Positions 1 through 64,000 of a DNA stretch of 64,000 nucleotides are shown one piece after another. Under the pieces are notes generated by a model that searched no databases, was not told the DNA's origin, and worked only from the letters and a program-made list of their open reading frames with translations. Origin of the DNA: Burkholderiales bacterium RIFOXYD12_FULL_59_19 (GTDB taxonomy: Bacteria; Pseudomonadota; Gammaproteobacteria; Burkholderiales; Burkholderiaceae_C); contig MESQ01000034.1 in assembly GCA_001771065.1 (NCBI GenBank), positions 7,990 to 71,989 on the forward strand, in the 5' to 3' direction. Every line of letters starts with the position of its first letter. The first letter of the stretch is position 1. Position numbers and translations under genes: made by a program.

Positions 1-213
1 GACTGGGCCAGCTGGGCCAGCGCCTGGCACCAAATCGACGCAACCCAGGTCAGGCAAATGCTGGACGCCCAGACCCGTGGCGAATCGGTCCAGCTCACCC
101 TGTGCGGCGAACGCCACGCCCAAAGCTGGGTCAGCCAAACGCCAACCCTGAAGCAAAAAATCAGGAATATTTTTGGCGCCCCCCCCATCCAGGGCACACT
201 CGAACAATTATGA
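1..213 (+). CDS. 3' end of a conserved hypothetical protein upstream of recJ (partial, runs off window)
   Basis: Frame 1 is open from base 1 to TGA at 211-213 (..LTLCGERHAQSW..LEQL*). The stop overlaps the recJ ATG (ATGA). Confidence 0.55.
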   Translation, partial: DWASWASAWHQIDATQVRQMLDAQTRGESVQLTLCGERHAQSWVSQTPTLKQKIRNIFGAPPIQGTLEQL

Positions 214-1946
214 AAATCGTGGTCAGAGAGGCCCCGCCCCGCAGCGTCTGGGCGCTGGAACAAGCCGGCATTCACCCACTGCTGGCGCAACTTTACGCAG
301 CGCGTGGTGTGCAAAACCCGCTGGAACTGGATGACGCACTGGCCCGATTGCTGCCACCTGCCAGCATGCAGGGCACGGCTGAGGCCGCCCAACTGCTGGC
401 CGACGCCATTCGCGACCACCAGAAGCTTTGCATCGTGGCCGATTACGACTGCGACGGCGCCACCGCCTGCGCCGTCGGCATGCGCGGCCTGCGCCAGCTC
501 GGCGCCCTGAACGTGGACTACATCGTGCCCGACCGGGTGCAAGACGGTTATGGCCTGACACCACCCATTTCCGAGCGCGTCAAGGCCAGTGGCGCCGATG
601 TGCTGATCACGGTCGACAACGGCATTGCCAGCTTTGACGGCGTGGCACGGGCTCGCGCGCTGGGCCTGCAGGTGCTGGTCACCGACCACCATTTGCCGGC
701 GCTGCGCGCAGGCCAGATTGAACTGCCCAATGCCAACGTGATCGTCAACCCGAACCAGCCCGGCTGCGCCTTTGCAAGCAAGTCGATCGCCGGCGTCGGT
801 GTGATGTTCTATGTACTGCTTGCGCTGCGCGCCGAGCTGCGCCAGCGCGGCATATTCACCGCGCAAAACCAGCCCAAACTCGACGCCCTGCTGCCGCTGG
901 TGGCGCTTGGTACCGTGGCCGACGTGGTCAAGCTCGACACCAACAACCGCCGTCTGGTGGCGCAAGGACTCAAACGGGTGCGCGCCCAGGCCATGCCTGC
1001 CGGGTTGGTGGCCTTGTTTGTGGCCGCCTCGCGTGAGGCCAGAACAGCCACCACCTTTGACTTTGGTTTTGCGCTGGGGCCGCGCATCAATGCCGCCGGG
1101 CGTTTGTCTGACATGACGCTGGGCATTGAATGCCTGCTCACTGACGACGCGAGTCGTGCCCAGGAACTGGCCAAGGCACTCGATGCCATCAACCGCGAGC
1201 GCCGCGATATTGAGGGCAGCATGCGTGAACAGGCGCTGGCCGTGGCCGAATCGCTGTTTGAAGACACTGCAGAAACCCCACCCGCCATTTGTGTTTTTGA
1301 TGCCGACTTTCACGAGGGCGTGGTCGGTATTGTGGCGGCGCGTATCAAGGACAAGTTTCACCGTCCCACCTTCGTTTTTGCCAGCAGCGGCGCCTCCGGC
1401 CATACCCACGAGCTCAAGGGTTCGGGCCGTTCGATCCCCGGCTTTCACCTGCGCGACGCGCTCGACCTGGTGGCCAAGCGCCACCCGGGCGTACTGCTGC
1501 GCTTTGGCGGCCACGCCATGGCAGCCGGCTGCACCCTCAACGAACACCAGTTGGACACTTTCGAGCGGGGCTTGAACCAGGTTGCCCAGGAGTGGCTCGA
1601 TGCCGCCACGCTGACGCGCCGCCTCGACACCGATGGGGCACTCAAGCCCGAATACCGCCGCCCCGACCTGGTGGACACGCTGCACCATGAAGTCTGGGGC
1701 CAGGGCTTTGCCGCCCCCACGTTCAGCGAAGAGCTGGAAGTGGTGTCGCAGCGCCTGGTAGTTGAAAAACACCTGTCGCTGAAACTCAAACACCGCGGTG
1801 AACCGGTCGATGGCATCTGGTTTGGCCACACCGAGCCGCTACCCAACCGCGTCAAACTGGCGTTCAGGCTGGATGTGGACAGCTGGCGCGGTGAACGCCG
1901 GGTGCGATTTCTGGTGGAAGCAGCAGAATTGCCCGCCCAGCCCTAA
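210..1946 (+). CDS. recJ: Single-stranded-DNA-specific exonuclease RecJ
   Basis: DHH family motifs DYDCDG, TVDNG, TDHH, GTVADVV, GPRINAAGR and FGGHAMAAG. Start placed at ATG 210, coupled to the upstream stop. Confidence 0.96.
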   Translation: MKIVVREAPPRSVWALEQAGIHPLLAQLYAARGVQNPLELDDALARLLPPASMQGTAEAAQLLADAIRDHQKLCIVADYDCDGATACAVGMRGLRQLGALNVDYIVPDRVQDGYGLTPPISERVKASGADVLITVDNGIASFDGVARARALGLQVLVTDHHLPALRAGQIELPNANVIVNPNQPGCAFASKSIAGVGVMFYVLLALRAELRQRGIFTAQNQPKLDALLPLVALGTVADVVKLDTNNRRLVAQGLKRVRAQAMPAGLVALFVAASREARTATTFDFGFALGPRINAAGRLSDMTLGIECLLTDDASRAQELAKALDAINRERRDIEGSMREQALAVAESLFEDTAETPPAICVFDADFHEGVVGIVAARIKDKFHRPTFVFASSGASGHTHELKGSGRSIPGFHLRDALDLVAKRHPGVLLRFGGHAMAAGCTLNEHQLDTFERGLNQVAQEWLDAATLTRRLDTDGALKPEYRRPDLVDTLHHEVWGQGFAAPTFSEELEVVSQRLVVEKHLSLKLKHRGEPVDGIWFGHTEPLPNRVKLAFRLDVDSWRGERRVRFLVEAAELPAQP

Positions 1947-1958
1947 AATCAAACAGGT

Positions 1959-2834
1959 ATGAACACCCTGAACGCTGACCTGCATTGCCATTCCGTTATC
2001 TCCGACGGCACCCTCACCCCTGAAGAACTTGCCCAGCGCGCCAAAGCCCATGGCGTGACCCTGTGGGCCCTTACAGATCACGACGAAATTGGCGGCCAGG
2101 CACGGGCAGCAGCAGCAGCAGCGGCCTGTGGACTGGATTACCTCACCGGCGTTGAAATCTCGGTCACTTTTTTACACCAGACGGTGCACATCATCGGCTT
2201 GGGTTTTGATGTCCATAACGCCGCGCTGACTGTGGGACTGCAGCAAACCCGCGACGGTCGCTCGCAACGGGCCCAGGAAATGGCCGCAGACCTGGCACGG
2301 ATTGGCATTCGTGGTGCCTTTGAGGGCGCGCTGAAGTACGCGGGCAACCCCAACCTGATCTCGCGCACCCATTTCGCCCGCTTTTTGGTGGAAACCGGGG
2401 TGTGCAAAGATACCTACGAGGTGTTTCGCAAATACCTCACCGAAGGCAAACCCGGTTTTGTCGAGCACCGCTGGGCCAACCTGAAAGATGCGGTACGCTG
2501 GATCACCCAGGCGGGCGGCATGGCCGTGATTGCTCACCCCGCGCGCTACAAATTCAGCGCCAATGAAGAACTGGCGCTGTTCACCGAATTCAAGGGCCAC
2601 GGCGGCTTGGGTGTGGAAGTGGTCACCGGCAGCCACTCAAGCGCTGAGAGTACCAGCTACGCTGCGACCGCACTTGAATTTGGCCTGGCGGCCTCCCGCG
2701 GCAGTGACTTTCACAGTCCCTTCGAGAGCCGAACCGAGCTCGGAGCCCTGCCCGACCTGCCGACCCAGCTGACACCGGTATGGCAGTTGCTGGCGGAGCA
2801 CATTCAACGCGCCGCTACCCCGGCGCAGGTCTGA
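1959..2834 (+). CDS. PHP-domain phosphoesterase (YciV/TrpH-like 3',5'-nucleoside bisphosphate phosphatase family)
   Basis: DLHCHS..SDG, ALTDHD, GVEIS, AHP and GSDFH motifs. Usual neighbour of yciO/trpS. Confidence 0.88.
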   Translation: MNTLNADLHCHSVISDGTLTPEELAQRAKAHGVTLWALTDHDEIGGQARAAAAAAACGLDYLTGVEISVTFLHQTVHIIGLGFDVHNAALTVGLQQTRDGRSQRAQEMAADLARIGIRGAFEGALKYAGNPNLISRTHFARFLVETGVCKDTYEVFRKYLTEGKPGFVEHRWANLKDAVRWITQAGGMAVIAHPARYKFSANEELALFTEFKGHGGLGVEVVTGSHSSAESTSYAATALEFGLAASRGSDFHSPFESRTELGALPDLPTQLTPVWQLLAEHIQRAATPAQV

Positions 2835-2839
2835 ACCCC

Positions 2840-3724
2840 ATGTCTTTCTGGAAAAGCCGGCAGGCCGGCGGTATTTTGCTGATCATTCTGGCAACGCTCT
2901 CCTTTGCCACGCTCGACACGGTGACCAAGCACGCCACTCAACTGGTGCCCTTGCTGATGCTGCTGTGGTTCCGTTATGCGTTCCAGACCCTGGTGACCTT
3001 TGCGCTGCGCTTTCCAGTGCAGAAAACCCGCCTCTTTGCCACACCGAATCCACGCTTTCAGACGCTGCGTGGCGTGCTACTGCTCACTACCAGCGCCTGC
3101 GCATTTTTTGGATTGCAGTACCTGCCAGTCGGTGAATTCACGGCCATGGCCATGCTCTCTCCCATGGCCGCCAGCGCCATGGCCGCCTGGACGCTCAAAA
3201 CCCATGTCTCGCCAAGGCGCTGGGCGCTGATGGGCCTGGGGCTGCTGGGTGTCTTGCTGGTGGTGAGCCCGGGGGGCCAGGTATTTGGCTGGGCGGTGTT
3301 ATTCCCGGTGGTACTGGTGACCTCGTACGCCTGGTTTCAGGTGCTCACCAGCCGACTCAGTGGCGACGAAAATCCTTACACCACGCACTTTTACACCGGT
3401 CTGGTGGGTGCCGTGGTCATGACCCCCACCATGCTGTTCAGTTGGGATTCGGCGGCGTTACTGCGCTATTGGTACTGGTTTGTGCTGGTCGGTTTCTTGG
3501 GCACCTTTGGCCACTTGATGCTGATCCGAGCCTACAACCGCGCCAACGCCGTGGTGCTGACGCCCTATCTCTACACCCAAATCGCCTTTGCCACGGTGCT
3601 GGGCTGGCTGGTGTTTCGCCATGTACCTGATGGTCTGGCCTGGGCCGGCATTGCCGTAATTGCTGCCAGCGGCGTGGGCAACGCCCTACTGACCGTCCGC
3701 GAGTCTGCGGGGCTGCGACAATAG
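2840..3724 (+). CDS. DMT/EamA family transporter
   Basis: About 10 hydrophobic segments with two EamA-like halves. Start placed at ATG 2840. Confidence 0.85.
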   Translation: MSFWKSRQAGGILLIILATLSFATLDTVTKHATQLVPLLMLLWFRYAFQTLVTFALRFPVQKTRLFATPNPRFQTLRGVLLLTTSACAFFGLQYLPVGEFTAMAMLSPMAASAMAAWTLKTHVSPRRWALMGLGLLGVLLVVSPGGQVFGWAVLFPVVLVTSYAWFQVLTSRLSGDENPYTTHFYTGLVGAVVMTPTMLFSWDSAALLRYWYWFVLVGFLGTFGHLMLIRAYNRANAVVLTPYLYTQIAFATVLGWLVFRHVPDGLAWAGIAVIAASGVGNALLTVRESAGLRQ

Positions 3725-3728
3725 CGCC

Positions 3729-4352
3729 ATGCCGCAAATTTTCGAAATTCATCCCGACAACCCGCAACCGCGCCTGCTGAAACAGGCCACCGCCCTGCTT
3801 GACAAGGGCGAGGTGCTGGCCGTTCCCACCGACTCCAGCTATGCGCTGGTGTGCCACCTCGACGACAAGGCGGCCGCCGACAAGCTACGCCGCATTCGCG
3901 GTGTCGACGACAAGCACCACCTGACGCTGTTGTGCCGCGACCTGTCTGAGTTGTCCGCCTACGCCAAAGTAGACAACCAGCAATACCGGCTGATCAAGGC
4001 GGCCACCCCGGGCGCCTACACCTTCATCCTGGAAGCCACCAAAGAAGTGCCGCGCCGCCTGAGTCACCCGTCGCGCAAAACCATTGGTCTGCGTGTGCCT
4101 GACCACAAGGTGCTGCAGGAGTTGCTGGCGCTCTACAGCACACCATTGCTGGCCACCACCCTGATTGCACCGGGAGAAACCGAACCGATGAACGATGCCG
4201 ACGAGATTCGCGCCCACTACAAGGGCCGCATAGCAGCCATCATCGACTCGGGCGCCTGTCCACGCGAACCCACCACCGTGGTCGACTTAACCGGTGGCGA
4301 GCCAGTGGTTATCCGTGAAGGCCGCGGCTCGCTGGCGGCCCTGGGCCTTTGA
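3729..4352 (+). CDS. YciO/Sua5 (YrdC-like) family protein
   Basis: IHPDNPQ.R, PTDSSY, TPGAYTFIL, RKTIGLRVP and PTTVVDL motifs. Confidence 0.9.
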   Translation: MPQIFEIHPDNPQPRLLKQATALLDKGEVLAVPTDSSYALVCHLDDKAAADKLRRIRGVDDKHHLTLLCRDLSELSAYAKVDNQQYRLIKAATPGAYTFILEATKEVPRRLSHPSRKTIGLRVPDHKVLQELLALYSTPLLATTLIAPGETEPMNDADEIRAHYKGRIAAIIDSGACPREPTTVVDLTGGEPVVIREGRGSLAALGL

Positions 4353-4379
4353 GCCGACTTGCCCCGAGAACATCACGCC

Positions 4380-5048
4380 ATGGACTTTGCCAACCTGATT
4401 CAAACCGTCGCCCTCTACGCCATTCCGGTGTTGCTGGCCATCACCCTGCACGAAGCCGCACACGGCTTCGCCGCCAAACACTTTGGCGACAACACCGCCT
4501 ATGCCATGGGGCGCGTCACGCTCAACCCGCTGCCGCACATCGACCCGGTGGGTACCATCCTGATGCCGCTGATGCTGTACTTTGCCACCTCGGGGGCTTT
4601 TCTGTTTGGTTACGCCAAACCGGTGCCGGTGCGCTTTGGCAACTTGCGCAACCCCAAGCGCGACATGATTTGGGTGGCGCTGGCCGGACCGGGAGCCAAC
4701 TTTTTTCAGGCGCTGGTCTGGGGCGCGCTACTCTACCTGTTGCGCGGTGCCGACATCAACGAGCCATTTCTGGTTGAAATGGCGCAAGGCGGTGTGCTGG
4801 TGAATGTGGTGATGGCCGTGTTCAACCTGTTTCCACTGCCTCCGCTCGATGGTGGCCGCATTTTGGTGGGGCTGCTGCCGTACCGCCAGGCCATGCTGGT
4901 GTCACGCGTGGAGCCCTGGGGCTTTTTTATCGTGATGGCGCTGGTGCTGGCCGGAGTGGTCAGCAACCTCTGGTTGCGCCCGCTAATGGGCCTGACCTTC
5001 CAGCTCATCAACCTGCTGTTGACCCCGCTGGCCTGGCTGGTAGGCTGA
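4380..5048 (+). CDS. Site-2 protease family (M50) membrane metalloprotease
   Basis: HEAAH zinc motif, AGP and NLFPLPPLDGG motifs. Hydrophobic throughout. Confidence 0.92.
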   Translation: MDFANLIQTVALYAIPVLLAITLHEAAHGFAAKHFGDNTAYAMGRVTLNPLPHIDPVGTILMPLMLYFATSGAFLFGYAKPVPVRFGNLRNPKRDMIWVALAGPGANFFQALVWGALLYLLRGADINEPFLVEMAQGGVLVNVVMAVFNLFPLPPLDGGRILVGLLPYRQAMLVSRVEPWGFFIVMALVLAGVVSNLWLRPLMGLTFQLINLLLTPLAWLVG

Positions 5049-5085
5049 GCCACTTTTTTTTGCCTGCATTCCCTGACGATTTTTT

Positions 5086-6393
5086 ATGAGTATTGCGCGT
5101 TTTCTCACCGGCATCACCACCTCGGGCACGCCCCATCTGGGCAACTACGTGGGCTCGATCCGCCCGTCCGTGGGCCATAGCATGCGCCCTGGCGTCGACA
5201 GTTTTTACTTTCTGGCCGACTACCACGCCCTGATCAAGGTGGACGAGCCGGCGCGCATCCAGCGCTCCACCCTGGAAATTGCCGCCAGTTGGCTGGCCTG
5301 CGGCCTGAATCCAGACCGTGTGGTGTTTTACCGCCAGTCAGACGTCCCTGAAATCCCTGAACTCACCTGGTTCCTGAGCTGCGTTCTGGGCAAGGGCGTG
5401 CTCAACCGCGCCCATGCCTACAAAGCTGCGGTTGATAAAAACGCGGCAGCAGGCAATGACCCCGACGCCGATGTCAATGTGGGCCTGTTCATGTACCCGG
5501 TGCTGATGGGTGCCGACATTTTGATGTTCAACGCGCACCAGGTGCCGGTGGGGCGCGACCAGGTGCAGCACATCGAAATGGCGCGCGACATGGCGCACAG
5601 CTTCAACCACCGCTATGGCGACCATTTTGTGGCACCCGAGGCCGCCATTGAAGACCATGTCGCCACCCTGCCCGGCCTTGACGGCCGCAAGATGAGCAAG
5701 AGCTACGACAACACCATCCCGCTGTTTGCGCCGCGTGAGCAGCTCAAAAAACTCATCGGCAGCATCGTGACCGACTCCAGTGCGCCCGGCGAACCCAAGG
5801 CAGTGGAAGGCTCGACCTTGTTCCAGATTTACCAGGCCTTTGCCAGCTCCGCAGAGACCGAAGCCCTGCGCCAGGCCTATGCCAACGGCATTTCCTGGGC
5901 CGATGCCAAGCACCTTGTTTTTGAGCGCATTGACCAGGAAATTGCGCCCATGCGTGCGGCCTACCAGGCCCTGATCGATAACCCGGCCAAGATTGAAGCC
6001 ATCTTGCAAACCGGGGCGGCCAAAGCCCGCGCCATGGCCACGCCGTTCATGGGCCAACTGCGCCACGCCGTGGGTTTGCGCAGCCTGCAAAGCCAATCCG
6101 ACACCACCATCAAAGTGGCCAAAGTGGCGCTACCGGTATTCAAACAATACCGTGAGCCTGACGGCCAGTTTTATTTCAAGCTGCTAAGCGGCGATGGCCG
6201 CCTGCTGCTGCAAAGCGCTGCTTTTGCGTCGCCCAAAGTGGCGGGGCAAACCATTGCCGCGCTGCAGGCGGATGGCATGACCGCCTTGCACAGCAGCCCG
6301 GTGCCGCTGCAGAGCGGCCCGGACGTCACGGAAACTGACATTGCGGCTGCCTTGCAGGCCTTGAAAACTTCAAAAGAGGCAAAACCAGTCTAG
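5086..6393 (+). CDS. trpS: Tryptophan--tRNA ligase with C-terminal extension
   Basis: HLGN (HIGH-type) and KMSKS motifs, plus VPVGRDQ.QH.E and MYPVLM..DIL. Confidence 0.96.
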
Positions 6394-6419
6394 CCGCACT
6401 GTACAATTCGCGGCTTCGC

Positions 6420-6507
6420 GGAGAGATGGCAGAGTGGCCGAATGTACCTGACTCGAAATCAGGCGTACCGCAAGGTACCGTGGGTTCGAATCCCACTCTC
6501 TCCGCCA
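6420..6507 (+). tRNA. tRNA-Ser (anticodon CGA)
   Basis: Acceptor stem GGAGAGA/TCTCTCC, anticodon arm CCTGA-CT-CGA-AA-TCAGG, long variable arm, T-loop TTCGAAT, encoded CCA. Confidence 0.96.
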
Positions 6508-6523
6508 AGTACCTAATAAAAAT

Positions 6524-6545
6524 GCGCCTTTCAAGGCGCTTTTTT
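6524..6545 (+). terminator. Rho-independent terminator after tRNA-Ser
   Basis: GCGCCT-TTCA-AGGCGC stem followed by a T run and preceded by an A run. Confidence 0.7.
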
Positions 6546-6550
6546 ATTTC

Positions 6551-6570
6551 TTCTACCATCCTTTCTACCA
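6551..6570 (+). repeat. Direct repeat TTCTACCA x2 (12-bp period), resembling tyrosine-integrase arm-type sites
   Basis: TTCTACCA at 6551-6558 and 6563-6570, about 45 bp from the tRNA end. Confidence 0.45.
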
Positions 6571-6828
6571 ATAATGGATGCGGTTAAATTTTGGCTTAAC
6601 AATCCTGCCGAACCCGTCCTATGCCGTCCTAAGCCCAGCGACGTCCATCGGCAAACCCTCCCCAAGCACGATTCCAAAAATTTTCAGTCACATATCACCC
6701 CCATGTGATCTGCCTGACACAGCCACTCAAACCAGCCTTCGCGCTGGTTTTTTTATGCTGTCCAGGCACGCATCACCCAGACGCAAGACTGGCTGATCTT
6801 TTACCTATCCACTCACCCAAGGAGCCCT

Positions 6829-6975
6829 ATGTTTCCAAACACCTCACACCTCGAAGCTCTGGCAGCTTTTGCAATGGCCTTTGTCGCGGGCGCATTGACT
6901 GCGACCAGCGTGATCAAGTACATCGACAAAGTCAGATATGACACCATCGTGCTGCGCAGCTGTAACCGGGTCTGA
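6829..6975 (+). CDS. Small 48-aa hydrophobic protein (below the ORF-track size cutoff)
   Basis: AAGGAG Shine-Dalgarno upstream of ATG 6829. MFPNTSHLEALAAFAMAFVAGALTATSVIKYIDKVRYDTIVLRSCNRV*, with one predicted TM helix. Confidence 0.55.
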   Translation: MFPNTSHLEALAAFAMAFVAGALTATSVIKYIDKVRYDTIVLRSCNRV

Positions 6976-7016
6976 CCGGTGATTGCCCCGACATTGACGG
7001 ACAAGGAGATTTCATC

Positions 7017-7415
7017 ATGGTCATGATTTGTCCCAAATGCGACAGCAGACGCATTGACACCCGCCACTATGGGCGACGTACCGGCAGCACCATTGGCGCC
7101 GTTGCAGGGGCCGTAGGCGTGGCTGCAAGCGTCTTCAGAGGCGCTGAACTCGGTGCCATGGTTGGTGCCGTCACTGGCCCGGTGGGCACTGTGGTCGGTA
7201 CCATCACTGGCGGCGTCATTGGCTGCCTGCTCGGTGGTGCCACTGGCGGTGCACTCGGAGCCAAGCTGGGCGAAGTCGTCGATCAAAACATCTTGAATAA
7301 CCACAAGTGCCTTGAATGCGGCTTTGCCTTTTGCAGCCATGCTCCAGCGTCTGAGCAAACGGCAGCTTTCACTCAAACTGCCAGCAGCTCAAACGACGGC
7401 TTCGGTCAGTATTGA
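7017..7415 (+). CDS. Zinc-ribbon protein with inserted glycine-zipper hydrophobic hairpin (MGE-associated hypothetical)
   Basis: CPKC...CLEC cysteine pairs flanking GxxxG-rich segments. AAGGAG RBS. Confidence 0.75.
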   Translation: MVMICPKCDSRRIDTRHYGRRTGSTIGAVAGAVGVAASVFRGAELGAMVGAVTGPVGTVVGTITGGVIGCLLGGATGGALGAKLGEVVDQNILNNHKCLECGFAFCSHAPASEQTAAFTQTASSSNDGFGQY

Positions 7416-7607
7416 AAAAAGTCCCGTTGAAACGCCATCAACGGGGTGACCTGATCACCAGCTGATCAGGATCACCATGTCACCCCCGGTGGCAGCGCTC
7501 TTCGTTATCCCTTCACCCCCCCCGGTACTGGCAACGGCTTGCTGAATTCCATCAGCGGCCTTGTCACGCCCATTTGCAACCCAAACCTTTGAGAAAGTGA
7601 AATCACC

Positions 7608-8354
7608 ATGGCACACGCCGTTCAAACCATGGCCTATGTCGGCCAGGCCTGTTCAAAATTCAAAGGAAACATCATGCTCAAAGGACTGGCTTTAACGCCC
7701 CCGGCCATTGGCCGAATTGCCATCGGTAAAGTGGTCGAAAAAAATGGCAAACGCTTGCCTGAAAAAGACGACTCGTTCACGATCACATCACAGGTTCAAA
7801 ACAAGGACGGATGGGTCAATCACCCAATAAATGAGACCCTGCGCAAAGATCCGAATGCAAAATTACGTGCCATTGCGGTCAGGCTTCTGTTTGATGACCC
7901 CGATTTGAATTTGAGAGCCAATTACAGTCTGTTCGATCGCCAAACCGGCCGGCCGATGTGTGTTGGTAATGGCGACACCTGCCGACGCTCTCTGGCTGCC
8001 GGAGTGCAAACCCTACCCTACCCTTCACCCGAAGCCTGCGAGCTTGCCAAGGGGGGATTCTGCAAGCCCTATGGGCGTCTGAATGTGCGGATTGGCCAGG
8101 ATGATGAACTCGGTTCCTTCGTGTTCCGGACAACCGGGTTCAACAGCATCCGAACGCTCGCTGTCAGACTGAGCTACTTGTCTGCGGTGTCAGGGGGGCA
8201 TCTTTCCACCTTGCCGCTGGAGCTGCGCCTACGGGGAAAGTCCACCACCCAGTCACACCGGGCACCGATCTATTACGTCGATTTGACGGTAGCCAGGTGG
8301 ATTGGTCATCATCTTGCAGCCATTGACCAACATGAACTTCAAAAGGAACTGACC
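7608..8354 (+). pseudogene. Chimeric remnant: DUF932-like N-terminus (MAHAVQTMAYVG) joined to a 3'-truncated Gp3-like/'hydrolase or metal-binding' MGE protein (ATG 7674)
   Basis: Internal RBS AAAGGA before ATG 7674. Recognisable motifs MLKGLALTPP..GRI.IGKVVEKNGKRLPEKDD.F, CKPYGRL.V and FRTTGFNSIRTL. Similarity ends after YYVDLTV. Confidence 0.6.
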
Positions 8355-8885
8355 ATGAAAAAATCAGCCAAAACGGAAATTGTGATTGCTGCCTGGGCAG
8401 GCCGTACCGGGCCAGCCTACTGGGGTGACCGGGAGTATTCAGGCTATGACAACCAGTCATCAGCATTCTGGGTGTCTTTTCGAGGAGCACAGCCGGGTGA
8501 ACGCCACCTCTATCTGAATGACGATTGCCGTGCTGTGGGCGACATTGGCCTGTACGTGTATGTCACCGTGGACGGGACGGTCAGCATTGACTTGCGGCTG
8601 CATGATGCGGGTTCAATGACTTTGCTTGAGAGCGTTCAGCGCATCAAGGTCTTGAAGCGGATGTTTGCCAAAGGCAAGGCCTATCCGTTTGGCAATTACG
8701 AGCGCGAAACGAACGTGCACAACGAGCTGACCAAGGCTGTGGATGCGCTGGGTATCAAACGGGCCATGGTTTATCACGGTGTCAATGAACCCGAGACCTT
8801 CGAGCTGGTGGGCATTGTCCTCAAGCGGATTTCAGACTGTGTTGATGAACGGTTGAATCGAATGAAACTGCGCCAAGCTGCTTGA
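8355..8885 (+). CDS. Hypothetical 176-aa protein, in-frame with the upstream remnant but with its own RBS
   Basis: AAGGA-ACTGACC-ATG at 8355. Followed by a strong hairpin. Confidence 0.6.
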   Translation: MKKSAKTEIVIAAWAGRTGPAYWGDREYSGYDNQSSAFWVSFRGAQPGERHLYLNDDCRAVGDIGLYVYVTVDGTVSIDLRLHDAGSMTLLESVQRIKVLKRMFAKGKAYPFGNYERETNVHNELTKAVDALGIKRAMVYHGVNEPETFELVGIVLKRISDCVDERLNRMKLRQAA

Positions 8886-8887
8886 TG

Positions 8888-8923
8888 CCACTGCACTGCA
8901 CCCAAATGGGTGTGGTGCAGTGG
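8888..8923 (+). terminator. Hairpin/terminator after the 176-aa ORF
   Basis: CCACTGCACTGCACCC-AAAT-GGGTGTGGTGCAGTGG gives a 16-bp stem with two G-U pairs. T run about 12 nt downstream. Confidence 0.55.
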
Positions 8924-9004
8924 GTGAGAGCCTGTTTTTTTTGATGACTGATTTTTATTGGACTTGCGGACATGAGTTTCAATCCGCACTCAACCACCAT
9001 ACAC

Positions 9005-9038
9005 AAAAAGCCCAACTGTTTTCAGTTGGGCTTTTTTT
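9005..9038. terminator. Bidirectional Rho-independent terminator
   Basis: Perfect inverted repeat AAAAAGCCCAACTG-TTTT-CAGTTGGGCTTTTT. Confidence 0.8.
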
Positions 9039-9148
9039 CGTCTAAAAACTCAATGGTGACGCGCACTTACGCGATTTGCCTCTTGACTATTTCGCTATCA
9101 AAGTTGGGTATTTTTACCCGTTTTTGGCCTAATTTCCCCCGTTTTCTC

Positions 9149-9291
9149 TCTCTGTTCTCAGTTTGCCTCTTGACTGTTCAAGAGGTCACTTTCAATGAAA
9201 TCAACGACTTACGCGGGGGTGGTTTGCAAGTGAAAATTGGTGGGCGGTCGCGACAGAGAACAGAGAATCGCGATTTGAAATATGAAATCGC
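9149..9291. other. Dyad-rich putative element terminus (att-like) with IHF consensus
   Basis: Inverted pair TCTCTGTTCTC (9149-9159) / GAGAACAGAGA (9256-9266). Dyad CCTCTTGA-CTGT-TCAAGAGG (9166-9185). AATCAACGACTTA (9199-9211) fits the IHF consensus WATCAANNNNTTR. Dyad CGCGATTT..AAATCGCG (about 9269-9291). Confidence 0.5.
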
Positions 9292-9524
9292 GTCCGCAAG
9301 CGGTATCAAAACCACCCAAGCGATCACTGAATCAGCTTCAGGACGGCTGGCAAATTGAACTTGATGTCGAATTTGTCCGGCAATACGTTGACCTGTTCCT
9401 CTCGACCTCGATATGTATCTAATAATGCGGGGGATGTCCAAATGGGACGCTGACGACAAAACCAACGCTCGCTCCCGCGAGGTAAGATGGCCTCTTCTTA
9501 GACATTGCAGATACACCATGCACC

Positions 9525-10832
9525 ATGAAAGCCGACGACAAATTCCTTAGGTTGAGACTGAAAAATCTTTCAAGCAAAGACTCAAACTATTGGGAATTCC
9601 GTCGTCAGGCCGCACGCAACGGCGTCCATGGAATGCTGCAGTACCCGGCGATGATGGTCCCTCAGATGCAGCGGGACGTGCTTCGACTCCTTCTTGAAGC
9701 GCGGCCAGAAACCTCTCGAATACTAGATCCATTCGTTGGTTCAGGAACAGTCATGACCGAAAGTATGGTGGCAGGGCAACCATTTACGGGGGTAGACATT
9801 AACCCACTTGCGATCCTTACTTGCCGAGCGAAGTCGCATATTCGTCGCTATAGGTTACTCAAGAAGAAGGTTGCCACTCTGACCGCTTTAATCCTTTTCG
9901 ACGAACATCAGAACATAGAAATAGAGTTCTTTGGTCGAGACAAATGGTTTACGCGTCAGGCCTTGATTTCACTTTCTCGAATCCGCCAGTCTATTCAAAA
10001 GGAACCGGACCAATGGGCCAGAGAAATTTTCTGGACAACATTGGCTGAAACAGTACGGCAAACTAGCAATTCTCGAACATCAACATATAAGCTGCATTTG
10101 CGCCCTGCACACGAGATTGAGCAGCTTCCAGACCCCGTGGACGTATTCTTGACCAGGTTGGCTGCGGTATACGAGCAATTTGAATATCACGGAAGTAGTT
10201 TATCTAGGAATCCGAGCAATTTGAGAGTTAAACCGGCTTTGCATTGCGATTCGATCATGAATCTTGCTTCCTATGGCCGATCAAAATTTGCCCTTGTCGT
10301 TACTTCTCCACCTTATGGTGATAATCATTCGACTGTGCCATATGGGCAATTCTCGTACTTAGCCTTGAGTTGGATTGATGCCGGTGATCTACCTGGTATC
10401 GAAACAAAGAAGTTGAATACGCGAAGTGTCGATACAGGAAGTTTGGGCGGCAGCGCAGTTTATTCACGCGACGCGTGCCTTGAATTGGAAGATTCGTCGC
10501 CATCTTTCAAGACGTTCATTACTGAGTTACGACTCCAAGGTCGTAAGGATCTTGAGAGCAAAGTCATTTCGTTTTCGAATGATTTTTTTCAATCAATAAA
10601 AGTCATAGTTAATGCAATGGACACAGGAGGCTATGCCGCGTGGACCCTCGGCAACCGAACCGTTGGTGGACTTGTCGTTCCACTCACAGATATTTGTCGA
10701 GAGTTACATCATGTTTGCGGTGCAAGGCATGTGGATACTGTACGTCGGAAGATTCCTTCCAAGCGCACCCCATCTCGCAATTCAATTAGCGAAACTATGA
10801 GCAGTGAATGCCTACTCTTAGTTGGCACTTAG
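9525..10832 (+). CDS. Alpha-class amino-DNA methyltransferase, M.MvaI-like (probable N4-cytosine)
   Basis: YPAMMVPQ, motif I DPFVGSGT, DINP, motif IV VVTSPPYGD..TVPYGQFS, C-terminal NRTV and RKIPSKR.PS.NS. The order is motif I before motif IV. Confidence 0.88.
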   Translation: MKADDKFLRLRLKNLSSKDSNYWEFRRQAARNGVHGMLQYPAMMVPQMQRDVLRLLLEARPETSRILDPFVGSGTVMTESMVAGQPFTGVDINPLAILTCRAKSHIRRYRLLKKKVATLTALILFDEHQNIEIEFFGRDKWFTRQALISLSRIRQSIQKEPDQWAREIFWTTLAETVRQTSNSRTSTYKLHLRPAHEIEQLPDPVDVFLTRLAAVYEQFEYHGSSLSRNPSNLRVKPALHCDSIMNLASYGRSKFALVVTSPPYGDNHSTVPYGQFSYLALSWIDAGDLPGIETKKLNTRSVDTGSLGGSAVYSRDACLELEDSSPSFKTFITELRLQGRKDLESKVISFSNDFFQSIKVIVNAMDTGGYAAWTLGNRTVGGLVVPLTDICRELHHVCGARHVDTVRRKIPSKRTPSRNSISETMSSECLLLVGT

Positions 10833-12005
10833 CGGTTGTTTCCTGAAAATCAGTAAAGACTCATCATTAATATGAGGGCGCTGGCTACGGCGAATCGCTA
10901 CGTCTCGAACTATCTGCATTGATAGAGGCAACCCAATATCATTTAGTGCTTCGATAAGTTGCGGGATAGTTTCACGCCGCTTGCTGGATTGCCCAAGAAT
11001 CATGCAGCAGTAGCCGCCAGGTTGAAGAACTCGTTCCACTTGAACAAAGACAGCTTTGATGTCTGAGATGTATTCTTCAAACGCTTTCAAACGCGTGCGC
11101 TTACTTCTTGCGCCTGTCTCCATCGTTCGGTAGATTTGAATGTCTAAACCGAACCATTCCATCGTTAGGCGCTGCGCTTTTACGTAGTCAACGACACCAA
11201 AATACGGAGGTGAACAAACGACCAAAGCAAATTCGTTATTTTGATGTTGACTTAATGCGACAGCTGAGTCATTACATTCGAACTTAATACTAGGAAGTGA
11301 TTGCGGACCTTTGTTCAACCGCCTATCACGCTCTACATAGGCCACACATAACGCACGAACTGCTTCTTCGAAAAGAGAAAATGCATTGGCATATGACTTG
11401 TCGAGAGGACGCGTATTGTCGCAAATATATCCCCAATGACGGGTTTCACTACAAGCTGACATCAAGATTGAACTGAAGCAGAACTCCATCATGATTCGGC
11501 TTACTCCAGAACAACTTTGGATATATGTCCAAAGCACTGATAGCTCGAATAACGTTGCCGGGTGGTACCACTTCGACCCCTGAACTGTGGGAGGGACCAC
11601 AAGTTTAAGGGATTCGTTATTCAAACTAGTGGCGAGCCGCTCGTCTAGTATGCGTCGCAGGTGTTCAGTCATGATCACTTGAATACGGGAGGCTTTTACT
11701 GCAAATGTCTTTGCTCTACCAATGAGCGTTGAAATTGGATTGATATCAATCCCTAAAGCGAGCCGACCAAGGCGTTGAGCTTCCAATATTGTTGTCCCTG
11801 AACCGCAGTATGGGTCGAGCACAGAGTCGCCAGGACTTGATAGAGTGCCGATCAAGGCTGCGGGAATTTGGGAAATGAGACGCCCAGGATAAAAGTGGAG
11901 TGCAGAAAACTGTGACGCGGACTGGTCTCCCTCATAGTCCCAGTCCATATCCCGCAATCGTTCCAGGGGATCAGAATAATGATTTGGCTGAAGCATTTTT
12001 TCCAT
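10818..12005 (-). CDS. Second alpha-class amino-DNA methyltransferase (SPPY)
   Basis: HFYPGRL, DPYCGSGT, GIDINP, VVCSPPYFGVVDY and RVLQPGG motifs. Start placed at ATG 12005 (alternative 11996), overlapping the HD gene 3' end. Confidence 0.85.
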   Translation of the reverse strand: MEKMLQPNHYSDPLERLRDMDWDYEGDQSASQFSALHFYPGRLISQIPAALIGTLSSPGDSVLDPYCGSGTTILEAQRLGRLALGIDINPISTLIGRAKTFAVKASRIQVIMTEHLRRILDERLATSLNNESLKLVVPPTVQGSKWYHPATLFELSVLWTYIQSCSGVSRIMMEFCFSSILMSACSETRHWGYICDNTRPLDKSYANAFSLFEEAVRALCVAYVERDRRLNKGPQSLPSIKFECNDSAVALSQHQNNEFALVVCSPPYFGVVDYVKAQRLTMEWFGLDIQIYRTMETGARSKRTRLKAFEEYISDIKAVFVQVERVLQPGGYCCMILGQSSKRRETIPQLIEALNDIGLPLSMQIVRDVAIRRSQRPHINDESLLIFRKQPLSAN

Positions 12006-13233
12006 TAATGTAGACTCTCGACAAACTCTCAACGTTGGTCGAGAACAATTTTGCGATGGATTCAATTAGGCCAGGCAATTCTTTCGAGATTCCCTTCGGT
12101 TGTGAACCAGAATAGAAAATGTAGACGATCAAGCTTTTTGATAGACGTCCAAATTCGAAATTCTCACCAGAGTCGTAGAGAAGGTTTAGCTTCTTACTAA
12201 AGCTTCCTCGTTCCTTGAACACATATACATGCCACTTAGCCACCGCAAGCACTTTTAGGAGTTCCTCCACCGCGTCCTGAATGGCCAATCGTGGGAGCGA
12301 GAACAGGGGGGTGTCTTGCCAATCAAACTTCAGTGTCAACAGTGGCTTCGGAAGCACGCCAAGGTAGTCATCACTGATCATCTTTCGCGTCTCTTTACTC
12401 TTCATTAGTCGCTCAAGCAATAGCTCATCAGTGAGTGTCCAATCTTCGGTTGTGACCAGCCCAGTCCTCATGGCTGCACGCAGGGCTTCTGTCAATATCG
12501 CTTGGCTAGCAACTGTGGCATGATCAAAAATTAGTACCTCATATACTTTTTCCCTCAAGGTGGCCCACGTCTCCAATAGCGGCATGCTTTGCTGAGCAAC
12601 TGTCAAATTGCCATCCTTATTAACAGCAAGCGCTTTTGCCAATTCGCTTGCTTCTGCACGCTGCATAGGGAAACCCAAGGACCACGCCATCCGCCACACA
12701 TTGTCTATGTTATCGAAATCAATACTTCCAAATATCAAGTGATGTAGGGAATGCCGTTTGCGTAAAATTTCCAATACAAGATCAATATCGATGTCTAAAC
12801 GAGAAGCCATCTTCATGACGCGTGGAGTTTTTCCCGCAAAGATTTGATGACCAGCATCCTCTTGTACGTGTTGTTGTAGAAGGGTATCCACCGCCGCAGT
12901 TTCGTGGTCCCATCCAAGTTCTTCTTTAAGAAGATACTCGAACAGATGACCGAAAGGCGGCGTGGCGACGTCATGAAGAATGATCGCAACTTCTAGCGCA
13001 TCCAGTTCTTTATTTGTGTGTGATGACCCGGCAGTTTTTCGCCACTGAGAAAACAGATGAAGCACACCAAGTGTGTGTGCATATCGACGTAGTTCCCCAA
13101 GGGTGGAGAGCGTTGGAGTCATCGAGTTAAGAAGTCGAATTTGCGACAGACGCCGAACTTCGGGTGCTGTCGCCAAAACTGAAGACAGTGGCGAGAGTTG
13201 AAATTCGCCGTATAACGGGTCAAAGATATTCAT
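11971..13233 (-). CDS. HD-superfamily phosphohydrolase, SAMHD1/dNTP triphosphohydrolase-like
   Basis: N-terminal IFDPLYG, RRL.QIR, RYAHTLGV, LHDVATPPFGH and D.DNID metal-binding residues. Confidence 0.85.
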   Translation of the reverse strand: MNIFDPLYGEFQLSPLSSVLATAPEVRRLSQIRLLNSMTPTLSTLGELRRYAHTLGVLHLFSQWRKTAGSSHTNKELDALEVAIILHDVATPPFGHLFEYLLKEELGWDHETAAVDTLLQQHVQEDAGHQIFAGKTPRVMKMASRLDIDIDLVLEILRKRHSLHHLIFGSIDFDNIDNVWRMAWSLGFPMQRAEASELAKALAVNKDGNLTVAQQSMPLLETWATLREKVYEVLIFDHATVASQAILTEALRAAMRTGLVTTEDWTLTDELLLERLMKSKETRKMISDDYLGVLPKPLLTLKFDWQDTPLFSLPRLAIQDAVEELLKVLAVAKWHVYVFKERGSFSKKLNLLYDSGENFEFGRLSKSLIVYIFYSGSQPKGISKELPGLIESIAKLFSTNVESLSRVYINGKNASAKSLF

Positions 13234-14525
13234 TTCCTTTTTCCGACCAATATCTTCAAGAGATCTTGAGGCTTAATTATTACGCCTGCTACCACTCCGA
13301 TAGCAGCTAAGAGCCACTTTGGGATAAGCGAACAGAACAGAATTATGGGAACTAGAAAGACAAGAAAGTTTTGCTCCGTCAGAAATTTCATCAAGTATTC
13401 TGCTGACGTAGCGATCACAATGGGGCCGTATAACGGAAGGGCGAATACCAACGCGGTCATTCGGGTGTAATCGATTTCCTTATTGGACCACCACCACAGC
13501 CTCGCAGGCCACAACGTATATTCCTTCCAGTCCTTTGGCATGGTCCAGGACTCGAGCGCGAATACAACAAGCCCTTGTTCCAAAGTGCTTGGCCGTTCGC
13601 CCTCCATGAAAAGGTGATTAGTGGATTTCGTAAGTGACGATTCGATTGTTTCCATTACCCTCGTGGCGTATAGATACTGTCGGCTCGGAAGGCCCTTTCC
13701 AAATAGCAGGTATGCCCCTAGTATGCCGATCGGTAGAATAAAATAGTCTCGTGCGTGATTGCCATTTTTTTTCTTGTAATCAAAAAAGTGCGTGTACCGA
13801 GACTTGACATTCACATTGTCTAGCGATACCTCAATGAGGTCTGACTTCACCTTTTTATTCGCCTTACCTTCCAGACTCAACATGATGGCAATCAATACGA
13901 TCAACTTGTAAGGTCTGCTCTTCTTTCTCTCATCAAGATATGATTTTTGTAGCTTCAAGCCAGCATCCACACGCACATTGTCGAAAACTGCGAATTCTGC
14001 AGAGTTTCCAGTACTCGTCCGCCTTATGATCGCGAGCAATATCAGAATAATTGCAGTTGAGAACTCCGATGGATGTTTTGGATTTTCAGGGAAATCAGCA
14101 TCGGTCCACAACCCATCCACGCCGAGTCGACGGTTTTTTAAAAGCTCCCAAACTTCTTGAACCACTATGTCGGTAAAGTCATGGCGGAAAGCAAGACCCG
14201 CCAGAAGGAAAGTTAGTCGCACGTTTTGGCGCAAATTGTCTTCACAATCGTCAAACGTGGTGCTTGTGCGCTCCTGCCAATATTGAGCTAACTCCGTGCG
14301 GGCATCTATGGCAGCTTGATCTTGTGATCGAAAATCTGCGCTATATGCTATGCAAGCGGCGACGCCGCCGTACAAACCAACTTGTGCTTGTTTTTGTGCT
14401 AAACCATCCAGGAACTGCCCCCAATGCAAGGGGTGCCCGGTCTTGTCTGCATGATGGTCAGTAAATTGCTTTCTAATGCCCGTCAAGAACGCGCTAACAG
14501 TCTTGTTCTGAAAGAGTTCAGCCAC
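13230..14525 (-). CDS. Hypothetical alpha-helical protein with C-terminal transmembrane helices
   Basis: 431 aa. GTG start abuts the upstream stop (TAAGTG) and its stop overlaps the HD ATG (ATGA). Two to three hydrophobic segments in the last about 75 aa. Confidence 0.8.
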   Translation of the reverse strand: MAELFQNKTVSAFLTGIRKQFTDHHADKTGHPLHWGQFLDGLAQKQAQVGLYGGVAACIAYSADFRSQDQAAIDARTELAQYWQERTSTTFDDCEDNLRQNVRLTFLLAGLAFRHDFTDIVVQEVWELLKNRRLGVDGLWTDADFPENPKHPSEFSTAIILILLAIIRRTSTGNSAEFAVFDNVRVDAGLKLQKSYLDERKKSRPYKLIVLIAIMLSLEGKANKKVKSDLIEVSLDNVNVKSRYTHFFDYKKKNGNHARDYFILPIGILGAYLLFGKGLPSRQYLYATRVMETIESSLTKSTNHLFMEGERPSTLEQGLVVFALESWTMPKDWKEYTLWPARLWWWSNKEIDYTRMTALVFALPLYGPIVIATSAEYLMKFLTEQNFLVFLVPIILFCSLIPKWLLAAIGVVAGVIIKPQDLLKILVGKRK

Positions 14526-15176
14526 TTATTCTTCTCCACGGAGTAAAACTTTTATTTGGTGGGCATTTTTTTCTGCCATATCGAAGCCAGGATGTGTGCG
14601 CCAACTGGCAAGTTCTTCGTTTCCCTGTTGTTCAGCGACCAACACACGTGCAAATTGTCTTGGAAGGCCTTCGGCAACTGGATAGACCTTAAACGATGAT
14701 GTACTCTCTGAAATCAGTAAATACTGGGGAAGAGCAACACCAAATTTGAGTGCTGCAGCGAGCGTACTAAACGTTGTACCTCCGTCTGAAAAACATTCAT
14801 CCGCGCTATCTAAAATGCTCGGCGCACCCGGGAACAGCAAGACATGCGGGTGAAAGCAGTGAACATTCTTTGTGTCGGCGAGTGTGCAAAGTGGTGAATG
14901 CCCATGCTCGGTCAATAGACAGCTTCCGAACTGGTTTGTAAGAATCTGACGGATTTTTCCCGTGTAGTCCGAAAACTGCTGGATTGTTGTTGCGTCCCGA
15001 ATTTTATCGAGATGTTCAATCGTAGCTACGATGGCATAACCTGGGGACAGTGGACCTATACCTGCAATCGTAAAGAACTTTGGTGCTACATCGACAAGCA
15101 ATCTGACTGCTGGTCTGCAAAGAAAACAATCGGTGCGTTCAAGTTCATACGTCGCAAAAGAGCTGAGATGTTCCAT
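14526..15176 (-). CDS. HIT-like / CwfJ-C-like nucleotide hydrolase
   Basis: CFLC zinc knuckle, GPLSPGY..V...EH, EHG..C and HCFHPH histidine motif. ATG 15176 lies 7 nt after the MazG stop. Confidence 0.7.
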   Translation of the reverse strand: MEHLSSFATYELERTDCFLCRPAVRLLVDVAPKFFTIAGIGPLSPGYAIVATIEHLDKIRDATTIQQFSDYTGKIRQILTNQFGSCLLTEHGHSPLCTLADTKNVHCFHPHVLLFPGAPSILDSADECFSDGGTTFSTLAAALKFGVALPQYLLISESTSSFKVYPVAEGLPRQFARVLVAEQQGNEELASWRTHPGFDMAEKNAHQIKVLLRGEE

Positions 15177-15183
15177 GCTTGTT

Positions 15184-15477
15184 TTATTTGTTAAGAATGC
15201 AACCATCATCAAACGCCCCTCGCGCCTTTCGTTTTGAATCTGCGGCGCAAGCGATATCCTCCACCGAATATCCTAACTGCCTGCCAATAGCGCAAAGGAC
15301 CTCAAAGACATCCGCACACTCATCTAACGACGGTGATTCGTTAAGCTCATCCGTTTCTTCGTGCAATTTTCGCAATAACCATGGGAGTAGCTCCGCATTG
15401 TGAACATGTCGCACGTCTGCGACTACGCCGCTTTCTCGCATGATGGTCGGAATCCGGTCGCGGACAAGTTTTTCCAT
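15184..15477 (-). CDS. MazG-like all-alpha nucleoside triphosphate pyrophosphohydrolase
   Basis: KLVRDRIP, KL.EE..E, E.AD..EV and KR..RG.F motifs. AAGGGGG RBS before ATG 15477. Confidence 0.88.
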   Translation of the reverse strand: MEKLVRDRIPTIMRESGVVADVRHVHNAELLPWLLRKLHEETDELNESPSLDECADVFEVLCAIGRQLGYSVEDIACAADSKRKARGAFDDGCILNK

Positions 15478-15691
15478 ACATCCCCCTTTGACCACATTAT
15501 CTGATTGCAGAGAACGCGACTCAATCGGATAGCTGAAGTTTTCTAACTTTCACCCAGAGGTAGCAACACTCGGGCGAATACCAACGTAGGGTTGGGGTAG
15601 GCCATTGAGGTCGGTACAGCCGCTAAGGGTCAGTGGCCGACCGTGATCAAGCTACCATCGGGCACCAAGCATCAAGGCTTCCATTGTCGCA

Positions 15692-15963
15692 TTAGCAGAC
15701 CAAGTGGAATAGTGATGATTGATCTACCCACATACTGACGAGGCAAACCCGAGTCAATTTTTCTAACTTTAGATTCCCGCATCCATCAGTCAGACAGGCT
15801 TGGGCGATTTCCGGTGCTAGCCGAATCAATCGTGCTGTCCTGCTTGCCTGGCCGAGGTCGATGCCTTCCGCTGTGGAAATCTCTGTCAGCGACCGATATT
15901 TACCCTCGTCCAGCAGATGCTGCCAGTAGTGCGCCAGACCCAATGCGCGGATCAACGGGCTGG
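15692..15963 (-). pseudogene. 3' fragment of the HTH-like hypothetical that normally follows recombinases in serine-recombinase islands
   Basis: SPLIRALGLAHYWQHLLDEGKYRSLTEI..AEGIDLGQASR..RL..LAPEI. There is no start of its own, and it is fused to the recombinase fragment. Confidence 0.6.
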
Positions 15964-16280
15964 GTGACAGACACGAATGACACGCCCTGGCGCTCGAACA
16001 CTTCGACCATTTTTGAGAAGTCGGCCAAGCTGCGGGTGAGGCGGTCAATTTTGTAGACCACCACAATGTCGACCAAACCGCGCTCAATGTCAGCCATGAG
16101 GCGCTTGAGTCCGGGCCGCTCAGTGTTGCCGCCAGAAAACCCTGGGTCGTCATAGTCGTCCACCACCGGAATCCAGCCCTCGGAGCGTTGGCTGGCAACG
16201 TAGGATTGCCCTGCCTCTTTCTGCGCATCAATGGAGTTGAATTCCTGCTCCAGCCGCTCGTCAGAAGAAACGCGGCAATA
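15961..16280 (-). pseudogene. Large serine recombinase, catalytic-domain fragment truncated at both ends
   Basis: YCRVSS..RLEQEFNSIDAQ, DPGFSGGNTERPGL, VVYKIDRLTRS and FVSVTQ motifs, after which the family sequence breaks off. No native start before the Tyr codon. Confidence 0.85.
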
Positions 16281-16283
16281 GCC

Positions 16284-16403
16284 TGGCCTGATTTGTCGCG
16301 GCGCCAACAGGCGACGATCAAGCGCTTCGATCAGGGGCTTAAAGCAATGACTGAGGGCAAGGACCCCGACAATATGCACTTCACCGACGAAGAGGATGGA
16401 TAA
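16284..16403 (+). pseudogene. Probable C-terminal fragment of an unidentified gene
   Basis: ..RRQQATIKRFDQGLKAMTEGKDPDNMHFTDEEDG* looks protein-like and begins at the recombinase breakpoint. The family was not recognised. Confidence 0.3.
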
Positions 16404-16708
16404 GGTGTGCGACTGGGCGTGTTGAAACGAGGGCGAACTACTATTCATCCGCCTATGTCAGTCATCATTCGATGTTCACCATTGCAAACGGTCATTTGTC
16501 AACCGGTGCATCGGCAATATGCTTTCAAGAGCATTTCAATGTCGACTTTCAGGCGCTAAAACCGGTTGTCGCTACGTCAGCTTAGGGTCATAACTTGCCC
16601 GTGGCAGCCAGAATTTGACTGACTCCAACGGGTCTTCTGGAGCCATCGCCGCACGCCGTTTGGCTCCAGTGGTCTGGGACCAAAATTGCGATTTTTAATA
16701 CTTTGCAA

Positions 16709-16790
16709 GGGCTGTGGGTCGGGCGGATGTCGGGGCCGATTTTAAAAAGCGAAGCGTATGAGGCCCCGGCGTCTGCCCGGCCCGCGGCCC
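16709..16790 (+). repeat. Long G-U-containing inverted repeat (29-bp stem, 24-nt loop)
   Basis: Arms 16709-16737 and 16762-16790 differ at 6 positions, all G-U compatible on the + strand. Confidence 0.8.
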
Positions 16791-16841
16791 GGGTACTGGG
16801 TACCGCAGCAACGTTAAGTGCATGATTGGCACAACAATTGC

Positions 16842-16865
16842 CATCAAATAATGCCACAATTGATG
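16842..16865 (+). promoter_or_regulatory. Putative vapBC operator palindrome
   Basis: CATCAA-N12-TTGATG 19 bp upstream of vapB, spanning a TAAT -10-like element. Confidence 0.4.
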
Positions 16866-16884
16866 CCTAACTTCAGGAATTGCC

Positions 16885-17082
16885 ATGCGCACCACCATTG
16901 CTCTTGACGACGATTTACTTGCAAAAGCAGAGTCATTGACAGGTTTATCTGAAAAAACGACGTTGATCCGCGAGGCCCTGCGAGCGCTGATTCAGCGAGA
17001 GAGTGCAAAAAGGCTCGCACTTCTGGGCGGCTCTGAGCCGCAGCTTAAAGACATTCCAAGACGGCAACCGGAGCCGGCATGA
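16885..17082 (+). CDS. vapB: Type II antitoxin, VapB family
   Basis: MRTTIALDDDLL..A ribbon-helix-helix-like start and EALRALI..ES..RLA.LGG. Overlaps vapC (ATGA). Confidence 0.88.
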   Translation: MRTTIALDDDLLAKAESLTGLSEKTTLIREALRALIQRESAKRLALLGGSEPQLKDIPRRQPEPA

Positions 17083-17450
17083 TTCTGGTGGACACATCGG
17101 TATGGATTGATCACCTGCGTGCAAATGACGAGCGCTTGTCTCAATTGCTCATGGATGGCCAAGTGCTCGTTCATCCGTTTGTCACGGGAGAATTGGCCTT
17201 GGGTAATCTGAAAAATCGCGACGAAGTGCTCATGATGATGCAGGATTTGCCACAAGCTACTGTGGCCACCGTGGCTGAAGTGCTCGGATTGATCGAAGTG
17301 CAAAACCTGTTTGGTCTGGGCATCGGCTACATCGATGCACATCTACTGGCATCGGTACTTCTGGTGCCTGGATCACGGCTTTGGACCCGTGACAAGCGTC
17401 TGCTTTCAGCCGCAATGCAGCTGGGCATCTCCGTTAACATGACGCACTAA
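17079..17450 (+). CDS. vapC: Type II toxin, VapC PIN-domain ribonuclease
   Basis: ILVDTSVWIDHLR, GEL, ID.HLLAS and LWTRDKRL motifs. Confidence 0.9.
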   Translation: MILVDTSVWIDHLRANDERLSQLLMDGQVLVHPFVTGELALGNLKNRDEVLMMMQDLPQATVATVAEVLGLIEVQNLFGLGIGYIDAHLLASVLLVPGSRLWTRDKRLLSAAMQLGISVNMTH

Positions 17451-17477
17451 CTTTAAAGAGTGTCTTTCATTTTTGTC

Positions 17478-18311
17478 ATGCCCCAATCACCCAGCTCCCA
17501 ATACGAAAATTTGTTGCGCCATGTGGACACCCATGGTGTCTTCAAGGCCGACCGCACCGGCACCGGCACCAAGAGTGTGTTCGGTCACCAGATGCGCTTT
17601 GACCTGACCCAGGGCTTTCCGCTGGTCACCACCAAGAAGGTGTTCCTGAAGGCAATCATCGTCGAACTGCTCTGGTTTCTGCGCGGCGACGCCAACGTCA
17701 AATGGCTGCAGGACAACGGTTGCACGATTTGGGACGAGTGGGCCAACCCCGCCACCGGTGACCTGGGGCCGGTCTATGGCGTGCAATGGCGCAGTTGGCC
17801 GACACCGGGCGGCGGCCACATCGATCAGATCAGCCAGGTCATTCAGACCCTCAAAAACAACCCGGACTCGCGCCGCATGCTGGTGAGCGCCTGGAACGTG
17901 GCCGAGCTCGACCAAATGGCGCTCATGCCCTGCCATGCGTTTTTCCAGTTTTACGTGGCCCCGGCAACGGTGCCGGGCGGCAAGGGCAAACTGAGCTGCC
18001 AGTTGTACCAGCGCAGTGCCGACATCTTTCTGGGCGTGCCCTTCAACATTGCCAGTTATGCGCTGCTGACCCACATGGTGGCGCAGCAATGTGACCTTGA
18101 GGTGGGCGACTTCATCTGGACTGGCGGTGACTGCCACATCTACAGCAACCACGCCGAGCAGGTGGCACTACAGCTGAGCCGCACGCCATTTGCCTACCCC
18201 ACGCTGGAAATCAAGCGCCGACCCGACTCGATCTTTGACTATGTCTTTGAAGATTTCGCTGTCAACGGCTACCAGTGTCACCCCGCCATCAAGGCGCCGG
18301 TGGCCGTGTGA
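17478..18311 (+). CDS. thyA: Thymidylate synthase
   Basis: [42 protein letters not shown] motifs. Confidence 0.97.
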
Positions 18312-19195
18312 TCAGCCGCCGCCAGATTTGGGGACTGGTCGCGCTCACGCTGATGTGGGGCATCAACTGGCCGATGATGAAATACAGCTTGCGCGAGCTT
18401 TCGCCGCTGTACTTTCGCGCCCTCACCATGAGCTGTGGTGCGCTGTGGCTGTTTGGTTACTACCGCTGGAAAGGCGTGCGCATGTGGCCGCAAGCTGCCG
18501 AGTGGCGCAGTGTGATGGCCCTGGGGCTGCCCAATATGCTGGGCTGGCACACGCTGTCGATCCTGGGTGTCAAGGAGCTTGCCAGCGGACGCGCTGCTAT
18601 TTTGGGCTTTACCATGCCGATCTGGACCGTGCTGCTGGGCGTGTTGTTGTTCAAGGAAAAGCTCACACGGCGCCTTGTTTTTGCGATGGTGGGGGTGGCG
18701 CTGACCCTAGGCCTGCTCACCTTCAACGAACTCACCGCCTTGAGCGGCAAACCACTGGGCATTGTCTGGATGGAACTGGCCGCCCTGTGCTGGGCTGCGG
18801 GCACCTTGATGATGCGCCGGGCACACCTGACGATTCCGGTGGAGACGCTGACGGTCTGGATGCTGATTCTGGCCAGCATCTGCCTGTGGTTTTTTGCGGC
18901 GGTGCTTGAACCCTGGCCCAGTTGGCAGTTCTCTGGCCCGATGTGGGGTAGCCTGGTTTATGGCGCGCTCATCAATTATGGTTTTGCCCAGGTCATCTGG
19001 TTTGGCATGGCACGCCATTTGCCACCGTCCACCAGTGCCATGAGCGTGATGGCGGTGCCGATGGTAGGCACCCTGAGCGCCACCCTGATCGTCAACGAAA
19101 TGCCGGGCTGGCAAGACCTGGTGGCGGTGCTGTGTGTCATGGTCGCCATTGCCGCCGTGCTACTGCCACCCCGCAAACCTGCAAAATCCCTATGA
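18308..19195 (+). CDS. DMT/EamA family transporter
   Basis: WG.NWP start motif and about 10 TM segments. GTG start overlaps the thyA stop. Confidence 0.85.
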
Positions 19196-19680
19196 AACTC
19201 AATCTGATTTTCGCCCGTGCCCGCAATGGTGTCATTGGCAGCAACAACACCCTGCCCTGGCACCTGCCCGAAGACATGGCGCACTTTAAACGCAGCACGC
19301 TGGGCTGCCCGGTGATCATGGGCCGAAAGACCTGGGACTCTTTGCCAACCAAATTTCGCCCTCTGCCCGGTCGCCTCAATGTGGTGGTCACGCGCCAAGA
19401 CAATTGGCAGGCGGAGGGTGCCGTGGTGGCCAATTCACTCGAAGCCGCCTGTGCCGCCTGCCCTGCTGAGAGCACCGCCTGGGTCATCGGTGGCGCCGAG
19501 CTCTACGCCCAGGCGCTGGCGCTGGCCGACACCGCCGTGGTGACCGAGATTGACGCCGACTATGAAGGCGATGCCTTTGCCCCGCGCTTTGGGCCCGAGT
19601 GGCGGGAAGTGGCCCGCGAGTCCCACGTCAGCTACACGGGACTGGGCTACAGTTTTGTGACCTACCAAAAGGAGCTTTGA
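19192..19680 (+). CDS. folA: Dihydrofolate reductase
   Basis: NGVIG..N.LPWHLPED, IMGRKTWDS, RPLPGR and VIGGAELY motifs. Confidence 0.95.
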   Translation: MKLNLIFARARNGVIGSNNTLPWHLPEDMAHFKRSTLGCPVIMGRKTWDSLPTKFRPLPGRLNVVVTRQDNWQAEGAVVANSLEAACAACPAESTAWVIGGAELYAQALALADTAVVTEIDADYEGDAFAPRFGPEWREVARESHVSYTGLGYSFVTYQKEL

Positions 19681-19684
19681 CGCC

Positions 19685-20500
19685 ATGAAACTTGCCACCT
19701 GGAACATCAATTCGCTCACTGTGCGGCTGCCGCAGGTGCTGGACTGGCTTGGCGCCAACCCGGTCGACGTGCTGGCGCTGCAAGAGCTCAAAATGAGCGA
19801 TGACAAATTCCCCCATGCCGCCTTTGCGGCGGCGGGTTACCACTCAAGCTGTTTTGGCCAGAAGACCTACAACGGTGTGGCACTGATCAGCCGGGCACCG
19901 GCCACCGACGTGGTGCGCAACATTCCGGGTTTTTCTGACGATATGGCGCGTGTGATCAGTGCCTCTTTCGCTTCTGGCGCTGACACCTCTGCAGCACCAG
20001 ACGGCACACCGGGAACTGGCATCCGCGTGGTGGGCGGCTATTTTCCCAATGGCCAGGAACCCGGCAGCGACAAGTTCGAGTACAAGCTGGCCTGGCTCAA
20101 GGGCCTGCGCAACTGGTTGCGCGCCGAGCTGACTGTTCGCCCGAAGCTGGTGCTGATGGGCGACTTCAACATCACCTTTGACGATGCCGATGTCTGGGAC
20201 CCAGAGGGTATGCGCGACCAGATCCATTGCACCGACGAAGAACGTTATGAACTCAATGCCTTGATCGCACTCGACCTGATTGATGCGCACCGGCTGTTTC
20301 CCCAGCCAGCCAAGAGCTATTCCTGGTGGGATTACCGGGATTTTGGTTTCAGGCGCAACCACGGCATGCGTATTGACCATATTCTGGTGAGTGGTGCGCT
20401 CAAGCCCCAGGTGTCGGCCTGCTGGATCGACAAGACCCCTCGAAAAAACGAACGCCCCAGTGACCACGCCCCGGTGGTGGTCGAACTTAAGGGCTCGTAA
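19685..20500 (+). CDS. xth: Exodeoxyribonuclease III
   Basis: WNINS, LQELK, YNGVA, GDFNI, YSWWDYR, RIDHIL and SDHAPV motifs. Confidence 0.95.
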   Translation: MKLATWNINSLTVRLPQVLDWLGANPVDVLALQELKMSDDKFPHAAFAAAGYHSSCFGQKTYNGVALISRAPATDVVRNIPGFSDDMARVISASFASGADTSAAPDGTPGTGIRVVGGYFPNGQEPGSDKFEYKLAWLKGLRNWLRAELTVRPKLVLMGDFNITFDDADVWDPEGMRDQIHCTDEERYELNALIALDLIDAHRLFPQPAKSYSWWDYRDFGFRRNHGMRIDHILVSGALKPQVSACWIDKTPRKNERPSDHAPVVVELKGS

Positions 20501-20521
20501 AGCAATAACTGAGACAAGACC

Positions 20522-22018
20522 CTACTCCAGGCCAAGTTCCTGAATTTTTCGGGTGATGGTGTTGCGGCCAATGCCCAGCTTTTGGGCCGCATCGATGCGC
20601 CGACCGCGGGTGGCGGCCAACGCCGCCTGGATCAGGCGCGACTCAAAGCGAGCCGTCAAGGTGTCCCAGACGTCGGTGCGATCGGTGGCAAGCAGCGCTG
20701 TGGCATCGGCCTCCAGACCTTGCTCCCAGCTCCCCTCAAGCACAGCGGGCAGTGCAGGCGTATCAGGCACTTTTTGCGGCGCTGCCACATCGGCTTGCCC
20801 CTGCACCCAAACCGGTGGCTCTGCAACGGATGTGGCCAAAACCGGTGGTGCAGACGGTGCCTCTAACACGGCCACTTCAGGCGGCAAGTCCTTGGGTTCA
20901 ATCACTTGTGCCGGTGCCATGACGGTGAGCCAGTGGCACATGTTTTCAAGCTGACGTACATTGCCCGGAAACGCAAACTGCCCGATCCAGCCCAGCGCGG
21001 CATCAGAAATACGTTTGGGCTCAACCCCCAACTGGCGCGCGCTTTGCTGCAAGAAATGGCGCGTCAGCATGGGGATGTCTTCACGTCGCTCGCGCAGGGC
21101 CGGCAGGCGCAGGCGGATCACATTCAGGCGGTGAAACAGGTCTTCGCGAAACACCCCCTCTTTGACCCGTTGCTCCAGATTTTGGTGCGTCGCCGCAATC
21201 ACGCGGACATTGGTTTTGACCGCGCTGTGGCCACCCACGCGGTAAAAATGGCCGTCTGACAGCACCCGCAATAAACGGGTTTGCAGATCAAACGGCATGT
21301 CACCGATTTCGTCCAGAAACAGTGTGCCACCATCGGCCTGCTCGAAACGACCACGGCGCATGGTCTGGGCACCGGTAAAAGCACCACGTTCATGGCCAAA
21401 GAGCTCGGACTCGAGCAGGTCTTTGGGAATGGCCGCGGTGTTGATGGCGACAAACGGGCCATTGGCGCGTGGGGAATGTTTGTGCAGCGCGCGCGCCACC
21501 AGTTCTTTGCCCGAGCCCGACTCGCCAGTGATCATGACGGTGACGTTGCTTTGGCTCAGGCGGCCAATGGCACGAAAAACGTCTTGCATGGCAGGGGCCT
21601 GGCCCAACATTTCGGGCGCCTCGGCCATGGTTTCATCCCCGACTTCTTCGCGCTGGCTTTCTTCCACGGCGCGGCGAATCAGCTCGACCGCTTTGGACAG
21701 GTCAAAGGGTTTGGGCAGGTACTCAAAGGCGCCTCCCTGAAAGGCGGACACGGCGCTATCGAGGTCAGAGTAGGCCGTCATGATGATGACCGGCAAGCCC
21801 GGGTATCTGGCCTTGACCTTGTCCAGCAAATCCAGGCCCGAGCCACCCGGCATACGGATGTCGCTAACCAGCACCTGCGGTGCCTTGTCTTCGTCGAGTG
21901 CAGCAATCACATCGCGCGCATTGGTAAAACTGCGGCTGGGCAATTGTTCGCGCAACAGCGCTTTCTCCAGTACGAAGCGAATGGACTGGTCATCATCTAC
22001 GATCCAAATTGGCTTCAT
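20522..22018 (-). CDS. ntrC: Nitrogen regulation response regulator NtrC
   Basis: Receiver domain (VDDD, SDIRMPG), AAA+ domain (GESGSGKE, GAFTGA, LDEIGD) and Fis HTH (LGIGRNTITRK). Confidence 0.95.
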   Translation of the reverse strand: MKPIWIVDDDQSIRFVLEKALLREQLPSRSFTNARDVIAALDEDKAPQVLVSDIRMPGGSGLDLLDKVKARYPGLPVIIMTAYSDLDSAVSAFQGGAFEYLPKPFDLSKAVELIRRAVEESQREEVGDETMAEAPEMLGQAPAMQDVFRAIGRLSQSNVTVMITGESGSGKELVARALHKHSPRANGPFVAINTAAIPKDLLESELFGHERGAFTGAQTMRRGRFEQADGGTLFLDEIGDMPFDLQTRLLRVLSDGHFYRVGGHSAVKTNVRVIAATHQNLEQRVKEGVFREDLFHRLNVIRLRLPALRERREDIPMLTRHFLQQSARQLGVEPKRISDAALGWIGQFAFPGNVRQLENMCHWLTVMAPAQVIEPKDLPPEVAVLEAPSAPPVLATSVAEPPVWVQGQADVAAPQKVPDTPALPAVLEGSWEQGLEADATALLATDRTDVWDTLTARFESRLIQAALAATRGRRIDAAQKLGIGRNTITRKIQELGLE

Positions 22019-22099
22019 ATGCTTGTCTTGCCTTATAGGTTGGACCCTCGCCACGATCGCTTGCAGTCACCTTGCGATGCGCTGCAGCCCTCCTTACGA

Positions 22100-23200
22100 T
22101 CAGGGCAGAGGAATCAGAATTTTGAAATCCGTAGCGCCCGGCACACTGTCACACTCGATCAGACCGTGGTGCTGCTGGACAAAGGTTTGCGCCAATGTCA
22201 GGCCCAGCCCGGAGCCGCCCTCCCGACCCGACACCAGCGGGTAAAAAATTCGGCCTTTGATCGAGTCTGGCACGCCAGGCCCGTTGTCAATCACATGCAA
22301 TTCCAATGCCAACCGATAGCGTTGTTTGCCGAAAGTGCTTTGTCGCGCCACCCGGGTGCGAAAAATGATTTGCGCATCACCCTGGCTGATGCGATCAACC
22401 AGCGCTTGCGCCGCGTTGTGGGCGACGTTGATGAGGGCCTGAATGAGTTGCTCGCGGTCACCACGGAACTCTGGGATCGAGGTGTCGTAGTCCTGCACCA
22501 CCTTGAGCCCCTTGGGAAACTCCGCCAGAATCAGCGAGCGCACCCGCTCGCAGACTTCGTGAATGTTGACATCCCCCACCACATGGGGCCGACGGTGGGG
22601 CGCCAGCAAACGGTCCACCAGCGACTGCAGGCGGTCTGCTTCGTGGATGATGACCTGGGTGTATTCAGAGAGTTCGGGCTGGGGCATTTCCAGCTCCAAC
22701 AGCTGCGCTGCGCCTCGAATACCGCCCAACGGGTTCTTGATTTCGTGGGCCAGGTTGCGAATCAGTTCCTTATTGGCCTGTGCCTGCTCGGCCAGGCGCT
22801 CTTCACGGTCCTGGCGCGCTTGCTGCTCAAGCGGCAGCAGCTCAACGATGATGTCTGCGCTTTCGGTTTGGGTCACGATCACATGCACCGGCAACAGTTC
22901 TCGCCCCAGACGCAGCAGCTTGGCATCGTAGCGCAGCGCGGCAAACTCGTTGCTGCCAGCACCTTGCAGCGCGGTTTGCAAATGGGCGGGCTCGGTAAAG
23001 GAATCAGGCAGATGGGAGCCCACAATGGTGCGCCGTGAAATGCCCAACGCATCTTCCAGGGCAGCATTGGCAAACGTGACCGTGCCGTCACTTTGCACCA
23101 CGGCCACCAGGGTAGCCAATAAATCAAAGGCCAGAAAACGCTGATTCGTTGGGCTGGCCACTGCCGGCCGGAATTTGGAGAAAGGCAGCTTCAAGTTCAT
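22100..23200 (-). CDS. ntrB: Nitrogen regulation sensor kinase NtrB
   Basis: PAS domain plus LAHEIKNPLGGIRG, DNGPG and GSGLGL motifs. Start uncertain. Confidence 0.93.
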   Translation of the reverse strand: MNLKLPFSKFRPAVASPTNQRFLAFDLLATLVAVVQSDGTVTFANAALEDALGISRRTIVGSHLPDSFTEPAHLQTALQGAGSNEFAALRYDAKLLRLGRELLPVHVIVTQTESADIIVELLPLEQQARQDREERLAEQAQANKELIRNLAHEIKNPLGGIRGAAQLLELEMPQPELSEYTQVIIHEADRLQSLVDRLLAPHRRPHVVGDVNIHEVCERVRSLILAEFPKGLKVVQDYDTSIPEFRGDREQLIQALINVAHNAAQALVDRISQGDAQIIFRTRVARQSTFGKQRYRLALELHVIDNGPGVPDSIKGRIFYPLVSGREGGSGLGLTLAQTFVQQHHGLIECDSVPGATDFKILIPLP

Positions 23201-23213
23201 TACCGCAGATGGT

Positions 23214-23711
23214 CTAACGACTTGCCGTATTGGCCGGCAATCGCTCAAGCTCGCGGCGAATACCTGCCATGTCACTGTCGTTGCGCGCCAGGCTGGCCTT
23301 GAGTTCGGCCACACGGTCCAGGTAACGCTGGTGGTTGCGCACCTCGTCGCCACGCTTTTCTGGCGTTCCGTTGTTGTACTCTTTCAACAATTCTGTTTGA
23401 CGCACTTCGGCTTTTTTCAGCTCTGACTGCAAAATCAAACGCGCATCGGAGTCACGCGATTTTTGCTCGGCGGCATCAACACGCGGACCCGAACTGGCGA
23501 CGCTGGCAACATTGGTTTTAGCGGGCACTTGGGCCGCACGGGTGCCCTGCACCACAGTGACGTTACCGCCTTCCACCAAAGTGCAATTTTTAGCCTGTGC
23601 TTGTGTCACCGTGTTGGTATAGGCATTTCCGCAACGGTAAATGCGATCCTGCGCCTGTACGCTGGTGCAGAGCACCAGCAACAACCCGGTCCAGGTGATG
23701 TGAGTCATCAA
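23214..23711 (-). CDS. Exported hypothetical protein (DUF4124-like) between glnA and ntrB
   Basis: Signal peptide, IYRCG..YTN motif and C-terminal coiled coil. Confidence 0.7.
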   Translation of the reverse strand: MMTHITWTGLLLVLCTSVQAQDRIYRCGNAYTNTVTQAQAKNCTLVEGGNVTVVQGTRAAQVPAKTNVASVASSGPRVDAAEQKSRDSDARLILQSELKKAEVRQTELLKEYNNGTPEKRGDEVRNHQRYLDRVAELKASLARNDSDMAGIRRELERLPANTASR

Positions 23712-23795
23712 AGTAATAGCCCTCTTTTAACAGCAACGGCACAGCATGGCCAAGACATCCCTACCCACAGTAGGTGGTACTGAGTTTCCCATAAT

Positions 23796-23827
23796 AAAAA
23801 AGGACGGCCAGAGCCGTCCCGTTTTTT
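23796..23827 (-). terminator. Terminator downstream of glnA
   Basis: GGACGGC-CAGA-GCCGTCC stem flanked by A and T runs. Confidence 0.7.
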
Positions 23828-23864
23828 ATCCCCAGGGTTGTGAAGTGCAACCCGTTCGCTGAAA

Positions 23865-25280
23865 TTACAGCGAGTAGTACATGTCAAATTCAATCGGGTG
23901 AGTCGCCATGCGCAAACGCGTGACCTCGCCCATCTTGAGTTCAATGTAGGCGTCCAGCAAGCCGTCGGTGAAGACCCCGCCCTTGGTCAGGAAGGCACGG
24001 TCTGCGTCCAGGCATTCCAGCGCCTGGTCCAGGCTGTGGCAGACGGTAGGAATCAATGCGTTTTCTTCGGGTGGCAGATGGTACAGGTCCTTGGTGGCGG
24101 CTTCGCCCGGATGGATCTTGTTTTCCACGCCGTCCAAACCGGCCATCATCAGTGCCGAGAAACCCAGGTACGGGTTCATCAGCGGATCAGGAAAACGTGC
24201 CTCGATACGGCGACCTTTGGGGTTGGCCACATAAGGAATACGGATCGAAGCCGAGCGGTTCTTGGCCGAGTAAGCCAGCTTGACCGGCGCCTCAAAACCG
24301 GGCACCAGGCGCTTGTAGCTGTTGGTGCCAGGGTTGGTGATGGCGTTCAGGGCACGGGCGTGCTTGATGATGCCGCCAATGTAGTACAGGGCAAAATCTG
24401 ACAGACCCGCATAGCCGTCACCGGCAAACAGGTTTTTGCCGTCTTTCCAGATCGACTGGTGCACGTGACAGCCGCTGCCATTGTCGCCAACGACGGGCTT
24501 GGGCATAAAAGTAGCAGTTTTGCCATAGGCATTGGCGACGTTTTGAACCACATACTTCAACATCTGGGTCCAGTCGGCGCGCTGGACCAAGGTGCTGAAC
24601 TTGGTGCCCAACTCGCATTGACCCGGAGACGCCACCTCATGGTGGAACACCTCGACCGGGACACCCAGGGACTCCAGAATCAGCGACATTTCGGCGCGCA
24701 TGTCTTGCGTGCTGTCAACCGGAGGCACGGGGAAGTAGCCGCCTTTGGTGGTGGGACGGTGACCACGGTTGCCGCCTTCCATTTTCTTGCCCGAGTTCCA
24801 GGGAGCTTCGTAGTCGTCAACCTTGAAGAAACAACCCGACATGTCGGTATTCCAGCGCACGTCGTCAAACAGGAAGAACTCTGGCTCAGGACCAAAGTAC
24901 GCGGTATCGCCCATGCCGGAGGCCTTGAGGTAGGCTTCGGCACGGTGAGCCACGGAACGTGGATCGCGCTCATAACCTTTGCCATCAGTGGGTTCAATCA
25001 CATCGCAGCTCATAAAGAGCGTGGTTTCTTCAAAGAAAGGGTCGATGTTGGCGGTGTTGGGGTCGGGCATGAGCTGCATGTCCGAGGCCTCAATTCCTTT
25101 CCAGCCCGCCACGGAAGAACCATCAAACGCATGACCAGAACTGAACTTGTCTTCATCAAAGTGGGACACAGGCACGGTGACGTGCTGCTCTTTGCCACGG
25201 GTATCGGTGAAACGGAAGTCAACAAATTTGACTTCGTTGTCTTTCACCATATTCATCACGTCTGCGACGGTCTTGGCCAT
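23865..25280 (-). CDS. glnA: Glutamine synthetase type I
   Basis: [33 protein letters not shown] and NRSASIRIP motifs. Confidence 0.97.
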
Positions 25281-25326
25281 GAGTTACTCCAAAGGAACAG
25301 TTGTAAAAAGGATTTGGGATTGGGAA

Positions 25327-25342
25327 TGCAGGTTTTGTGCCA
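25327..25342 (-). promoter_or_regulatory. Sigma54 promoter of glnA
   Basis: Minus strand TGGCACAAAACCTGCA fits GG-N10-GC. Confidence 0.85.
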
Positions 25343-25470
25343 GACCCAGCAAGTTTTGAATGGATCCGTCATGGGACGTATTTTGCCTTGTGTTTCAACT
25401 CTTTCAAGCACGCTTGCTGGCAGAGCATGTGAATTAAGACGATTCAGGGCGAGGCATATCCACATCAAGA

Positions 25471-25536
25471 GCACCAAAAATGCGCATAAAGGAGGAAAAA
25501 GTCGATTGAATCCTCATGAACGCACCATTTCAGGGC
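25471..25536. promoter_or_regulatory. Two putative NtrC enhancer boxes upstream of glnA
   Basis: GCAC-N7-GCGC at 25471 and GCAC-N7-GGGC at about 25522 resemble the NtrC consensus GCAC-N7-GTGC, 130-190 bp upstream of the sigma54 promoter. Confidence 0.55.
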
Positions 25537-26362
25537 CCAATTTGACCTGAAATGGTGTCAATCCATCACACAGTGCGGCAAACGCAGCGGTCACGGCGTC
25601 AGGTGCCCCCTTGACGCCCAATTCAATGTGGCGCCCATATTCCGGGTGGTCCACACTGGGCAGGCTGAACACCTTGACACCCACAAAATCACGTTCAATG
25701 GCTTCCATCAGCGGCGTCAGGGTGGCCTCCATTGCACCAAAAACAATCACAGAGTGCTCCAGCCAGCGATCTTTGGCAAAAAACGCCGGGTAATGGGTAT
25801 CAAGCACCCACTCGATCATCGGCCAGGCCATGACCGGAAACCCCGGCACAAAGTGAACCGAGCCGCAACTGAAACCCGGGATCTTGTTGTACGGATTGGG
25901 AATGATTTCAGCACCCTGCGGGAATACACCCATATTGAGTCGGTGCAGATTGTCAGCTTGGCCGGAGTCGTAGGTCTTGCCCTGCTCCAGCGCCACGTCC
26001 TGCATGCGTTGTTCGATCAAGGCCTTGGCCTGTGGGTGCAACGCCAAATCCAAGCCCAATGCGCGCGCTGCGCACTGGCGTGTATGGTCGTCGGGCGTGG
26101 CCCCAATACCCCCGGTGGAAAACACGACATCCCCTGAGGCAAAAGCCCGCCGCAAGGCGGCGGTGATGCGTTCGGGTTCATCACCCACATACTCCACATA
26201 GGCCAAGGTCAGGCCGCGCGCCTTGAGCAACTCGATCACCTTGGGCAAATGCTTGTCGCTGCGTTTGCCCGACAAAATCTCGTCGCCAATGATGATCATG
26301 CCAAAGTGGCGGGCATTGTCAGGATTGACCGGGAGCTGATGGTTCGGTTGGGTGAGTTGCAT
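25514..26362 (-). CDS. CinA-like molybdopterin-binding domain protein
   Basis: IIIGDEILSG, GGIG.TPDD.T and PGFP motifs. Start uncertain. Confidence 0.85.
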   Translation of the reverse strand: MQLTQPNHQLPVNPDNARHFGMIIIGDEILSGKRSDKHLPKVIELLKARGLTLAYVEYVGDEPERITAALRRAFASGDVVFSTGGIGATPDDHTRQCAARALGLDLALHPQAKALIEQRMQDVALEQGKTYDSGQADNLHRLNMGVFPQGAEIIPNPYNKIPGFSCGSVHFVPGFPVMAWPMIEWVLDTHYPAFFAKDRWLEHSVIVFGAMEATLTPLMEAIERDFVGVKVFSLPSVDHPEYGRHIELGVKGAPDAVTAAFAALCDGLTPFQVKLGPEMVRS

Positions 26363-27227
26363 GGTTCAGTGGCAGGGTCAAGGAATCAGAAAGTACGGCG
26401 TCGGGCGGGGTCGGTGCGGCTGCGGATTTGGCCCGCTCGTCACGCAAGGCTTGCAGGGCGGCCAGGCAAAAGTGTGCAAACCAGAGCGATGCCAGAGCAA
26501 AGACCATGGTATAGAGCCAGATCGCGAGGGGCACCAGCACCACAAAGGCCGCCACCAAAAACACCCCCGAGGCCCAAATCAGGCTGGGGGCAGCACCCAG
26601 GTAGCCGCAAAACAGACCAATGCCAAGCAAGCTGAGTCGGTGGCGGCGAAAAATTTCACGTCGCTCCTCGCTGCTGGCGTGCTCAGCCAGAGCATCAAAC
26701 GCCATCACCCGGTAGGTGAGCCAGCCCCAGATCAGCGGTGGCAAAATAAAAATCAGGGGCGGAATAAGCCACAGCGGCACCGACACGATCAGCGCCACCA
26801 GCGCCAACAGGGTGGACACCAGCGACCACCACAGACTGGCAAGCAACGAGCCCCCGCGTTTTCGCTCCAGCGAAGGAAAACGATTTCGAGCCACCAGCGA
26901 GGTCAGCGCTGGCGTCATCAGGAGTGCCACCACCAGCAGCGAAGCCACCACAATGACCGGTGTCACCACAAAAATCACGATCAGGGGCGCCAATACGACC
27001 TTCAGGTTGCCCATACCAAAACCCTGCAACCAGGCGGCAACACTGGCCAGGAGAGATGAAGATTCCAACCACAGGCGCACGGCGACCAGCACACCATCCC
27101 AGTAGATATAGCCCAGACCCAAGCCAAAGCCAGTCATCAGCACCAGTGGCAAAAACGACAGCGCCATGACCCTCGGTTTCAAGCCATAGGCCACCGCACG
27201 CCAGAAGGAATCAAACAACAAGCTCAT
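26319..27227 (-). CDS. EI24/CysZ-like membrane protein
   Basis: Multiple TM helices and GWL.YRVMAFDAL..HAS..ER motif. Confidence 0.75.
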   Translation of the reverse strand: MSLLFDSFWRAVAYGLKPRVMALSFLPLVLMTGFGLGLGYIYWDGVLVAVRLWLESSSLLASVAAWLQGFGMGNLKVVLAPLIVIFVVTPVIVVASLLVVALLMTPALTSLVARNRFPSLERKRGGSLLASLWWSLVSTLLALVALIVSVPLWLIPPLIFILPPLIWGWLTYRVMAFDALAEHASSEERREIFRRHRLSLLGIGLFCGYLGAAPSLIWASGVFLVAAFVVLVPLAIWLYTMVFALASLWFAHFCLAALQALRDERAKSAAAPTPPDAVLSDSLTLPLNHATHPTEPSAPGQS

Positions 27228-27994
27228 GTGTTGGAGCATACTGCAGCTGACTCACCCGCCATGCGGGCCAGATCGGCCGGGCTCAGCCAACGCCATTGAC
27301 CCGGCGCCAGATCATCGGGCAAACACAGCCCGCCGATTTGCGAGCGGTGCAGCGCCTCGACCCGATTGCTCACGGCAGCCACCATGCGTTTGACCTGGTG
27401 GTATTTGCCCTCGGTCAGCGTCAGCCGCAAGTGGAATTCAGACACCGCTTCGCAGGCGGCGGCACGCACCGTCTTGGGGTCATCGTCAAGCACCACGCCG
27501 GCCAGCAACTGACTTACCTGGCGCGTCTCGAGCGGATGCTTGACCATGACCTCATAGACCTTGGGTACATGGTGACGTGGTGAACTCATGCGATGGATGA
27601 ACTTGCCGTCGTCGGTGAGCAACAACAGGCCGGTGGTGTCCTGGTCCAGCCTACCGACGGCCTGTACCCCCTGCACCGCGCCTTTTTGCGGCCGCAGGCG
27701 CAGCGCCGACGGCAGCAAGGTGTAGATACTGGGGTAGGTGGACGGCTTTTGCGAACACTCGGTGGCCGTCGGCTTATTGAGCATGATGTAGGCCTTTTCG
27801 GCATACGACCAGTCCACGCCCTGCACCTGAAAGCGCAGGCCTTCGGCAGCAAATTCAGCCCCTGCCTGAAGGCACCTGACAGGGATCACTGACTGACTTG
27901 ATTCATAGACCTGAACCAAACCCTGCTGAATCAAACCGGCACAAACACGCCGGGTACCAAAACCCTGGGAATAAAGAATGTCTTGAAGTTGCAT
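27224..27994 (-). CDS. rsuA: RsuA-family pseudouridine synthase
   Basis: S4-like N-terminus, GRLDQDTTGLLLLTDDG, EGKYHQVKRM and LHRSQIG motifs. Confidence 0.85.
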   Translation of the reverse strand: MQLQDILYSQGFGTRRVCAGLIQQGLVQVYESSQSVIPVRCLQAGAEFAAEGLRFQVQGVDWSYAEKAYIMLNKPTATECSQKPSTYPSIYTLLPSALRLRPQKGAVQGVQAVGRLDQDTTGLLLLTDDGKFIHRMSSPRHHVPKVYEVMVKHPLETRQVSQLLAGVVLDDDPKTVRAAACEAVSEFHLRLTLTEGKYHQVKRMVAAVSNRVEALHRSQIGGLCLPDDLAPGQWRWLSPADLARMAGESAAVCSNT

Positions 27995-28072
27995 ACACCG
28001 AGTATCGCAAAGCGCGATACATGTGTGTCATGCACGCTGCGCTACAACCACATGGCATCAAGCCAAGTCTGT

Positions 28073-29257
28073 TCAAGCTGCGATCAGTTGCGCCGCTTCG
28101 CGCGCTGCCACCACGCCTTCGTCGGTGGGTACGACCCACACTTCGACGGCGCTGCCTAGCGCATGGATGGCCATGATCTGGTCACCGGTGGCTTGCAGGT
28201 TAAGAACCGGATCGATCACCACCCCCAACCAAGCCAGCCGCTGGCCGAGCTCAAGGCGCAGCGCCACGTCATGTTCACCGATACCACCACTGAAGGCCAG
28301 CACATCCAGCCCCTGCATGCAGGCGACAAGGGCTCCACTTTCGCGCAGCACCCGGTGGGTAAACATGTCCACCGCCAATTTGGCGCTGGCTGAGCTGTCA
28401 GCGCGCAGGCGACGCATGTCGGCCGAGATGCCCGACACCCCCAACAGGCCGCTTTGCTTGTAAAGCAAGGCTTGCAATCGGTCATGGTCCCAGCCTTGGG
28501 CCAGTAAATAAAGCAGGACACCGGGATCGAGCGCGCCGGAGCGGGTGCCCATCATCAAGCCGTCAAGGGCGGAAAAACCCATGGTGGTAGCGCAACTCTT
28601 GCCCTCGCGCGCAGCACACAGGCTGGCGCCGTTACCCAGGTGGGCCATTAACACGCGGCCGTTGGCTCGGCTGCTTTGCGCCAGCAACACGCCCATCACA
28701 TACTGGTACGACAGACCATGAAAGCCGTAACGGCGCAGCCCCTCTTGGTACAGCGCCTCAGGCAAGGCAAAGCGGTAGTCCAGTTCGGACAGGCTGGCAT
28801 GAAACGCTGTGTCAAAACACGCCACTTGCGGTACGTCAGGAAACGCCTTGGCAAAGGCCCTGATGCCAGCCAGGTTATGCGGTTGGTGCAGCGGCGCCAG
28901 GGCGTTGAGCCGGGTCAGGTCGGCCAGCACCGCATCAGTGACCAATACACTGGCACGGTATTGCGCGCCACCATGCACCACCCGGTGCACCACCGCTTGC
29001 AAGGCCGGTGTGTCCGGCAAACCCGCAAGCAGGTCGCGCAAACTCAGAAGGGCTTGGGCAAAGACCTGGTCGGTGCCCAAATCCAGCGCACGACGGTGGC
29101 TCTGCCCTTGAAAATTCCAGCGCATTTCAGGTGTGCCACCCGGCTCAAGACCTTCAATGTTGCCCGAGAGTATCTGAGGCGTCACCTGATACTGTGCCAG
29201 CGGATAAAGCGAAAACTTCAGGCTCGATGAGCCCGCATTGACCGACAAAATAGACAT
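28073..29257 (-). CDS. ackA: Acetate/propionate kinase
   Basis: NAGSSSLK, HRVVHGG, APLHQP, FDTAFH, YGFHGLSY and HLGNGAS motifs. Confidence 0.95.
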   Translation of the reverse strand: MSILSVNAGSSSLKFSLYPLAQYQVTPQILSGNIEGLEPGGTPEMRWNFQGQSHRRALDLGTDQVFAQALLSLRDLLAGLPDTPALQAVVHRVVHGGAQYRASVLVTDAVLADLTRLNALAPLHQPHNLAGIRAFAKAFPDVPQVACFDTAFHASLSELDYRFALPEALYQEGLRRYGFHGLSYQYVMGVLLAQSSRANGRVLMAHLGNGASLCAAREGKSCATTMGFSALDGLMMGTRSGALDPGVLLYLLAQGWDHDRLQALLYKQSGLLGVSGISADMRRLRADSSASAKLAVDMFTHRVLRESGALVACMQGLDVLAFSGGIGEHDVALRLELGQRLAWLGVVIDPVLNLQATGDQIMAIHALGSAVEVWVVPTDEGVVAAREAAQLIAA

Positions 29258-29267
29258 GGTTGCGCCC

Positions 29268-30689
29268 TTACCAAACGGGGCGTGGATGGTCGCGACGCGC
29301 GTTGTGCGCCATCAGCAAGGCAAGCAGCGCAGAAGCTACCCGATTCGACGGCCCGTCCGCCCGGCTCGTCAGCGCAATCGGCACGCGGGCGCCGAGCACG
29401 ATGCCGGAGCCGCTGGCACCGGCCAGGTATTCCAGCTGCTTGGCCAGCATGTTGCCACTCTCCAGGTCTGGCACCGCCAGAATATCGGCCTGGCCAGCTA
29501 CCGCCGATTCAATCTTCTTGATTTGCGCCGCGTGCAGCGAGATGGCATTGTCAAAAGCCAGCGGCCCGTCAAGCACGCCACCGGTGATCTGGCCGCGCTC
29601 GGCCATTTTGCACAGGGCAGCGGCATCCAGAGTGGATGGAATGTTGGAGTTCACCATTTCCACTGCCGACAAAATGGCAACTTTGGGCTGTGCCACGCCC
29701 AGCACGCGCGCAAAGTCAATGGCGTTCTGAATAATGTCCACTTTCTCCTTCAGGGTGGGATGGATGTTGAGCGCTGCATCAGTGATCAGCAACGGCTTGT
29801 GGTACAGCGGCACATCAAAACGAAACACATGCGACATACGCCGACCCGTTCGCAAGGCCGGCTTGGCCAGCACCGCGTGAATCAGTTCGTCGGTATGCAA
29901 ACTGCCTTTCATGAGCATCTCGACCTCCCAGGCGGCCGCCATTTCAGAGGCTTTTTCAGCCGCCGCATGGCTGTGCGGCACCGACAAAATCTCAACCCCG
30001 GTCAGATCAATACCAGCTTCAGTGGCCACATGGCGGATACGCATCTCGGGACCAATCAGTACCGGCACAATCAGTCCATAGCGGGCTGCGTCCATGGCGC
30101 CGCTGAGCGAGCTCTCGTCACAAGGGTGCACCACGGCACAGCGCACCGCTTCTAGGGTGTGCCCCAATGCCAGCAAGTCATTAAAACGTGCCAGGGGGTC
30201 AAACAACTGGATACGTGGCGCCGCAACACGCGGCAAACGCACCTTGTTGGTGGGTGCCAGCACCTTGGCGACCCCGCTCAAGACCAGCTCACCGCGCTGG
30301 TTAAAAACCCGACAGTCAAGCTCCACACTCTTGTTTTCCGGATTAAGCACCGTCACGGTCACGGTCACGGTCAGCGTATCGCCAACACGAACAGGTTTGA
30401 CAAAATGCAGCGCCTGGTCCCGGTAAATGGTTCCCGGACCAGGAAACTGGGTACCCAACAAAGCAGAAATCAGCGCGCCGCTCCACATGCCGTGGGCAAT
30501 CACACCGTGGAACAGGCTGTCACTGGCATAGACAGAGTCGAGGTGCGCCGGATTGGTATCGCCCGATACGGCAGCAAAAGCCTGAATGTCGTCAAGTGTC
30601 AAGGTACGCAACAAGCGGGCGCTTTGGCCGAGTTTGATCTCGGAAAAAGTATAGTTTTCGACGAGTTCGGTATCCGAAGGCAAGTTCAT
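29268..30689 (-). CDS. Bifunctional MaoC-like (R)-enoyl-CoA hydratase / phosphate acyltransferase
   Basis: N-terminal SGD.NPAH..AHGM..PGPG MaoC motifs. C-terminal MKGSL, ITDAA, DGPLAFDNAI, GN.LAK and SRAD motifs. Confidence 0.9.
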   Translation of the reverse strand: MNLPSDTELVENYTFSEIKLGQSARLLRTLTLDDIQAFAAVSGDTNPAHLDSVYASDSLFHGVIAHGMWSGALISALLGTQFPGPGTIYRDQALHFVKPVRVGDTLTVTVTVTVLNPENKSVELDCRVFNQRGELVLSGVAKVLAPTNKVRLPRVAAPRIQLFDPLARFNDLLALGHTLEAVRCAVVHPCDESSLSGAMDAARYGLIVPVLIGPEMRIRHVATEAGIDLTGVEILSVPHSHAAAEKASEMAAAWEVEMLMKGSLHTDELIHAVLAKPALRTGRRMSHVFRFDVPLYHKPLLITDAALNIHPTLKEKVDIIQNAIDFARVLGVAQPKVAILSAVEMVNSNIPSTLDAAALCKMAERGQITGGVLDGPLAFDNAISLHAAQIKKIESAVAGQADILAVPDLESGNMLAKQLEYLAGASGSGIVLGARVPIALTSRADGPSNRVASALLALLMAHNARRDHPRPVW

Positions 30690-30724
30690 ATCAGTTCCAA
30701 AATATTAAGAACACAGCGCACAAC

Positions 30725-31132
30725 TTAGTTCCCATTAAAAAAATCATCCAGACTCAAACCATCAGCACCTGGCTTGAATCCCCGGCGCAGCAAATGCTCT
30801 TCCGCTTGAACCAGTGCCTGATGTGTCACAGTCAAGCCGTTGTCATTCAGGCTGGTCGTCTCCATGTGATAGCGCAATATCAACAAACCACGCAATTCTT
30901 CACGCAGATGACCCTGGCGGCGATCAAAGCCAGTGCTGACCTGAGCCAGGTCGATCATGGTGGTGCGACGTTCATTCACAACAGGCGACACCGGGTGCTT
31001 CGACATCAGAGCACTCAGCGCAAAACGGTCGTTCAAGGGAACATGCAGCGCCGAGGCCAGTCGGGCAATGCGAACATTAAGTATCTCGAGAGAGGCACTC
31101 ACGCGTTGGATCAACTCGTTATTGTTTTGCAT
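30725..31132 (-). CDS. Hypothetical protein, 135 aa
   Basis: ORF co-oriented with the MaoC-pta/ackA operon, with a GGATGAG RBS-like sequence upstream. Confidence 0.65.
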   Translation of the reverse strand: MQNNNELIQRVSASLEILNVRIARLASALHVPLNDRFALSALMSKHPVSPVVNERRTTMIDLAQVSTGFDRRQGHLREELRGLLILRYHMETTSLNDNGLTVTHQALVQAEEHLLRRGFKPGADGLSLDDFFNGN

Positions 31133-31290
31133 CGCTCATCCTCGTCTTGCCAGCATTGGAGATAGTCACCATAGAAATCGCTCATACCATTTTAGGGTAA
31201 ACCCTAGTATTTTAAATAATCAAACTGAACCGCTTTTTCCCTCTTGATCCCGAAAAATCAAAACAAGTGACTTGGCTGCGCACAGACAAC

Positions 31291-31318
31291 AAAAAACCCG
31301 CCGAAGCGGGTCTTTTTG
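31291..31318 (-). terminator. Terminator downstream of ompA
   Basis: AAAAAACCCGCCGAAGCGGGTCTTTTT hairpin. Confidence 0.7.
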
Positions 31319-31348
31319 TTGTGCTTAAAGCGCTAGGACATGAACCAA

Positions 31349-31999
31349 TTACTTGGCGCGTGTACCCACCACTTCGACTTCCACACGGCGGTTCTTGGAA
31401 CGGCCTTCTTTGGTCTTGTTGTCAGCCACGGGTTGCGCTTCGCCTTTACCTTCGGTGTAAATACGGTTCTTTTCAATGCCCTTGGACACCAAGTAAGCCT
31501 TGACGGCTTCAGAACGACGAACCGACAGTTTCTGGTTGTAACCATCTGGGCCGGTGGCATCGGTGTGACCGACTGCAATCACCACTTCGAGGTTGATGCC
31601 CTTGACCTTGGCGACCAGATCGTCAAGTTTGGCTTTGCCTTCAGGCTTAAGTACAGATTTGTCGAAGTCAAAGAACGCATCAGCTGCGTAAGTGACTTTG
31701 GCAGCAGCCACAGGGACTGGCACGGGCACAGGTGCAGGAGCTGGTGCAGGTTTGGCAACCGGTGCAGGTGCAGGAGCTGGTGCGGGAGCTGGTGCCACCG
31801 CTTTAGGTGCCACGATGGCGCCATCACAACCCACAGCAGCAGTGGCTGGGGTCCAGGAACCATCACGCCAGCAGAGTTCATTGGTGCCGTTTTTCCAGAC
31901 AGTGCCATCGGTACTGCGCCAGTTATCAACGGACTGGGCACTGGCTGCGGTTGCAAGTGCCACGGTAGCGATCAGCAAAGCCACTTTGTTCAATTTCAT
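31349..31999 (-). CDS. ompA: OmpA-family protein with Pro/Ala-rich linker
   Basis: Signal peptide, VWKNG..ELCWRD, (PA)n linker, FDFDKS, GHTD..G...YNQKLS.RR and NRRVE motifs. Confidence 0.92.
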   Translation of the reverse strand: MKLNKVALLIATVALATAASAQSVDNWRSTDGTVWKNGTNELCWRDGSWTPATAAVGCDGAIVAPKAVAPAPAPAPAPAPVAKPAPAPAPVPVPVPVAAAKVTYAADAFFDFDKSVLKPEGKAKLDDLVAKVKGINLEVVIAVGHTDATGPDGYNQKLSVRRSEAVKAYLVSKGIEKNRIYTEGKGEAQPVADNKTKEGRSKNRRVEVEVVGTRAK

Positions 32000-32248
32000 C
32001 AGGGTTCTCCTTAAGGGAAAAATCCGCAGCAAAGCTGCGTCGGTATACGGACACCCAAGATGCCTATCAAGTTGGGCGTTGAGGTCATTGTGCCACAGCA
32101 TGATTTCCACACCATGCGCAAAATCAACGCATTCTGACTTTAACAGTGCGTTCAAAGACAATTTCGGGTAGGCGTTGCAGGCTAGCCACAGACGCACAGC
32201 TTAAAATCAGCCGCTAACTTAGATCTTGCCTAGCCTCAAGTCCACCTC

Positions 32249-34882
32249 ATGACCCAGTTCGCCAAAGAAACCTTGCCCACCAGCCTTGCTGACGAAATGC
32301 GCCGCAGCTACCTAGATTACGCCATGAGCGTGATCGTGGGACGGGCTCTGCCTGATGCGCGCGATGGCTTGAAACCGGTGCACCGGCGTGTGCTGTTTGC
32401 GATGCACGAACTTAACAACGACTGGAACAAGGCCTACAAGAAATCGGCCCGTATCGTCGGTGACGTCATTGGTAAGTACCACCCACATGGTGACCAGTCG
32501 GTCTACGACACCATCGTGCGCATGGCACAAGATTTTTCCATGCGCCACATGCTGGTCGACGGCCAGGGCAATTTCGGCTCGGTAGACGGTGACAGCGCTG
32601 CAGCCATGCGTTATACCGAAATCCGCCTGGCCAAAATCGCACATGAAATGCTGGCCGACCTGGACAAGGAAACGGTGGACTTCGGCCCCAACTACGATGG
32701 CTCTGAAAAAGAGCCGCTGGTGATGCCGTCACGCCTGCCGAATTTACTGGTCAACGGCTCGGGAGGCATTGCCGTGGGCATGGCCACCAACATTCCGCCG
32801 CACAACCTCAATGAAGTGGTCGATGCCTGTCTGCATCTGCTGCGCAACCCGGAAGCTTCCATCGACGAGCTGATGGAAATCATTCCGGCGCCGGATTTTC
32901 CCACCGCCGGCATCATTTACGGCATCAACGGCGTCAAGGATGGCTACCGCACCGGCCGCGGTCGTGTGGTCATGCGGGCCAAGTGCCACTTTGAAGACAT
33001 CGACAAGGGCCAGCGTCAGTCGATCATCGTCGACGAGTTGCCCTACCAGGTCAACAAAAAGACGCTGCAAGAACGTATGGCCGAACTGGTGCACGAAAAG
33101 AAAATCGAAGGCATCAGCCATATCCAGGACGAGTCTGACAAATCCGGCATGCGTTTGGTCATCGAACTCAAGCGCGGCGAGGTGCCCGAGGTGGTGCTGA
33201 ATAACCTGTACAAGCAAACGCAACTGCAGGACACCTTCGGCATGAACATGGTGGCCCTGATCAACGGCCAGCCCAAATTGTGCAACCTGAAAGACCTGAT
33301 CGAGGTCTTTTTACAGCACCGTCGGGAGGTGGTGACGCGGCGTACCGTGTTCAACCTGCGCAAGGCACGCGAGCGCGGCCACGTGCTCGAAGGCCTGGCC
33401 GTGGCACTGGCCAACATTGACGAATTCATCCGCATCATCCGCGAATCGCCCACGCCTCCGGTGGCCAAGGCTGAACTGATGACGCGCCTTTGGGACAGCA
33501 CCCTGGTGCGCGAAATGCTCACCCGCACACGTGCCGACGGCGGCGTGGTCAACGCCGACGACTACCGCCCCAACGGCCTTGAAATGCAATACGGCATGGG
33601 CAAGGACGGCCTGTACCGGCTGTCTGAAACCCAGACGCAAGAAATTCTGCAAATGCGTCTGCAGCGCCTGACCGGCCTGGAACAAGACAAGATCGTGGCC
33701 GAATACAAAGAGGTCATGGCCGAGATCGATGACCTGCTGGACATCCTGGCGCGGCCTGAGCGCGTCTCCATCATCATCGGCGAAGAGCTCACCGTCATCA
33801 AAACCGAGTTTGGCATGACCAAGCTGGGCGCTCGCCGCTCTCTGGTCGAGCACAGCTCATTCGACTTGTCCACCGAAGACCTGATCACCCCGACCGACAT
33901 GGTGGTCACGCTGAGCCACAGCGGCTACATCAAGAGCCAGCCTTTGAGCGAATACCGGGCGCAAAAGCGGGGCGGTCGCGGCAAACAGGCCACCGCCACC
34001 AAGGAAGATGACTGGGTCGATCAGCTGTTCATTGCCAACACACACGACTACATCCTGTGCTTCAGCAACCGTGGCCGCATGTACTGGCTCAAGGTATGGG
34101 AAGTACCACAAGGCTCGCGTGGCTCACGGGGTCGCCCCATCGTCAACATGTTCCCGCTGCAAGAAGGCGAAAAGGTCACCGTGGTGCTACCACTCACCGG
34201 CGAAAAACGCAGCTTTCCGGCTGACCAGTACGTTTTCATGGGCACCAGCATGGGGACGGTCAAGAAAACAGCACTGGTTGAATTTTCCAATCCGCGCAAG
34301 GCCGGCATCATTGCCGTTGATCTGGACGAAGACGACTTTTTGATTGGCGCAGCCCTGACCGATGGCCAGCATGACGTGATGCTGTTCTCTGACGGCGGCA
34401 AGGCAGTGCGCTTTGATGAAAACGATGTGCGCCCGATGGGCCGCCAGGCACGCGGTGTGCGTGGCATGATGCTCGAAGATGGCCAAAGCGTAATCGCCAT
34501 GCTGGTCGCAGAAGACGAAACTCAGAGTGTACTCACGGCCACCCAACATGGTTTCGGCAAGCGCACCAGCATTGCAGAGTACACCCGCCACGGCCGCGGC
34601 ACCAAGGGCATGATCGCCATTCAGCAGAGTGAGCGCAACGGCAAGGTGGTGGCTGCCACGCTGGTACATGCGGACGATGAAATCATGCTGATCACCGACA
34701 AGGGTGTGCTGGTGCGCACCCGGGTCTCTGAAATCCGCGAGTTGGGTCGCGCCACCCAGGGCGTGACGCTGATTGGCCTGGATGACGGCTCGCAGTTAAG
34801 CGGCCTGCAGCGCATTGTGGAAAACGATGCCATTCCACCAACCGAAGACACCACAGACGATGACAGCGATGCGACCGTATAA
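32249..34882 (+). CDS. gyrA: DNA gyrase subunit A
   Basis: [22 protein letters not shown] and the GyrA-box QKRGGRG. Confidence 0.98.
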
Positions 34883-35957
34883 CTTTTCCGCCGGCCCCGC
34901 CGTCATGCCCGACGCGGTGCTGGCTGAGGCCGCTGCCGAGATGCTCGATTGGCATGGCAGCGGCATGGGTGTGATGGAAATGAGCCACCGGGGCAAGGAA
35001 TTCGGCTTCATTCACGAACAAGCCCAGGCTGATCTGCGTGAGTTACTGGCGGTGCCCGCGCACTTCAAGCTGCTCTTCATGCAAGGCGGTGGACTGGCCG
35101 AAAACGCCATCGTGCCGCTGAACCTGTCAAAGGGGCAAACGGCTGACTTTGTGGTGACCGGCAGTTGGAGCCAAAAGTCCCTGGGGGAAGCACGCAGATA
35201 CTGCACGGCCCATGAGGCAGCCAACACCCAGGCCAATGGCCACACCACGCTGGTGGATCCTGGCCAATGGCAGCTCAGTGACAAGTCGGCCTATGTGCAT
35301 ATCTGCAGCAACGAAACCATCAACGGCGTTGAGTACCACACCCTGCCCGACCTCAAGGCCCTGGGTTGTGATGCCCCGCTGGTGGTGGACTTTTCCTCGC
35401 ATGTGGCCTCGCGCCCGGTGGATTGGTCGCGCGTCGGGCTGGCGTTTGGCGGCGCCCAGAAAAACCTGGGGCCGGCGGGTTTGACGCTGGTGGTGGTGCG
35501 CGAAGACCTGCTCGACCGCGCCCTGCCGATTTGCCCTAGCGCTTTCAACTACAGCACCGTGGCGGACAACGACTCGATGTTCAACACCCCGCCCACCTAT
35601 TCGATCTACATTGCCGGTCTGGTGTTCAAGTGGCTTAAAAGCCAGGGAGGTATTGCCGCAGTTGAAGCCCGCAACATGGCCAAGGCCGAACTGCTGTACG
35701 AAGCCATCGACAACTCCTGCCTGTACCTCAACCGGGTAGCCAAAGATTGCCGCTCGCGCATGAACGTGCCGTTTTACCTGCGTGATGAAAGCCTCAACGA
35801 CGCATTTCTCAGTGGTGCCCGCGAGCGTGGCCTGCTGCAACTCAAGGGCCATAAATCAGTGGGCGGCATGCGTGCCAGCATTTACAACGCCATGCCTTTG
35901 GAGGGCGTGCAGGCCCTGGTGAATTACCTGCGTGACTTCGAGGCCCAACCCGGCTGA
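34869..35957 (+). CDS. serC: Phosphoserine aminotransferase
   Basis: [20 protein letters not shown] and [12 protein letters not shown] motifs. Confidence 0.95.
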
Positions 35958-36017
35958 AACCATGGCTTGCCACGCTTACGTTCGTCATGACGACCACTCT
36001 TTCACTTGAACCGGCTT

Positions 36018-37100
36018 ATGGCACAAACTCTTCCCGAATTGCGCACCCAAATTGATGCCCTTGATCTGGAGCTGCTCACCCTGCTGAACCAGCGTGCTAG
36101 CCTGGCCCATGAGGTGGGCGAAATCAAGCGCCTGGACGGCTCGGCCGTGTTCCGCCCCGACCGTGAAGCGCAGGTCATTGCCAATTTGCAAGCACACAAT
36201 AGCGGTCCGCTCAAGGACCACAGCCTGAGTCTGATCTGGCGTGAAATCATGTCGGCCTGCCGTGTGCTCGAAGCACCGCAACGGGTGGCTTACCTGGGGC
36301 CGGCTGGTACCTTCAGCGAGCAGGCCGCCATTCAGTTTTTTGGCGGCAGCATGTCACGCGTGCTGTGCGTCAGCATTGACGAGGTGTTTCGCGCCACGGC
36401 AGCTGGCAGCGCCGAATTTGGTGTGGTGCCCATCGAGAACTCGTCTGAAGGCGTGATCTCGCGATCACTCGACCTGCTGCTCAACTCGCCGCTGCACATC
36501 ATTGGCGAAACCAGCTTTCTGGTGCGGCACAACTTGCTGCGCCTGGCGCCCTCGCTGCACGACATTGAGGCCGTTTACGCCCACCCGCAGGCGCTGGCGC
36601 AGTGCCAGGACTGGCTCACCACTCACCTGCCCCATGCCGAGCGACGCGCTGCTGCCAGCAACGCCGAGGGCGCCCGCCTGGCCGCCACCAACCCGGCCTG
36701 GGCCGCCATCGCCAGCGAGCGCGCCGGCAGTGAATTTGGTCTGCATATCGCCTCCTACGCGATCCAGGACGACGCCTTCAACCGCACCCGCTTTGCCATC
36801 ATTTGCCTGCCGCAAACGCTGGCAGCGCCGCAAGCCACGGGCAATGACTGCGTCAGCCTGATTGTCTCCGTGACGAACCGGCCGGGGGCAGTACATGACC
36901 TGTTGGTGCCACTGAAAAAACACGGTGTATCGATGACCCGTTTCGAGTCACGGCCAGCGCGCTCGGGCCAGTGGGAATACTACTTTTACATCGACCTGCA
37001 AGGCCACCCCAGCCAGCCCCATGTAGCCGCCGCGTTGGAGGAATTACACGGCCTGTGCGCGTTTTACAAAGTGCTGGGCACCTACCCCGTTAGCGAGTAA
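36018..37100 (+). CDS. pheA: Chorismate mutase / prephenate dehydratase
   Basis: N-terminal CM domain, YLGP.GTFS, VVPIENS, HPQALAQC, N.TRF and ACT-domain ESRP motifs. Confidence 0.95.
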   Translation: MAQTLPELRTQIDALDLELLTLLNQRASLAHEVGEIKRLDGSAVFRPDREAQVIANLQAHNSGPLKDHSLSLIWREIMSACRVLEAPQRVAYLGPAGTFSEQAAIQFFGGSMSRVLCVSIDEVFRATAAGSAEFGVVPIENSSEGVISRSLDLLLNSPLHIIGETSFLVRHNLLRLAPSLHDIEAVYAHPQALAQCQDWLTTHLPHAERRAAASNAEGARLAATNPAWAAIASERAGSEFGLHIASYAIQDDAFNRTRFAIICLPQTLAAPQATGNDCVSLIVSVTNRPGAVHDLLVPLKKHGVSMTRFESRPARSGQWEYYFYIDLQGHPSQPHVAAALEELHGLCAFYKVLGTYPVSE

Positions 37101-37102
37101 GC

Positions 37103-37990
37103 ATGTTTGAGCAACTCGGGTTGATCGGCTGCGGCCTGATGGGCGGCTCATTTGCGCTGGCGCTAAAACATGCCGGGCTGGTGAAACACGTGGTGGGTTA
37201 CAGCCCGTCGACCAACACTGTCCAGAAAGCCCTGCGACTCGGCGTCATCGACGCGGCGGCAGCCTCGGCTGAGCAGGCTGCAAGCGGGGCCGACATCGTG
37301 CTGGTGGCGGTACCGGTGTCCGCGACTGAAGCCACCCTGCAGTTGATTCAACCCGCAGTCACGCCGCAGATGCTGATCATGGACGTGGGTTCGACCAAGG
37401 CTGACGTGCTGGCGGCCGCGCAGCGTGTGCTGGGCGAGCAAGTCGGCTCATTTGTGCCAGCCCACCCCATTGCCGGCAAGGAAAAGGCCGGCGTAGAACA
37501 CGCCGATGCCAAGCTGTACCAGGGCTGCCAGGTGATTCTGACACCCACAACAGACACCCTCGACAAACAGCGTCAGCAAGCACTGGACGTCTGGCAGGCG
37601 CTGGGCTGCAACGTGGTACAGATGTCGCCCGAAGCCCATGACGCGGCCTTTGCGGCCGTCAGCCACCTCCCTCATCTGCTGGCGTTTGCCATGATGAACG
37701 CCGTGACGAGCCAGCCCCAAGGGCAGGAATTTTTGTCGCTGGCAGGCCCCGGCTTTCGCGACTTCACCCGCATTGCCGCCAGCGACCCCAAGGTGTGGCG
37801 TGACATTCTCTTATCCAACCGTCAGGAGTTGCTACTGCAAAGTCAACGCCTTCAAAGCCAATTGCAGGCGTTCGAGTCCCTGATGCTGCAGGGCGATGGT
37901 GCAGCGCTCGAAGCGCTGATTGCGCAGGCCAGCTCAGTGCGCAGCCAATGGCATCTCAAACAACATCACCACCCCAAACCTGCATGCTGA
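37103..37990 (+). CDS. tyrA: Prephenate/arogenate dehydrogenase
   Basis: [30 protein letters not shown] and GFRDFTRIA motifs. Confidence 0.92.
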
Positions 37991-39981
37991 ACACCTTATT
38001 CGTCGACCTGCCACCCTTGCTGTCCGCTGGCGGCACGATTACCTTGCCGGGCTCCAAAAGTATTTCGAACCGGGTGCTGCTGCTGGCCGCCCTGACCCAG
38101 GGCCGGACCACTTTGCACGATGTGCTGGACTCCGATGACACCCGTGTCATGCTGGCAGCCTTGCGCGCCCTGGGCTGCGATATTGCGCAAACCGGCAAGT
38201 CCGTGGTCATTGACGGCCTGGGGGGGCAACCCAAACACAGGCAGGCCAAATTGTTCATGGGCAATGCCGGTACCGCCATTCGGCCGCTCACCGCCGCGCT
38301 GGCGCTGATGGGTGGCGACTTTGGGCTGAGCGGTGTGCCACGCATGCACGAGCGCCCGATTGGCGATTTGGTGAACGCGCTGCGCCAACTGGGCTGCCAG
38401 ATTGATTACACCGGCCAGGACGGCTACCCGCCGCTGCACATTGGCCAGCCCGATCTCAAGCTCGACGCACCCATCCAGGTGCGCGGCGACGTGTCGAGCC
38501 AGTTCCTGACCGCCCTGCTGATGGCGCTGCCGCTGGTGGCCCGGCAGGACATCGTGATTGACGTCGTGGGAGAGCTGATCTCCAGGCCTTACATCGAAAT
38601 CACGCTGAACCTGCTGGCGCGTTTTGGCATTGCAGTCCAACGCGACGGCTGGCAGCGTTTTACCATTCCGGCGGGCAGTAAATACCAGTCACCGGGCACC
38701 CTGTTTGTCGAGGCCGATGCGTCTTCTGCCAGCTATTTTCTAGCCCTGGGGGCCATCGCGCCCGCATCTGAGGGTCACAGCGGCATCCGTATCGAGGGGC
38801 TCGGCGCCGATTCAATTCAGGGCGACATCCGCTTCATCGAAGCCGCCCACATGATGGGCGCCCGAGTGGTCAGCGGCCCCAACTGGCTGGAGGTGTCGCG
38901 CGGCGCCTGGCCACTCACCGCCATTGACCTCGACTGCAACCACATCCCCGATGCGGCCATGACCCTGGCCGTGATGGCCTTGTATGCCCAAGGCACCACC
39001 ACACTGCGCAATATTGCCAGTTGGCGCGTCAAGGAAACCGACCGCATTGCCGCCATGGCGCGTGAGTTGCGCAAGCTTGGCGCCACCGTGATCGAAGGGG
39101 CCAACTTCATACAGGTGACCCCGCCGGCCGGCCCCGCGCAATGGAAAGCCGCCAGCATCCACACATATGACGACCACCGCGTGGCCATGTGTTTTGCGCT
39201 GGCCGCCTTCAACCCCGCGGGTCTGCCAGTCCGGATTGAAGATCCCAAGTGTGTCGCCAAGACTTTTCCTGACTTTTTTGAAGCGCTGTTCTCGCTGGTG
39301 CAAGCTGACCCAGCCCAGATTCCCGTGATTTGCGTCGATGGCCCCACCGCCTCGGGCAAAGGCACGCTGGCGGCGCAATTGGCCAGCCAGTTGGGCTACC
39401 ACCTGCTGGACTCGGGCGCGCTCTATCGCATCACTGCGCTGGCGGCGGGGCGGGTGCATTTGCCGCTGGATGCCACTGGCGAAGACGCCATTGCCAAACT
39501 GGCACAAGGTCTGCATATTGAGTTTTTGGCTGACAAGGTGCTGCTAGCGGGCGAGGACGTTACAGACGCCATTCGTACCGAAGAAGCCGGCATGAATGCC
39601 TCCAAAGTGTCGATCTTGCCCAGGGTGCGCGCTGCGCTGGTGGACTTGCAGCACGGTTTTCGCCGCCTGCCAGGGCTGGTGGCCGATGGCCGCGACATGG
39701 GTACCGTGATCTTTCCCACGGCCCCGCTCAAGGTATTTTTAACGGCCAGCGCCGAACAGCGCGCCCAAAGACGGTTTAACCAGTTGATTTCAAAAGACAA
39801 ATCAATTACACTCCACGTTCTTCGCGCCGACTTGGAAGCACGTGACGCCAGGGATTCATCCCGCAGCGTTGCACCTCTCAAACCGGCCGCAGATGCCAAG
39901 TTGCTGGACAATTCCCATGTATCGGTTGAAGAATCGGTGAAGTTGGTGTTGGATTGGTGGCAAGGCAAGCAGCCCTTCTGA
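37984..39981 (+). CDS. aroA-cmk: Bifunctional EPSP synthase / cytidylate kinase
   Basis: [21 protein letters not shown] and RVKETDR motifs, then [10 protein letters not shown] and DGRDMGTV kinase motifs. Confidence 0.95.
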
Positions 39982-40129
39982 TCCTGTCTCAAGGGCACAA
40001 ACCGCAAAGGCCTGGGCTTAAAAACTCAAACCAATGCACCGGCCCTCATTCGCCCCCTCGCGCTGCACTGGCGCACTGCGAATGAGGTTCAAAAAAACTT
40101 AACCCCGTGGCGCTTGAGCCACAATAAAA

Positions 40130-41812
40130 ATGTCTGAATCTTTTGCCGCCCTGTTTGAAGAGTCCCTGCAACGCACAGAAATGCGCCCGGGCGAAGTGAT
40201 CACTGCCGAAGTGGTTCGTATCGAGCACAGCTTTGTGGTCGTGAACGCTGGTCTCAAGTCTGAAGCCTACGTACCGCTCGAAGAATTCAAAAATGACCAG
40301 GGCGAAACTGAAGTCCAGGTCGGCGACTTTGTGTCGGTGGCCATCGGTTCCATCGAAAACGGCTACGGCGACACCATTTTGAGCCGCGACACCGCCAAGC
40401 GCCTGGCTTCCTGGATGAGCCTTGAAAAGGCCCTGGAAACCGGCGAATTTGTCACAGGTCAAACCAGTGGCAAGGTCAAGGGTGGCCTGACCGTGTTGGT
40501 CAACGGTATCCGCGCCTTCCTCCCTGGTTCGCTGGTCGACACCCGTCCGACCAAAGACCTGTCTCCGTACGAGAACAAGACCCTTGAATTCAAGGTCATC
40601 AAGCTCGATCGCAAGCGCAACAACGTGGTGCTGAGTCGCCGCGCCGTGGTGGAAGCCTCCATGGGCGAAGAGCGCTCCAAGCTGATGAACACGCTGAAAG
40701 AAGGCGCGATTGTTCAGGGCGTGGTGAAAAACATCACCGAATACGGCGCATTTGTGGATCTGGGCGGTATCGACGGCCTGTTGCACATCACCGACATGGC
40801 CTGGCGCCGTGTCCGTCACCCGTCTGAAGTGGTGACCGCTGGCCAGGAAATCACCGCCAAGATTTTGAAGTTCGACACCGAGAAAAACCGTGTCTCGCTG
40901 GGTCTGAAGCAAATGGGTGATGACCCATGGATGGGCGTAAACCGTCGTTACCCCCAAGGCACCCGCATGTTCGGCAAGATCACCAACATCGCCGACTACG
41001 GCGCATTTGTGGAACTGGAACCCGGCATCGAAGGCCTGGTGCACGTGTCCGAGATGGATTGGACCAACAAGAACGTGGCACCGAGCAAGATTGTTGCCCT
41101 GGGCGACGAAGTCGAAGTCATGGTTCTGGAAATCGACGAAGACAAGCGCCGTATCAGCCTGGGCATGAAGCAGTGCAAGGCCAACCCATGGCAAGAGTTT
41201 GCACAAAACACCAAGCGCGGTGACCGCGTCAAGGGCCCGATCAAATCCATCACCGACTTCGGCGTGTTTGTGGGTCTGGCTGCCGGTATCGACGGTTTGG
41301 TGCACTTGTCTGACCTGTCCTGGAACGAGCCCGGCGAAGCTGCCGTGCGCGAGTACAAAAAGGGCCAGGAAGTTGAAGCTCTGGTGTTGGCTGTGGACGT
41401 CGACCGTGAACGCATCTCGCTGGGCATCAAACAGCTCGATTCCGACCCCTTCACCACCTTCTCGTCGATCAACGACAAGGGCTCCGTGGTGACCGGCAAG
41501 GTCAAAACGGTGGATGCCAAGGGTGCTGAAATCGATCTGGGCGACGACATCATCGGCTACCTGCGCGCTTCTGAAATTTCCCGCGACCGCGTGGAAGACG
41601 CCCGCAATGTGCTCAAGGAAGGTGATGAAGTCAACGCTGTGGTGGTGAACGTGGATCGCAAGACCCGCAACATCCAGTTGTCGATCAAGGCCAAAGATGC
41701 TGCCGATCAAAACGAAGCCATGGCAACGCTGAGCCAGCAATCTGCCCGTGAAAACGCCGGTACTACCAGTTTGGGTGCACTGCTGCGCGCCAAGCTCGAC
41801 AGCAATAACTAA
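40130..41812 (+). CDS. rpsA: 30S ribosomal protein S1
   Basis: Six S1 repeats (e.g. [15 protein letters not shown]). Confidence 0.98.
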
Positions 41813-41835
41813 GCCGTTATTGCCAACTTGAACTG

Positions 41836-41869
41836 ACGACCGGTTGCCCTTGTGCACCGGTCGTTTTTT
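41836..41869 (+). terminator. Terminator after rpsA
   Basis: ACGACCGGT..ACCGGTCGT stem followed by a T run. Confidence 0.7.
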
Positions 41870-41926
41870 TCTTCCTGATCAGTTGGGGACAGAGCTAAAG
41901 GTCTGACCCGCAAAGGTATTAGTTTT

Positions 41927-42232
41927 ATGACCCGCTCCGACCTCGTTGAAGAACTTGCGGCCAAATTTGGCCAGATTACCCAGCGGGATGCCGAATTTGC
42001 TGTCAAGGCAATTCTGGAGGCCATGAACGAGGCTCTGGCAAAGGGGCATCGCATTGAAATCCGGGGTTTTGGAAGTTTTTCGGTGAACTATCGTCCGCCG
42101 CGCATGGGACGCAACCCACGCACCGGTGAGAGTGTGGCGATCCCCGAAAAAAAGGTGCCTCACTTCAAGCCTGGCAAAGCGCTGCGCCTGGCGGTTGACC
42201 AACGCACCCACGAACTGCAGCCATCGGTTTGA
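41927..42232 (+). CDS. ihfB: Integration host factor beta subunit
   Basis: [24 protein letters not shown] and PHFKPGK motifs. Confidence 0.95.
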
Positions 42233-42299
42233 CGCTGCGACACCCCACCACCAACCGTCTCAAACGGTAGAATCATCGCTCTCTCTCTGGGAATCGTCG

Positions 42300-42596
42300 A
42301 TGAAACACATCCTGTGGTTGCTTAGGTGGATCCTCAAGATCGCCATTTTTTTTACTCTGTTTGCCTTTGCGCTAAACAATCAGCAAGTCGCGACGGTGCA
42401 TTTCTTTTTTGGCAACTACTGGCTCGCACCCATGGTGCTGGTGGTACTTGGCACTTTTGCCATCGGCGTGGTCGTCGGTGTTTTGGGCATGGCCCCCTGG
42501 TGGTGGCGACATCACCAAGCCAAGCATGAAGCCACTTCATCCCAAGCTGAACCCAACGGACCAGCCACGCCGCCGCTTTACGCCGATGGAATTTGA
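42300..42596 (+). CDS. lapA: Lipopolysaccharide assembly protein A domain protein
   Basis: FA..N...V.V.F.FG motif with two TM segments. Located between ihfB and lapB. Confidence 0.8.
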   Translation: MKHILWLLRWILKIAIFFTLFAFALNNQQVATVHFFFGNYWLAPMVLVVLGTFAIGVVVGVLGMAPWWWRHHQAKHEATSSQAEPNGPATPPLYADGI

Positions 42597-43743
42597 CTTG
42601 AGTTGGGTCTTGTTAGGCCTGCCCCTGGCCTTTGTGCTGGGCTGGCTGGCGTCGCGCCTGGACCTGCGTCAGATCAGGCTGGAAAACCGCCAGGCACCCA
42701 AAGCCTACTTCAAGGGCCTCAACTTTTTACTCAATGAGCAACAAGACCAGGCCATCGACGCCTTCATCGAGGCGGTGCAAAGCGACCCCGACACCTCTGA
42801 GTTGCATTTTGCCCTGGGCAACCTGTTTCGCCGCCGCGGCGAGTACGAACGTGCCGTGCGCGTGCATCAGCACCTGCTGTCACGCGCCGACATCAGCCAG
42901 GCCGACCGGCACCGGGCCCAACATGCGTTGGCATTGGATTTTCTCAAGGCTGGCTTGCTGGACCACGCCGAAGCCGCCTTGCTCAAGCTCGAAGGCACCA
43001 CTTTTGAAGCCCAGGCCCGCCTCGCCCTGCTGGCCAATTACGAACGCAGCCGGGACTGGCCGCAGGCGGCGTTGATGGCTGAAAAACTGGAGCACGCCGG
43101 GCAAGGCAGTTTGACACCACGGCTGGCGCATTACCTGTGCGAGCAGGCAGTTGGTCAGGTGGCTCAAGGCCAGTTTGAAGCCGGACGTGAACTGCTGCAG
43201 CGCGCCATCACCAAAGCGCCAGATGCAGCGCGAGCGCGCCTTGACCTGGCCCAATTACAAGTGCAACTGGGCCAGGAGACCCCGGCGTGGGACACCCTGA
43301 TGCAGGCGCTCGACAGCGCCCCGGCCGCCGTTCCCCTGATTGCCCGCCCACTGGCCGATCTGGCACTGCGCAGTGGCCATACCGCCGTCAGCCTGGCACG
43401 ACTGCAACAGCTCTACGCCGAGCAGGCATCACTGGACGTGCTGGAGGCCATCGTCACCCTCTCCGATGCAGACCCTGCCGCACAAACAAGCGCCCGCGAC
43501 TGGTACGCGCATCATCTGGAAAAAGAGCCTTCGCTGGTGGCCGCCACCCGCTGGATAGCAGGTGAAAAGCTCGAACATGAACAATTTCACCCCCAAGTGC
43601 AGCGCGCCCTGGACCATGCCATCAAACCGCTGCTGCGGTACCGCTGTGCGGCTTGCGGCTTTGAAGCCACGCAACATTTTTGGCAATGCCCTGGCTGCCA
43701 GACTTGGGACAGTTACCCCGCTCGCCGAGTGGAAGAACTATGA
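42586..43743 (+). CDS. lapB: Lipopolysaccharide assembly protein B
   Basis: YFKGLNFLLNEQ.D.AID.F, TPR repeats and rubredoxin CxxC..WQCPGC motif. Confidence 0.93.
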   Translation: MEFDLSWVLLGLPLAFVLGWLASRLDLRQIRLENRQAPKAYFKGLNFLLNEQQDQAIDAFIEAVQSDPDTSELHFALGNLFRRRGEYERAVRVHQHLLSRADISQADRHRAQHALALDFLKAGLLDHAEAALLKLEGTTFEAQARLALLANYERSRDWPQAALMAEKLEHAGQGSLTPRLAHYLCEQAVGQVAQGQFEAGRELLQRAITKAPDAARARLDLAQLQVQLGQETPAWDTLMQALDSAPAAVPLIARPLADLALRSGHTAVSLARLQQLYAEQASLDVLEAIVTLSDADPAAQTSARDWYAHHLEKEPSLVAATRWIAGEKLEHEQFHPQVQRALDHAIKPLLRYRCAACGFEATQHFWQCPGCQTWDSYPARRVEEL

Positions 43744-44669
43744 CAATTTCAAAAAAACACTTGAGTCAGGCCCGCGTGCTGGTAGTGGGCGATGTGATGC
43801 TGGACCGCTACTGGTACGGCGCCGTGGACCGCATCAGCCCCGAAGCCCCGGTGCCCGTGGTGCGCGTGACGCGCGAAGAAGAACGCGCCGGCGGCGCTGC
43901 CAATGTGGCCTTCAATGTGGTGACTCTCGGCGCTCAGGCCTCACTGCTCACTGTGGTAGGTGAGGACGAAGCCAGTCACAAACTGGAGGCGCTGGTGGCC
44001 GACACCGGCATTCAGACCTATTTTGGCCGCGATGTGCAACTCAAGACCACGGTCAAACTGCGGGTCATCGGGCGCCAGCAGCAGTTATTGCGACTGGACT
44101 TCGAAAACACCCCTAAAAACGAGGTGCTGGCTACACAAACCGCCACCTTCATGGAGCACCTGCCGAGCCATCAGGCCGTGCTGTTTTCAGACTACGGCAA
44201 GGGTGGCCTGGCGCATGTGAGCGACATGATTGCGCGCGCCGTCGAAGCCGGAAAACCGATCCTGATTGACCCCAAAGGCTCAGACTATTCGCGCTACCAA
44301 CACGCCACCGTGATCACACCCAACCGGGTCGAGTTGCAGCAAGTCATTGGCGCCTGGCACGACGAGTCCGACCTGCAGACCAAGGTGCAAAATCTGCGCC
44401 AGCAGCTTGGACTCCAGGCAATTTTGCTGACACGCAGCGAAGAAGGTATGACGCTGTTTGATGCGCAGGGGCGCGCCGATGTCAAGGCGCAAGCGCGCGA
44501 AGTGTTCGATGTCACTGGCGCTGGTGACACCGTCATTGCCACCCTGACCACGCTGGTAGCGGCGGGCATGAGCCTGCGTGAGGCCTTGCCATGGGCCAAC
44601 CGGGCCGGTGGTTTGGTCGTTGGCAAGTTTGGTACCGCTACCGTTTCTTTTGAGGAGTTGTTCACATGA
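43740..44669 (+). CDS. rfaE1: D-glycero-beta-D-manno-heptose-7-phosphate kinase
   Basis: [27 protein letters not shown] and DVTGAGDT motifs. Confidence 0.93.
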
Positions 44670-45685
44670 CCCGTATTGTTGTCACCGGCGCTGCCGGTTT
44701 TATTGGTTCCAACCTCATCTTGGGCCTCAACGCCAGAGGCATGACCAACATCATTGCCGTGGATGACCTGACCCAGGGCGACAAGTTTCGCAACCTGGCC
44801 AATTTGCAGATTGCCGACTATGTGGACGCCGGAGATTTTTACAACGCGTTTGCCGCCGATGCTTACGGCGAGGTAGAAGCTGTTTTTCACGAGGGCGCCT
44901 GCAGCGACACCATGGAAAGCAACGGCAAGTACATGATGCAAAACAACTACGCCACCTCGGTGCAGTTGTACCAGACCTGTCACAAACGTGGCGCCCGCCT
45001 GCTGTACGCCTCCAGCGCCGCCACCTACGGCGGCTCGGACACCTTCCGGGAAGAACCCGCTTTCGAGCAGCCGCTCAATGTCTATGGCTACTCCAAATTG
45101 CTGTTTGACCAACGTATGCGGCGCGAATGTGGTTCAGCATTTGAGCACGCCAGGACCGGACGCAGCCGGCAGGTGGTCGGCTTTCGTTACTTCAATGTCT
45201 ACGGGCCGCGCGAGCAGCACAAGGGGCGCATGGCCAGCGTCGCTTTTCACCAGTTCAACCAGTTCAAAGCCGAGGGCAAGGTCAAGTTGTTTGGCAACTA
45301 CGGCGGCTATGCCGCAGGGGCGCAGATGCGGGACTTCGTTTTTATTGACGACGTGGTCGCGGTCAACTTGTGGTTCTTTGATCACCCCAAAATCTCGGGT
45401 ATTTTCAACCTTGGCAGCGGACGTGCCCAGCCTTTCAACGACGTGGCCAGTTCAGTGGTCAATGCGCTGCGCCAGGCACGAGGCCAGGCACCCCTGACGC
45501 TCGAAGGCTTGATCAGTGAAGGCTTGCTTGAATACATTGCCTTCCCCGATGCACTGCGTGGCAAATACCAGTGTTACACCCAGGCCGACCTGGGCGCGCT
45601 GCGCGCCACCGGTTGCGACCATGACTTTGCGGATGTACAAACGGGGGTAGCCAAGTATGTGCAGTGGCTGGCACAGCAAAGCTAA
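44666..45685 (+). CDS. rfaD: ADP-L-glycero-D-manno-heptose-6-epimerase
   Basis: [29 protein letters not shown] and RYFNVYGP motifs. Confidence 0.95.
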
Positions 45686-45718
45686 ACCCAAACCCAAACA
45701 ACATTCAAGGAGATTGCC

Positions 45719-46006
45719 ATGTTCAAAAAATCCCTCGTCCTCTTTGTGCTGATGTCCGCCCTGTCGTGTTATGCCGCGCTGGACATCAACCAGGCCACTG
45801 AAGCCGAACTTGACAGCATCAAGGGCATTGGGCCAGGCACCTCCAGCAAAATCCTCACCGAGCGCAAAAAGGCAGCATTCAAGGACTGGAACGACTTCAT
45901 CGCCCGGGTGCAGGGCATCGCAGAAATCAAGGCCGCCAACTTCTCCGGTGAAGGTGTGACTGTCAACGGTCAGGCCTTCAAAACCGTGGCACCAGTCAAA
46001 AAATAA
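45719..46006 (+). CDS. ComEA-like helix-hairpin-helix exported protein
   Basis: Signal peptide and DIN.A..AEL..IKGIGP motif. Confidence 0.8.
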   Translation: MFKKSLVLFVLMSALSCYAALDINQATEAELDSIKGIGPGTSSKILTERKKAAFKDWNDFIARVQGIAEIKAANFSGEGVTVNGQAFKTVAPVKK

Positions 46007-46027
46007 ACTGCCCCCCGCGCGGCGCCC

Positions 46028-46411
46028 ATGCTGTCTGTTATTGCCATCTGCATCGGTGCCTGTCTGGGCGCCCTGGCCCGCTGGGGACTGGGTGTCTGGC
46101 TCAACCCCGGGGCGCTCATGCCCTTGGGCACACTGGCCGCCAATCTGGTGGGGGGTTACCTGGTTGGTGTGGCCGTCGCCATGTTTCAGGCCATGCCACA
46201 GCTTGACCCAGCCTGGCGGCTGGCAATCATCACGGGTTTTCTGGGGGCGCTCACAACCTTTTCCAGTTTTTCGGCCGAGGTGGTCGGCATGCTTGGGCAA
46301 CAACGCTACCTGCTGGGTTTTGGCACGGCCGCGATGCACCTGTTCGGCTCGCTGTTGCTGACGCTGGCGGGCATCAGGACAGCCGAGTTTTTCATCAGAG
46401 CATCCGCCTGA
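46028..46411 (+). CDS. crcB: Fluoride efflux channel CrcB/FluC
   Basis: GA..R, PLGTL.AN..G and GF.G.LTTFSSF motifs. Confidence 0.93.
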   Translation: MLSVIAICIGACLGALARWGLGVWLNPGALMPLGTLAANLVGGYLVGVAVAMFQAMPQLDPAWRLAIITGFLGALTTFSSFSAEVVGMLGQQRYLLGFGTAAMHLFGSLLLTLAGIRTAEFFIRASA

Positions 46412-46415
46412 GCGA

Positions 46416-46715
46416 CTAGCCCCCGCCGCGCTGCATGTACAAATCGAAGCGCGTCATGAAGGCATGACGTTCCTGCGCATCCAGGCCGGCAAAGCGAAAA
46501 CTGACCTTGAACACCGGGATGCTGATAGGCCCGATCACCCGGGGCGCTCCCACCTGCCATTTCAGGCCCAGCGCACCGTCGCCCAGTCGAACCCCCGCGG
46601 CGCCTGCCTGCTGCTTCCAGTGGTTGTCACCAATTGCCCTGGGCAGCCACATCAACCATTCGGCCTCAGTACACCCCATCTCGCGTTCAAAGCGCTCAGC
46701 ATAAAAAGACTGCAT
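46416..46715 (-). CDS. Conserved hypothetical protein, 99 aa
   Basis: FEREMGCT..EW..WLP and F..RFD.Y.QRGGG. ORF fills the intergenic space. Confidence 0.7.
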   Translation of the reverse strand: MQSFYAERFEREMGCTEAEWLMWLPRAIGDNHWKQQAGAAGVRLGDGALGLKWQVGAPRVIGPISIPVFKVSFRFAGLDAQERHAFMTRFDLYMQRGGG

Positions 46716-46764
46716 GAATGAAACAGTGTGAGGAATCTAGGCTATCTCTCAGTAGTCAACCATG

Positions 46765-47664
46765 TTACGGCGCCGTGAGCGTCATGCCACGCGTTTTGAA
46801 CATGGCCAAGAGTTCACCGCTGTCGCGCAACGCCTTCATCGCGACGTCCAGCGCTTGTCCGAGGTCTTTGTAACTTGACTTGATGGCCATGCCCAAAGGC
46901 CAGCCGTTTTCTGGTAAGCCCGTTAAAGACATTGGGGAAATCAAAAACTCCTCAGGTTTTGCCTTGGCTTGTGCCGCGGCGGCTTCTGCCTGGGAGCGCA
47001 AGACATAAGCCGCATCCGCCTGACCGCGAAGCACTGCGGCTGCCGCGTCAATTCCCGAATTGAACAAGCTGACCTGTGACCGCAGCATACCGCTGTGATG
47101 CCCCATCAACGCACTGGCGGCCCCGGTCCCACGCTCAGCCGCCAGTGTATGACCCTTCAGTTCGTCAGGGTCATTGACCCGGCCAAGCTTTCGCGGGTCA
47201 TGGAACAGCACTGGCACTTGTCGCATGTAAGGTGAAAAAATAGTCACCTGGCGGTTCTGCTGCATCAGGTACTTGTCGACAGGTACATTCAACATGAGGT
47301 CTGCAGGACCATAACCCAGGTAATGGCCCTTCCAGACCATGTTTCGCAAGTCATCGTTCATGTTTTCGCCGGCGTCAAACGGCAACAATGCCAACTTGAG
47401 ATGGAGTTGCTTTGCCAGTGCCTCTGCCAAAGCCACATCCAATCCCAGCATGTCGCTTGAGGCACCGCTGGAAAACGGAGCATTGTCTTTGTAAACAGCA
47501 ACTTTCAGCGTTCCCTTGGCGCGAATTTTCGCCAGATCATCAAGTTCATCTTCTGCAAAGACGGGCGAGGCACCTAGTGCCAACAACAAACCGATGCTTC
47601 GACGCCGACTGATCACGCGCGCCGATGCGGTCTGCGCCATTGAGGGGGTAGTGGATGCCAACAT
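46765..47664 (-). CDS. Periplasmic substrate-binding-fold protein (MoxJ-like, quinoprotein dehydrogenase-associated)
   Basis: SRRR signal, L.VAVY.DNAPFS and G.DV..A.ALA motifs. AAGGAG RBS. Located downstream of the cytochrome c550 gene. Confidence 0.75.
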   Translation of the reverse strand: MLASTTPSMAQTASARVISRRRSIGLLLALGASPVFAEDELDDLAKIRAKGTLKVAVYKDNAPFSSGASSDMLGLDVALAEALAKQLHLKLALLPFDAGENMNDDLRNMVWKGHYLGYGPADLMLNVPVDKYLMQQNRQVTIFSPYMRQVPVLFHDPRKLGRVNDPDELKGHTLAAERGTGAASALMGHHSGMLRSQVSLFNSGIDAAAAVLRGQADAAYVLRSQAEAAAAQAKAKPEEFLISPMSLTGLPENGWPLGMAIKSSYKDLGQALDVAMKALRDSGELLAMFKTRGMTLTAP

Positions 47665-47754
47665 GTAAAGCGTTCTCCTTGAGAGTGGTTCAAAAACTGC
47701 GGATGGCGCTGCCATCCGTCGTTGCAAATAAACGGGCCTTGCGTGCCGACGAGT

Positions 47755-48243
47755 TCACTCTTCGCGCCGGGTTTCAATGTAAGTCCGGATCGACCAAATC
47801 GCTTCTTGGCTCAGGATACCCTCAAAGTGCGGCATGTAAACACGGCCATCGCGCACCCGACCACGCCGGACGGTGGCTAGAAAATACTCGTCGATCTCTT
47901 TGAAGCAGGAATTCTTAGCAGCTTCATCGGCCATTCCCATGCAATCGCTGTCGACTTTTCGCAAGTCTGGCGACATGCCGCCGGAGATGGCTTCAAGCCC
48001 ATGACAACGCGCGCAATTCTGGTTGTACGCGGAGGTGCCAATCCGCAATGCTTCTGCATGGGCATCGCCAGTACTGAACGGATTTGAGTCACGCCACTTT
48101 TCTCCAAGCTGAGGCAGCGTGCTGGTGTCAACCGATTGCGGCACAACGTCACCATGTGCCTGAGCCAAACCCGACATCAGGCTCAACACAGCCACTGAAA
48201 CAAGACCAAGGCGTTTGACAGCCAGAGAGAGGTTAACCAGCAT
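47755..48243 (-). CDS. pedF: Cytochrome c550, PedF/ExaB type
   Basis: AHGDV.PQ.VDT..LP.LG start, CARCHG haem motif and YMP.F.G.L.QEA.W motif. Confidence 0.85.
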   Translation of the reverse strand: MLVNLSLAVKRLGLVSVAVLSLMSGLAQAHGDVVPQSVDTSTLPQLGEKWRDSNPFSTGDAHAEALRIGTSAYNQNCARCHGLEAISGGMSPDLRKVDSDCMGMADEAAKNSCFKEIDEYFLATVRRGRVRDGRVYMPHFEGILSQEAIWSIRTYIETRREE

Positions 48244-48293
48244 AAAAATACTTCCTATTAAGCACAAGAAAAAAATCACTTCAATGAAAAGTA

Positions 48294-48309
48294 GCAATAA
48301 CCGCGCCAA
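48294..48309 (-). promoter_or_regulatory. Sigma54 promoter of pedF
   Basis: Minus strand TTGGCGCGGTTATTGC fits GG-N10-GC, 50 bp upstream of the ATG. Confidence 0.8.
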
Positions 48310-48533
48310 ACTTTCCCTGACCTCAAGACACCTCGAGTAATGCCTTCTTCGTGCTCTTTATCAGCTTTGCCACTGTCAAAGTGTGTCAATTTGGGTCAAC
48401 TGTTCCGTTGCCAATGACACAAATGCCTCTCACGTAAGGCAACCAGGCGGACGTGACACTTTGTGCCAAGGGTTTTTGCCAATGGCAAAGGGCTTCCATT
48501 GCGCCGACACTCACTGCGTCTTTGGTACCCATC

Positions 48534-50528
48534 ATGCAAGTCAATATCACCACACCCATCTTTGACCGCCGCCCACAAGCGGTGATCGGTAGCGCTGAAG
48601 ATGAAAATCTGTGGGAACTGATCGCGCAGTCTCATGCCAGATCATCCGACTATGGCATTTCGTGCCATGACGAGGCAGATTTCTCAACCCAGGGCCATTC
48701 GTCGCTGATCAGGTCGCTGGATGAAAACAGATTCCTGTTCCAGCATGCGGCCCCGGTGATGGAAGCGCTGTACGCCCAAATCGTGAACACACACAGCGTC
48801 GTTTTGTTGACTGCGGCGAATGGCCTGGTGCTGCATACCCTGGGTGACCCTGATTTTTTGGAGAAAGCCTCCAGAGTCGCACTCACACCCGGCATCAATT
48901 GGTCCGAACAATGCAAAGGCACCAACGCCATCGGTACGGCCCTGCATGAAAAGCGGCCCCTGATGATTGACGGCAGTCAACACTTCATGAACGTCAACCA
49001 GTCACTTACCTGCTCGTGTGCGCCCATTGTTGATCCGTTTGGGCAAGTGATTGGGGCGCTGGACGTGACAGGCGACCATCGACATTCACATCTTCACACA
49101 CTGGCTTTGGTACGCATGTCAGGACAGATGATTGAAAACCATATGTTTGAAGAAACCTTCAGTGAAGAGGTTTGCGTACGCTTTCATGCACGACCTGAAT
49201 TTCTGGGCACCCTGGTAGAAGGCATTGCAGTGTTTTCTTCAGACGGCAGATTTTTGTCGGCCAACCGAAGTGCACAGTTTCAGATCGGGTTGACCCTTGA
49301 AGGGATGCGAGCGCACACGTTTTCGTCACTGTTTGGTATCGCAGTCTCTCGCCTTCATGAAATTTTTGGCGGTGTCATCACCAAACCACAGCAACTCAAT
49401 TTGTTCAGCGGCCTGTCGGTCTGGTGCCAAGTCAAAATAAAGCCACTGAGGCAATGGGTCCATGGACAGGACGCGCGATCCACCATGGCGCCGACTGTTG
49501 TGTCGCGGCAAGTAACCTCGACCAGTCACAAATTGGAAATGTCGAGCCTGCGTTATCTCGATACCGGTGACCCGCAAATATCTGCAGTGATCCGAAAATT
49601 GTGCATGGTGAGAAATCACGACATTCCCATCATGATTTTGGGTGAGACCGGCACCGGCAAAGATTTGATGGCCAAGGCCATTCACTCAGACTCTGAGCGA
49701 TCCAGCCACCCCTTCGTGTCGGTCAACTGTGCGTCGATTCCAGAAACATTGATTGAATCCGAGTTGTTCGGCTACGAAGACGGTGCATTTACGGGCGCGC
49801 GCAAAAAGGGATCCATCGGAAAAATTCAGCAGGCAAATGGCGGCACACTGTTCCTCGACGAAATTGGCGACATGCCCAAACATTTACAGGCGCGACTGCT
49901 GCGGGTTTTACAAGACCGCAAAGTCAGCCCCCTTGGTGCGGGAAAAGAAGTTGAAGTGGATGTGGCGGTCATTTGCGCCACCAATAAAAACCTCAAAGTG
50001 ATGATCGCCGAAGGCGCCTTCCGAGAGGATTTGTACTACCGTCTGAACGGACTGGTGGTGCATTTGCCAGCCCTGCGGGAACGCGCAGACTTTGAATTGA
50101 TGACCAAAAGAATCCTGGTCAGCCTGTGCGACACACTCAGGCCCGTCAGCCTTTCTGATGAAGTCGCCGCGTTGTTCAAAAATTACAGTTGGCCAGGCAA
50201 TTTCAGACAGTTGCACAATTTGCTACGGACAGCCGTGGTCATGACATCACAGGATGGACTAATCGGCAAACAACATTTGCCCGATGACTTCCTGGATGAT
50301 GTAGCACGGTCTGCTCAGAGAATTGCCGGAAAAACAGATCTGCCCCCAAGTGTTGCGCCGATACCAGACGACGACGCTGGCAACTTGCATGATGTCACCC
50401 TGGCAGCCATGGCACAAACGCTGCGGCTGCATAAGGGAAACGTTTCGACCACAGCCAAGGCACTCGGGGTGTCACGCAATACGATCTACCGCAAAAAAAG
50501 CCTTCTTCCCCCCGATGTCTGGGGTTGA
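48534..50528 (+). CDS. Sigma54-dependent enhancer-binding protein, GAF-AAA+-Fis (AcoR-like)
   Basis: GAF domain (WSEQ.KGTNAIGT), GETGTGK, GAFTGA, LDEIGD, YSWPGN and HTH LGVSRNTIYRK motifs. Confidence 0.92.
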   Translation: MQVNITTPIFDRRPQAVIGSAEDENLWELIAQSHARSSDYGISCHDEADFSTQGHSSLIRSLDENRFLFQHAAPVMEALYAQIVNTHSVVLLTAANGLVLHTLGDPDFLEKASRVALTPGINWSEQCKGTNAIGTALHEKRPLMIDGSQHFMNVNQSLTCSCAPIVDPFGQVIGALDVTGDHRHSHLHTLALVRMSGQMIENHMFEETFSEEVCVRFHARPEFLGTLVEGIAVFSSDGRFLSANRSAQFQIGLTLEGMRAHTFSSLFGIAVSRLHEIFGGVITKPQQLNLFSGLSVWCQVKIKPLRQWVHGQDARSTMAPTVVSRQVTSTSHKLEMSSLRYLDTGDPQISAVIRKLCMVRNHDIPIMILGETGTGKDLMAKAIHSDSERSSHPFVSVNCASIPETLIESELFGYEDGAFTGARKKGSIGKIQQANGGTLFLDEIGDMPKHLQARLLRVLQDRKVSPLGAGKEVEVDVAVICATNKNLKVMIAEGAFREDLYYRLNGLVVHLPALRERADFELMTKRILVSLCDTLRPVSLSDEVAALFKNYSWPGNFRQLHNLLRTAVVMTSQDGLIGKQHLPDDFLDDVARSAQRIAGKTDLPPSVAPIPDDDAGNLHDVTLAAMAQTLRLHKGNVSTTAKALGVSRNTIYRKKSLLPPDVWG

Positions 50529-50536
50529 TCGCCGCC

Positions 50537-50917
50537 TCACTTGAGCGACAAAATCCAGTACACCACCTGGCGCGTTTCTGACTCACTGATGGCCACAACG
50601 TTGGGCGGCATGGCAATACCGGCTGCCTTGTTTTTCCAGTGACTGGCGTATGGGTTGGATCCCTCCAGCACGATCCGCGTCAAGAAATCTGCCGCACCGG
50701 GCTTGCCACGGTACTGGTTAGCCACGTCTTGCCAGGCCGGACCCACCGGCAGAACGCCGTCTTTTGACTCAACATGTTTGATGCTGTGGCAGGTAAGGCA
50801 ACCCGCATTGACAGCGACTTTTTTGGCCGCATCGTCAGCTGACTGCTGAGCAAACGCCGTCGTGGTAGCCAGCGCCCATACACTGAACAGGAGGCAAATT
50901 TTGTTTTGGCGGTTCAT
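50537..50917 (-). CDS. Periplasmic c-type cytochrome (c551/c552-like)
   Basis: Signal peptide, CLTCH haem motif, VGPAW and MPPN motifs. Confidence 0.88.
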   Translation of the reverse strand: MNRQNKICLLFSVWALATTTAFAQQSADDAAKKVAVNAGCLTCHSIKHVESKDGVLPVGPAWQDVANQYRGKPGAADFLTRIVLEGSNPYASHWKNKAAGIAMPPNVVAISESETRQVVYWILSLK

Positions 50918-50955
50918 AAGAAGTATCTATAAATGAATCAAAAACTCTGGTCAGT

Positions 50956-51282
50956 CTATGGTTTGTGTGACATCACCCAAGTGGCCAACGTCGTCAAATC
51001 TTCAGCACTGATGCTGGAATGCGGGGGCATGGCCATACGGCCCCACTTGCCCCGCGAACCATATTTGATGCTTTGTGTCAGTGAACCTACTGCATCGACA
51101 TTGCCGGCATATTTGGTGGCCACATCCTGTAAAGCAGGGCCAACAATCTTCTCTTTCACTGAATGGCAGGACAAACAGCCACTGGCTTGAACCAGCTCAA
51201 CGATTTCTGCGCTGTCTTGCCCAAAGGCATGGCCGAACCCGCTCAAGAGCATCAGGGAGGTCAGGAAAAATCTGGGTTTCAT
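50956..51282 (-). CDS. Periplasmic c-type cytochrome (c551/c552-like)
   Basis: Signal peptide, CLSCH, VGPA and G.WG...MPP motifs. Confidence 0.9.
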   Translation of the reverse strand: MKPRFFLTSLMLLSGFGHAFGQDSAEIVELVQASGCLSCHSVKEKIVGPALQDVATKYAGNVDAVGSLTQSIKYGSRGKWGRMAMPPHSSISAEDLTTLATWVMSHKP

Positions 51283-51305
51283 GGTTGAAATTTAATCCAC
51301 AAAGC

Positions 51306-51338
51306 CACAAGGCTCGACGCTGACGAGCGAGCCTTGTG
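51306..51338 (-). terminator. Hairpin downstream of the PQQ dehydrogenase gene
   Basis: CACAAGGCTCG..CGAGCCTTGTG, an 11-bp inverted repeat. Confidence 0.55.
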
Positions 51339-51345
51339 TTGCTTG

Positions 51346-53064
51346 CTACTTGATAAGCTTGAAGGTCCAGACTGAACCGCCCTGTTCGAGCAAGTTCACC
51401 TTTTTGGCGACCTCACCACCCCACAGCGGCACCGCTCCGCCCCAACCGGAGACCACGCTGACATATTGCTCGCCACCTTCTTTCCATGTGATGGGAGGTG
51501 CCACAATGCCAGAACCCGTCTGGAACTGCCAAACCACTTTACCGGTTTTGGCATCAGCTGCCTTCAGGTAGCCTTCTGGTGTACCCCAAAAAACCAAGTC
51601 ACCGGTTGTCATGACGCCACCCCACAAAGGCGCGGTGTTTTTGACTTCCCATGCCACTTTGCCTGTTTTTGGATCAATGGCGCGCAAGGAACCAATGTGA
51701 TCGTCAAAGAGCGGCTTGATGGTGAAGCCGGCGCCCAGGTAGGCAGCACCTTTCTTGTAAGCAATGGGCTCATTCCAGATGTCCATTCCCCATTCGTTTG
51801 TGGGCACATAGAACAGACCGGTCTTGGGACTGTAGGCCATTGGCATCTGGTTCTTGCCACCCAGGAATCCAGGCGCGGCAAAGGCAGTTTTACCTTTTTT
51901 GCCATCCATGCCGGGTGCCGTCGGGTCGCCAGGGCGGTTTTCTTCAATGTAATTCGGACGCCCGGTTTTCAGATCGATGCTGCTGGCCCAAGTGGTCTTT
52001 TTGACGAAGGGAAAGGCATTGACCAATTTACCGGTGGTCGCGTCATTGACATAAAAGAAACCATTGCGATCGGCTTTGGCACCCATGCGCTTGCCGTCCA
52101 TGTCAAAGGTGATGAATTCATTGACACCATCGTAGTCCCAGCCGTCGTTGGGGGTATTTTGATAGTGCCAGACAATTTTTCCGGTCTTGACATCAATCGC
52201 AATGGTCGATGCAGAGTACAGGTTGTCTCCCTTGCGAACGTGGCTGTTCCATGGACCAGGGTTGCCCGTACCAAAATAAGCCAAGCCAGTCTTGGCATCA
52301 TAAGTACCACCCAGCCAAGGGGCTGCGCCACCGGTTTTCCAGGTCTCGCCAGGCCATGACGCGTTTACGGTACCGGAAGTACCGTTGTTCTGGCCATTCA
52401 ACGTGCCCATATGACCTTCAACAGTCGGACGGCTCCAAATTAATTTTCCTGTTTTGGGGTCGCGCGCCTCGACACGCCCGACCACACCGAATTCACCACC
52501 TGAAAGCCCGGTGATTAGCATGCCTTCGGCAACCAAAGGCGCCGCAGAGTAGCTGTAACCCGCGCTGTAATCATCAATCTTCTGCCGCCAAACGACCTTG
52601 CCGGTGGTTTGATCGAGGGCGACCAATTGGGCATCAAGCGTACCAAAAATCACCAGGTTGTCATACAAAGCGGCACCACGATTGATCACGTCGCAGCAAG
52701 GCATGATGCCCTCAGGCAAGCGGTGTTCATATTTCCAGAGCTTCTGACCAGTCTTCGCGTCCAGCGCAAAAATTCGTGAATACGACGCGGTCACAAACAT
52801 CTTCCCGTTGTGTACCAAAGGCTGGGCCTCCTGTCCCCGTTGCTTTTCACCACCAAACGACATGGACCACGCGGGCACCAGGCGGCTGATGGTATTGGCA
52901 TTGACGTCGGTCAAAGTTGAATGGCGTTGGCCTTGTGAACCCATACCCCAACTCAGCACATCTTCGGGTGAACTGGCATCGTTCGCGATCATGGCGTCTG
53001 TGACTTGCGCGCCAACATGGGCGGTTGCTGCCATGATCAAAATACTTAAAAGTTTGCGGTTCAA
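51346..53064 (-). CDS. pedH: PQQ-dependent alcohol dehydrogenase, PedH/ExaF-like (lanthanide-type active site)
   Basis: Signal peptide, vicinal CC (MPCCDV), [18 protein letters not shown], and W-docking beta-propeller repeats. Confidence 0.88.
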
Positions 53065-53174
53065 TTGATCGTCTCCTGCTTATTGGTAAAGATGGTTACT
53101 GGTCTGGCGCAGCATGCCCAGGCAATCGTGAGCTGGTTGAAAATCTCTCCAACAATGCCCACTTGATGAACTCC

Positions 53175-53190
53175 GCAACTTCTATGCCAA
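53175..53190 (-). promoter_or_regulatory. Sigma54 promoter of the PQQ dehydrogenase gene
   Basis: Minus strand TTGGCATAGAAGTTGC fits GG-N10-GC. TGTGACA/TGTCACA dyad at 53274-53319 upstream. Confidence 0.85.
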
Positions 53191-53357
53191 TAGAGAAACG
53201 CTTGCTCCGGGGTGCTTTCGCCGGACGATGGGAAGAATCTTGTCCCATGTGTTCATACACCAACGACCCATGATGTGACAGTGTTCAGAATTGAATCACT
53301 GTGTGCCGAGGTTGTCACAACATTTCACTGTCCGCGCAGGCAGTCAACCCGGCAACC

Positions 53358-54188
53358 TTATGCAGCGCCGCGTTGTTTTATCCAACCCCGCTGTGGGTCA
53401 TAACCCCACCAAGCCAAGCAGAAAAAGACCGTGGCACCGACCACAACCACCGTCCAGGACAGCGCATTCACCTGGCCATACATGGCAAACCGGATGGCTT
53501 CCACCACATGGGTGAAGGGATTCCATTGCGCCAACGTCAACAGCCACCAGGCGCCTGATTCGTCAAGTTTCCACAGCGGGTACAGCGCCGGGCTGATAAA
53601 AAACATCGGGAAAATCACAAAATTCATGGTGCCGGCAAAATTTTCCAGCTGCTTGATGTACACCGACAGCATCAAGCCCATAGCGGCCAGAAGCGTCGCG
53701 CCAGTCACCATGGTCAGCAACATCAAAGGCAGATGTTGCCAACTGAATTCAACACCAAATGCCAGCGAAATCAGCATGAATACGACCATTTGCAACAAGG
53801 ACAGGCTGGTGCCTCCCATCAGCTTGAAAGCCAGCAGCCAGCCACGCGGCAATGGCGCGGTAAGCAGCAGCCGCATCACGCCCATTTCACGGTCATAGAC
53901 CATCGACAAGGAACTTTGCATGCCATTGAACAAGGCCACCATGCCAAGTAGACCTGGCACCATGTAAACCTGGTATTCCACATAGGTTTCATAAGGGGGA
54001 ACAATCGACACGCCAAAAACGTTGTGAAAACCTGCCGAGAACACCACAAACCACAACAGCGGACGCACCAAGGCTGAGGCCAGGCGGGAAGGTTGGCGCA
54101 AAAACCTGTTGATCTCCCGCCCCACCACCGCTCGCATGGCGCGCAGCAGGTGCACGAAAAACACCGGCGTCACGGGCGCATTTGACAC
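53358..54188 (-). CDS. pedC: ABC-2 type permease, PedC-like
   Basis: RE..RF..Q..R..SALVRPL.W, YMVPGL.GM..LFNGMQSSLSMVYDRE.G motifs. Confidence 0.85.
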   Translation of the reverse strand: MSNAPVTPVFFVHLLRAMRAVVGREINRFLRQPSRLASALVRPLLWFVVFSAGFHNVFGVSIVPPYETYVEYQVYMVPGLLGMVALFNGMQSSLSMVYDREMGVMRLLLTAPLPRGWLLAFKLMGGTSLSLLQMVVFMLISLAFGVEFSWQHLPLMLLTMVTGATLLAAMGLMLSVYIKQLENFAGTMNFVIFPMFFISPALYPLWKLDESGAWWLLTLAQWNPFTHVVEAIRFAMYGQVNALSWTVVVVGATVFFCLAWWGYDPQRGWIKQRGAA

Positions 54189-55414
54189 TTTGATTCCTTT
54201 TCATCCGTGCCCAATGTGTCCATCACTTCAGTCGGATGCAATACCCCCTCAAGCGGAGCCAAACCCACGATACCGTCGCCATGGCCGATCAAAATGGGCT
54301 GGCGCAACTGCCCATCCCAGGAACGGAATGACAGGCGTGGACCTTTGTTGCCATCTACAAAAAGCTCGCCCGCGCGCAGTTGTTTAAGTTGCTGGGAGAT
54401 CGCCGCTTTAGGGTTCTCGCCCATCGCCGCAGCCACCGCTTTCACAGCGACCCAGGAAGCCCAGTCCTGGCTTTGCATGGGCCGCTTTACCTGCTTCTGA
54501 AAACGGCGTGAGATTTGCGGGCCGCCATGGCGCTCCCATTGTGGGTGCCAGGCCATCGCCATCAGCCCATTGCTTCCCATCACTGGCCGAGGCCATTGGG
54601 TGGCATAGGGCAAGATGCGGGCAAATTCGCCATGGCTGTCCATCACCGCAACCACATCATGGTCACGCTCATTGGTCAGCAACCGGGTGTTGAACAGGTC
54701 ACGGTCACGGGGATCACCGGAGAGTTTGAAGGGCTTGGTCTGAAGAATTTTGAGTCCGTAGCGCCTGGCTGACACATTCATCGCAGCCGCCTGCAATTGA
54801 TCACCTGGCAAAGGACCTTGCAACAGCAACACCTTGCGCCAGTTGCGTGCCGCCAGGTACTGAGCCAGCGAATCGGTCAACATCTGTCGGCTCGGGTAAA
54901 TGTGCAGCATGGACCCCGAACACGCTTCATTACGCAGCGCGTCACTGTCGGAACTCACATTCAAAACCATGGCGCCATTCAAGACAGTGGGTGCTTGTTG
55001 CACCAATGCTCTCAGCAACTCGGGCGGCAAATCTGCAATGATGTGCTGCACGCGGGCTGACTTCAGCTCAGCCAATGCCTTGGGTAAAGCCTGCGCATCC
55101 GCCAGTTGCACATCGCGCAAGACCAATGCCACGCCAACCTCTTGCAACGCCAGCGCGGTATCGTCAACGGCCATGCGTGCTGCGTCAAGAACGCGCCCTG
55201 CTGGATGTTCCGGGTAAGCGCGCTCAAGTTGTTTGGGCGCATACCGAGGGTCACCTGCCAATGACACCACCGCCACGGTGACGGGTTGCAAGGTGGCCGC
55301 ACATGCCACTCCCGCCGTCACGGCAAACCCACCGAACAAGCTGGCGCAAACGGCCCCTATAAGCTGAGCGCGCCCGCAGCAAAAAATCACGCGATGTGCA
55401 GCGCTCAACATCAA
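54170..55414 (-). CDS. Periplasmic binding protein (leucine-binding fold) of the PQQ-ADH-associated ABC system
   Basis: AQYL..RNWR..LLL.G...D, WERHGGPQ.SRRF, DWASW.AVKA and FR.WDGQLRQPI motifs. Confidence 0.8.
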   Translation of the reverse strand: MMLSAAHRVIFCCGRAQLIGAVCASLFGGFAVTAGVACAATLQPVTVAVVSLAGDPRYAPKQLERAYPEHPAGRVLDAARMAVDDTALALQEVGVALVLRDVQLADAQALPKALAELKSARVQHIIADLPPELLRALVQQAPTVLNGAMVLNVSSDSDALRNEACSGSMLHIYPSRQMLTDSLAQYLAARNWRKVLLLQGPLPGDQLQAAAMNVSARRYGLKILQTKPFKLSGDPRDRDLFNTRLLTNERDHDVVAVMDSHGEFARILPYATQWPRPVMGSNGLMAMAWHPQWERHGGPQISRRFQKQVKRPMQSQDWASWVAVKAVAAAMGENPKAAISQQLKQLRAGELFVDGNKGPRLSFRSWDGQLRQPILIGHGDGIVGLAPLEGVLHPTEVMDTLGTDEKESKCQMRP

Positions 55415-56451
55415 GGCTGCACCAATACACTGTGAGGCACGCGACCCACTGGCACGGTGCGAATGGCCTTGCCACTGACGACATCCACCAGGGTCATGTC
55501 GTCAGACATACCATTGGTCACAAACAGAATTTTGCCATCGGGATGCGGCACCATGCCCCAGGCGCGCTTGCCAACGAGTACAGTGTTGCGCACCTGACGG
55601 GTTGCCACATCAAGCTCAGCCACATGGTTAGCCTTGCCCAGCCCGACCCAGATTGACTTGCCATCCGTACTCAAGGCCATGCCAACAGGTGTAATGTCGT
55701 TGGCCCGGATACCCTTGATCTTAAACTTGATGGTGTGCTTCACCTTCTGATCTTCAGTACTGACGACGCTGACATCGGCGCTGAGTTCGTTGCTCACCCA
55801 CAATTGCTTGCCGTCCGGAGTCAGCACAAAGCGGCGCGGCCGGGTGCCCACGCGAATGTTCTTGACGATTTTTCGGGTCGTCAGATCAATGTAATGGACC
55901 ACATTGGCCTCTTCCGAAGTGACATAGGCGTGTTTGCCATCAGGCGTGACCAGAATACCTTCGGGTTCGCCACCCACCTTGATTTCAAACAGTTTCTTTT
56001 TTGACTGAAGGTCGTAAGCGCCCATGGTGCTATCGTCTTCAATCGTGGCATACACAATTTTGCCATCCGGACTCAAGTCGAAAATCTCCGGGCTGTCATC
56101 CAGCGGCAAGGAGCCTGTCATTTTTCCACTGACCGTGTCCACCAAACCCAGCGCATTGTCATCACCGCAACACACATAAATCTGGCTGTGGTCGGCGTTG
56201 AACATCATGTGCCGTGGCCGCTGACACACGTCAATGGCCGACACGCGTTGCCCCTGGGTGTCGAACACATAAATCTTGTTGTCTTTTTCACTTGACACAT
56301 ACACCCGGTTGCCAGGGATCACCTGCGCCATGGCTGAGCCCGCCATGAATGCCAATGCCGCAATAGCCAGGTGACGACCAACAACAACGCCAAGAAAAGA
56401 CCTCGGGCTGGATGTTAGCGACAGCTGTGAACTTGTGAATACCTTGAACAT
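55411..56451 (-). CDS. YVTN beta-propeller protein (PedA2-like)
   Basis: YVS.EKDN, RPR, EPEG and VG.VPH repeats. Signal peptide. Confidence 0.85.
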   Translation of the reverse strand: MFKVFTSSQLSLTSSPRSFLGVVVGRHLAIAALAFMAGSAMAQVIPGNRVYVSSEKDNKIYVFDTQGQRVSAIDVCQRPRHMMFNADHSQIYVCCGDDNALGLVDTVSGKMTGSLPLDDSPEIFDLSPDGKIVYATIEDDSTMGAYDLQSKKKLFEIKVGGEPEGILVTPDGKHAYVTSEEANVVHYIDLTTRKIVKNIRVGTRPRRFVLTPDGKQLWVSNELSADVSVVSTEDQKVKHTIKFKIKGIRANDITPVGMALSTDGKSIWVGLGKANHVAELDVATRQVRNTVLVGKRAWGMVPHPDGKILFVTNGMSDDMTLVDVVSGKAIRTVPVGRVPHSVLVQP

Positions 56452-56512
56452 GGTGTGTCTCCGAAACAATAATTGGTTTTGACAGAAGGCGATGGAATGC
56501 CTGGGAATGACA

Positions 56513-56528
56513 GCAAAAATCGGGCCAA
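56513..56528 (-). promoter_or_regulatory. Sigma54 promoter of the YVTN-SBP-pedC operon
   Basis: Minus strand TTGGCCCGATTTTTGC fits GG-N10-GC. Confidence 0.78.
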
Positions 56529-56534
56529 GACCAG

Positions 56535-56551
56535 TAGGCACGCTATTTGCT
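56535..56551 (+). promoter_or_regulatory. Divergent sigma54 promoter of the pedB-ABC operon
   Basis: TAGGCACGCTATTTGCT fits GG-N10-GC. Confidence 0.72.
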
Positions 56552-56665
56552 ACACAAAGACATGTCCACTTGGTTTTTTAAAGTCTCATCAACGCACATG
56601 ATGCCTGCATCTCTCATCAAAATCACCCTCACCGTGACGACCACCTTATGCCAGGTTAACCACCC

Positions 56666-57400
56666 ATGTTGCCGTCCGTGTTGAAAGTCCAATGTCTGTG
56701 CAAGTCCTATGGCAGCAAGCCTGCGCTGAAGGGCGTGAGTTTTTGCATCATGCCAGGCGAAATGGTGGCCTTGCTCGGGCCCAACGGCGCTGGCAAATCC
56801 ACGCTGATGCAATTGCTCACCGGCTTGTTCAGCGCTGACCACGGAACGATCGAGGTGTTTGGTCAGGATTTGCGCGCAAATCCCAGCCAGGCGCTGGCCG
56901 GCATGGGGGTGGTGTTCCAGCAGAGCGCACTCGACCTTGACCTGACTGTCAACGCCAATTTGCTGTTTCACACCGACCTCCACGGCTTGGCGCGCCGGGT
57001 GGCGCAGCAACGCATTGCCGATGGCCTGACCGCCATGGGCCTACAGGACAAAACCCATGAGGTGGTTCGCCGCCTCTCCGGCGGTACCAGGAGAAAAGTT
57101 GAACTGGTGCGAGCGCTGTTGCACCAGCCACGGGTGTTGCTGATGGACGAGGCCACGGTTGGGCTGGACCCGGAATCCCGCGCCAACATGTTGGCCAGGG
57201 TGCGTCAATTGGCCACACAAAATCAGGTCGGTGTTTTATGGGCGACCCACATGATCGAAGAAATCAAGGTCACAGACAGGGTCTTGTGCCTGGAACAGGG
57301 CTTGATACGTTTTGACGGCTCGCCTGCGGACTACTTCACGCAGTTCAAAAGCCACGCAACACCCGCTGAATCAAATGCCGAGCAAGAACTTGTCAAGTGA
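56666..57400 (+). CDS. pedB: ABC transporter ATP-binding protein, PedB-like
   Basis: GPNGAGKSTL, VFQQ..LDLDL, LSGG.RRKVE and LLMDEAT.GLD motifs. Confidence 0.82.
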   Translation: MLPSVLKVQCLCKSYGSKPALKGVSFCIMPGEMVALLGPNGAGKSTLMQLLTGLFSADHGTIEVFGQDLRANPSQALAGMGVVFQQSALDLDLTVNANLLFHTDLHGLARRVAQQRIADGLTAMGLQDKTHEVVRRLSGGTRRKVELVRALLHQPRVLLMDEATVGLDPESRANMLARVRQLATQNQVGVLWATHMIEEIKVTDRVLCLEQGLIRFDGSPADYFTQFKSHATPAESNAEQELVK

Positions 57401-57442
57401 ACAGCCGCACTTTCTCCACCAAATAATCCTATTGAACCCATC

Positions 57443-58435
57443 ATGAAACACCTACTGAAAATTGCGATCTGGCTCGTGCTGAGCCTGTCTGGCATAGCGT
57501 TTTCTGCGCCACTGACCACCATTCGAGTCGGAGTGTTGAGTTTTGGAACAGTCGCCTGGGAACTGGAAGTCATGCGCAGCCATGAACTGGCGAAAAAGAG
57601 GGGTGTCGATCTGGTCATTATCCCGCTGGCATCCGGTGATGCGTCCACCATTGCCTTGCAGGGCGGCTCGGTGGACGTGATTGTTTCTGACTGGTTATGG
57701 GTGTCCAGACAGCGGGCGGACGCCAACCTGTTCAGTTTTGTGACCTACTCCAACGCCGTCGGCTCCGTGGTGGTTGAAAAAGACAGCCCTGTCAAAACGC
57801 TGGCGGATTTGAAAGGTAAAAAAATCGGCATTTCGGGGGGTCAATTTGACAAGATCTGGCTTTTGCTCAGGGCCCACGCCATGCGCAATGCTGGCGTTGA
57901 CTTGGCAACAGCCGCTCTTCCGACGTTTGGCGCCCCGCCCTTACTCAACGAACTGATGCAGCGCCAGCAGCTTGACGCAGTGCTCAATACCTGGCCCTAC
58001 ACCGCGCGCCTGGAAGCCAAAGGCATGCAGCGTCTAATTGAACTGCCCGAGATTCTTGCCGGACTGGGTGTAAAGCAACCGATTCCACTGATCGGCTGGG
58101 TGTTCAGGGAAGAATGGGCCAATCTGAACGCGGACGCGCTGAATGCCTTTTTGAGCGCCTCCACCGAGGCCAAAGCTTTGATGCAGACCTCTGATGACGA
58201 ATGGCTCACGCTGAAGCCAAAAATGAAAGCAGAAGATGACGCCATCTTCACCAGCTTGCGTGACAAGTTTCGGGCTGGCATCCCCAAATGCGGCGGTGAA
58301 AGCCCCTTGGCTGACATTGCAAGCACCTACAAAGTGTTGGCAGAAATTGGTGGTGAAAAGCTGGTGGGCAAAACAAGCCAATTGTCAAAAGGCACCTTTT
58401 GGATCAACTACAAATCAACATGTGGCAAACCATAA
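57443..58435 (+). CDS. NitT/TauT-family ABC substrate-binding protein (possibly PqqT-like)
   Basis: Signal peptide, GVL.FGTV.WEL, GG.VDVIVSDWLWVSRQR and DL.GKKIG motifs. Confidence 0.8.
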   Translation: MKHLLKIAIWLVLSLSGIAFSAPLTTIRVGVLSFGTVAWELEVMRSHELAKKRGVDLVIIPLASGDASTIALQGGSVDVIVSDWLWVSRQRADANLFSFVTYSNAVGSVVVEKDSPVKTLADLKGKKIGISGGQFDKIWLLLRAHAMRNAGVDLATAALPTFGAPPLLNELMQRQQLDAVLNTWPYTARLEAKGMQRLIELPEILAGLGVKQPIPLIGWVFREEWANLNADALNAFLSASTEAKALMQTSDDEWLTLKPKMKAEDDAIFTSLRDKFRAGIPKCGGESPLADIASTYKVLAEIGGEKLVGKTSQLSKGTFWINYKSTCGKP

Positions 58436-59193
58436 AGAGGCTATGTGCACCTCTTGACGGCGACTGCATCAGACTGTTGCCTTTGATTATTGTTGTCCTT
58501 TTGTGGCAGATTTCAGGCTATTACTCAGACAATAAAATCCTGCCGCAGCCAAGTGCCATCCTCAATCTATTGCAAAAGGAAACCTTTGAAGGCGACCTGA
58601 TGTTTCACCTGGGCATGACCTTGCGGCGTGTGGCCATCAGCTTTTTGGCGGCCATGATTCTTGGCATACTCATCGGCCTTGCGATGGGCATTTACGATGC
58701 CGTTGACAAGGCGCTTGACACCTTTCTGGTGATTGGTCTGAACATTCCGGCCCTGGTGATCATCATCATTTGTTATATCTGGTTTGGGCTGACAGAATAT
58801 GCGGCCATCATTGCCGTCACCATCAACAAAGTGCCCATGGTGGCGATCAGCTTGAGAGAAGGTGCGCGAGCCCTGGACAACAAGCTGTTTCAGGTGGCTC
58901 AGGTCTATCACTTGTCCAAGTTTGACATCATGACAAAAATTGTCCTGCCACAGCTATTGCCCTATATTTTTGGTGCCGTCAGAAATGGCCTGGCCATTAT
59001 CTGGAAAATTGTGCTGGTGGTTGAATTGCTCGGTTGCAGCAATGGCGTCGGGTTTCAAATTGGCGGGTACTTTCACTTCTTTGATATTTCCGGCGTGCTG
59101 GCTTATACCTTTGCCTTCATGCTGGTTGTGTTCGCCATTGAAGTGTTGGCCTTGAGGCCGATTGAGAAATATTTGCTCAGGTGGCGATCATGA
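58420..59193 (+). CDS. NitT/TauT-family ABC permease
   Basis: LP.P..I, H...TL.RV, NIPALV and EAA-loop-like EGARALD motifs. Confidence 0.85.
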   Translation: MWQTIKRLCAPLDGDCIRLLPLIIVVLLWQISGYYSDNKILPQPSAILNLLQKETFEGDLMFHLGMTLRRVAISFLAAMILGILIGLAMGIYDAVDKALDTFLVIGLNIPALVIIIICYIWFGLTEYAAIIAVTINKVPMVAISLREGARALDNKLFQVAQVYHLSKFDIMTKIVLPQLLPYIFGAVRNGLAIIWKIVLVVELLGCSNGVGFQIGGYFHFFDISGVLAYTFAFMLVVFAIEVLALRPIEKYLLRWRS

Positions 59194-59942
59194 GTTTCTT
59201 GAGCGTTGATATTCAAGACAAGACTTATCCAAACGAATGTGTCGCCATTCAGCAGCTTAAATTCTCGGCCCCCAAAGGAGAGTTCATCGCCATTGTGGGC
59301 CCATCTGGGGCCGGCAAATCGACCTTGTTGAATGTGATTGCAGGGCTTGACCCCCAATTTGCCGGGACTATCAGGTTTGGCAGCAGTGAGCTGGCTCAGT
59401 CAGGGGCCAAGCTCGGGTTTTTATTCCAGGAATGCCGTCTGATGCCCTGGTTGAGCGTACGACAAAATTTGCAGTTGGTGGTCAAACACACGCGCCCGAC
59501 ACCGCACACAAAAACCATTGACGAGTGGTTACAGTGTGTCGGCCTGCAAGGCTGCGGCGAGCTGTTTCCTGCCCAACTGTCTGGTGGCATGCAGCGGCGC
59601 GTGGCCTTGCTGCGTGCCTTCATTGTGAACCCCGACGTGTTATTGATGGACGAGCCTTTTCAGTCCCTGGACGCACCCACGGCCGCGCAACTCCGGCGAC
59701 TGCTGCATGAGCTTTGGCAAAACAGCGCGCCAACCGTGCTGTTTGTCACACACAACCTGCGTGAAGCCATTTCTGTGGCCAGCAGAATCCTGTTTTTATC
59801 GTCCCGGCCTTCAAAGGTGATCCTGGAATACCCATTGACAAGGCTAGCACCGTTGGACATTGAGAGCGACGACGTCGCAGCAGAGCACAAAAAAATTCTT
59901 GAGACCTACCCCAACCTGCTCGCGGGCCTGCATCTGGACTAA
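59190..59942 (+). CDS. NitT/TauT-family ABC ATP-binding protein
   Basis: GPSGAGKSTL, FQE.RLMPW, LSGGMQRR and LMDEPF motifs. ATGA overlap with the permease. Confidence 0.88.
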   Translation: MSFLSVDIQDKTYPNECVAIQQLKFSAPKGEFIAIVGPSGAGKSTLLNVIAGLDPQFAGTIRFGSSELAQSGAKLGFLFQECRLMPWLSVRQNLQLVVKHTRPTPHTKTIDEWLQCVGLQGCGELFPAQLSGGMQRRVALLRAFIVNPDVLLMDEPFQSLDAPTAAQLRRLLHELWQNSAPTVLFVTHNLREAISVASRILFLSSRPSKVILEYPLTRLAPLDIESDDVAAEHKKILETYPNLLAGLHLD

Positions 59943-59969
59943 GGGTGCAAGCAGCCTGATGACCTTGCC

Positions 59970-61001
59970 TCACGCGTCAAAGCCGGGCGTGGCGCGCCAC
60001 TGCCCGACCTTATCCACCACCAACACATCGACCGACCATGCTTTAGCCAACGCCATGGCGGACGCCATGCCTGCCACAAACATCACCTTGGTCAGCGCAT
60101 CGGCCAGCGTGCAGTTGTCGGCAGCCACGGTGACACTGGCGATCTCGGTGGGCGAATACCCGGTGCACGGATCAAAAATGTGATGGTTTGCCAAATCGGG
60201 GCTGAAATAGGTCTGGCTGTCAGCCGAGCTGGCCACACATCTGCCGCGCAATGCGATGTTCCTGATCATTTTTTGCACATCGCGCGGGTCTGCAATGCCC
60301 AAATGCCAGTCGCCGGGCGTCTGCGGCCGACCCAAGGAGGCCCATTCACCGGTGTTGATCAAGGCATGCTCAATGCCCATGGCACGCCAGTGCGCTTTGA
60401 CAAGGTCCGCCGCAAAACCCTGCGCAATGCCATTCAGCGTGATGGCCATGTGGGGCCGCGCAAAACGAATGTACTGTGGTCTGAGTTCAACAAACTGCCA
60501 GCCAGTGTGTCGCCTGGCGGCCGCCACCGCTGCAGGTGTTGGCAACAGGCCCGCCCTGTGAGCCTTGGAGAATACCGTCCAAAGGGGCTGCACCGTCACA
60601 TCAAAAGCACCCTGGCTTTTCTCGGAGATGGTTTTCGAAAGCGTCAGGATTCTGAGCAAGTCCGGGTGCGGCTGCGCCAGAAAACCTTGCCGATTGAGTT
60701 GACTCAAGGCGCTGTTCGGATTGAATAAACTCATTTGCGCTTCAACGTGGCGAATGTCTGCCACCGCCGTGTCTAGCGCCAACTGACCCAGGACCTTGTC
60801 TTGGTGGGCAACCTGCAAGGACAGGTTGCAGCCAAAGCCCAACAAGGGACGCTGCTGCCAGACCAGAGCGCCTGCGGTATCTGACGCGAGCGGGTAGGCC
60901 TGCACCACGGCCGACACGCCTTGGGCAGTCACAGCAGCCCCCAGGCCCAAAGATACTTGCAAAAACGTGCGTCTTTTCATGTCAATCACCTTGGCAGCCA
61001 T
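59970..61001 (-). CDS. apbE: FAD:protein FMN transferase (ApbE/NosX family), Tat-exported
   Basis: KRRTFLQ twin-arginine signal (alternative start 60980), FDVTVQPL, TLNGIAQG, HHIFDP.TG and ADAL motifs. Confidence 0.88.
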   Translation of the reverse strand: MAAKVIDMKRRTFLQVSLGLGAAVTAQGVSAVVQAYPLASDTAGALVWQQRPLLGFGCNLSLQVAHQDKVLGQLALDTAVADIRHVEAQMSLFNPNSALSQLNRQGFLAQPHPDLLRILTLSKTISEKSQGAFDVTVQPLWTVFSKAHRAGLLPTPAAVAAARRHTGWQFVELRPQYIRFARPHMAITLNGIAQGFAADLVKAHWRAMGIEHALINTGEWASLGRPQTPGDWHLGIADPRDVQKMIRNIALRGRCVASSADSQTYFSPDLANHHIFDPCTGYSPTEIASVTVAADNCTLADALTKVMFVAGMASAMALAKAWSVDVLVVDKVGQWRATPGFDA

Positions 61002-61005
61002 GGGT

Positions 61006-63150
61006 TCAACCGGCTTTCATCGATTGGATTGGAATCACGCCGTGTTGATGCTTGTTTTCCAGAATCCTGGGCACACACAAGGTGTCGCTCTGTTCAATGG
61101 CCACGCAATCGAGGCATTGAAAACACTCCACATAATCAATTGCCCCCGATTTTTCAATCGCCTGATAGCGGCAATCACTGGCGCAGCGCTGGCAGGGGGA
61201 GCCACACTCCACACGCCTTGGTAGCCATTTGTGCAATCGCAAACGCCCGAGCAAGGCCACGCCTGCGCCCAATGGGCACAGATAACGGCAAAAACTCTTG
61301 TACACCACCATATTGAGCAAAAGCAGCGCAGCCGCCCAGGTGACAAATGGCCACGACCTGTCAAACACCAGGGTGATGCTGGTCTTGAAGGGCTCGACTT
61401 CCACCAGGCGATCAGACCATGGCACGGAGACCAGTGCACTGACACATATCACCGCCAACACCATGTATTTCACAGACTTGAGCTTGCGGTCAGCGCGCAT
61501 TGAGACCGTCAGTTGCGGCATTTTCAGGAATCTCGCCGCATTGGCCAAAAACTCCTGCAAGGCCCCGAAAGGACACAACCAGCCACAAAATACGCCACGT
61601 CCCCAGACAAAGAAGGTCACCAGAACATAGGCCCACAGAATCACCGTCATGGGGTCATACATGAAAAAACCCAGACTCTGTTTTTCAACCAGTGCACGGA
61701 CAAAGCCTGTGATATTCACAATGGAAAGCTGGCCCTGCGCATACCAGCCAATGAACAACAGGGTAAAAAGCAAATAGCTCGTTCTGAACAGCGTCAGCCT
61801 TTGAGCCGTTCTGGTTAACCAGAATTGCTTCATCAAGGCCCAGGACAATACCACAAGCCCTGCCAGCAACAGGCCCAACTCGGCGGATCGATCAAACCAG
61901 ATGGAGTGCCAGGTCTTGTTGTCCGATTGCGCCGCCACGTAATACTTTTCTGGCAGTGTCGACACCACCAGCAAATCCTTGCCAACGCGTTCCCCGTACA
62001 TCTCACCTTTGCTGCGAATCACGCGCAAGTTGAACATCAGCGGTTGCGAGGGGTCCAGGCCCGCCGGCCCGATGACCCTGAGAATCTTCCATTCAGCGCC
62101 TTTGAAGAGCTCGGGCACCTTCAGCGGGGTATCCAGGTCAATGTCTAGGTCCCGCAGTTCCAGAGGCAAACTGCCCTGGTGCAGCGTGAGCCGGTTCGGC
62201 ACCGCGCCGCGTACAAAATCGTCGCCCAACATCGAGTAGCGCCCCTTGGCCATCACCAGCAAAGCACTGTCACCCGGTTCAAGGCGGCCCTGCAAATAGG
62301 CCCAGTCCTTGGGTGACAGCAGGTTGCGCCCGACAGTTGGCACATTCAACTGGGCCACCACCAGGGTTTCAAATTCAGCGCCGGGCGCCGCAGCACCCTC
62401 AGCATCGGTGTCAGCCACAGTGGTGCCAGCAAAGACGGCCTCCACATCCTGGTTACTGAAGACTTTGTGTATCAACAAATCTTCTTCCAGCAAGTTGTCC
62501 CAGCTCATCACTTCAAACATCTGGGGCTTGATGCGGGCGATCAGATCGGGGTCGCGGCCCTGGGCGTAACCCATCCTGGCACGTGCCACCTTGAGCGACG
62601 CAGACAACAGGCTCTGGTTCAAAATGCGCACCGACGCGGTCGCTTTAGCCACACCATGAATGTACACATTGGCATTGCCACCGTTATTTTTGCCAGCGCC
62701 AATCTTGATGTTTTGTTTCAGGGAAAGCCCTTTGTACTGCGCCACAAAACGAAACAACGGCTCCACACCCAAGCCATCAAGAAACACCGGTTCGTGCTGC
62801 GACAGCACCCGGACCTCCATGAACTCACCATTGGCATCGAGTGCAATCAGCAAGTTGAAAGGTGTGCCGGAAAACCCGGCTATCGGCGCCAGGTCAATCG
62901 ACTCGAACACATAACCGATCAGTGGGGTAGCCGTGGCATCCTGCTTGAACAATGGCCAAATCGGCAACTCGGTGTCTTTGTCGCCCACGATGATGGGTGA
63001 GGGAAAGGCCTGCAGCATGGACTCTTTGGTCATGACGCCTGCCTGTGCCGACAGGCTTGTGGCCATCGCCAGAACAAGCGCAAAAAGCCTCGCAAGCACA
63101 CACACAGACTGTTGAATCCATGTGTGATATTTTCGGCAAATGCTCATCAT
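61006..63150 (-). CDS. NosR/NirI-like membrane protein with periplasmic FMN-binding domain and 4Fe-4S clusters
   Basis: HEP FMN-bind region with GVAKATAS, TM bundle, FCGWLCPFGALQE, FCRYLCPLG and CxxCxxC ferredoxin motifs. Confidence 0.85.
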   Translation of the reverse strand: MMSICRKYHTWIQQSVCVLARLFALVLAMATSLSAQAGVMTKESMLQAFPSPIIVGDKDTELPIWPLFKQDATATPLIGYVFESIDLAPIAGFSGTPFNLLIALDANGEFMEVRVLSQHEPVFLDGLGVEPLFRFVAQYKGLSLKQNIKIGAGKNNGGNANVYIHGVAKATASVRILNQSLLSASLKVARARMGYAQGRDPDLIARIKPQMFEVMSWDNLLEEDLLIHKVFSNQDVEAVFAGTTVADTDAEGAAAPGAEFETLVVAQLNVPTVGRNLLSPKDWAYLQGRLEPGDSALLVMAKGRYSMLGDDFVRGAVPNRLTLHQGSLPLELRDLDIDLDTPLKVPELFKGAEWKILRVIGPAGLDPSQPLMFNLRVIRSKGEMYGERVGKDLLVVSTLPEKYYVAAQSDNKTWHSIWFDRSAELGLLLAGLVVLSWALMKQFWLTRTAQRLTLFRTSYLLFTLLFIGWYAQGQLSIVNITGFVRALVEKQSLGFFMYDPMTVILWAYVLVTFFVWGRGVFCGWLCPFGALQEFLANAARFLKMPQLTVSMRADRKLKSVKYMVLAVICVSALVSVPWSDRLVEVEPFKTSITLVFDRSWPFVTWAAALLLLNMVVYKSFCRYLCPLGAGVALLGRLRLHKWLPRRVECGSPCQRCASDCRYQAIEKSGAIDYVECFQCLDCVAIEQSDTLCVPRILENKHQHGVIPIQSMKAG

Positions 63151-63178
63151 GGCGACGCGGCCCCCATCGCTGAAGGGC

Positions 63179-64000
63179 TTACATGGGCATCACAAAACGC
63201 ACTCCCAGCGTCCAGTTTCTTCCAGGGGCCGGTTCATAAAACTGGGAACCTCCCTGATTGACGATGACCGAGCCCACGTAACGTTCATCGGTCAGGTTGT
63301 CGATGCGGGCGTAAGTGGTCAGGCGGCCGACACCCAGTGCCCAGACGTGGCTGGCTTTCAGATTCAACGTGGTGTAACCATCGGCAGAAGCCGTATTGGT
63401 GTCATTGGCATACAGACGCCCGGCCTGCGTCAGCTCGACGCCAGCCTGGCTGCCGGTCGCCGTGCCTTGGCGGCCGGAACCTGCGGGTTGTTGCGTCCAT
63501 AACAATTCCGAGAACAGGAAACTCTGCGGGATGCCAGGCAGCTTGTTGCCTTCCGCCACCGCTGTGGTGCCGCTCCGGAAGGCCTGTGAATACTCGGCAT
63601 TAATTTGTGAGGCCGCCAAGGTGGCGCGCAGGTGCGGGCTGAACTGCGAACTGCCCGACAACTCCCAACCGGTGCGGGTGGTCCCTGGCGCATTTCGAAA
63701 GGTGGAGCTACCACCGCTGCTGCTGGCCACCACAATTTCGTCGATTGTGTTGATCTTGAATACGGTGAAATCCACACGTGCCTGCGGGCTGGGTGCCCAC
63801 TTGGCCCCCAATTCGTAATGCTGACTGTTGGATGCATTGATGCTGGTGTTGAACGCCGGCACACCGGCACCGTTGTAAGCGACCTCGTTGAGGGTCGGCG
63901 TCTCAAAACCTTTGCCGTAGGTGGCAAACAGATTCAACGCGTCGGTGGCGTGGTAGGTCACGCCCAGCACCGGGCTAGTGTTCTGGAAAGTAGTGCTGCC
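63179..64000 (-). CDS. TonB-dependent receptor, YncD/PqqU-like (C-terminal part, runs off window)
   Basis: Frame open to the window edge. GFETPT.NE, and C-terminal DNL.D..YVGSVIVN.....YEP.PGRN motifs. Confidence 0.85.
   Translation of the reverse strand, partial: GSTTFQNTSPVLGVTYHATDALNLFATYGKGFETPTLNEVAYNGAGVPAFNTSINASNSQHYELGAKWAPSPQARVDFTVFKINTIDEIVVASSSGGSSTFRNAPGTTRTGWELSGSSQFSPHLRATLAASQINAEYSQAFRSGTTAVAEGNKLPGIPQSFLFSELLWTQQPAGSGRQGTATGSQAGVELTQAGRLYANDTNTASADGYTTLNLKASHVWALGVGRLTTYARIDNLTDERYVGSVIVNQGGSQFYEPAPGRNWTLGVRFVMPM

Follow-up and report, generated by a model that had tools for sequence, protein, structure and literature searches.

A predicted tail-anchored alpha/alpha-toroid protein encoded in a cassette of nucleotide enzymes and DNA methyltransferases

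The cassette and its genes

The window (the whole 64,000-nucleotide stretch of DNA analysed here) carries a cassette placed in a low-GC island, and at the centre of this cassette lies a gene for a 431-aa protein that we call toroid-TM (positions 13230..14525). It reads from a GTG start to a TGA stop on the minus strand, which the first-pass annotation of this DNA had left unstated, and its stop codon shares bases with the ATG of the next gene. We accepted the GTG as start codon because homologues align from residue 1, a GGAG motif is found 9-12 nt ahead of it, and it is abutted by the stop codon of the upstream gene. The proposal that this open reading frame is a real gene is lifted far beyond chance by 14 close homologues and by 222 clusters of relatives at 50% identity (E ≤ 0.001, 1.84 billion proteins searched). 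It had also been remarked that the protein shows no familiar catalytic motif, and indeed neither the single sequence nor the family profile found a match in Pfam, NCBIfam, or PADLOC.

The cassette begins on the minus strand with a gene at 15184..15495 (likely ATG at 15477) for an all-alpha protein of about 97 aa with an invariant EE..EL ... ECADV.EV pattern that we tentatively assign as a MazG/PRA-PH-like NTP pyrophosphohydrolase. Its Pfam and NCBIfam matches all stay below threshold, including a weak one to hisI in NCBIfam, and a search of PDB sequences with its profile found designed coiled coils only and thus no supporting match. A sigma-70 promoter-like site at 15524-15496 does not rise above chance. 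The upstream partner of toroid-TM (14526..15212, minus strand, true start probably within 15176-15209) belongs to the HIT superfamily and is CwfJ/GalT-like, with the invariant motifs DCFLC..P, EHG..P.C, and HC.H.H.L.FP (alignment A3). While Pfam gave no match for the protein of the window, its profile matches the C-terminal HIT-like region of CWF19L1 (E 0.0028), and the orthologue at locus L022 matches the Pfam families DcpS_C, CwfJ_C_1, and HIT.

The downstream partner (11971..13233, minus strand) is a SAMHD1-like HD phosphohydrolase of 420 aa with an intact H..HD..D set (Pfam HD, 1.3e-6), and its profile matches the PDB entries 2q14 (4e-16), EF1143 (2e-8), and SAMHD1 (1.7e-7). It is followed on the same minus strand by an N6/N4 DNA methyltransferase with an SPPY motif at 10818..12005 (Pfam N6_N4_Mtase, 1.8e-17; PADLOC MTase_II, 3.8e-32), the open reading frame of which reaches 12065 with a likely ATG at 12005 that overlaps the end of the HD gene. 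A second, convergent N6/N4 DNA methyltransferase on the plus strand (9525..10832; PADLOC MTase_II, 2.2e-83) overlaps the first by 15 nt at its 3' end. No CD-NTase, cyclase, or other known signal generator was found in the cassette, in which Pfam names only the HD protein and the two methyltransferases, and PADLOC matches nothing besides the methyltransferases.

The TAA stop of the HIT-like gene directly precedes the toroid-TM GTG, and the toroid-TM stop overlaps the HD start codon as ATGA. Judged by these junctions, the toroid-TM gene is translationally coupled between the HIT/CwfJ-like and SAMHD1-like HD genes.

Toroid fold and predicted membrane anchor

The AlphaFold2 (AF2) model of the protein, built on an alignment of 111 sequences, reaches a pLDDT of 94.3 and a pTM of 0.91. 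It places 13 helices within residues 10-348, and model and Foldseek together agree with the hallmark of a toroid fold, an inner and an outer ring of about 12 helices in all. Residues 1-348 (13482..14525, minus strand) are therefore modelled as an (alpha/alpha)6 toroid with some 13 helices that is predicted to be cytoplasmic, an assignment resting on AF2, Foldseek, conservation, and SQHop_cyclase_C matches among relatives. The model and conservation further delimit a beta-hairpin insert at residues 243-265 (13731..13799, minus strand) with the family-wide motif F.DY ... RDY.I.P.

Foldseek searches of the PDB returned alpha/alpha toroids for all of the best approximately 30 matches, with probabilities up to 1.00 and target-normalised TM-scores up to 0.56. 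These comprise GH76, the thioester domains of alpha2-macroglobulin, C3, and TEP proteins, squalene-hopene cyclase (8pak), GH105/GH88, drimenyl-PP synthase, and transcobalamin, with no close solved structure among them, and a search of viral structures (BFVD) gave nothing meaningful. At the sequence level, 4 of 67 distant relatives match Pfam SQHop_cyclase_C (best E 1.9e-6). Among PDB sequences profile A1 found no match, and profile A2 ranked squalene-hopene cyclase and lanosterol synthase at the top (E 0.013), with the weak likeness falling on cyclase residues 501-582. Profile A5 detected open reading frames of 646-767 aa in five genomes (E of about 1e-6), and both of those tested were true squalene-hopene cyclases. 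The loose resemblance to terpene-cyclase-like alpha/alpha-toroid repeats noted in the first-pass annotation is thus borne out by the model and Foldseek, by SQHop_cyclase_C in these few relatives, and by the cyclases that the family profile detects, and the structural comparison that it had proposed as a check matched only alpha/alpha toroids in the PDB. On model and profile evidence, residues 1-348 are a single-domain toroid and distant sequence kin of the C-terminal toroid of squalene-hopene cyclases.

The short motifs that had been singled out in the N-terminal part could all be located (HWGQFL at residues 34-39, GLYGGVAA at 50-57, DGLWT at 137-141, SEFSTAIIL at 153-161, and PSTLEQG at 312-318, besides the terminal GKRK at 428-431), and among 111 sequences they turned out to be the positions most strongly conserved in the family. 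W35, G36, Q37, F38, Q48, G50, Y52, G53, W140, and Q317 are each at least 94% identical, and D40, D249, D260, R103, R132, and R259 are further conserved charged residues of the toroid. The conserved polar residues occupy loops or the N-terminal ends of helices 51-62, 101-112, 266-275, and 314-328, with W140 in the loop before helix 154-170, and we infer that this spacing is likely the layout that forms a pocket in toroid enzymes.

Several enzymatic identities were dropped since the respective catalytic residues are absent. A class II terpene cyclase would have two toroids instead of a single one of about 350 aa, and no DxDD is conserved in the 111 sequences. Prenyltransferase beta subunits and LanC-like proteins need zinc ligands, and neither a Cys nor a His reaches 60% conservation (alignment A5). 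A true thioester domain is excluded in the same way by the lack of a conserved Cys, with T314-L-E-Q317 carrying Thr where CGEQ has Cys. As a side observation, T314-L-E-Q317 superficially echoes the CGEQ thioester motif in its sequence.

These results also bear on the idea that the protein is a non-immune enzyme of DNA modification or nucleotide salvage, with a toroid acting on a lipid-linked, isoprenoid, or nucleotide substrate next to the methyltransferases and the HIT-like, HD, and MazG/NUDIX or AIRS-domain enzymes. Many alpha/alpha toroids are catalytic, the best fold matches are GH76, GH105, and terpene cyclases, and all partners encoded in the cassette are nucleotide enzymes. The acidic and basic residues listed above would suit such a role as well, and D40, D249, and D260 are conserved in a family whose best fold match is GH76 (E 2.8e-3). 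However, there is no conserved DxDD, DDxxD, zinc-ligand, or Cys-His set, and the top conserved residues are structural G/W/Q/Y repeat positions. The family is moreover sporadic, mobile, and island-borne, and the TIR fusion found in one relative (see below) fits a metabolic role poorly, so that we regard an enzyme of this kind as very unlikely.

Behind the toroid follows a hydrophobic helical hairpin of two to three helices (residues 355-417; 13275..13463, minus strand), the predicted membrane anchor or effector part, and a basic tail, KPQDLLKILVGKRK (residues 418-431; 13233..13274, minus strand), which is predicted to be cytoplasmic by the positive-inside rule. Kyte-Doolittle analysis (19-residue window, threshold 1.6) marks hydrophobic segments at residues 356-375 and 381-427, and AF2 places helices at 355-385, 389-399, and 403-416. 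A C-terminal hydrophobic segment is kept in 107 of the 111 relatives, while the tail has a net charge of at least +2 in 95 of them (mean +2.8, compared with about 0 for the toroid). The C-terminal hydrophobic helices and GKRK tail described earlier are thus recovered by hydropathy, in the model, and across relatives. Taken together, the 431-aa protein is predicted to be tail-anchored, with a toroid followed by a hydrophobic hairpin and a basic tail. Across the wide family, the transmembrane stretch retains its hydrophobicity but little of its sequence, which a simple anchor would explain as readily as a pore.

Distribution, cassette variants, and domain exchanges

The toroid-TM family is rare. 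Searches with tblastn gave no match to the protein in plasmid and phage collections, a scan of genome contigs with profile A1 found two MAG loci only, and a word search with profile A2 added only one more, distant, family member. None of 399 other genomes sampled from the phylum contains the cassette, and only one other genome carries it across the phylum and class samples. Where relatives do occur, gene order is highly constrained: at the four further loci with downstream DNA examined, the order of HIT-like, toroid-TM, and HD genes and the SPPY methyltransferase are kept at a toroid identity of only 17-20%. The accessory genes vary, and the subtype of the window adds the MazG-like gene and the second methyltransferase. 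The six-gene form occurs at L002, L005, L006, L008, L009, L010, and L011, with the second methyltransferase conserved at L002, L008, L009, L010, and L011, while another form at L014, L017, and L019 includes an AIRS-domain (PurM/ThiL-like) protein, and hhalign confirmed the homology of the flanks of these three loci (9e-36, 2.9e-66, and 1.7e-47, respectively). At three loci, the cassette is Tn7-like cargo. Its company of defence genes is modest and includes a gene resembling type IV REases at L001, an HNH gene at L008, and, at L006, a gene that partially matches a type II REase. We found no description of this cassette in the literature searched.

Three cases depart from the common architecture. 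In the relative P0142, the toroid is fused to a TIR domain of the CAP12/Pycsar type (Pfam 1.7e-29; PADLOC CBASS TIR effector 4.5e-47; PycTIR 3.8e-34) and lacks the hydrophobic segment. Its neighbours encode a NUDIX protein, an AIRS-domain (PurM/ThiL-like) protein, and a HIT-like protein. This fusion is a single protein on a single 4.9-kb metagenome contig, and a word-based search for siblings recovered only P0142 itself. On Rhizobium etli plasmid pA, an orthologous HD-methyltransferase pair follows a PNP_UDP_1-domain protein that replaces the HIT-like and toroid-TM genes, a module swap seen at this single locus; two R. etli proteins of 295 and 516 aa considered as toroid relatives proved unrelated. 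Finally, P0107 reads as a toroid-TM protein fused in frame to the HD protein, though this fusion may be a frameshift artefact.

Much of this evidence could also be accommodated by a non-toxic membrane anchor or scaffold, with the toroid tethering the HIT-like and HD proteins, and possibly the methyltransferase as well, to the inner membrane at the entry site of phage DNA, and with the HD protein acting as the effector by dNTP depletion or as a nuclease. Start and stop codons coupled to both neighbours, a gene order that is constant over deep divergence, the P0107 fusion, and a variable transmembrane sequence that retains hydrophobicity alone all agree with such a role, as does the intact, SAMHD1-like catalytic set of the HD protein. 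Yet an exchange for a TIR domain is unexpected for a pure anchor, the fusion may be artefactual as noted, and the conserved polar residues, rich in Arg, Asp, and Gln, resemble a ligand site more than a flat interface. On balance we consider a mere anchor rather unlikely. Even in that case, the family, which is unnamed in the sources searched, would merit a definition and annotation of its own.

Proposed function and comparison with known systems

The first-pass annotation had seen in the protein a membrane-disrupting abortive-infection effector. The exchange of hairpin for TIR domain in one relative and the family-wide retention of the anchor speak for this view, and what it does not find in the cassette is a signal generator of the cyclase type. 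The effector reading gains circumstantial support from the TIR swap of P0142 and from the module swap in R. etli, one case each. Our preferred reading, held tentatively as possible rather than probable, is that the toroid-TM protein would be the sensor-effector subunit of an undescribed, nucleotide-centred, and methylation-associated defence cassette acting by ligand-driven membrane disruption. The pocket of the toroid would bind either a partner protein or a small phosphate-bearing ligand that the partner enzymes produce or leave intact. Upon binding, the membrane hairpins would assemble so that membrane integrity is lost, resulting in growth arrest or abortive infection, in parallel to sensor-plus-TM effectors like Cap15 and PycTM. 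Counting against this reading are the lack of a recognised signal generator in the cassette, the modest company of defence genes, and the absence from the 399 sampled genomes, and the HD dNTPase-like enzyme could be the effector itself.

If the effector reading is right, the toroid fold of terpene cyclases, glycosidases, and complement thioester domains would have been recruited in bacteria as that half of a membrane or TIR effector which senses the ligand. This would be a new type of sensor for prokaryotic immunity, in a cassette without a known signal synthase, and would provide a manageable set of four to six genes for studying how methyltransferases, three nucleotide hydrolase or transferase folds, and a membrane protein cooperate. 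A more specific version, which we treat as a long shot, is that the toroid would be the first receptor of the alpha/alpha-toroid fold for an alarm molecule that derives from nucleotides and is not cyclic, gating a hairpin pore or, in the fused variant, a TIR NADase. Candidates for this molecule would be a methylated mononucleotide set free from the methylome of the cassette itself as a phage breaks down host DNA, or else something that the HIT-like enzyme produces, either a dinucleoside polyphosphate or a nucleotidylated compound, and the HD and MazG/NUDIX enzymes would hold it low in uninfected cells. If true, this would constitute a new class of abortive-infection signalling without a cyclase.

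Another toroid in a predicted immune neighbourhood is that of the proposed Alpha-Alpha toroid-ParA-Effector (APE) systems, in which the toroid is the suggested sensor (bioRxiv 10.64898/2026.10.19.760177). Compared by description, it is likewise an uncharacterised single-domain toroid with thioester-domain likeness, HD phosphoesterases are among the partners in both cases, and a Ser/Thr in place of the Cys of thioester domains is a putative common trait (bioRxiv 10.64898/2026.10.19.760177). In contrast, there is a ParA neighbour in APE and no ParA gene in the toroid-TM cassette or its flanks, the APE toroid ends in a long charged helix instead of a hydrophobic hairpin, and its partners are variable whereas the HIT-like, HD, and methyltransferase partners of toroid-TM are fixed. 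This parallel raises the idea that the toroid is a sensor only, detecting an invader component at the membrane and activating the neighbouring enzymes, with the hairpin serving to position it. Such a role would match the proposal for APE with its HD phosphoesterases among variable effectors (bioRxiv 10.64898/2026.10.19.760177), the recurrence of alpha2-macroglobulin, C3, and TEP thioester domains among the fold matches, and the superficially CGEQ-like T314-L-E-Q317 with Thr for Cys. However, S/T-x-x-E/Q is also a common helix N-capping motif, neither the ParA gene nor the long charged C-terminal helix is present, and the TIR fusion gives the toroid protein an effector domain of its own, leaving a pure sensor unlikely in our view.

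Coming back to the combined sensor-effector, the fold itself is also that of squalene-hopene and oxidosqualene cyclases and prenyltransferase beta subunits, which share the (alpha/alpha)6 fold and the G-W/F-G ... Q.G.YG repeats with toroid-TM. The terpenoid cyclases differ in having two toroids instead of one, in the DxDD or zinc ligands that toroid-TM lacks, in a monotopic patch in place of a C-terminal hairpin anchor, and in being surrounded by isoprenoid genes and not by nucleotide enzymes and DNA methyltransferases. For dGTPase/SAMHD1-like dNTP-depletion enzymes, the likeness lies with the coupled downstream HD partner and its intact metal site and not with the toroid-TM protein. Known defence genes of the dGTPase kind work on their own, in contrast to the HD gene here, which is locked to a methyltransferase, a HIT-like enzyme, and toroid-TM, and the dGTPase models of PADLOC do not match the HD protein of the cassette.

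The membrane effectors of CBASS and Pycsar (Cap15, PycTM, and TM-STING types) are similar to toroid-TM in combining a soluble sensor domain with a membrane segment of one to two helices, and a location on mobile islands is common to both. The replacement of the hairpin by a TIR domain in P0142 mirrors their interchange of TM and TIR (Cap12, PycTIR) on one sensor. Toroid-TM thus shares with these systems a sensor with a swappable membrane segment (toroid plus hairpin in 107 of 111 relatives, swap in one member), but its cassette has no adjoining CD-NTase or (pyrimidine) cyclase, and none of the PADLOC models matches the protein. Their sensors are SAVED, STING, cNMP-binding, or beta-barrel domains and not alpha/alpha toroids, and the membrane segment of toroid-TM is C-terminal, unlike theirs. 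From these sequence comparisons, we judge toroid-TM to represent an unannotated, sensor-effector-like family in an undescribed cassette.

Gene, fold and membrane hairpin of the toroid-TM protein

The gene of the toroid-TM protein (window 13230-14525, minus strand) is a single long ORF of 431 codons with a GTG start, and the plus strand across the same interval is riddled with stops. This start is credible since 14 homologues align from residue 1, a GGAG lies 9 to 12 nt upstream, and the preceding TAA abuts the GTG; at the 3′ junction, the stop codon TGA shares bases with the start codon ATG of the following gene (ATGA). All motifs quoted in the first-pass annotation are present (HWGQFL at 34-39, GLYGGVAA at 50-57, DGLWT at 137-141, SEFSTAIIL at 153-161, PSTLEQG at 312-318, and the GKRK tail) and are the best-conserved positions of the family. 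Across 111 aligned sequences, G36, F38, G50, and G53 never vary, and identity is at least 94% at each of W35, Q37, Q48, Y52, W140, and Q317. They represent the canonical toroid repeat (G-W/F-G ... Q.G.YG.., R.L..G.W), and the guess of an alpha/alpha toroid made from them was correct. AlphaFold2 modeling reached a pLDDT of 77.6 with 14 homologues and of 94.3 (pTM 0.91) with 111 sequences gathered by exhaustive profile searching, placing about 13 helices and one beta-hairpin insert (243-265) in residues 10-348 and four further helices in 355-426. Foldseek searches of the PDB with both models matched almost exclusively (alpha/alpha)6 toroids, which makes the fold class secure: a GH76 mannanase on top (E 2.8e-3, target-normalised TM-score 0.56), squalene-hopene cyclase 8pak (E 0.025, TM-score 0.50), alpha2-macroglobulin/C3/TEP thioester domains, GH105/GH88, drimenyl-diphosphate synthase, and transcobalamin. 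As the scores are modest and the rmsd is high, none of the solved structures counts as a close relative. Sequence profiles agree, as 4 of 67 distant relatives match Pfam SQHop_cyclase_C (best E 1.9e-6), and squalene-hopene cyclase and lanosterol synthase lead the matches of a family profile to PDB sequences (E 0.013), with profile positions 100-184 aligned to cyclase residues 501-582. Profile searching also finds five ORFs of 646 to 767 aa (E ~1e-6) among 400 genomes sampled from the class, and both of the two tested are bona fide cyclases.

The earlier impression that the protein has no familiar catalytic motif is borne out: it has zero matches in Pfam, PADLOC, and NCBIfam and keeps no signature of related enzyme families, with neither a DxDD or DDxxD motif nor a Cys or His zinc ligand nor the CGEQ cysteine of thioester proteins conserved in the family alignment. 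Besides repeat glycines and aromatics, a set of polar residues is conserved (Q37, D40, Q48, Q100, R103, R132, D249, Y250, R259, D260, Y261, S313, T314, and Q317) in loops or at helix N-termini spaced along the toroid domain, beta-hairpin included. From the secondary structure, we infer that this arrangement resembles the pocket-forming layout of toroid enzymes. Such a pocket could belong to an enzyme of a modification or salvage pathway, but the missing catalytic signatures speak against this role and we regard it as improbable.

The C-terminal hydrophobic helices are real, with Kyte-Doolittle hydropathy (19-residue windows, threshold 1.6) exceeding 1.6 at 356-375 and 381-427. A corresponding segment is present in 107 of 111 family members, and in 95 of the 111 the net charge over the last 15 residues is at least +2 (mean tail charge +2.8 vs. 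~0 in the toroid). A signal peptide is lacking, the N-terminal domain is large, and the C-terminal tail is basic; under the positive-inside rule, the simplest topology would be a cytoplasmic toroid, a kinked hairpin of two spans, and a cytoplasmic tail.

Genomic setting in the window and elsewhere

The toroid-TM gene lies in a block of 46% GC (genome, 61%) within an island between trpS (5086-6393) and thyA (17460-18311). In its intermediate-GC part, this island carries a Gp3-like recombination directionality factor of 425 aa (7608-8885, plus strand; PF18897, 1e-42) and, at its edge, an apparently split serine recombinase (15692-16448, minus strand), probably a frameshifted pseudogene, whose resolvase N-terminal domain ORF (15900-16448; Pfam 5.6e-28) overlaps an ORF in another frame (15692-16321). 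Directly before thyA lies a small gene pair (16885-17450, plus strand) encoding a 123-aa product that starts MILVDTSVWIDH and, judged by eye, resembles a PIN/VapC toxin; its upstream partner has 65 aa. The minus-strand operon encodes, in order, an all-alpha protein of ~97 aa (weak evidence tentatively places it with MazG/PRA-PH-like proteins), a CwfJ/GalT-like member of the HIT superfamily in which the DCFLC and HC.H.H motifs are invariant, the toroid-TM protein, a SAMHD1-like HD phosphohydrolase (profile vs. 2q14 4e-16; SAMHD1 ~1e-7), and an SPPY N6/N4 methyltransferase. Another methyltransferase gene, on the plus strand, converges on it, the two methyltransferase 3′ ends overlapping by 15 nt (10818-10832). 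The different position or orientation of this second gene in two related loci (L005 and L010) marks it as an accessory part.

The toroid-TM family is rare, with 222 clusters at 50% identity among 1.84 billion representatives and a member in one other genome, the same in samples of 400 other genomes of the phylum and 400 of the class. The six-gene cassette recurs in metagenomic and MAG loci with toroid proteins of 33% to 56% identity, three of these loci being Tn7-like cargo. The order HIT-like, toroid-TM, HD, and methyltransferase is kept even at 17% to 25% toroid identity in three loci (L014, L017, and L019), where an AIRS-domain (PurM/ThiL-like) protein takes the place of the MazG-like gene and second methyltransferase; hhalign confirms the homology of the flanks (9e-36, 2.9e-66, and 1.7e-47). 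Among its neighbours, the cassette has a gene resembling type IV methyl-directed REases in L001, an HNH gene in L008, and one that partially matches a type II REase in L006. The last of these loci holds, within a Tn7-like element, a second putative system beside the cassette (9672-15031), composed of a 584-aa protein without match, an 844-aa HATPase_c_3 protein (weak PADLOC REase_II match), and a further N6/N4 methyltransferase. A distant solitary member, P0148 (L015/L016 8001-9356; 451 aa, ~20% identity), is encoded divergently beside a dndA/C/D/E-like phosphorothioation cluster and helicase, with UDG, TumE, and Mrr genes close by and no HIT-like or HD partner at the locus. This company of defence genes is occasional and suggestive rather than statistically established.

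A candidate sensor-effector subunit

The first-pass annotation had proposed a membrane-acting effector, and this idea remains plausible and is somewhat strengthened by three comparative points: a TIR swap, a module swap in Rhizobium etli, and the family-wide hairpin with its basic tail. The first comes from family member P0142, which keeps all toroid motifs and has, instead of a hydrophobic segment, an N-terminal CAP12/Pycsar-type TIR domain (Pfam PF10137 1.7e-29; PADLOC CBASS TIR effector 4.5e-47; PycTIR 3.8e-34). In CBASS and Pycsar, interchange of a membrane segment and a TIR on one sensor domain is the defining trait of ligand-gated effectors. The TIR-toroid fusion is encoded on a 4.9-kb contig (L022, JGI 3300081571) after NUDIX and AIRS-domain (PurM/ThiL-like) genes and before a HIT-like gene (Pfam DcpS_C, CwfJ_C_1, and HIT; our profile of the HIT-like partner at 92% probability). 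These genes (1070-4943) make up a third cassette form up to the point where the contig stops, short of any HD or methyltransferase position. A search for a sibling of the fusion found none. The second point is R. etli CIAT 652 plasmid pA (CP001075.1, 118320-123603), where orthologues of the HD protein and SPPY methyltransferase (27% and 28% identity, with E 1e-43 for the methyltransferase) are preceded by a 516-aa PNP_UDP_1 protein (nucleoside phosphorylase superfamily) and an unrelated 295-aa protein without Pfam match, which stand where the HIT-like and toroid genes would be; all four are annotated as hypothetical. This single case suggests that the cassette is built from two modules, the exchangeable one containing the toroid, and the plasmid locus could represent a sister system whose front module differs.

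Several observations count against an effector. The TIR fusion and the R. etli swap are one case each, no recognised signal synthase is encoded in the cassette, and conservation of the transmembrane sequences is limited to hydrophobicity. The real effector could be the HD enzyme to which the toroid-TM protein is coupled, with the latter serving as its anchor or sensor. The 668-aa metagenomic representative P0107 reads as toroid and one membrane segment in frame with ~250 N-terminal residues of the HD protein, either as a real fusion or as a frameshift or assembly artefact; if real, it implies physical association of the two proteins. A role of the toroid-TM protein as an anchor or scaffold, which the TIR swap would not suit, is in our view unlikely, and a purely sensing role seems somewhat less likely still. 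Weighing the comparative points against these counterpoints, we tentatively favor a sensor-effector subunit, in which the toroid would be the sensor domain and the C-terminal hairpin the membrane effector part.

Comparison with known systems

Our literature search found no description of the cassette or the toroid-TM family. The protein studied here founds, or belongs to, a family without annotation, which pairs a known fold with a membrane hairpin and whose cassette is mobile, nucleotide-centred, and undescribed. A January 2026 preprint (10.64898/2026.01.15.699771) on m6-dAMP, derived from the methylome, as a trigger of dNTP depletion offers a conceptual frame for methyltransferases beside nucleotide enzymes rather than evidence on this cassette. 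The closest published analogue of the toroid-TM protein comes from the APE systems, a proposal of October 2026 (bioRxiv 10.64898/2026.10.19.760177), in which an alpha-alpha toroid protein is read as the sensor, with HD among the variable effectors, and this toroid resembles a thioester domain with Ser/Thr at the position of the thioester Cys. The APE toroid has ParA as its partner and a charged helix at its end, and the toroid-TM protein has neither feature.
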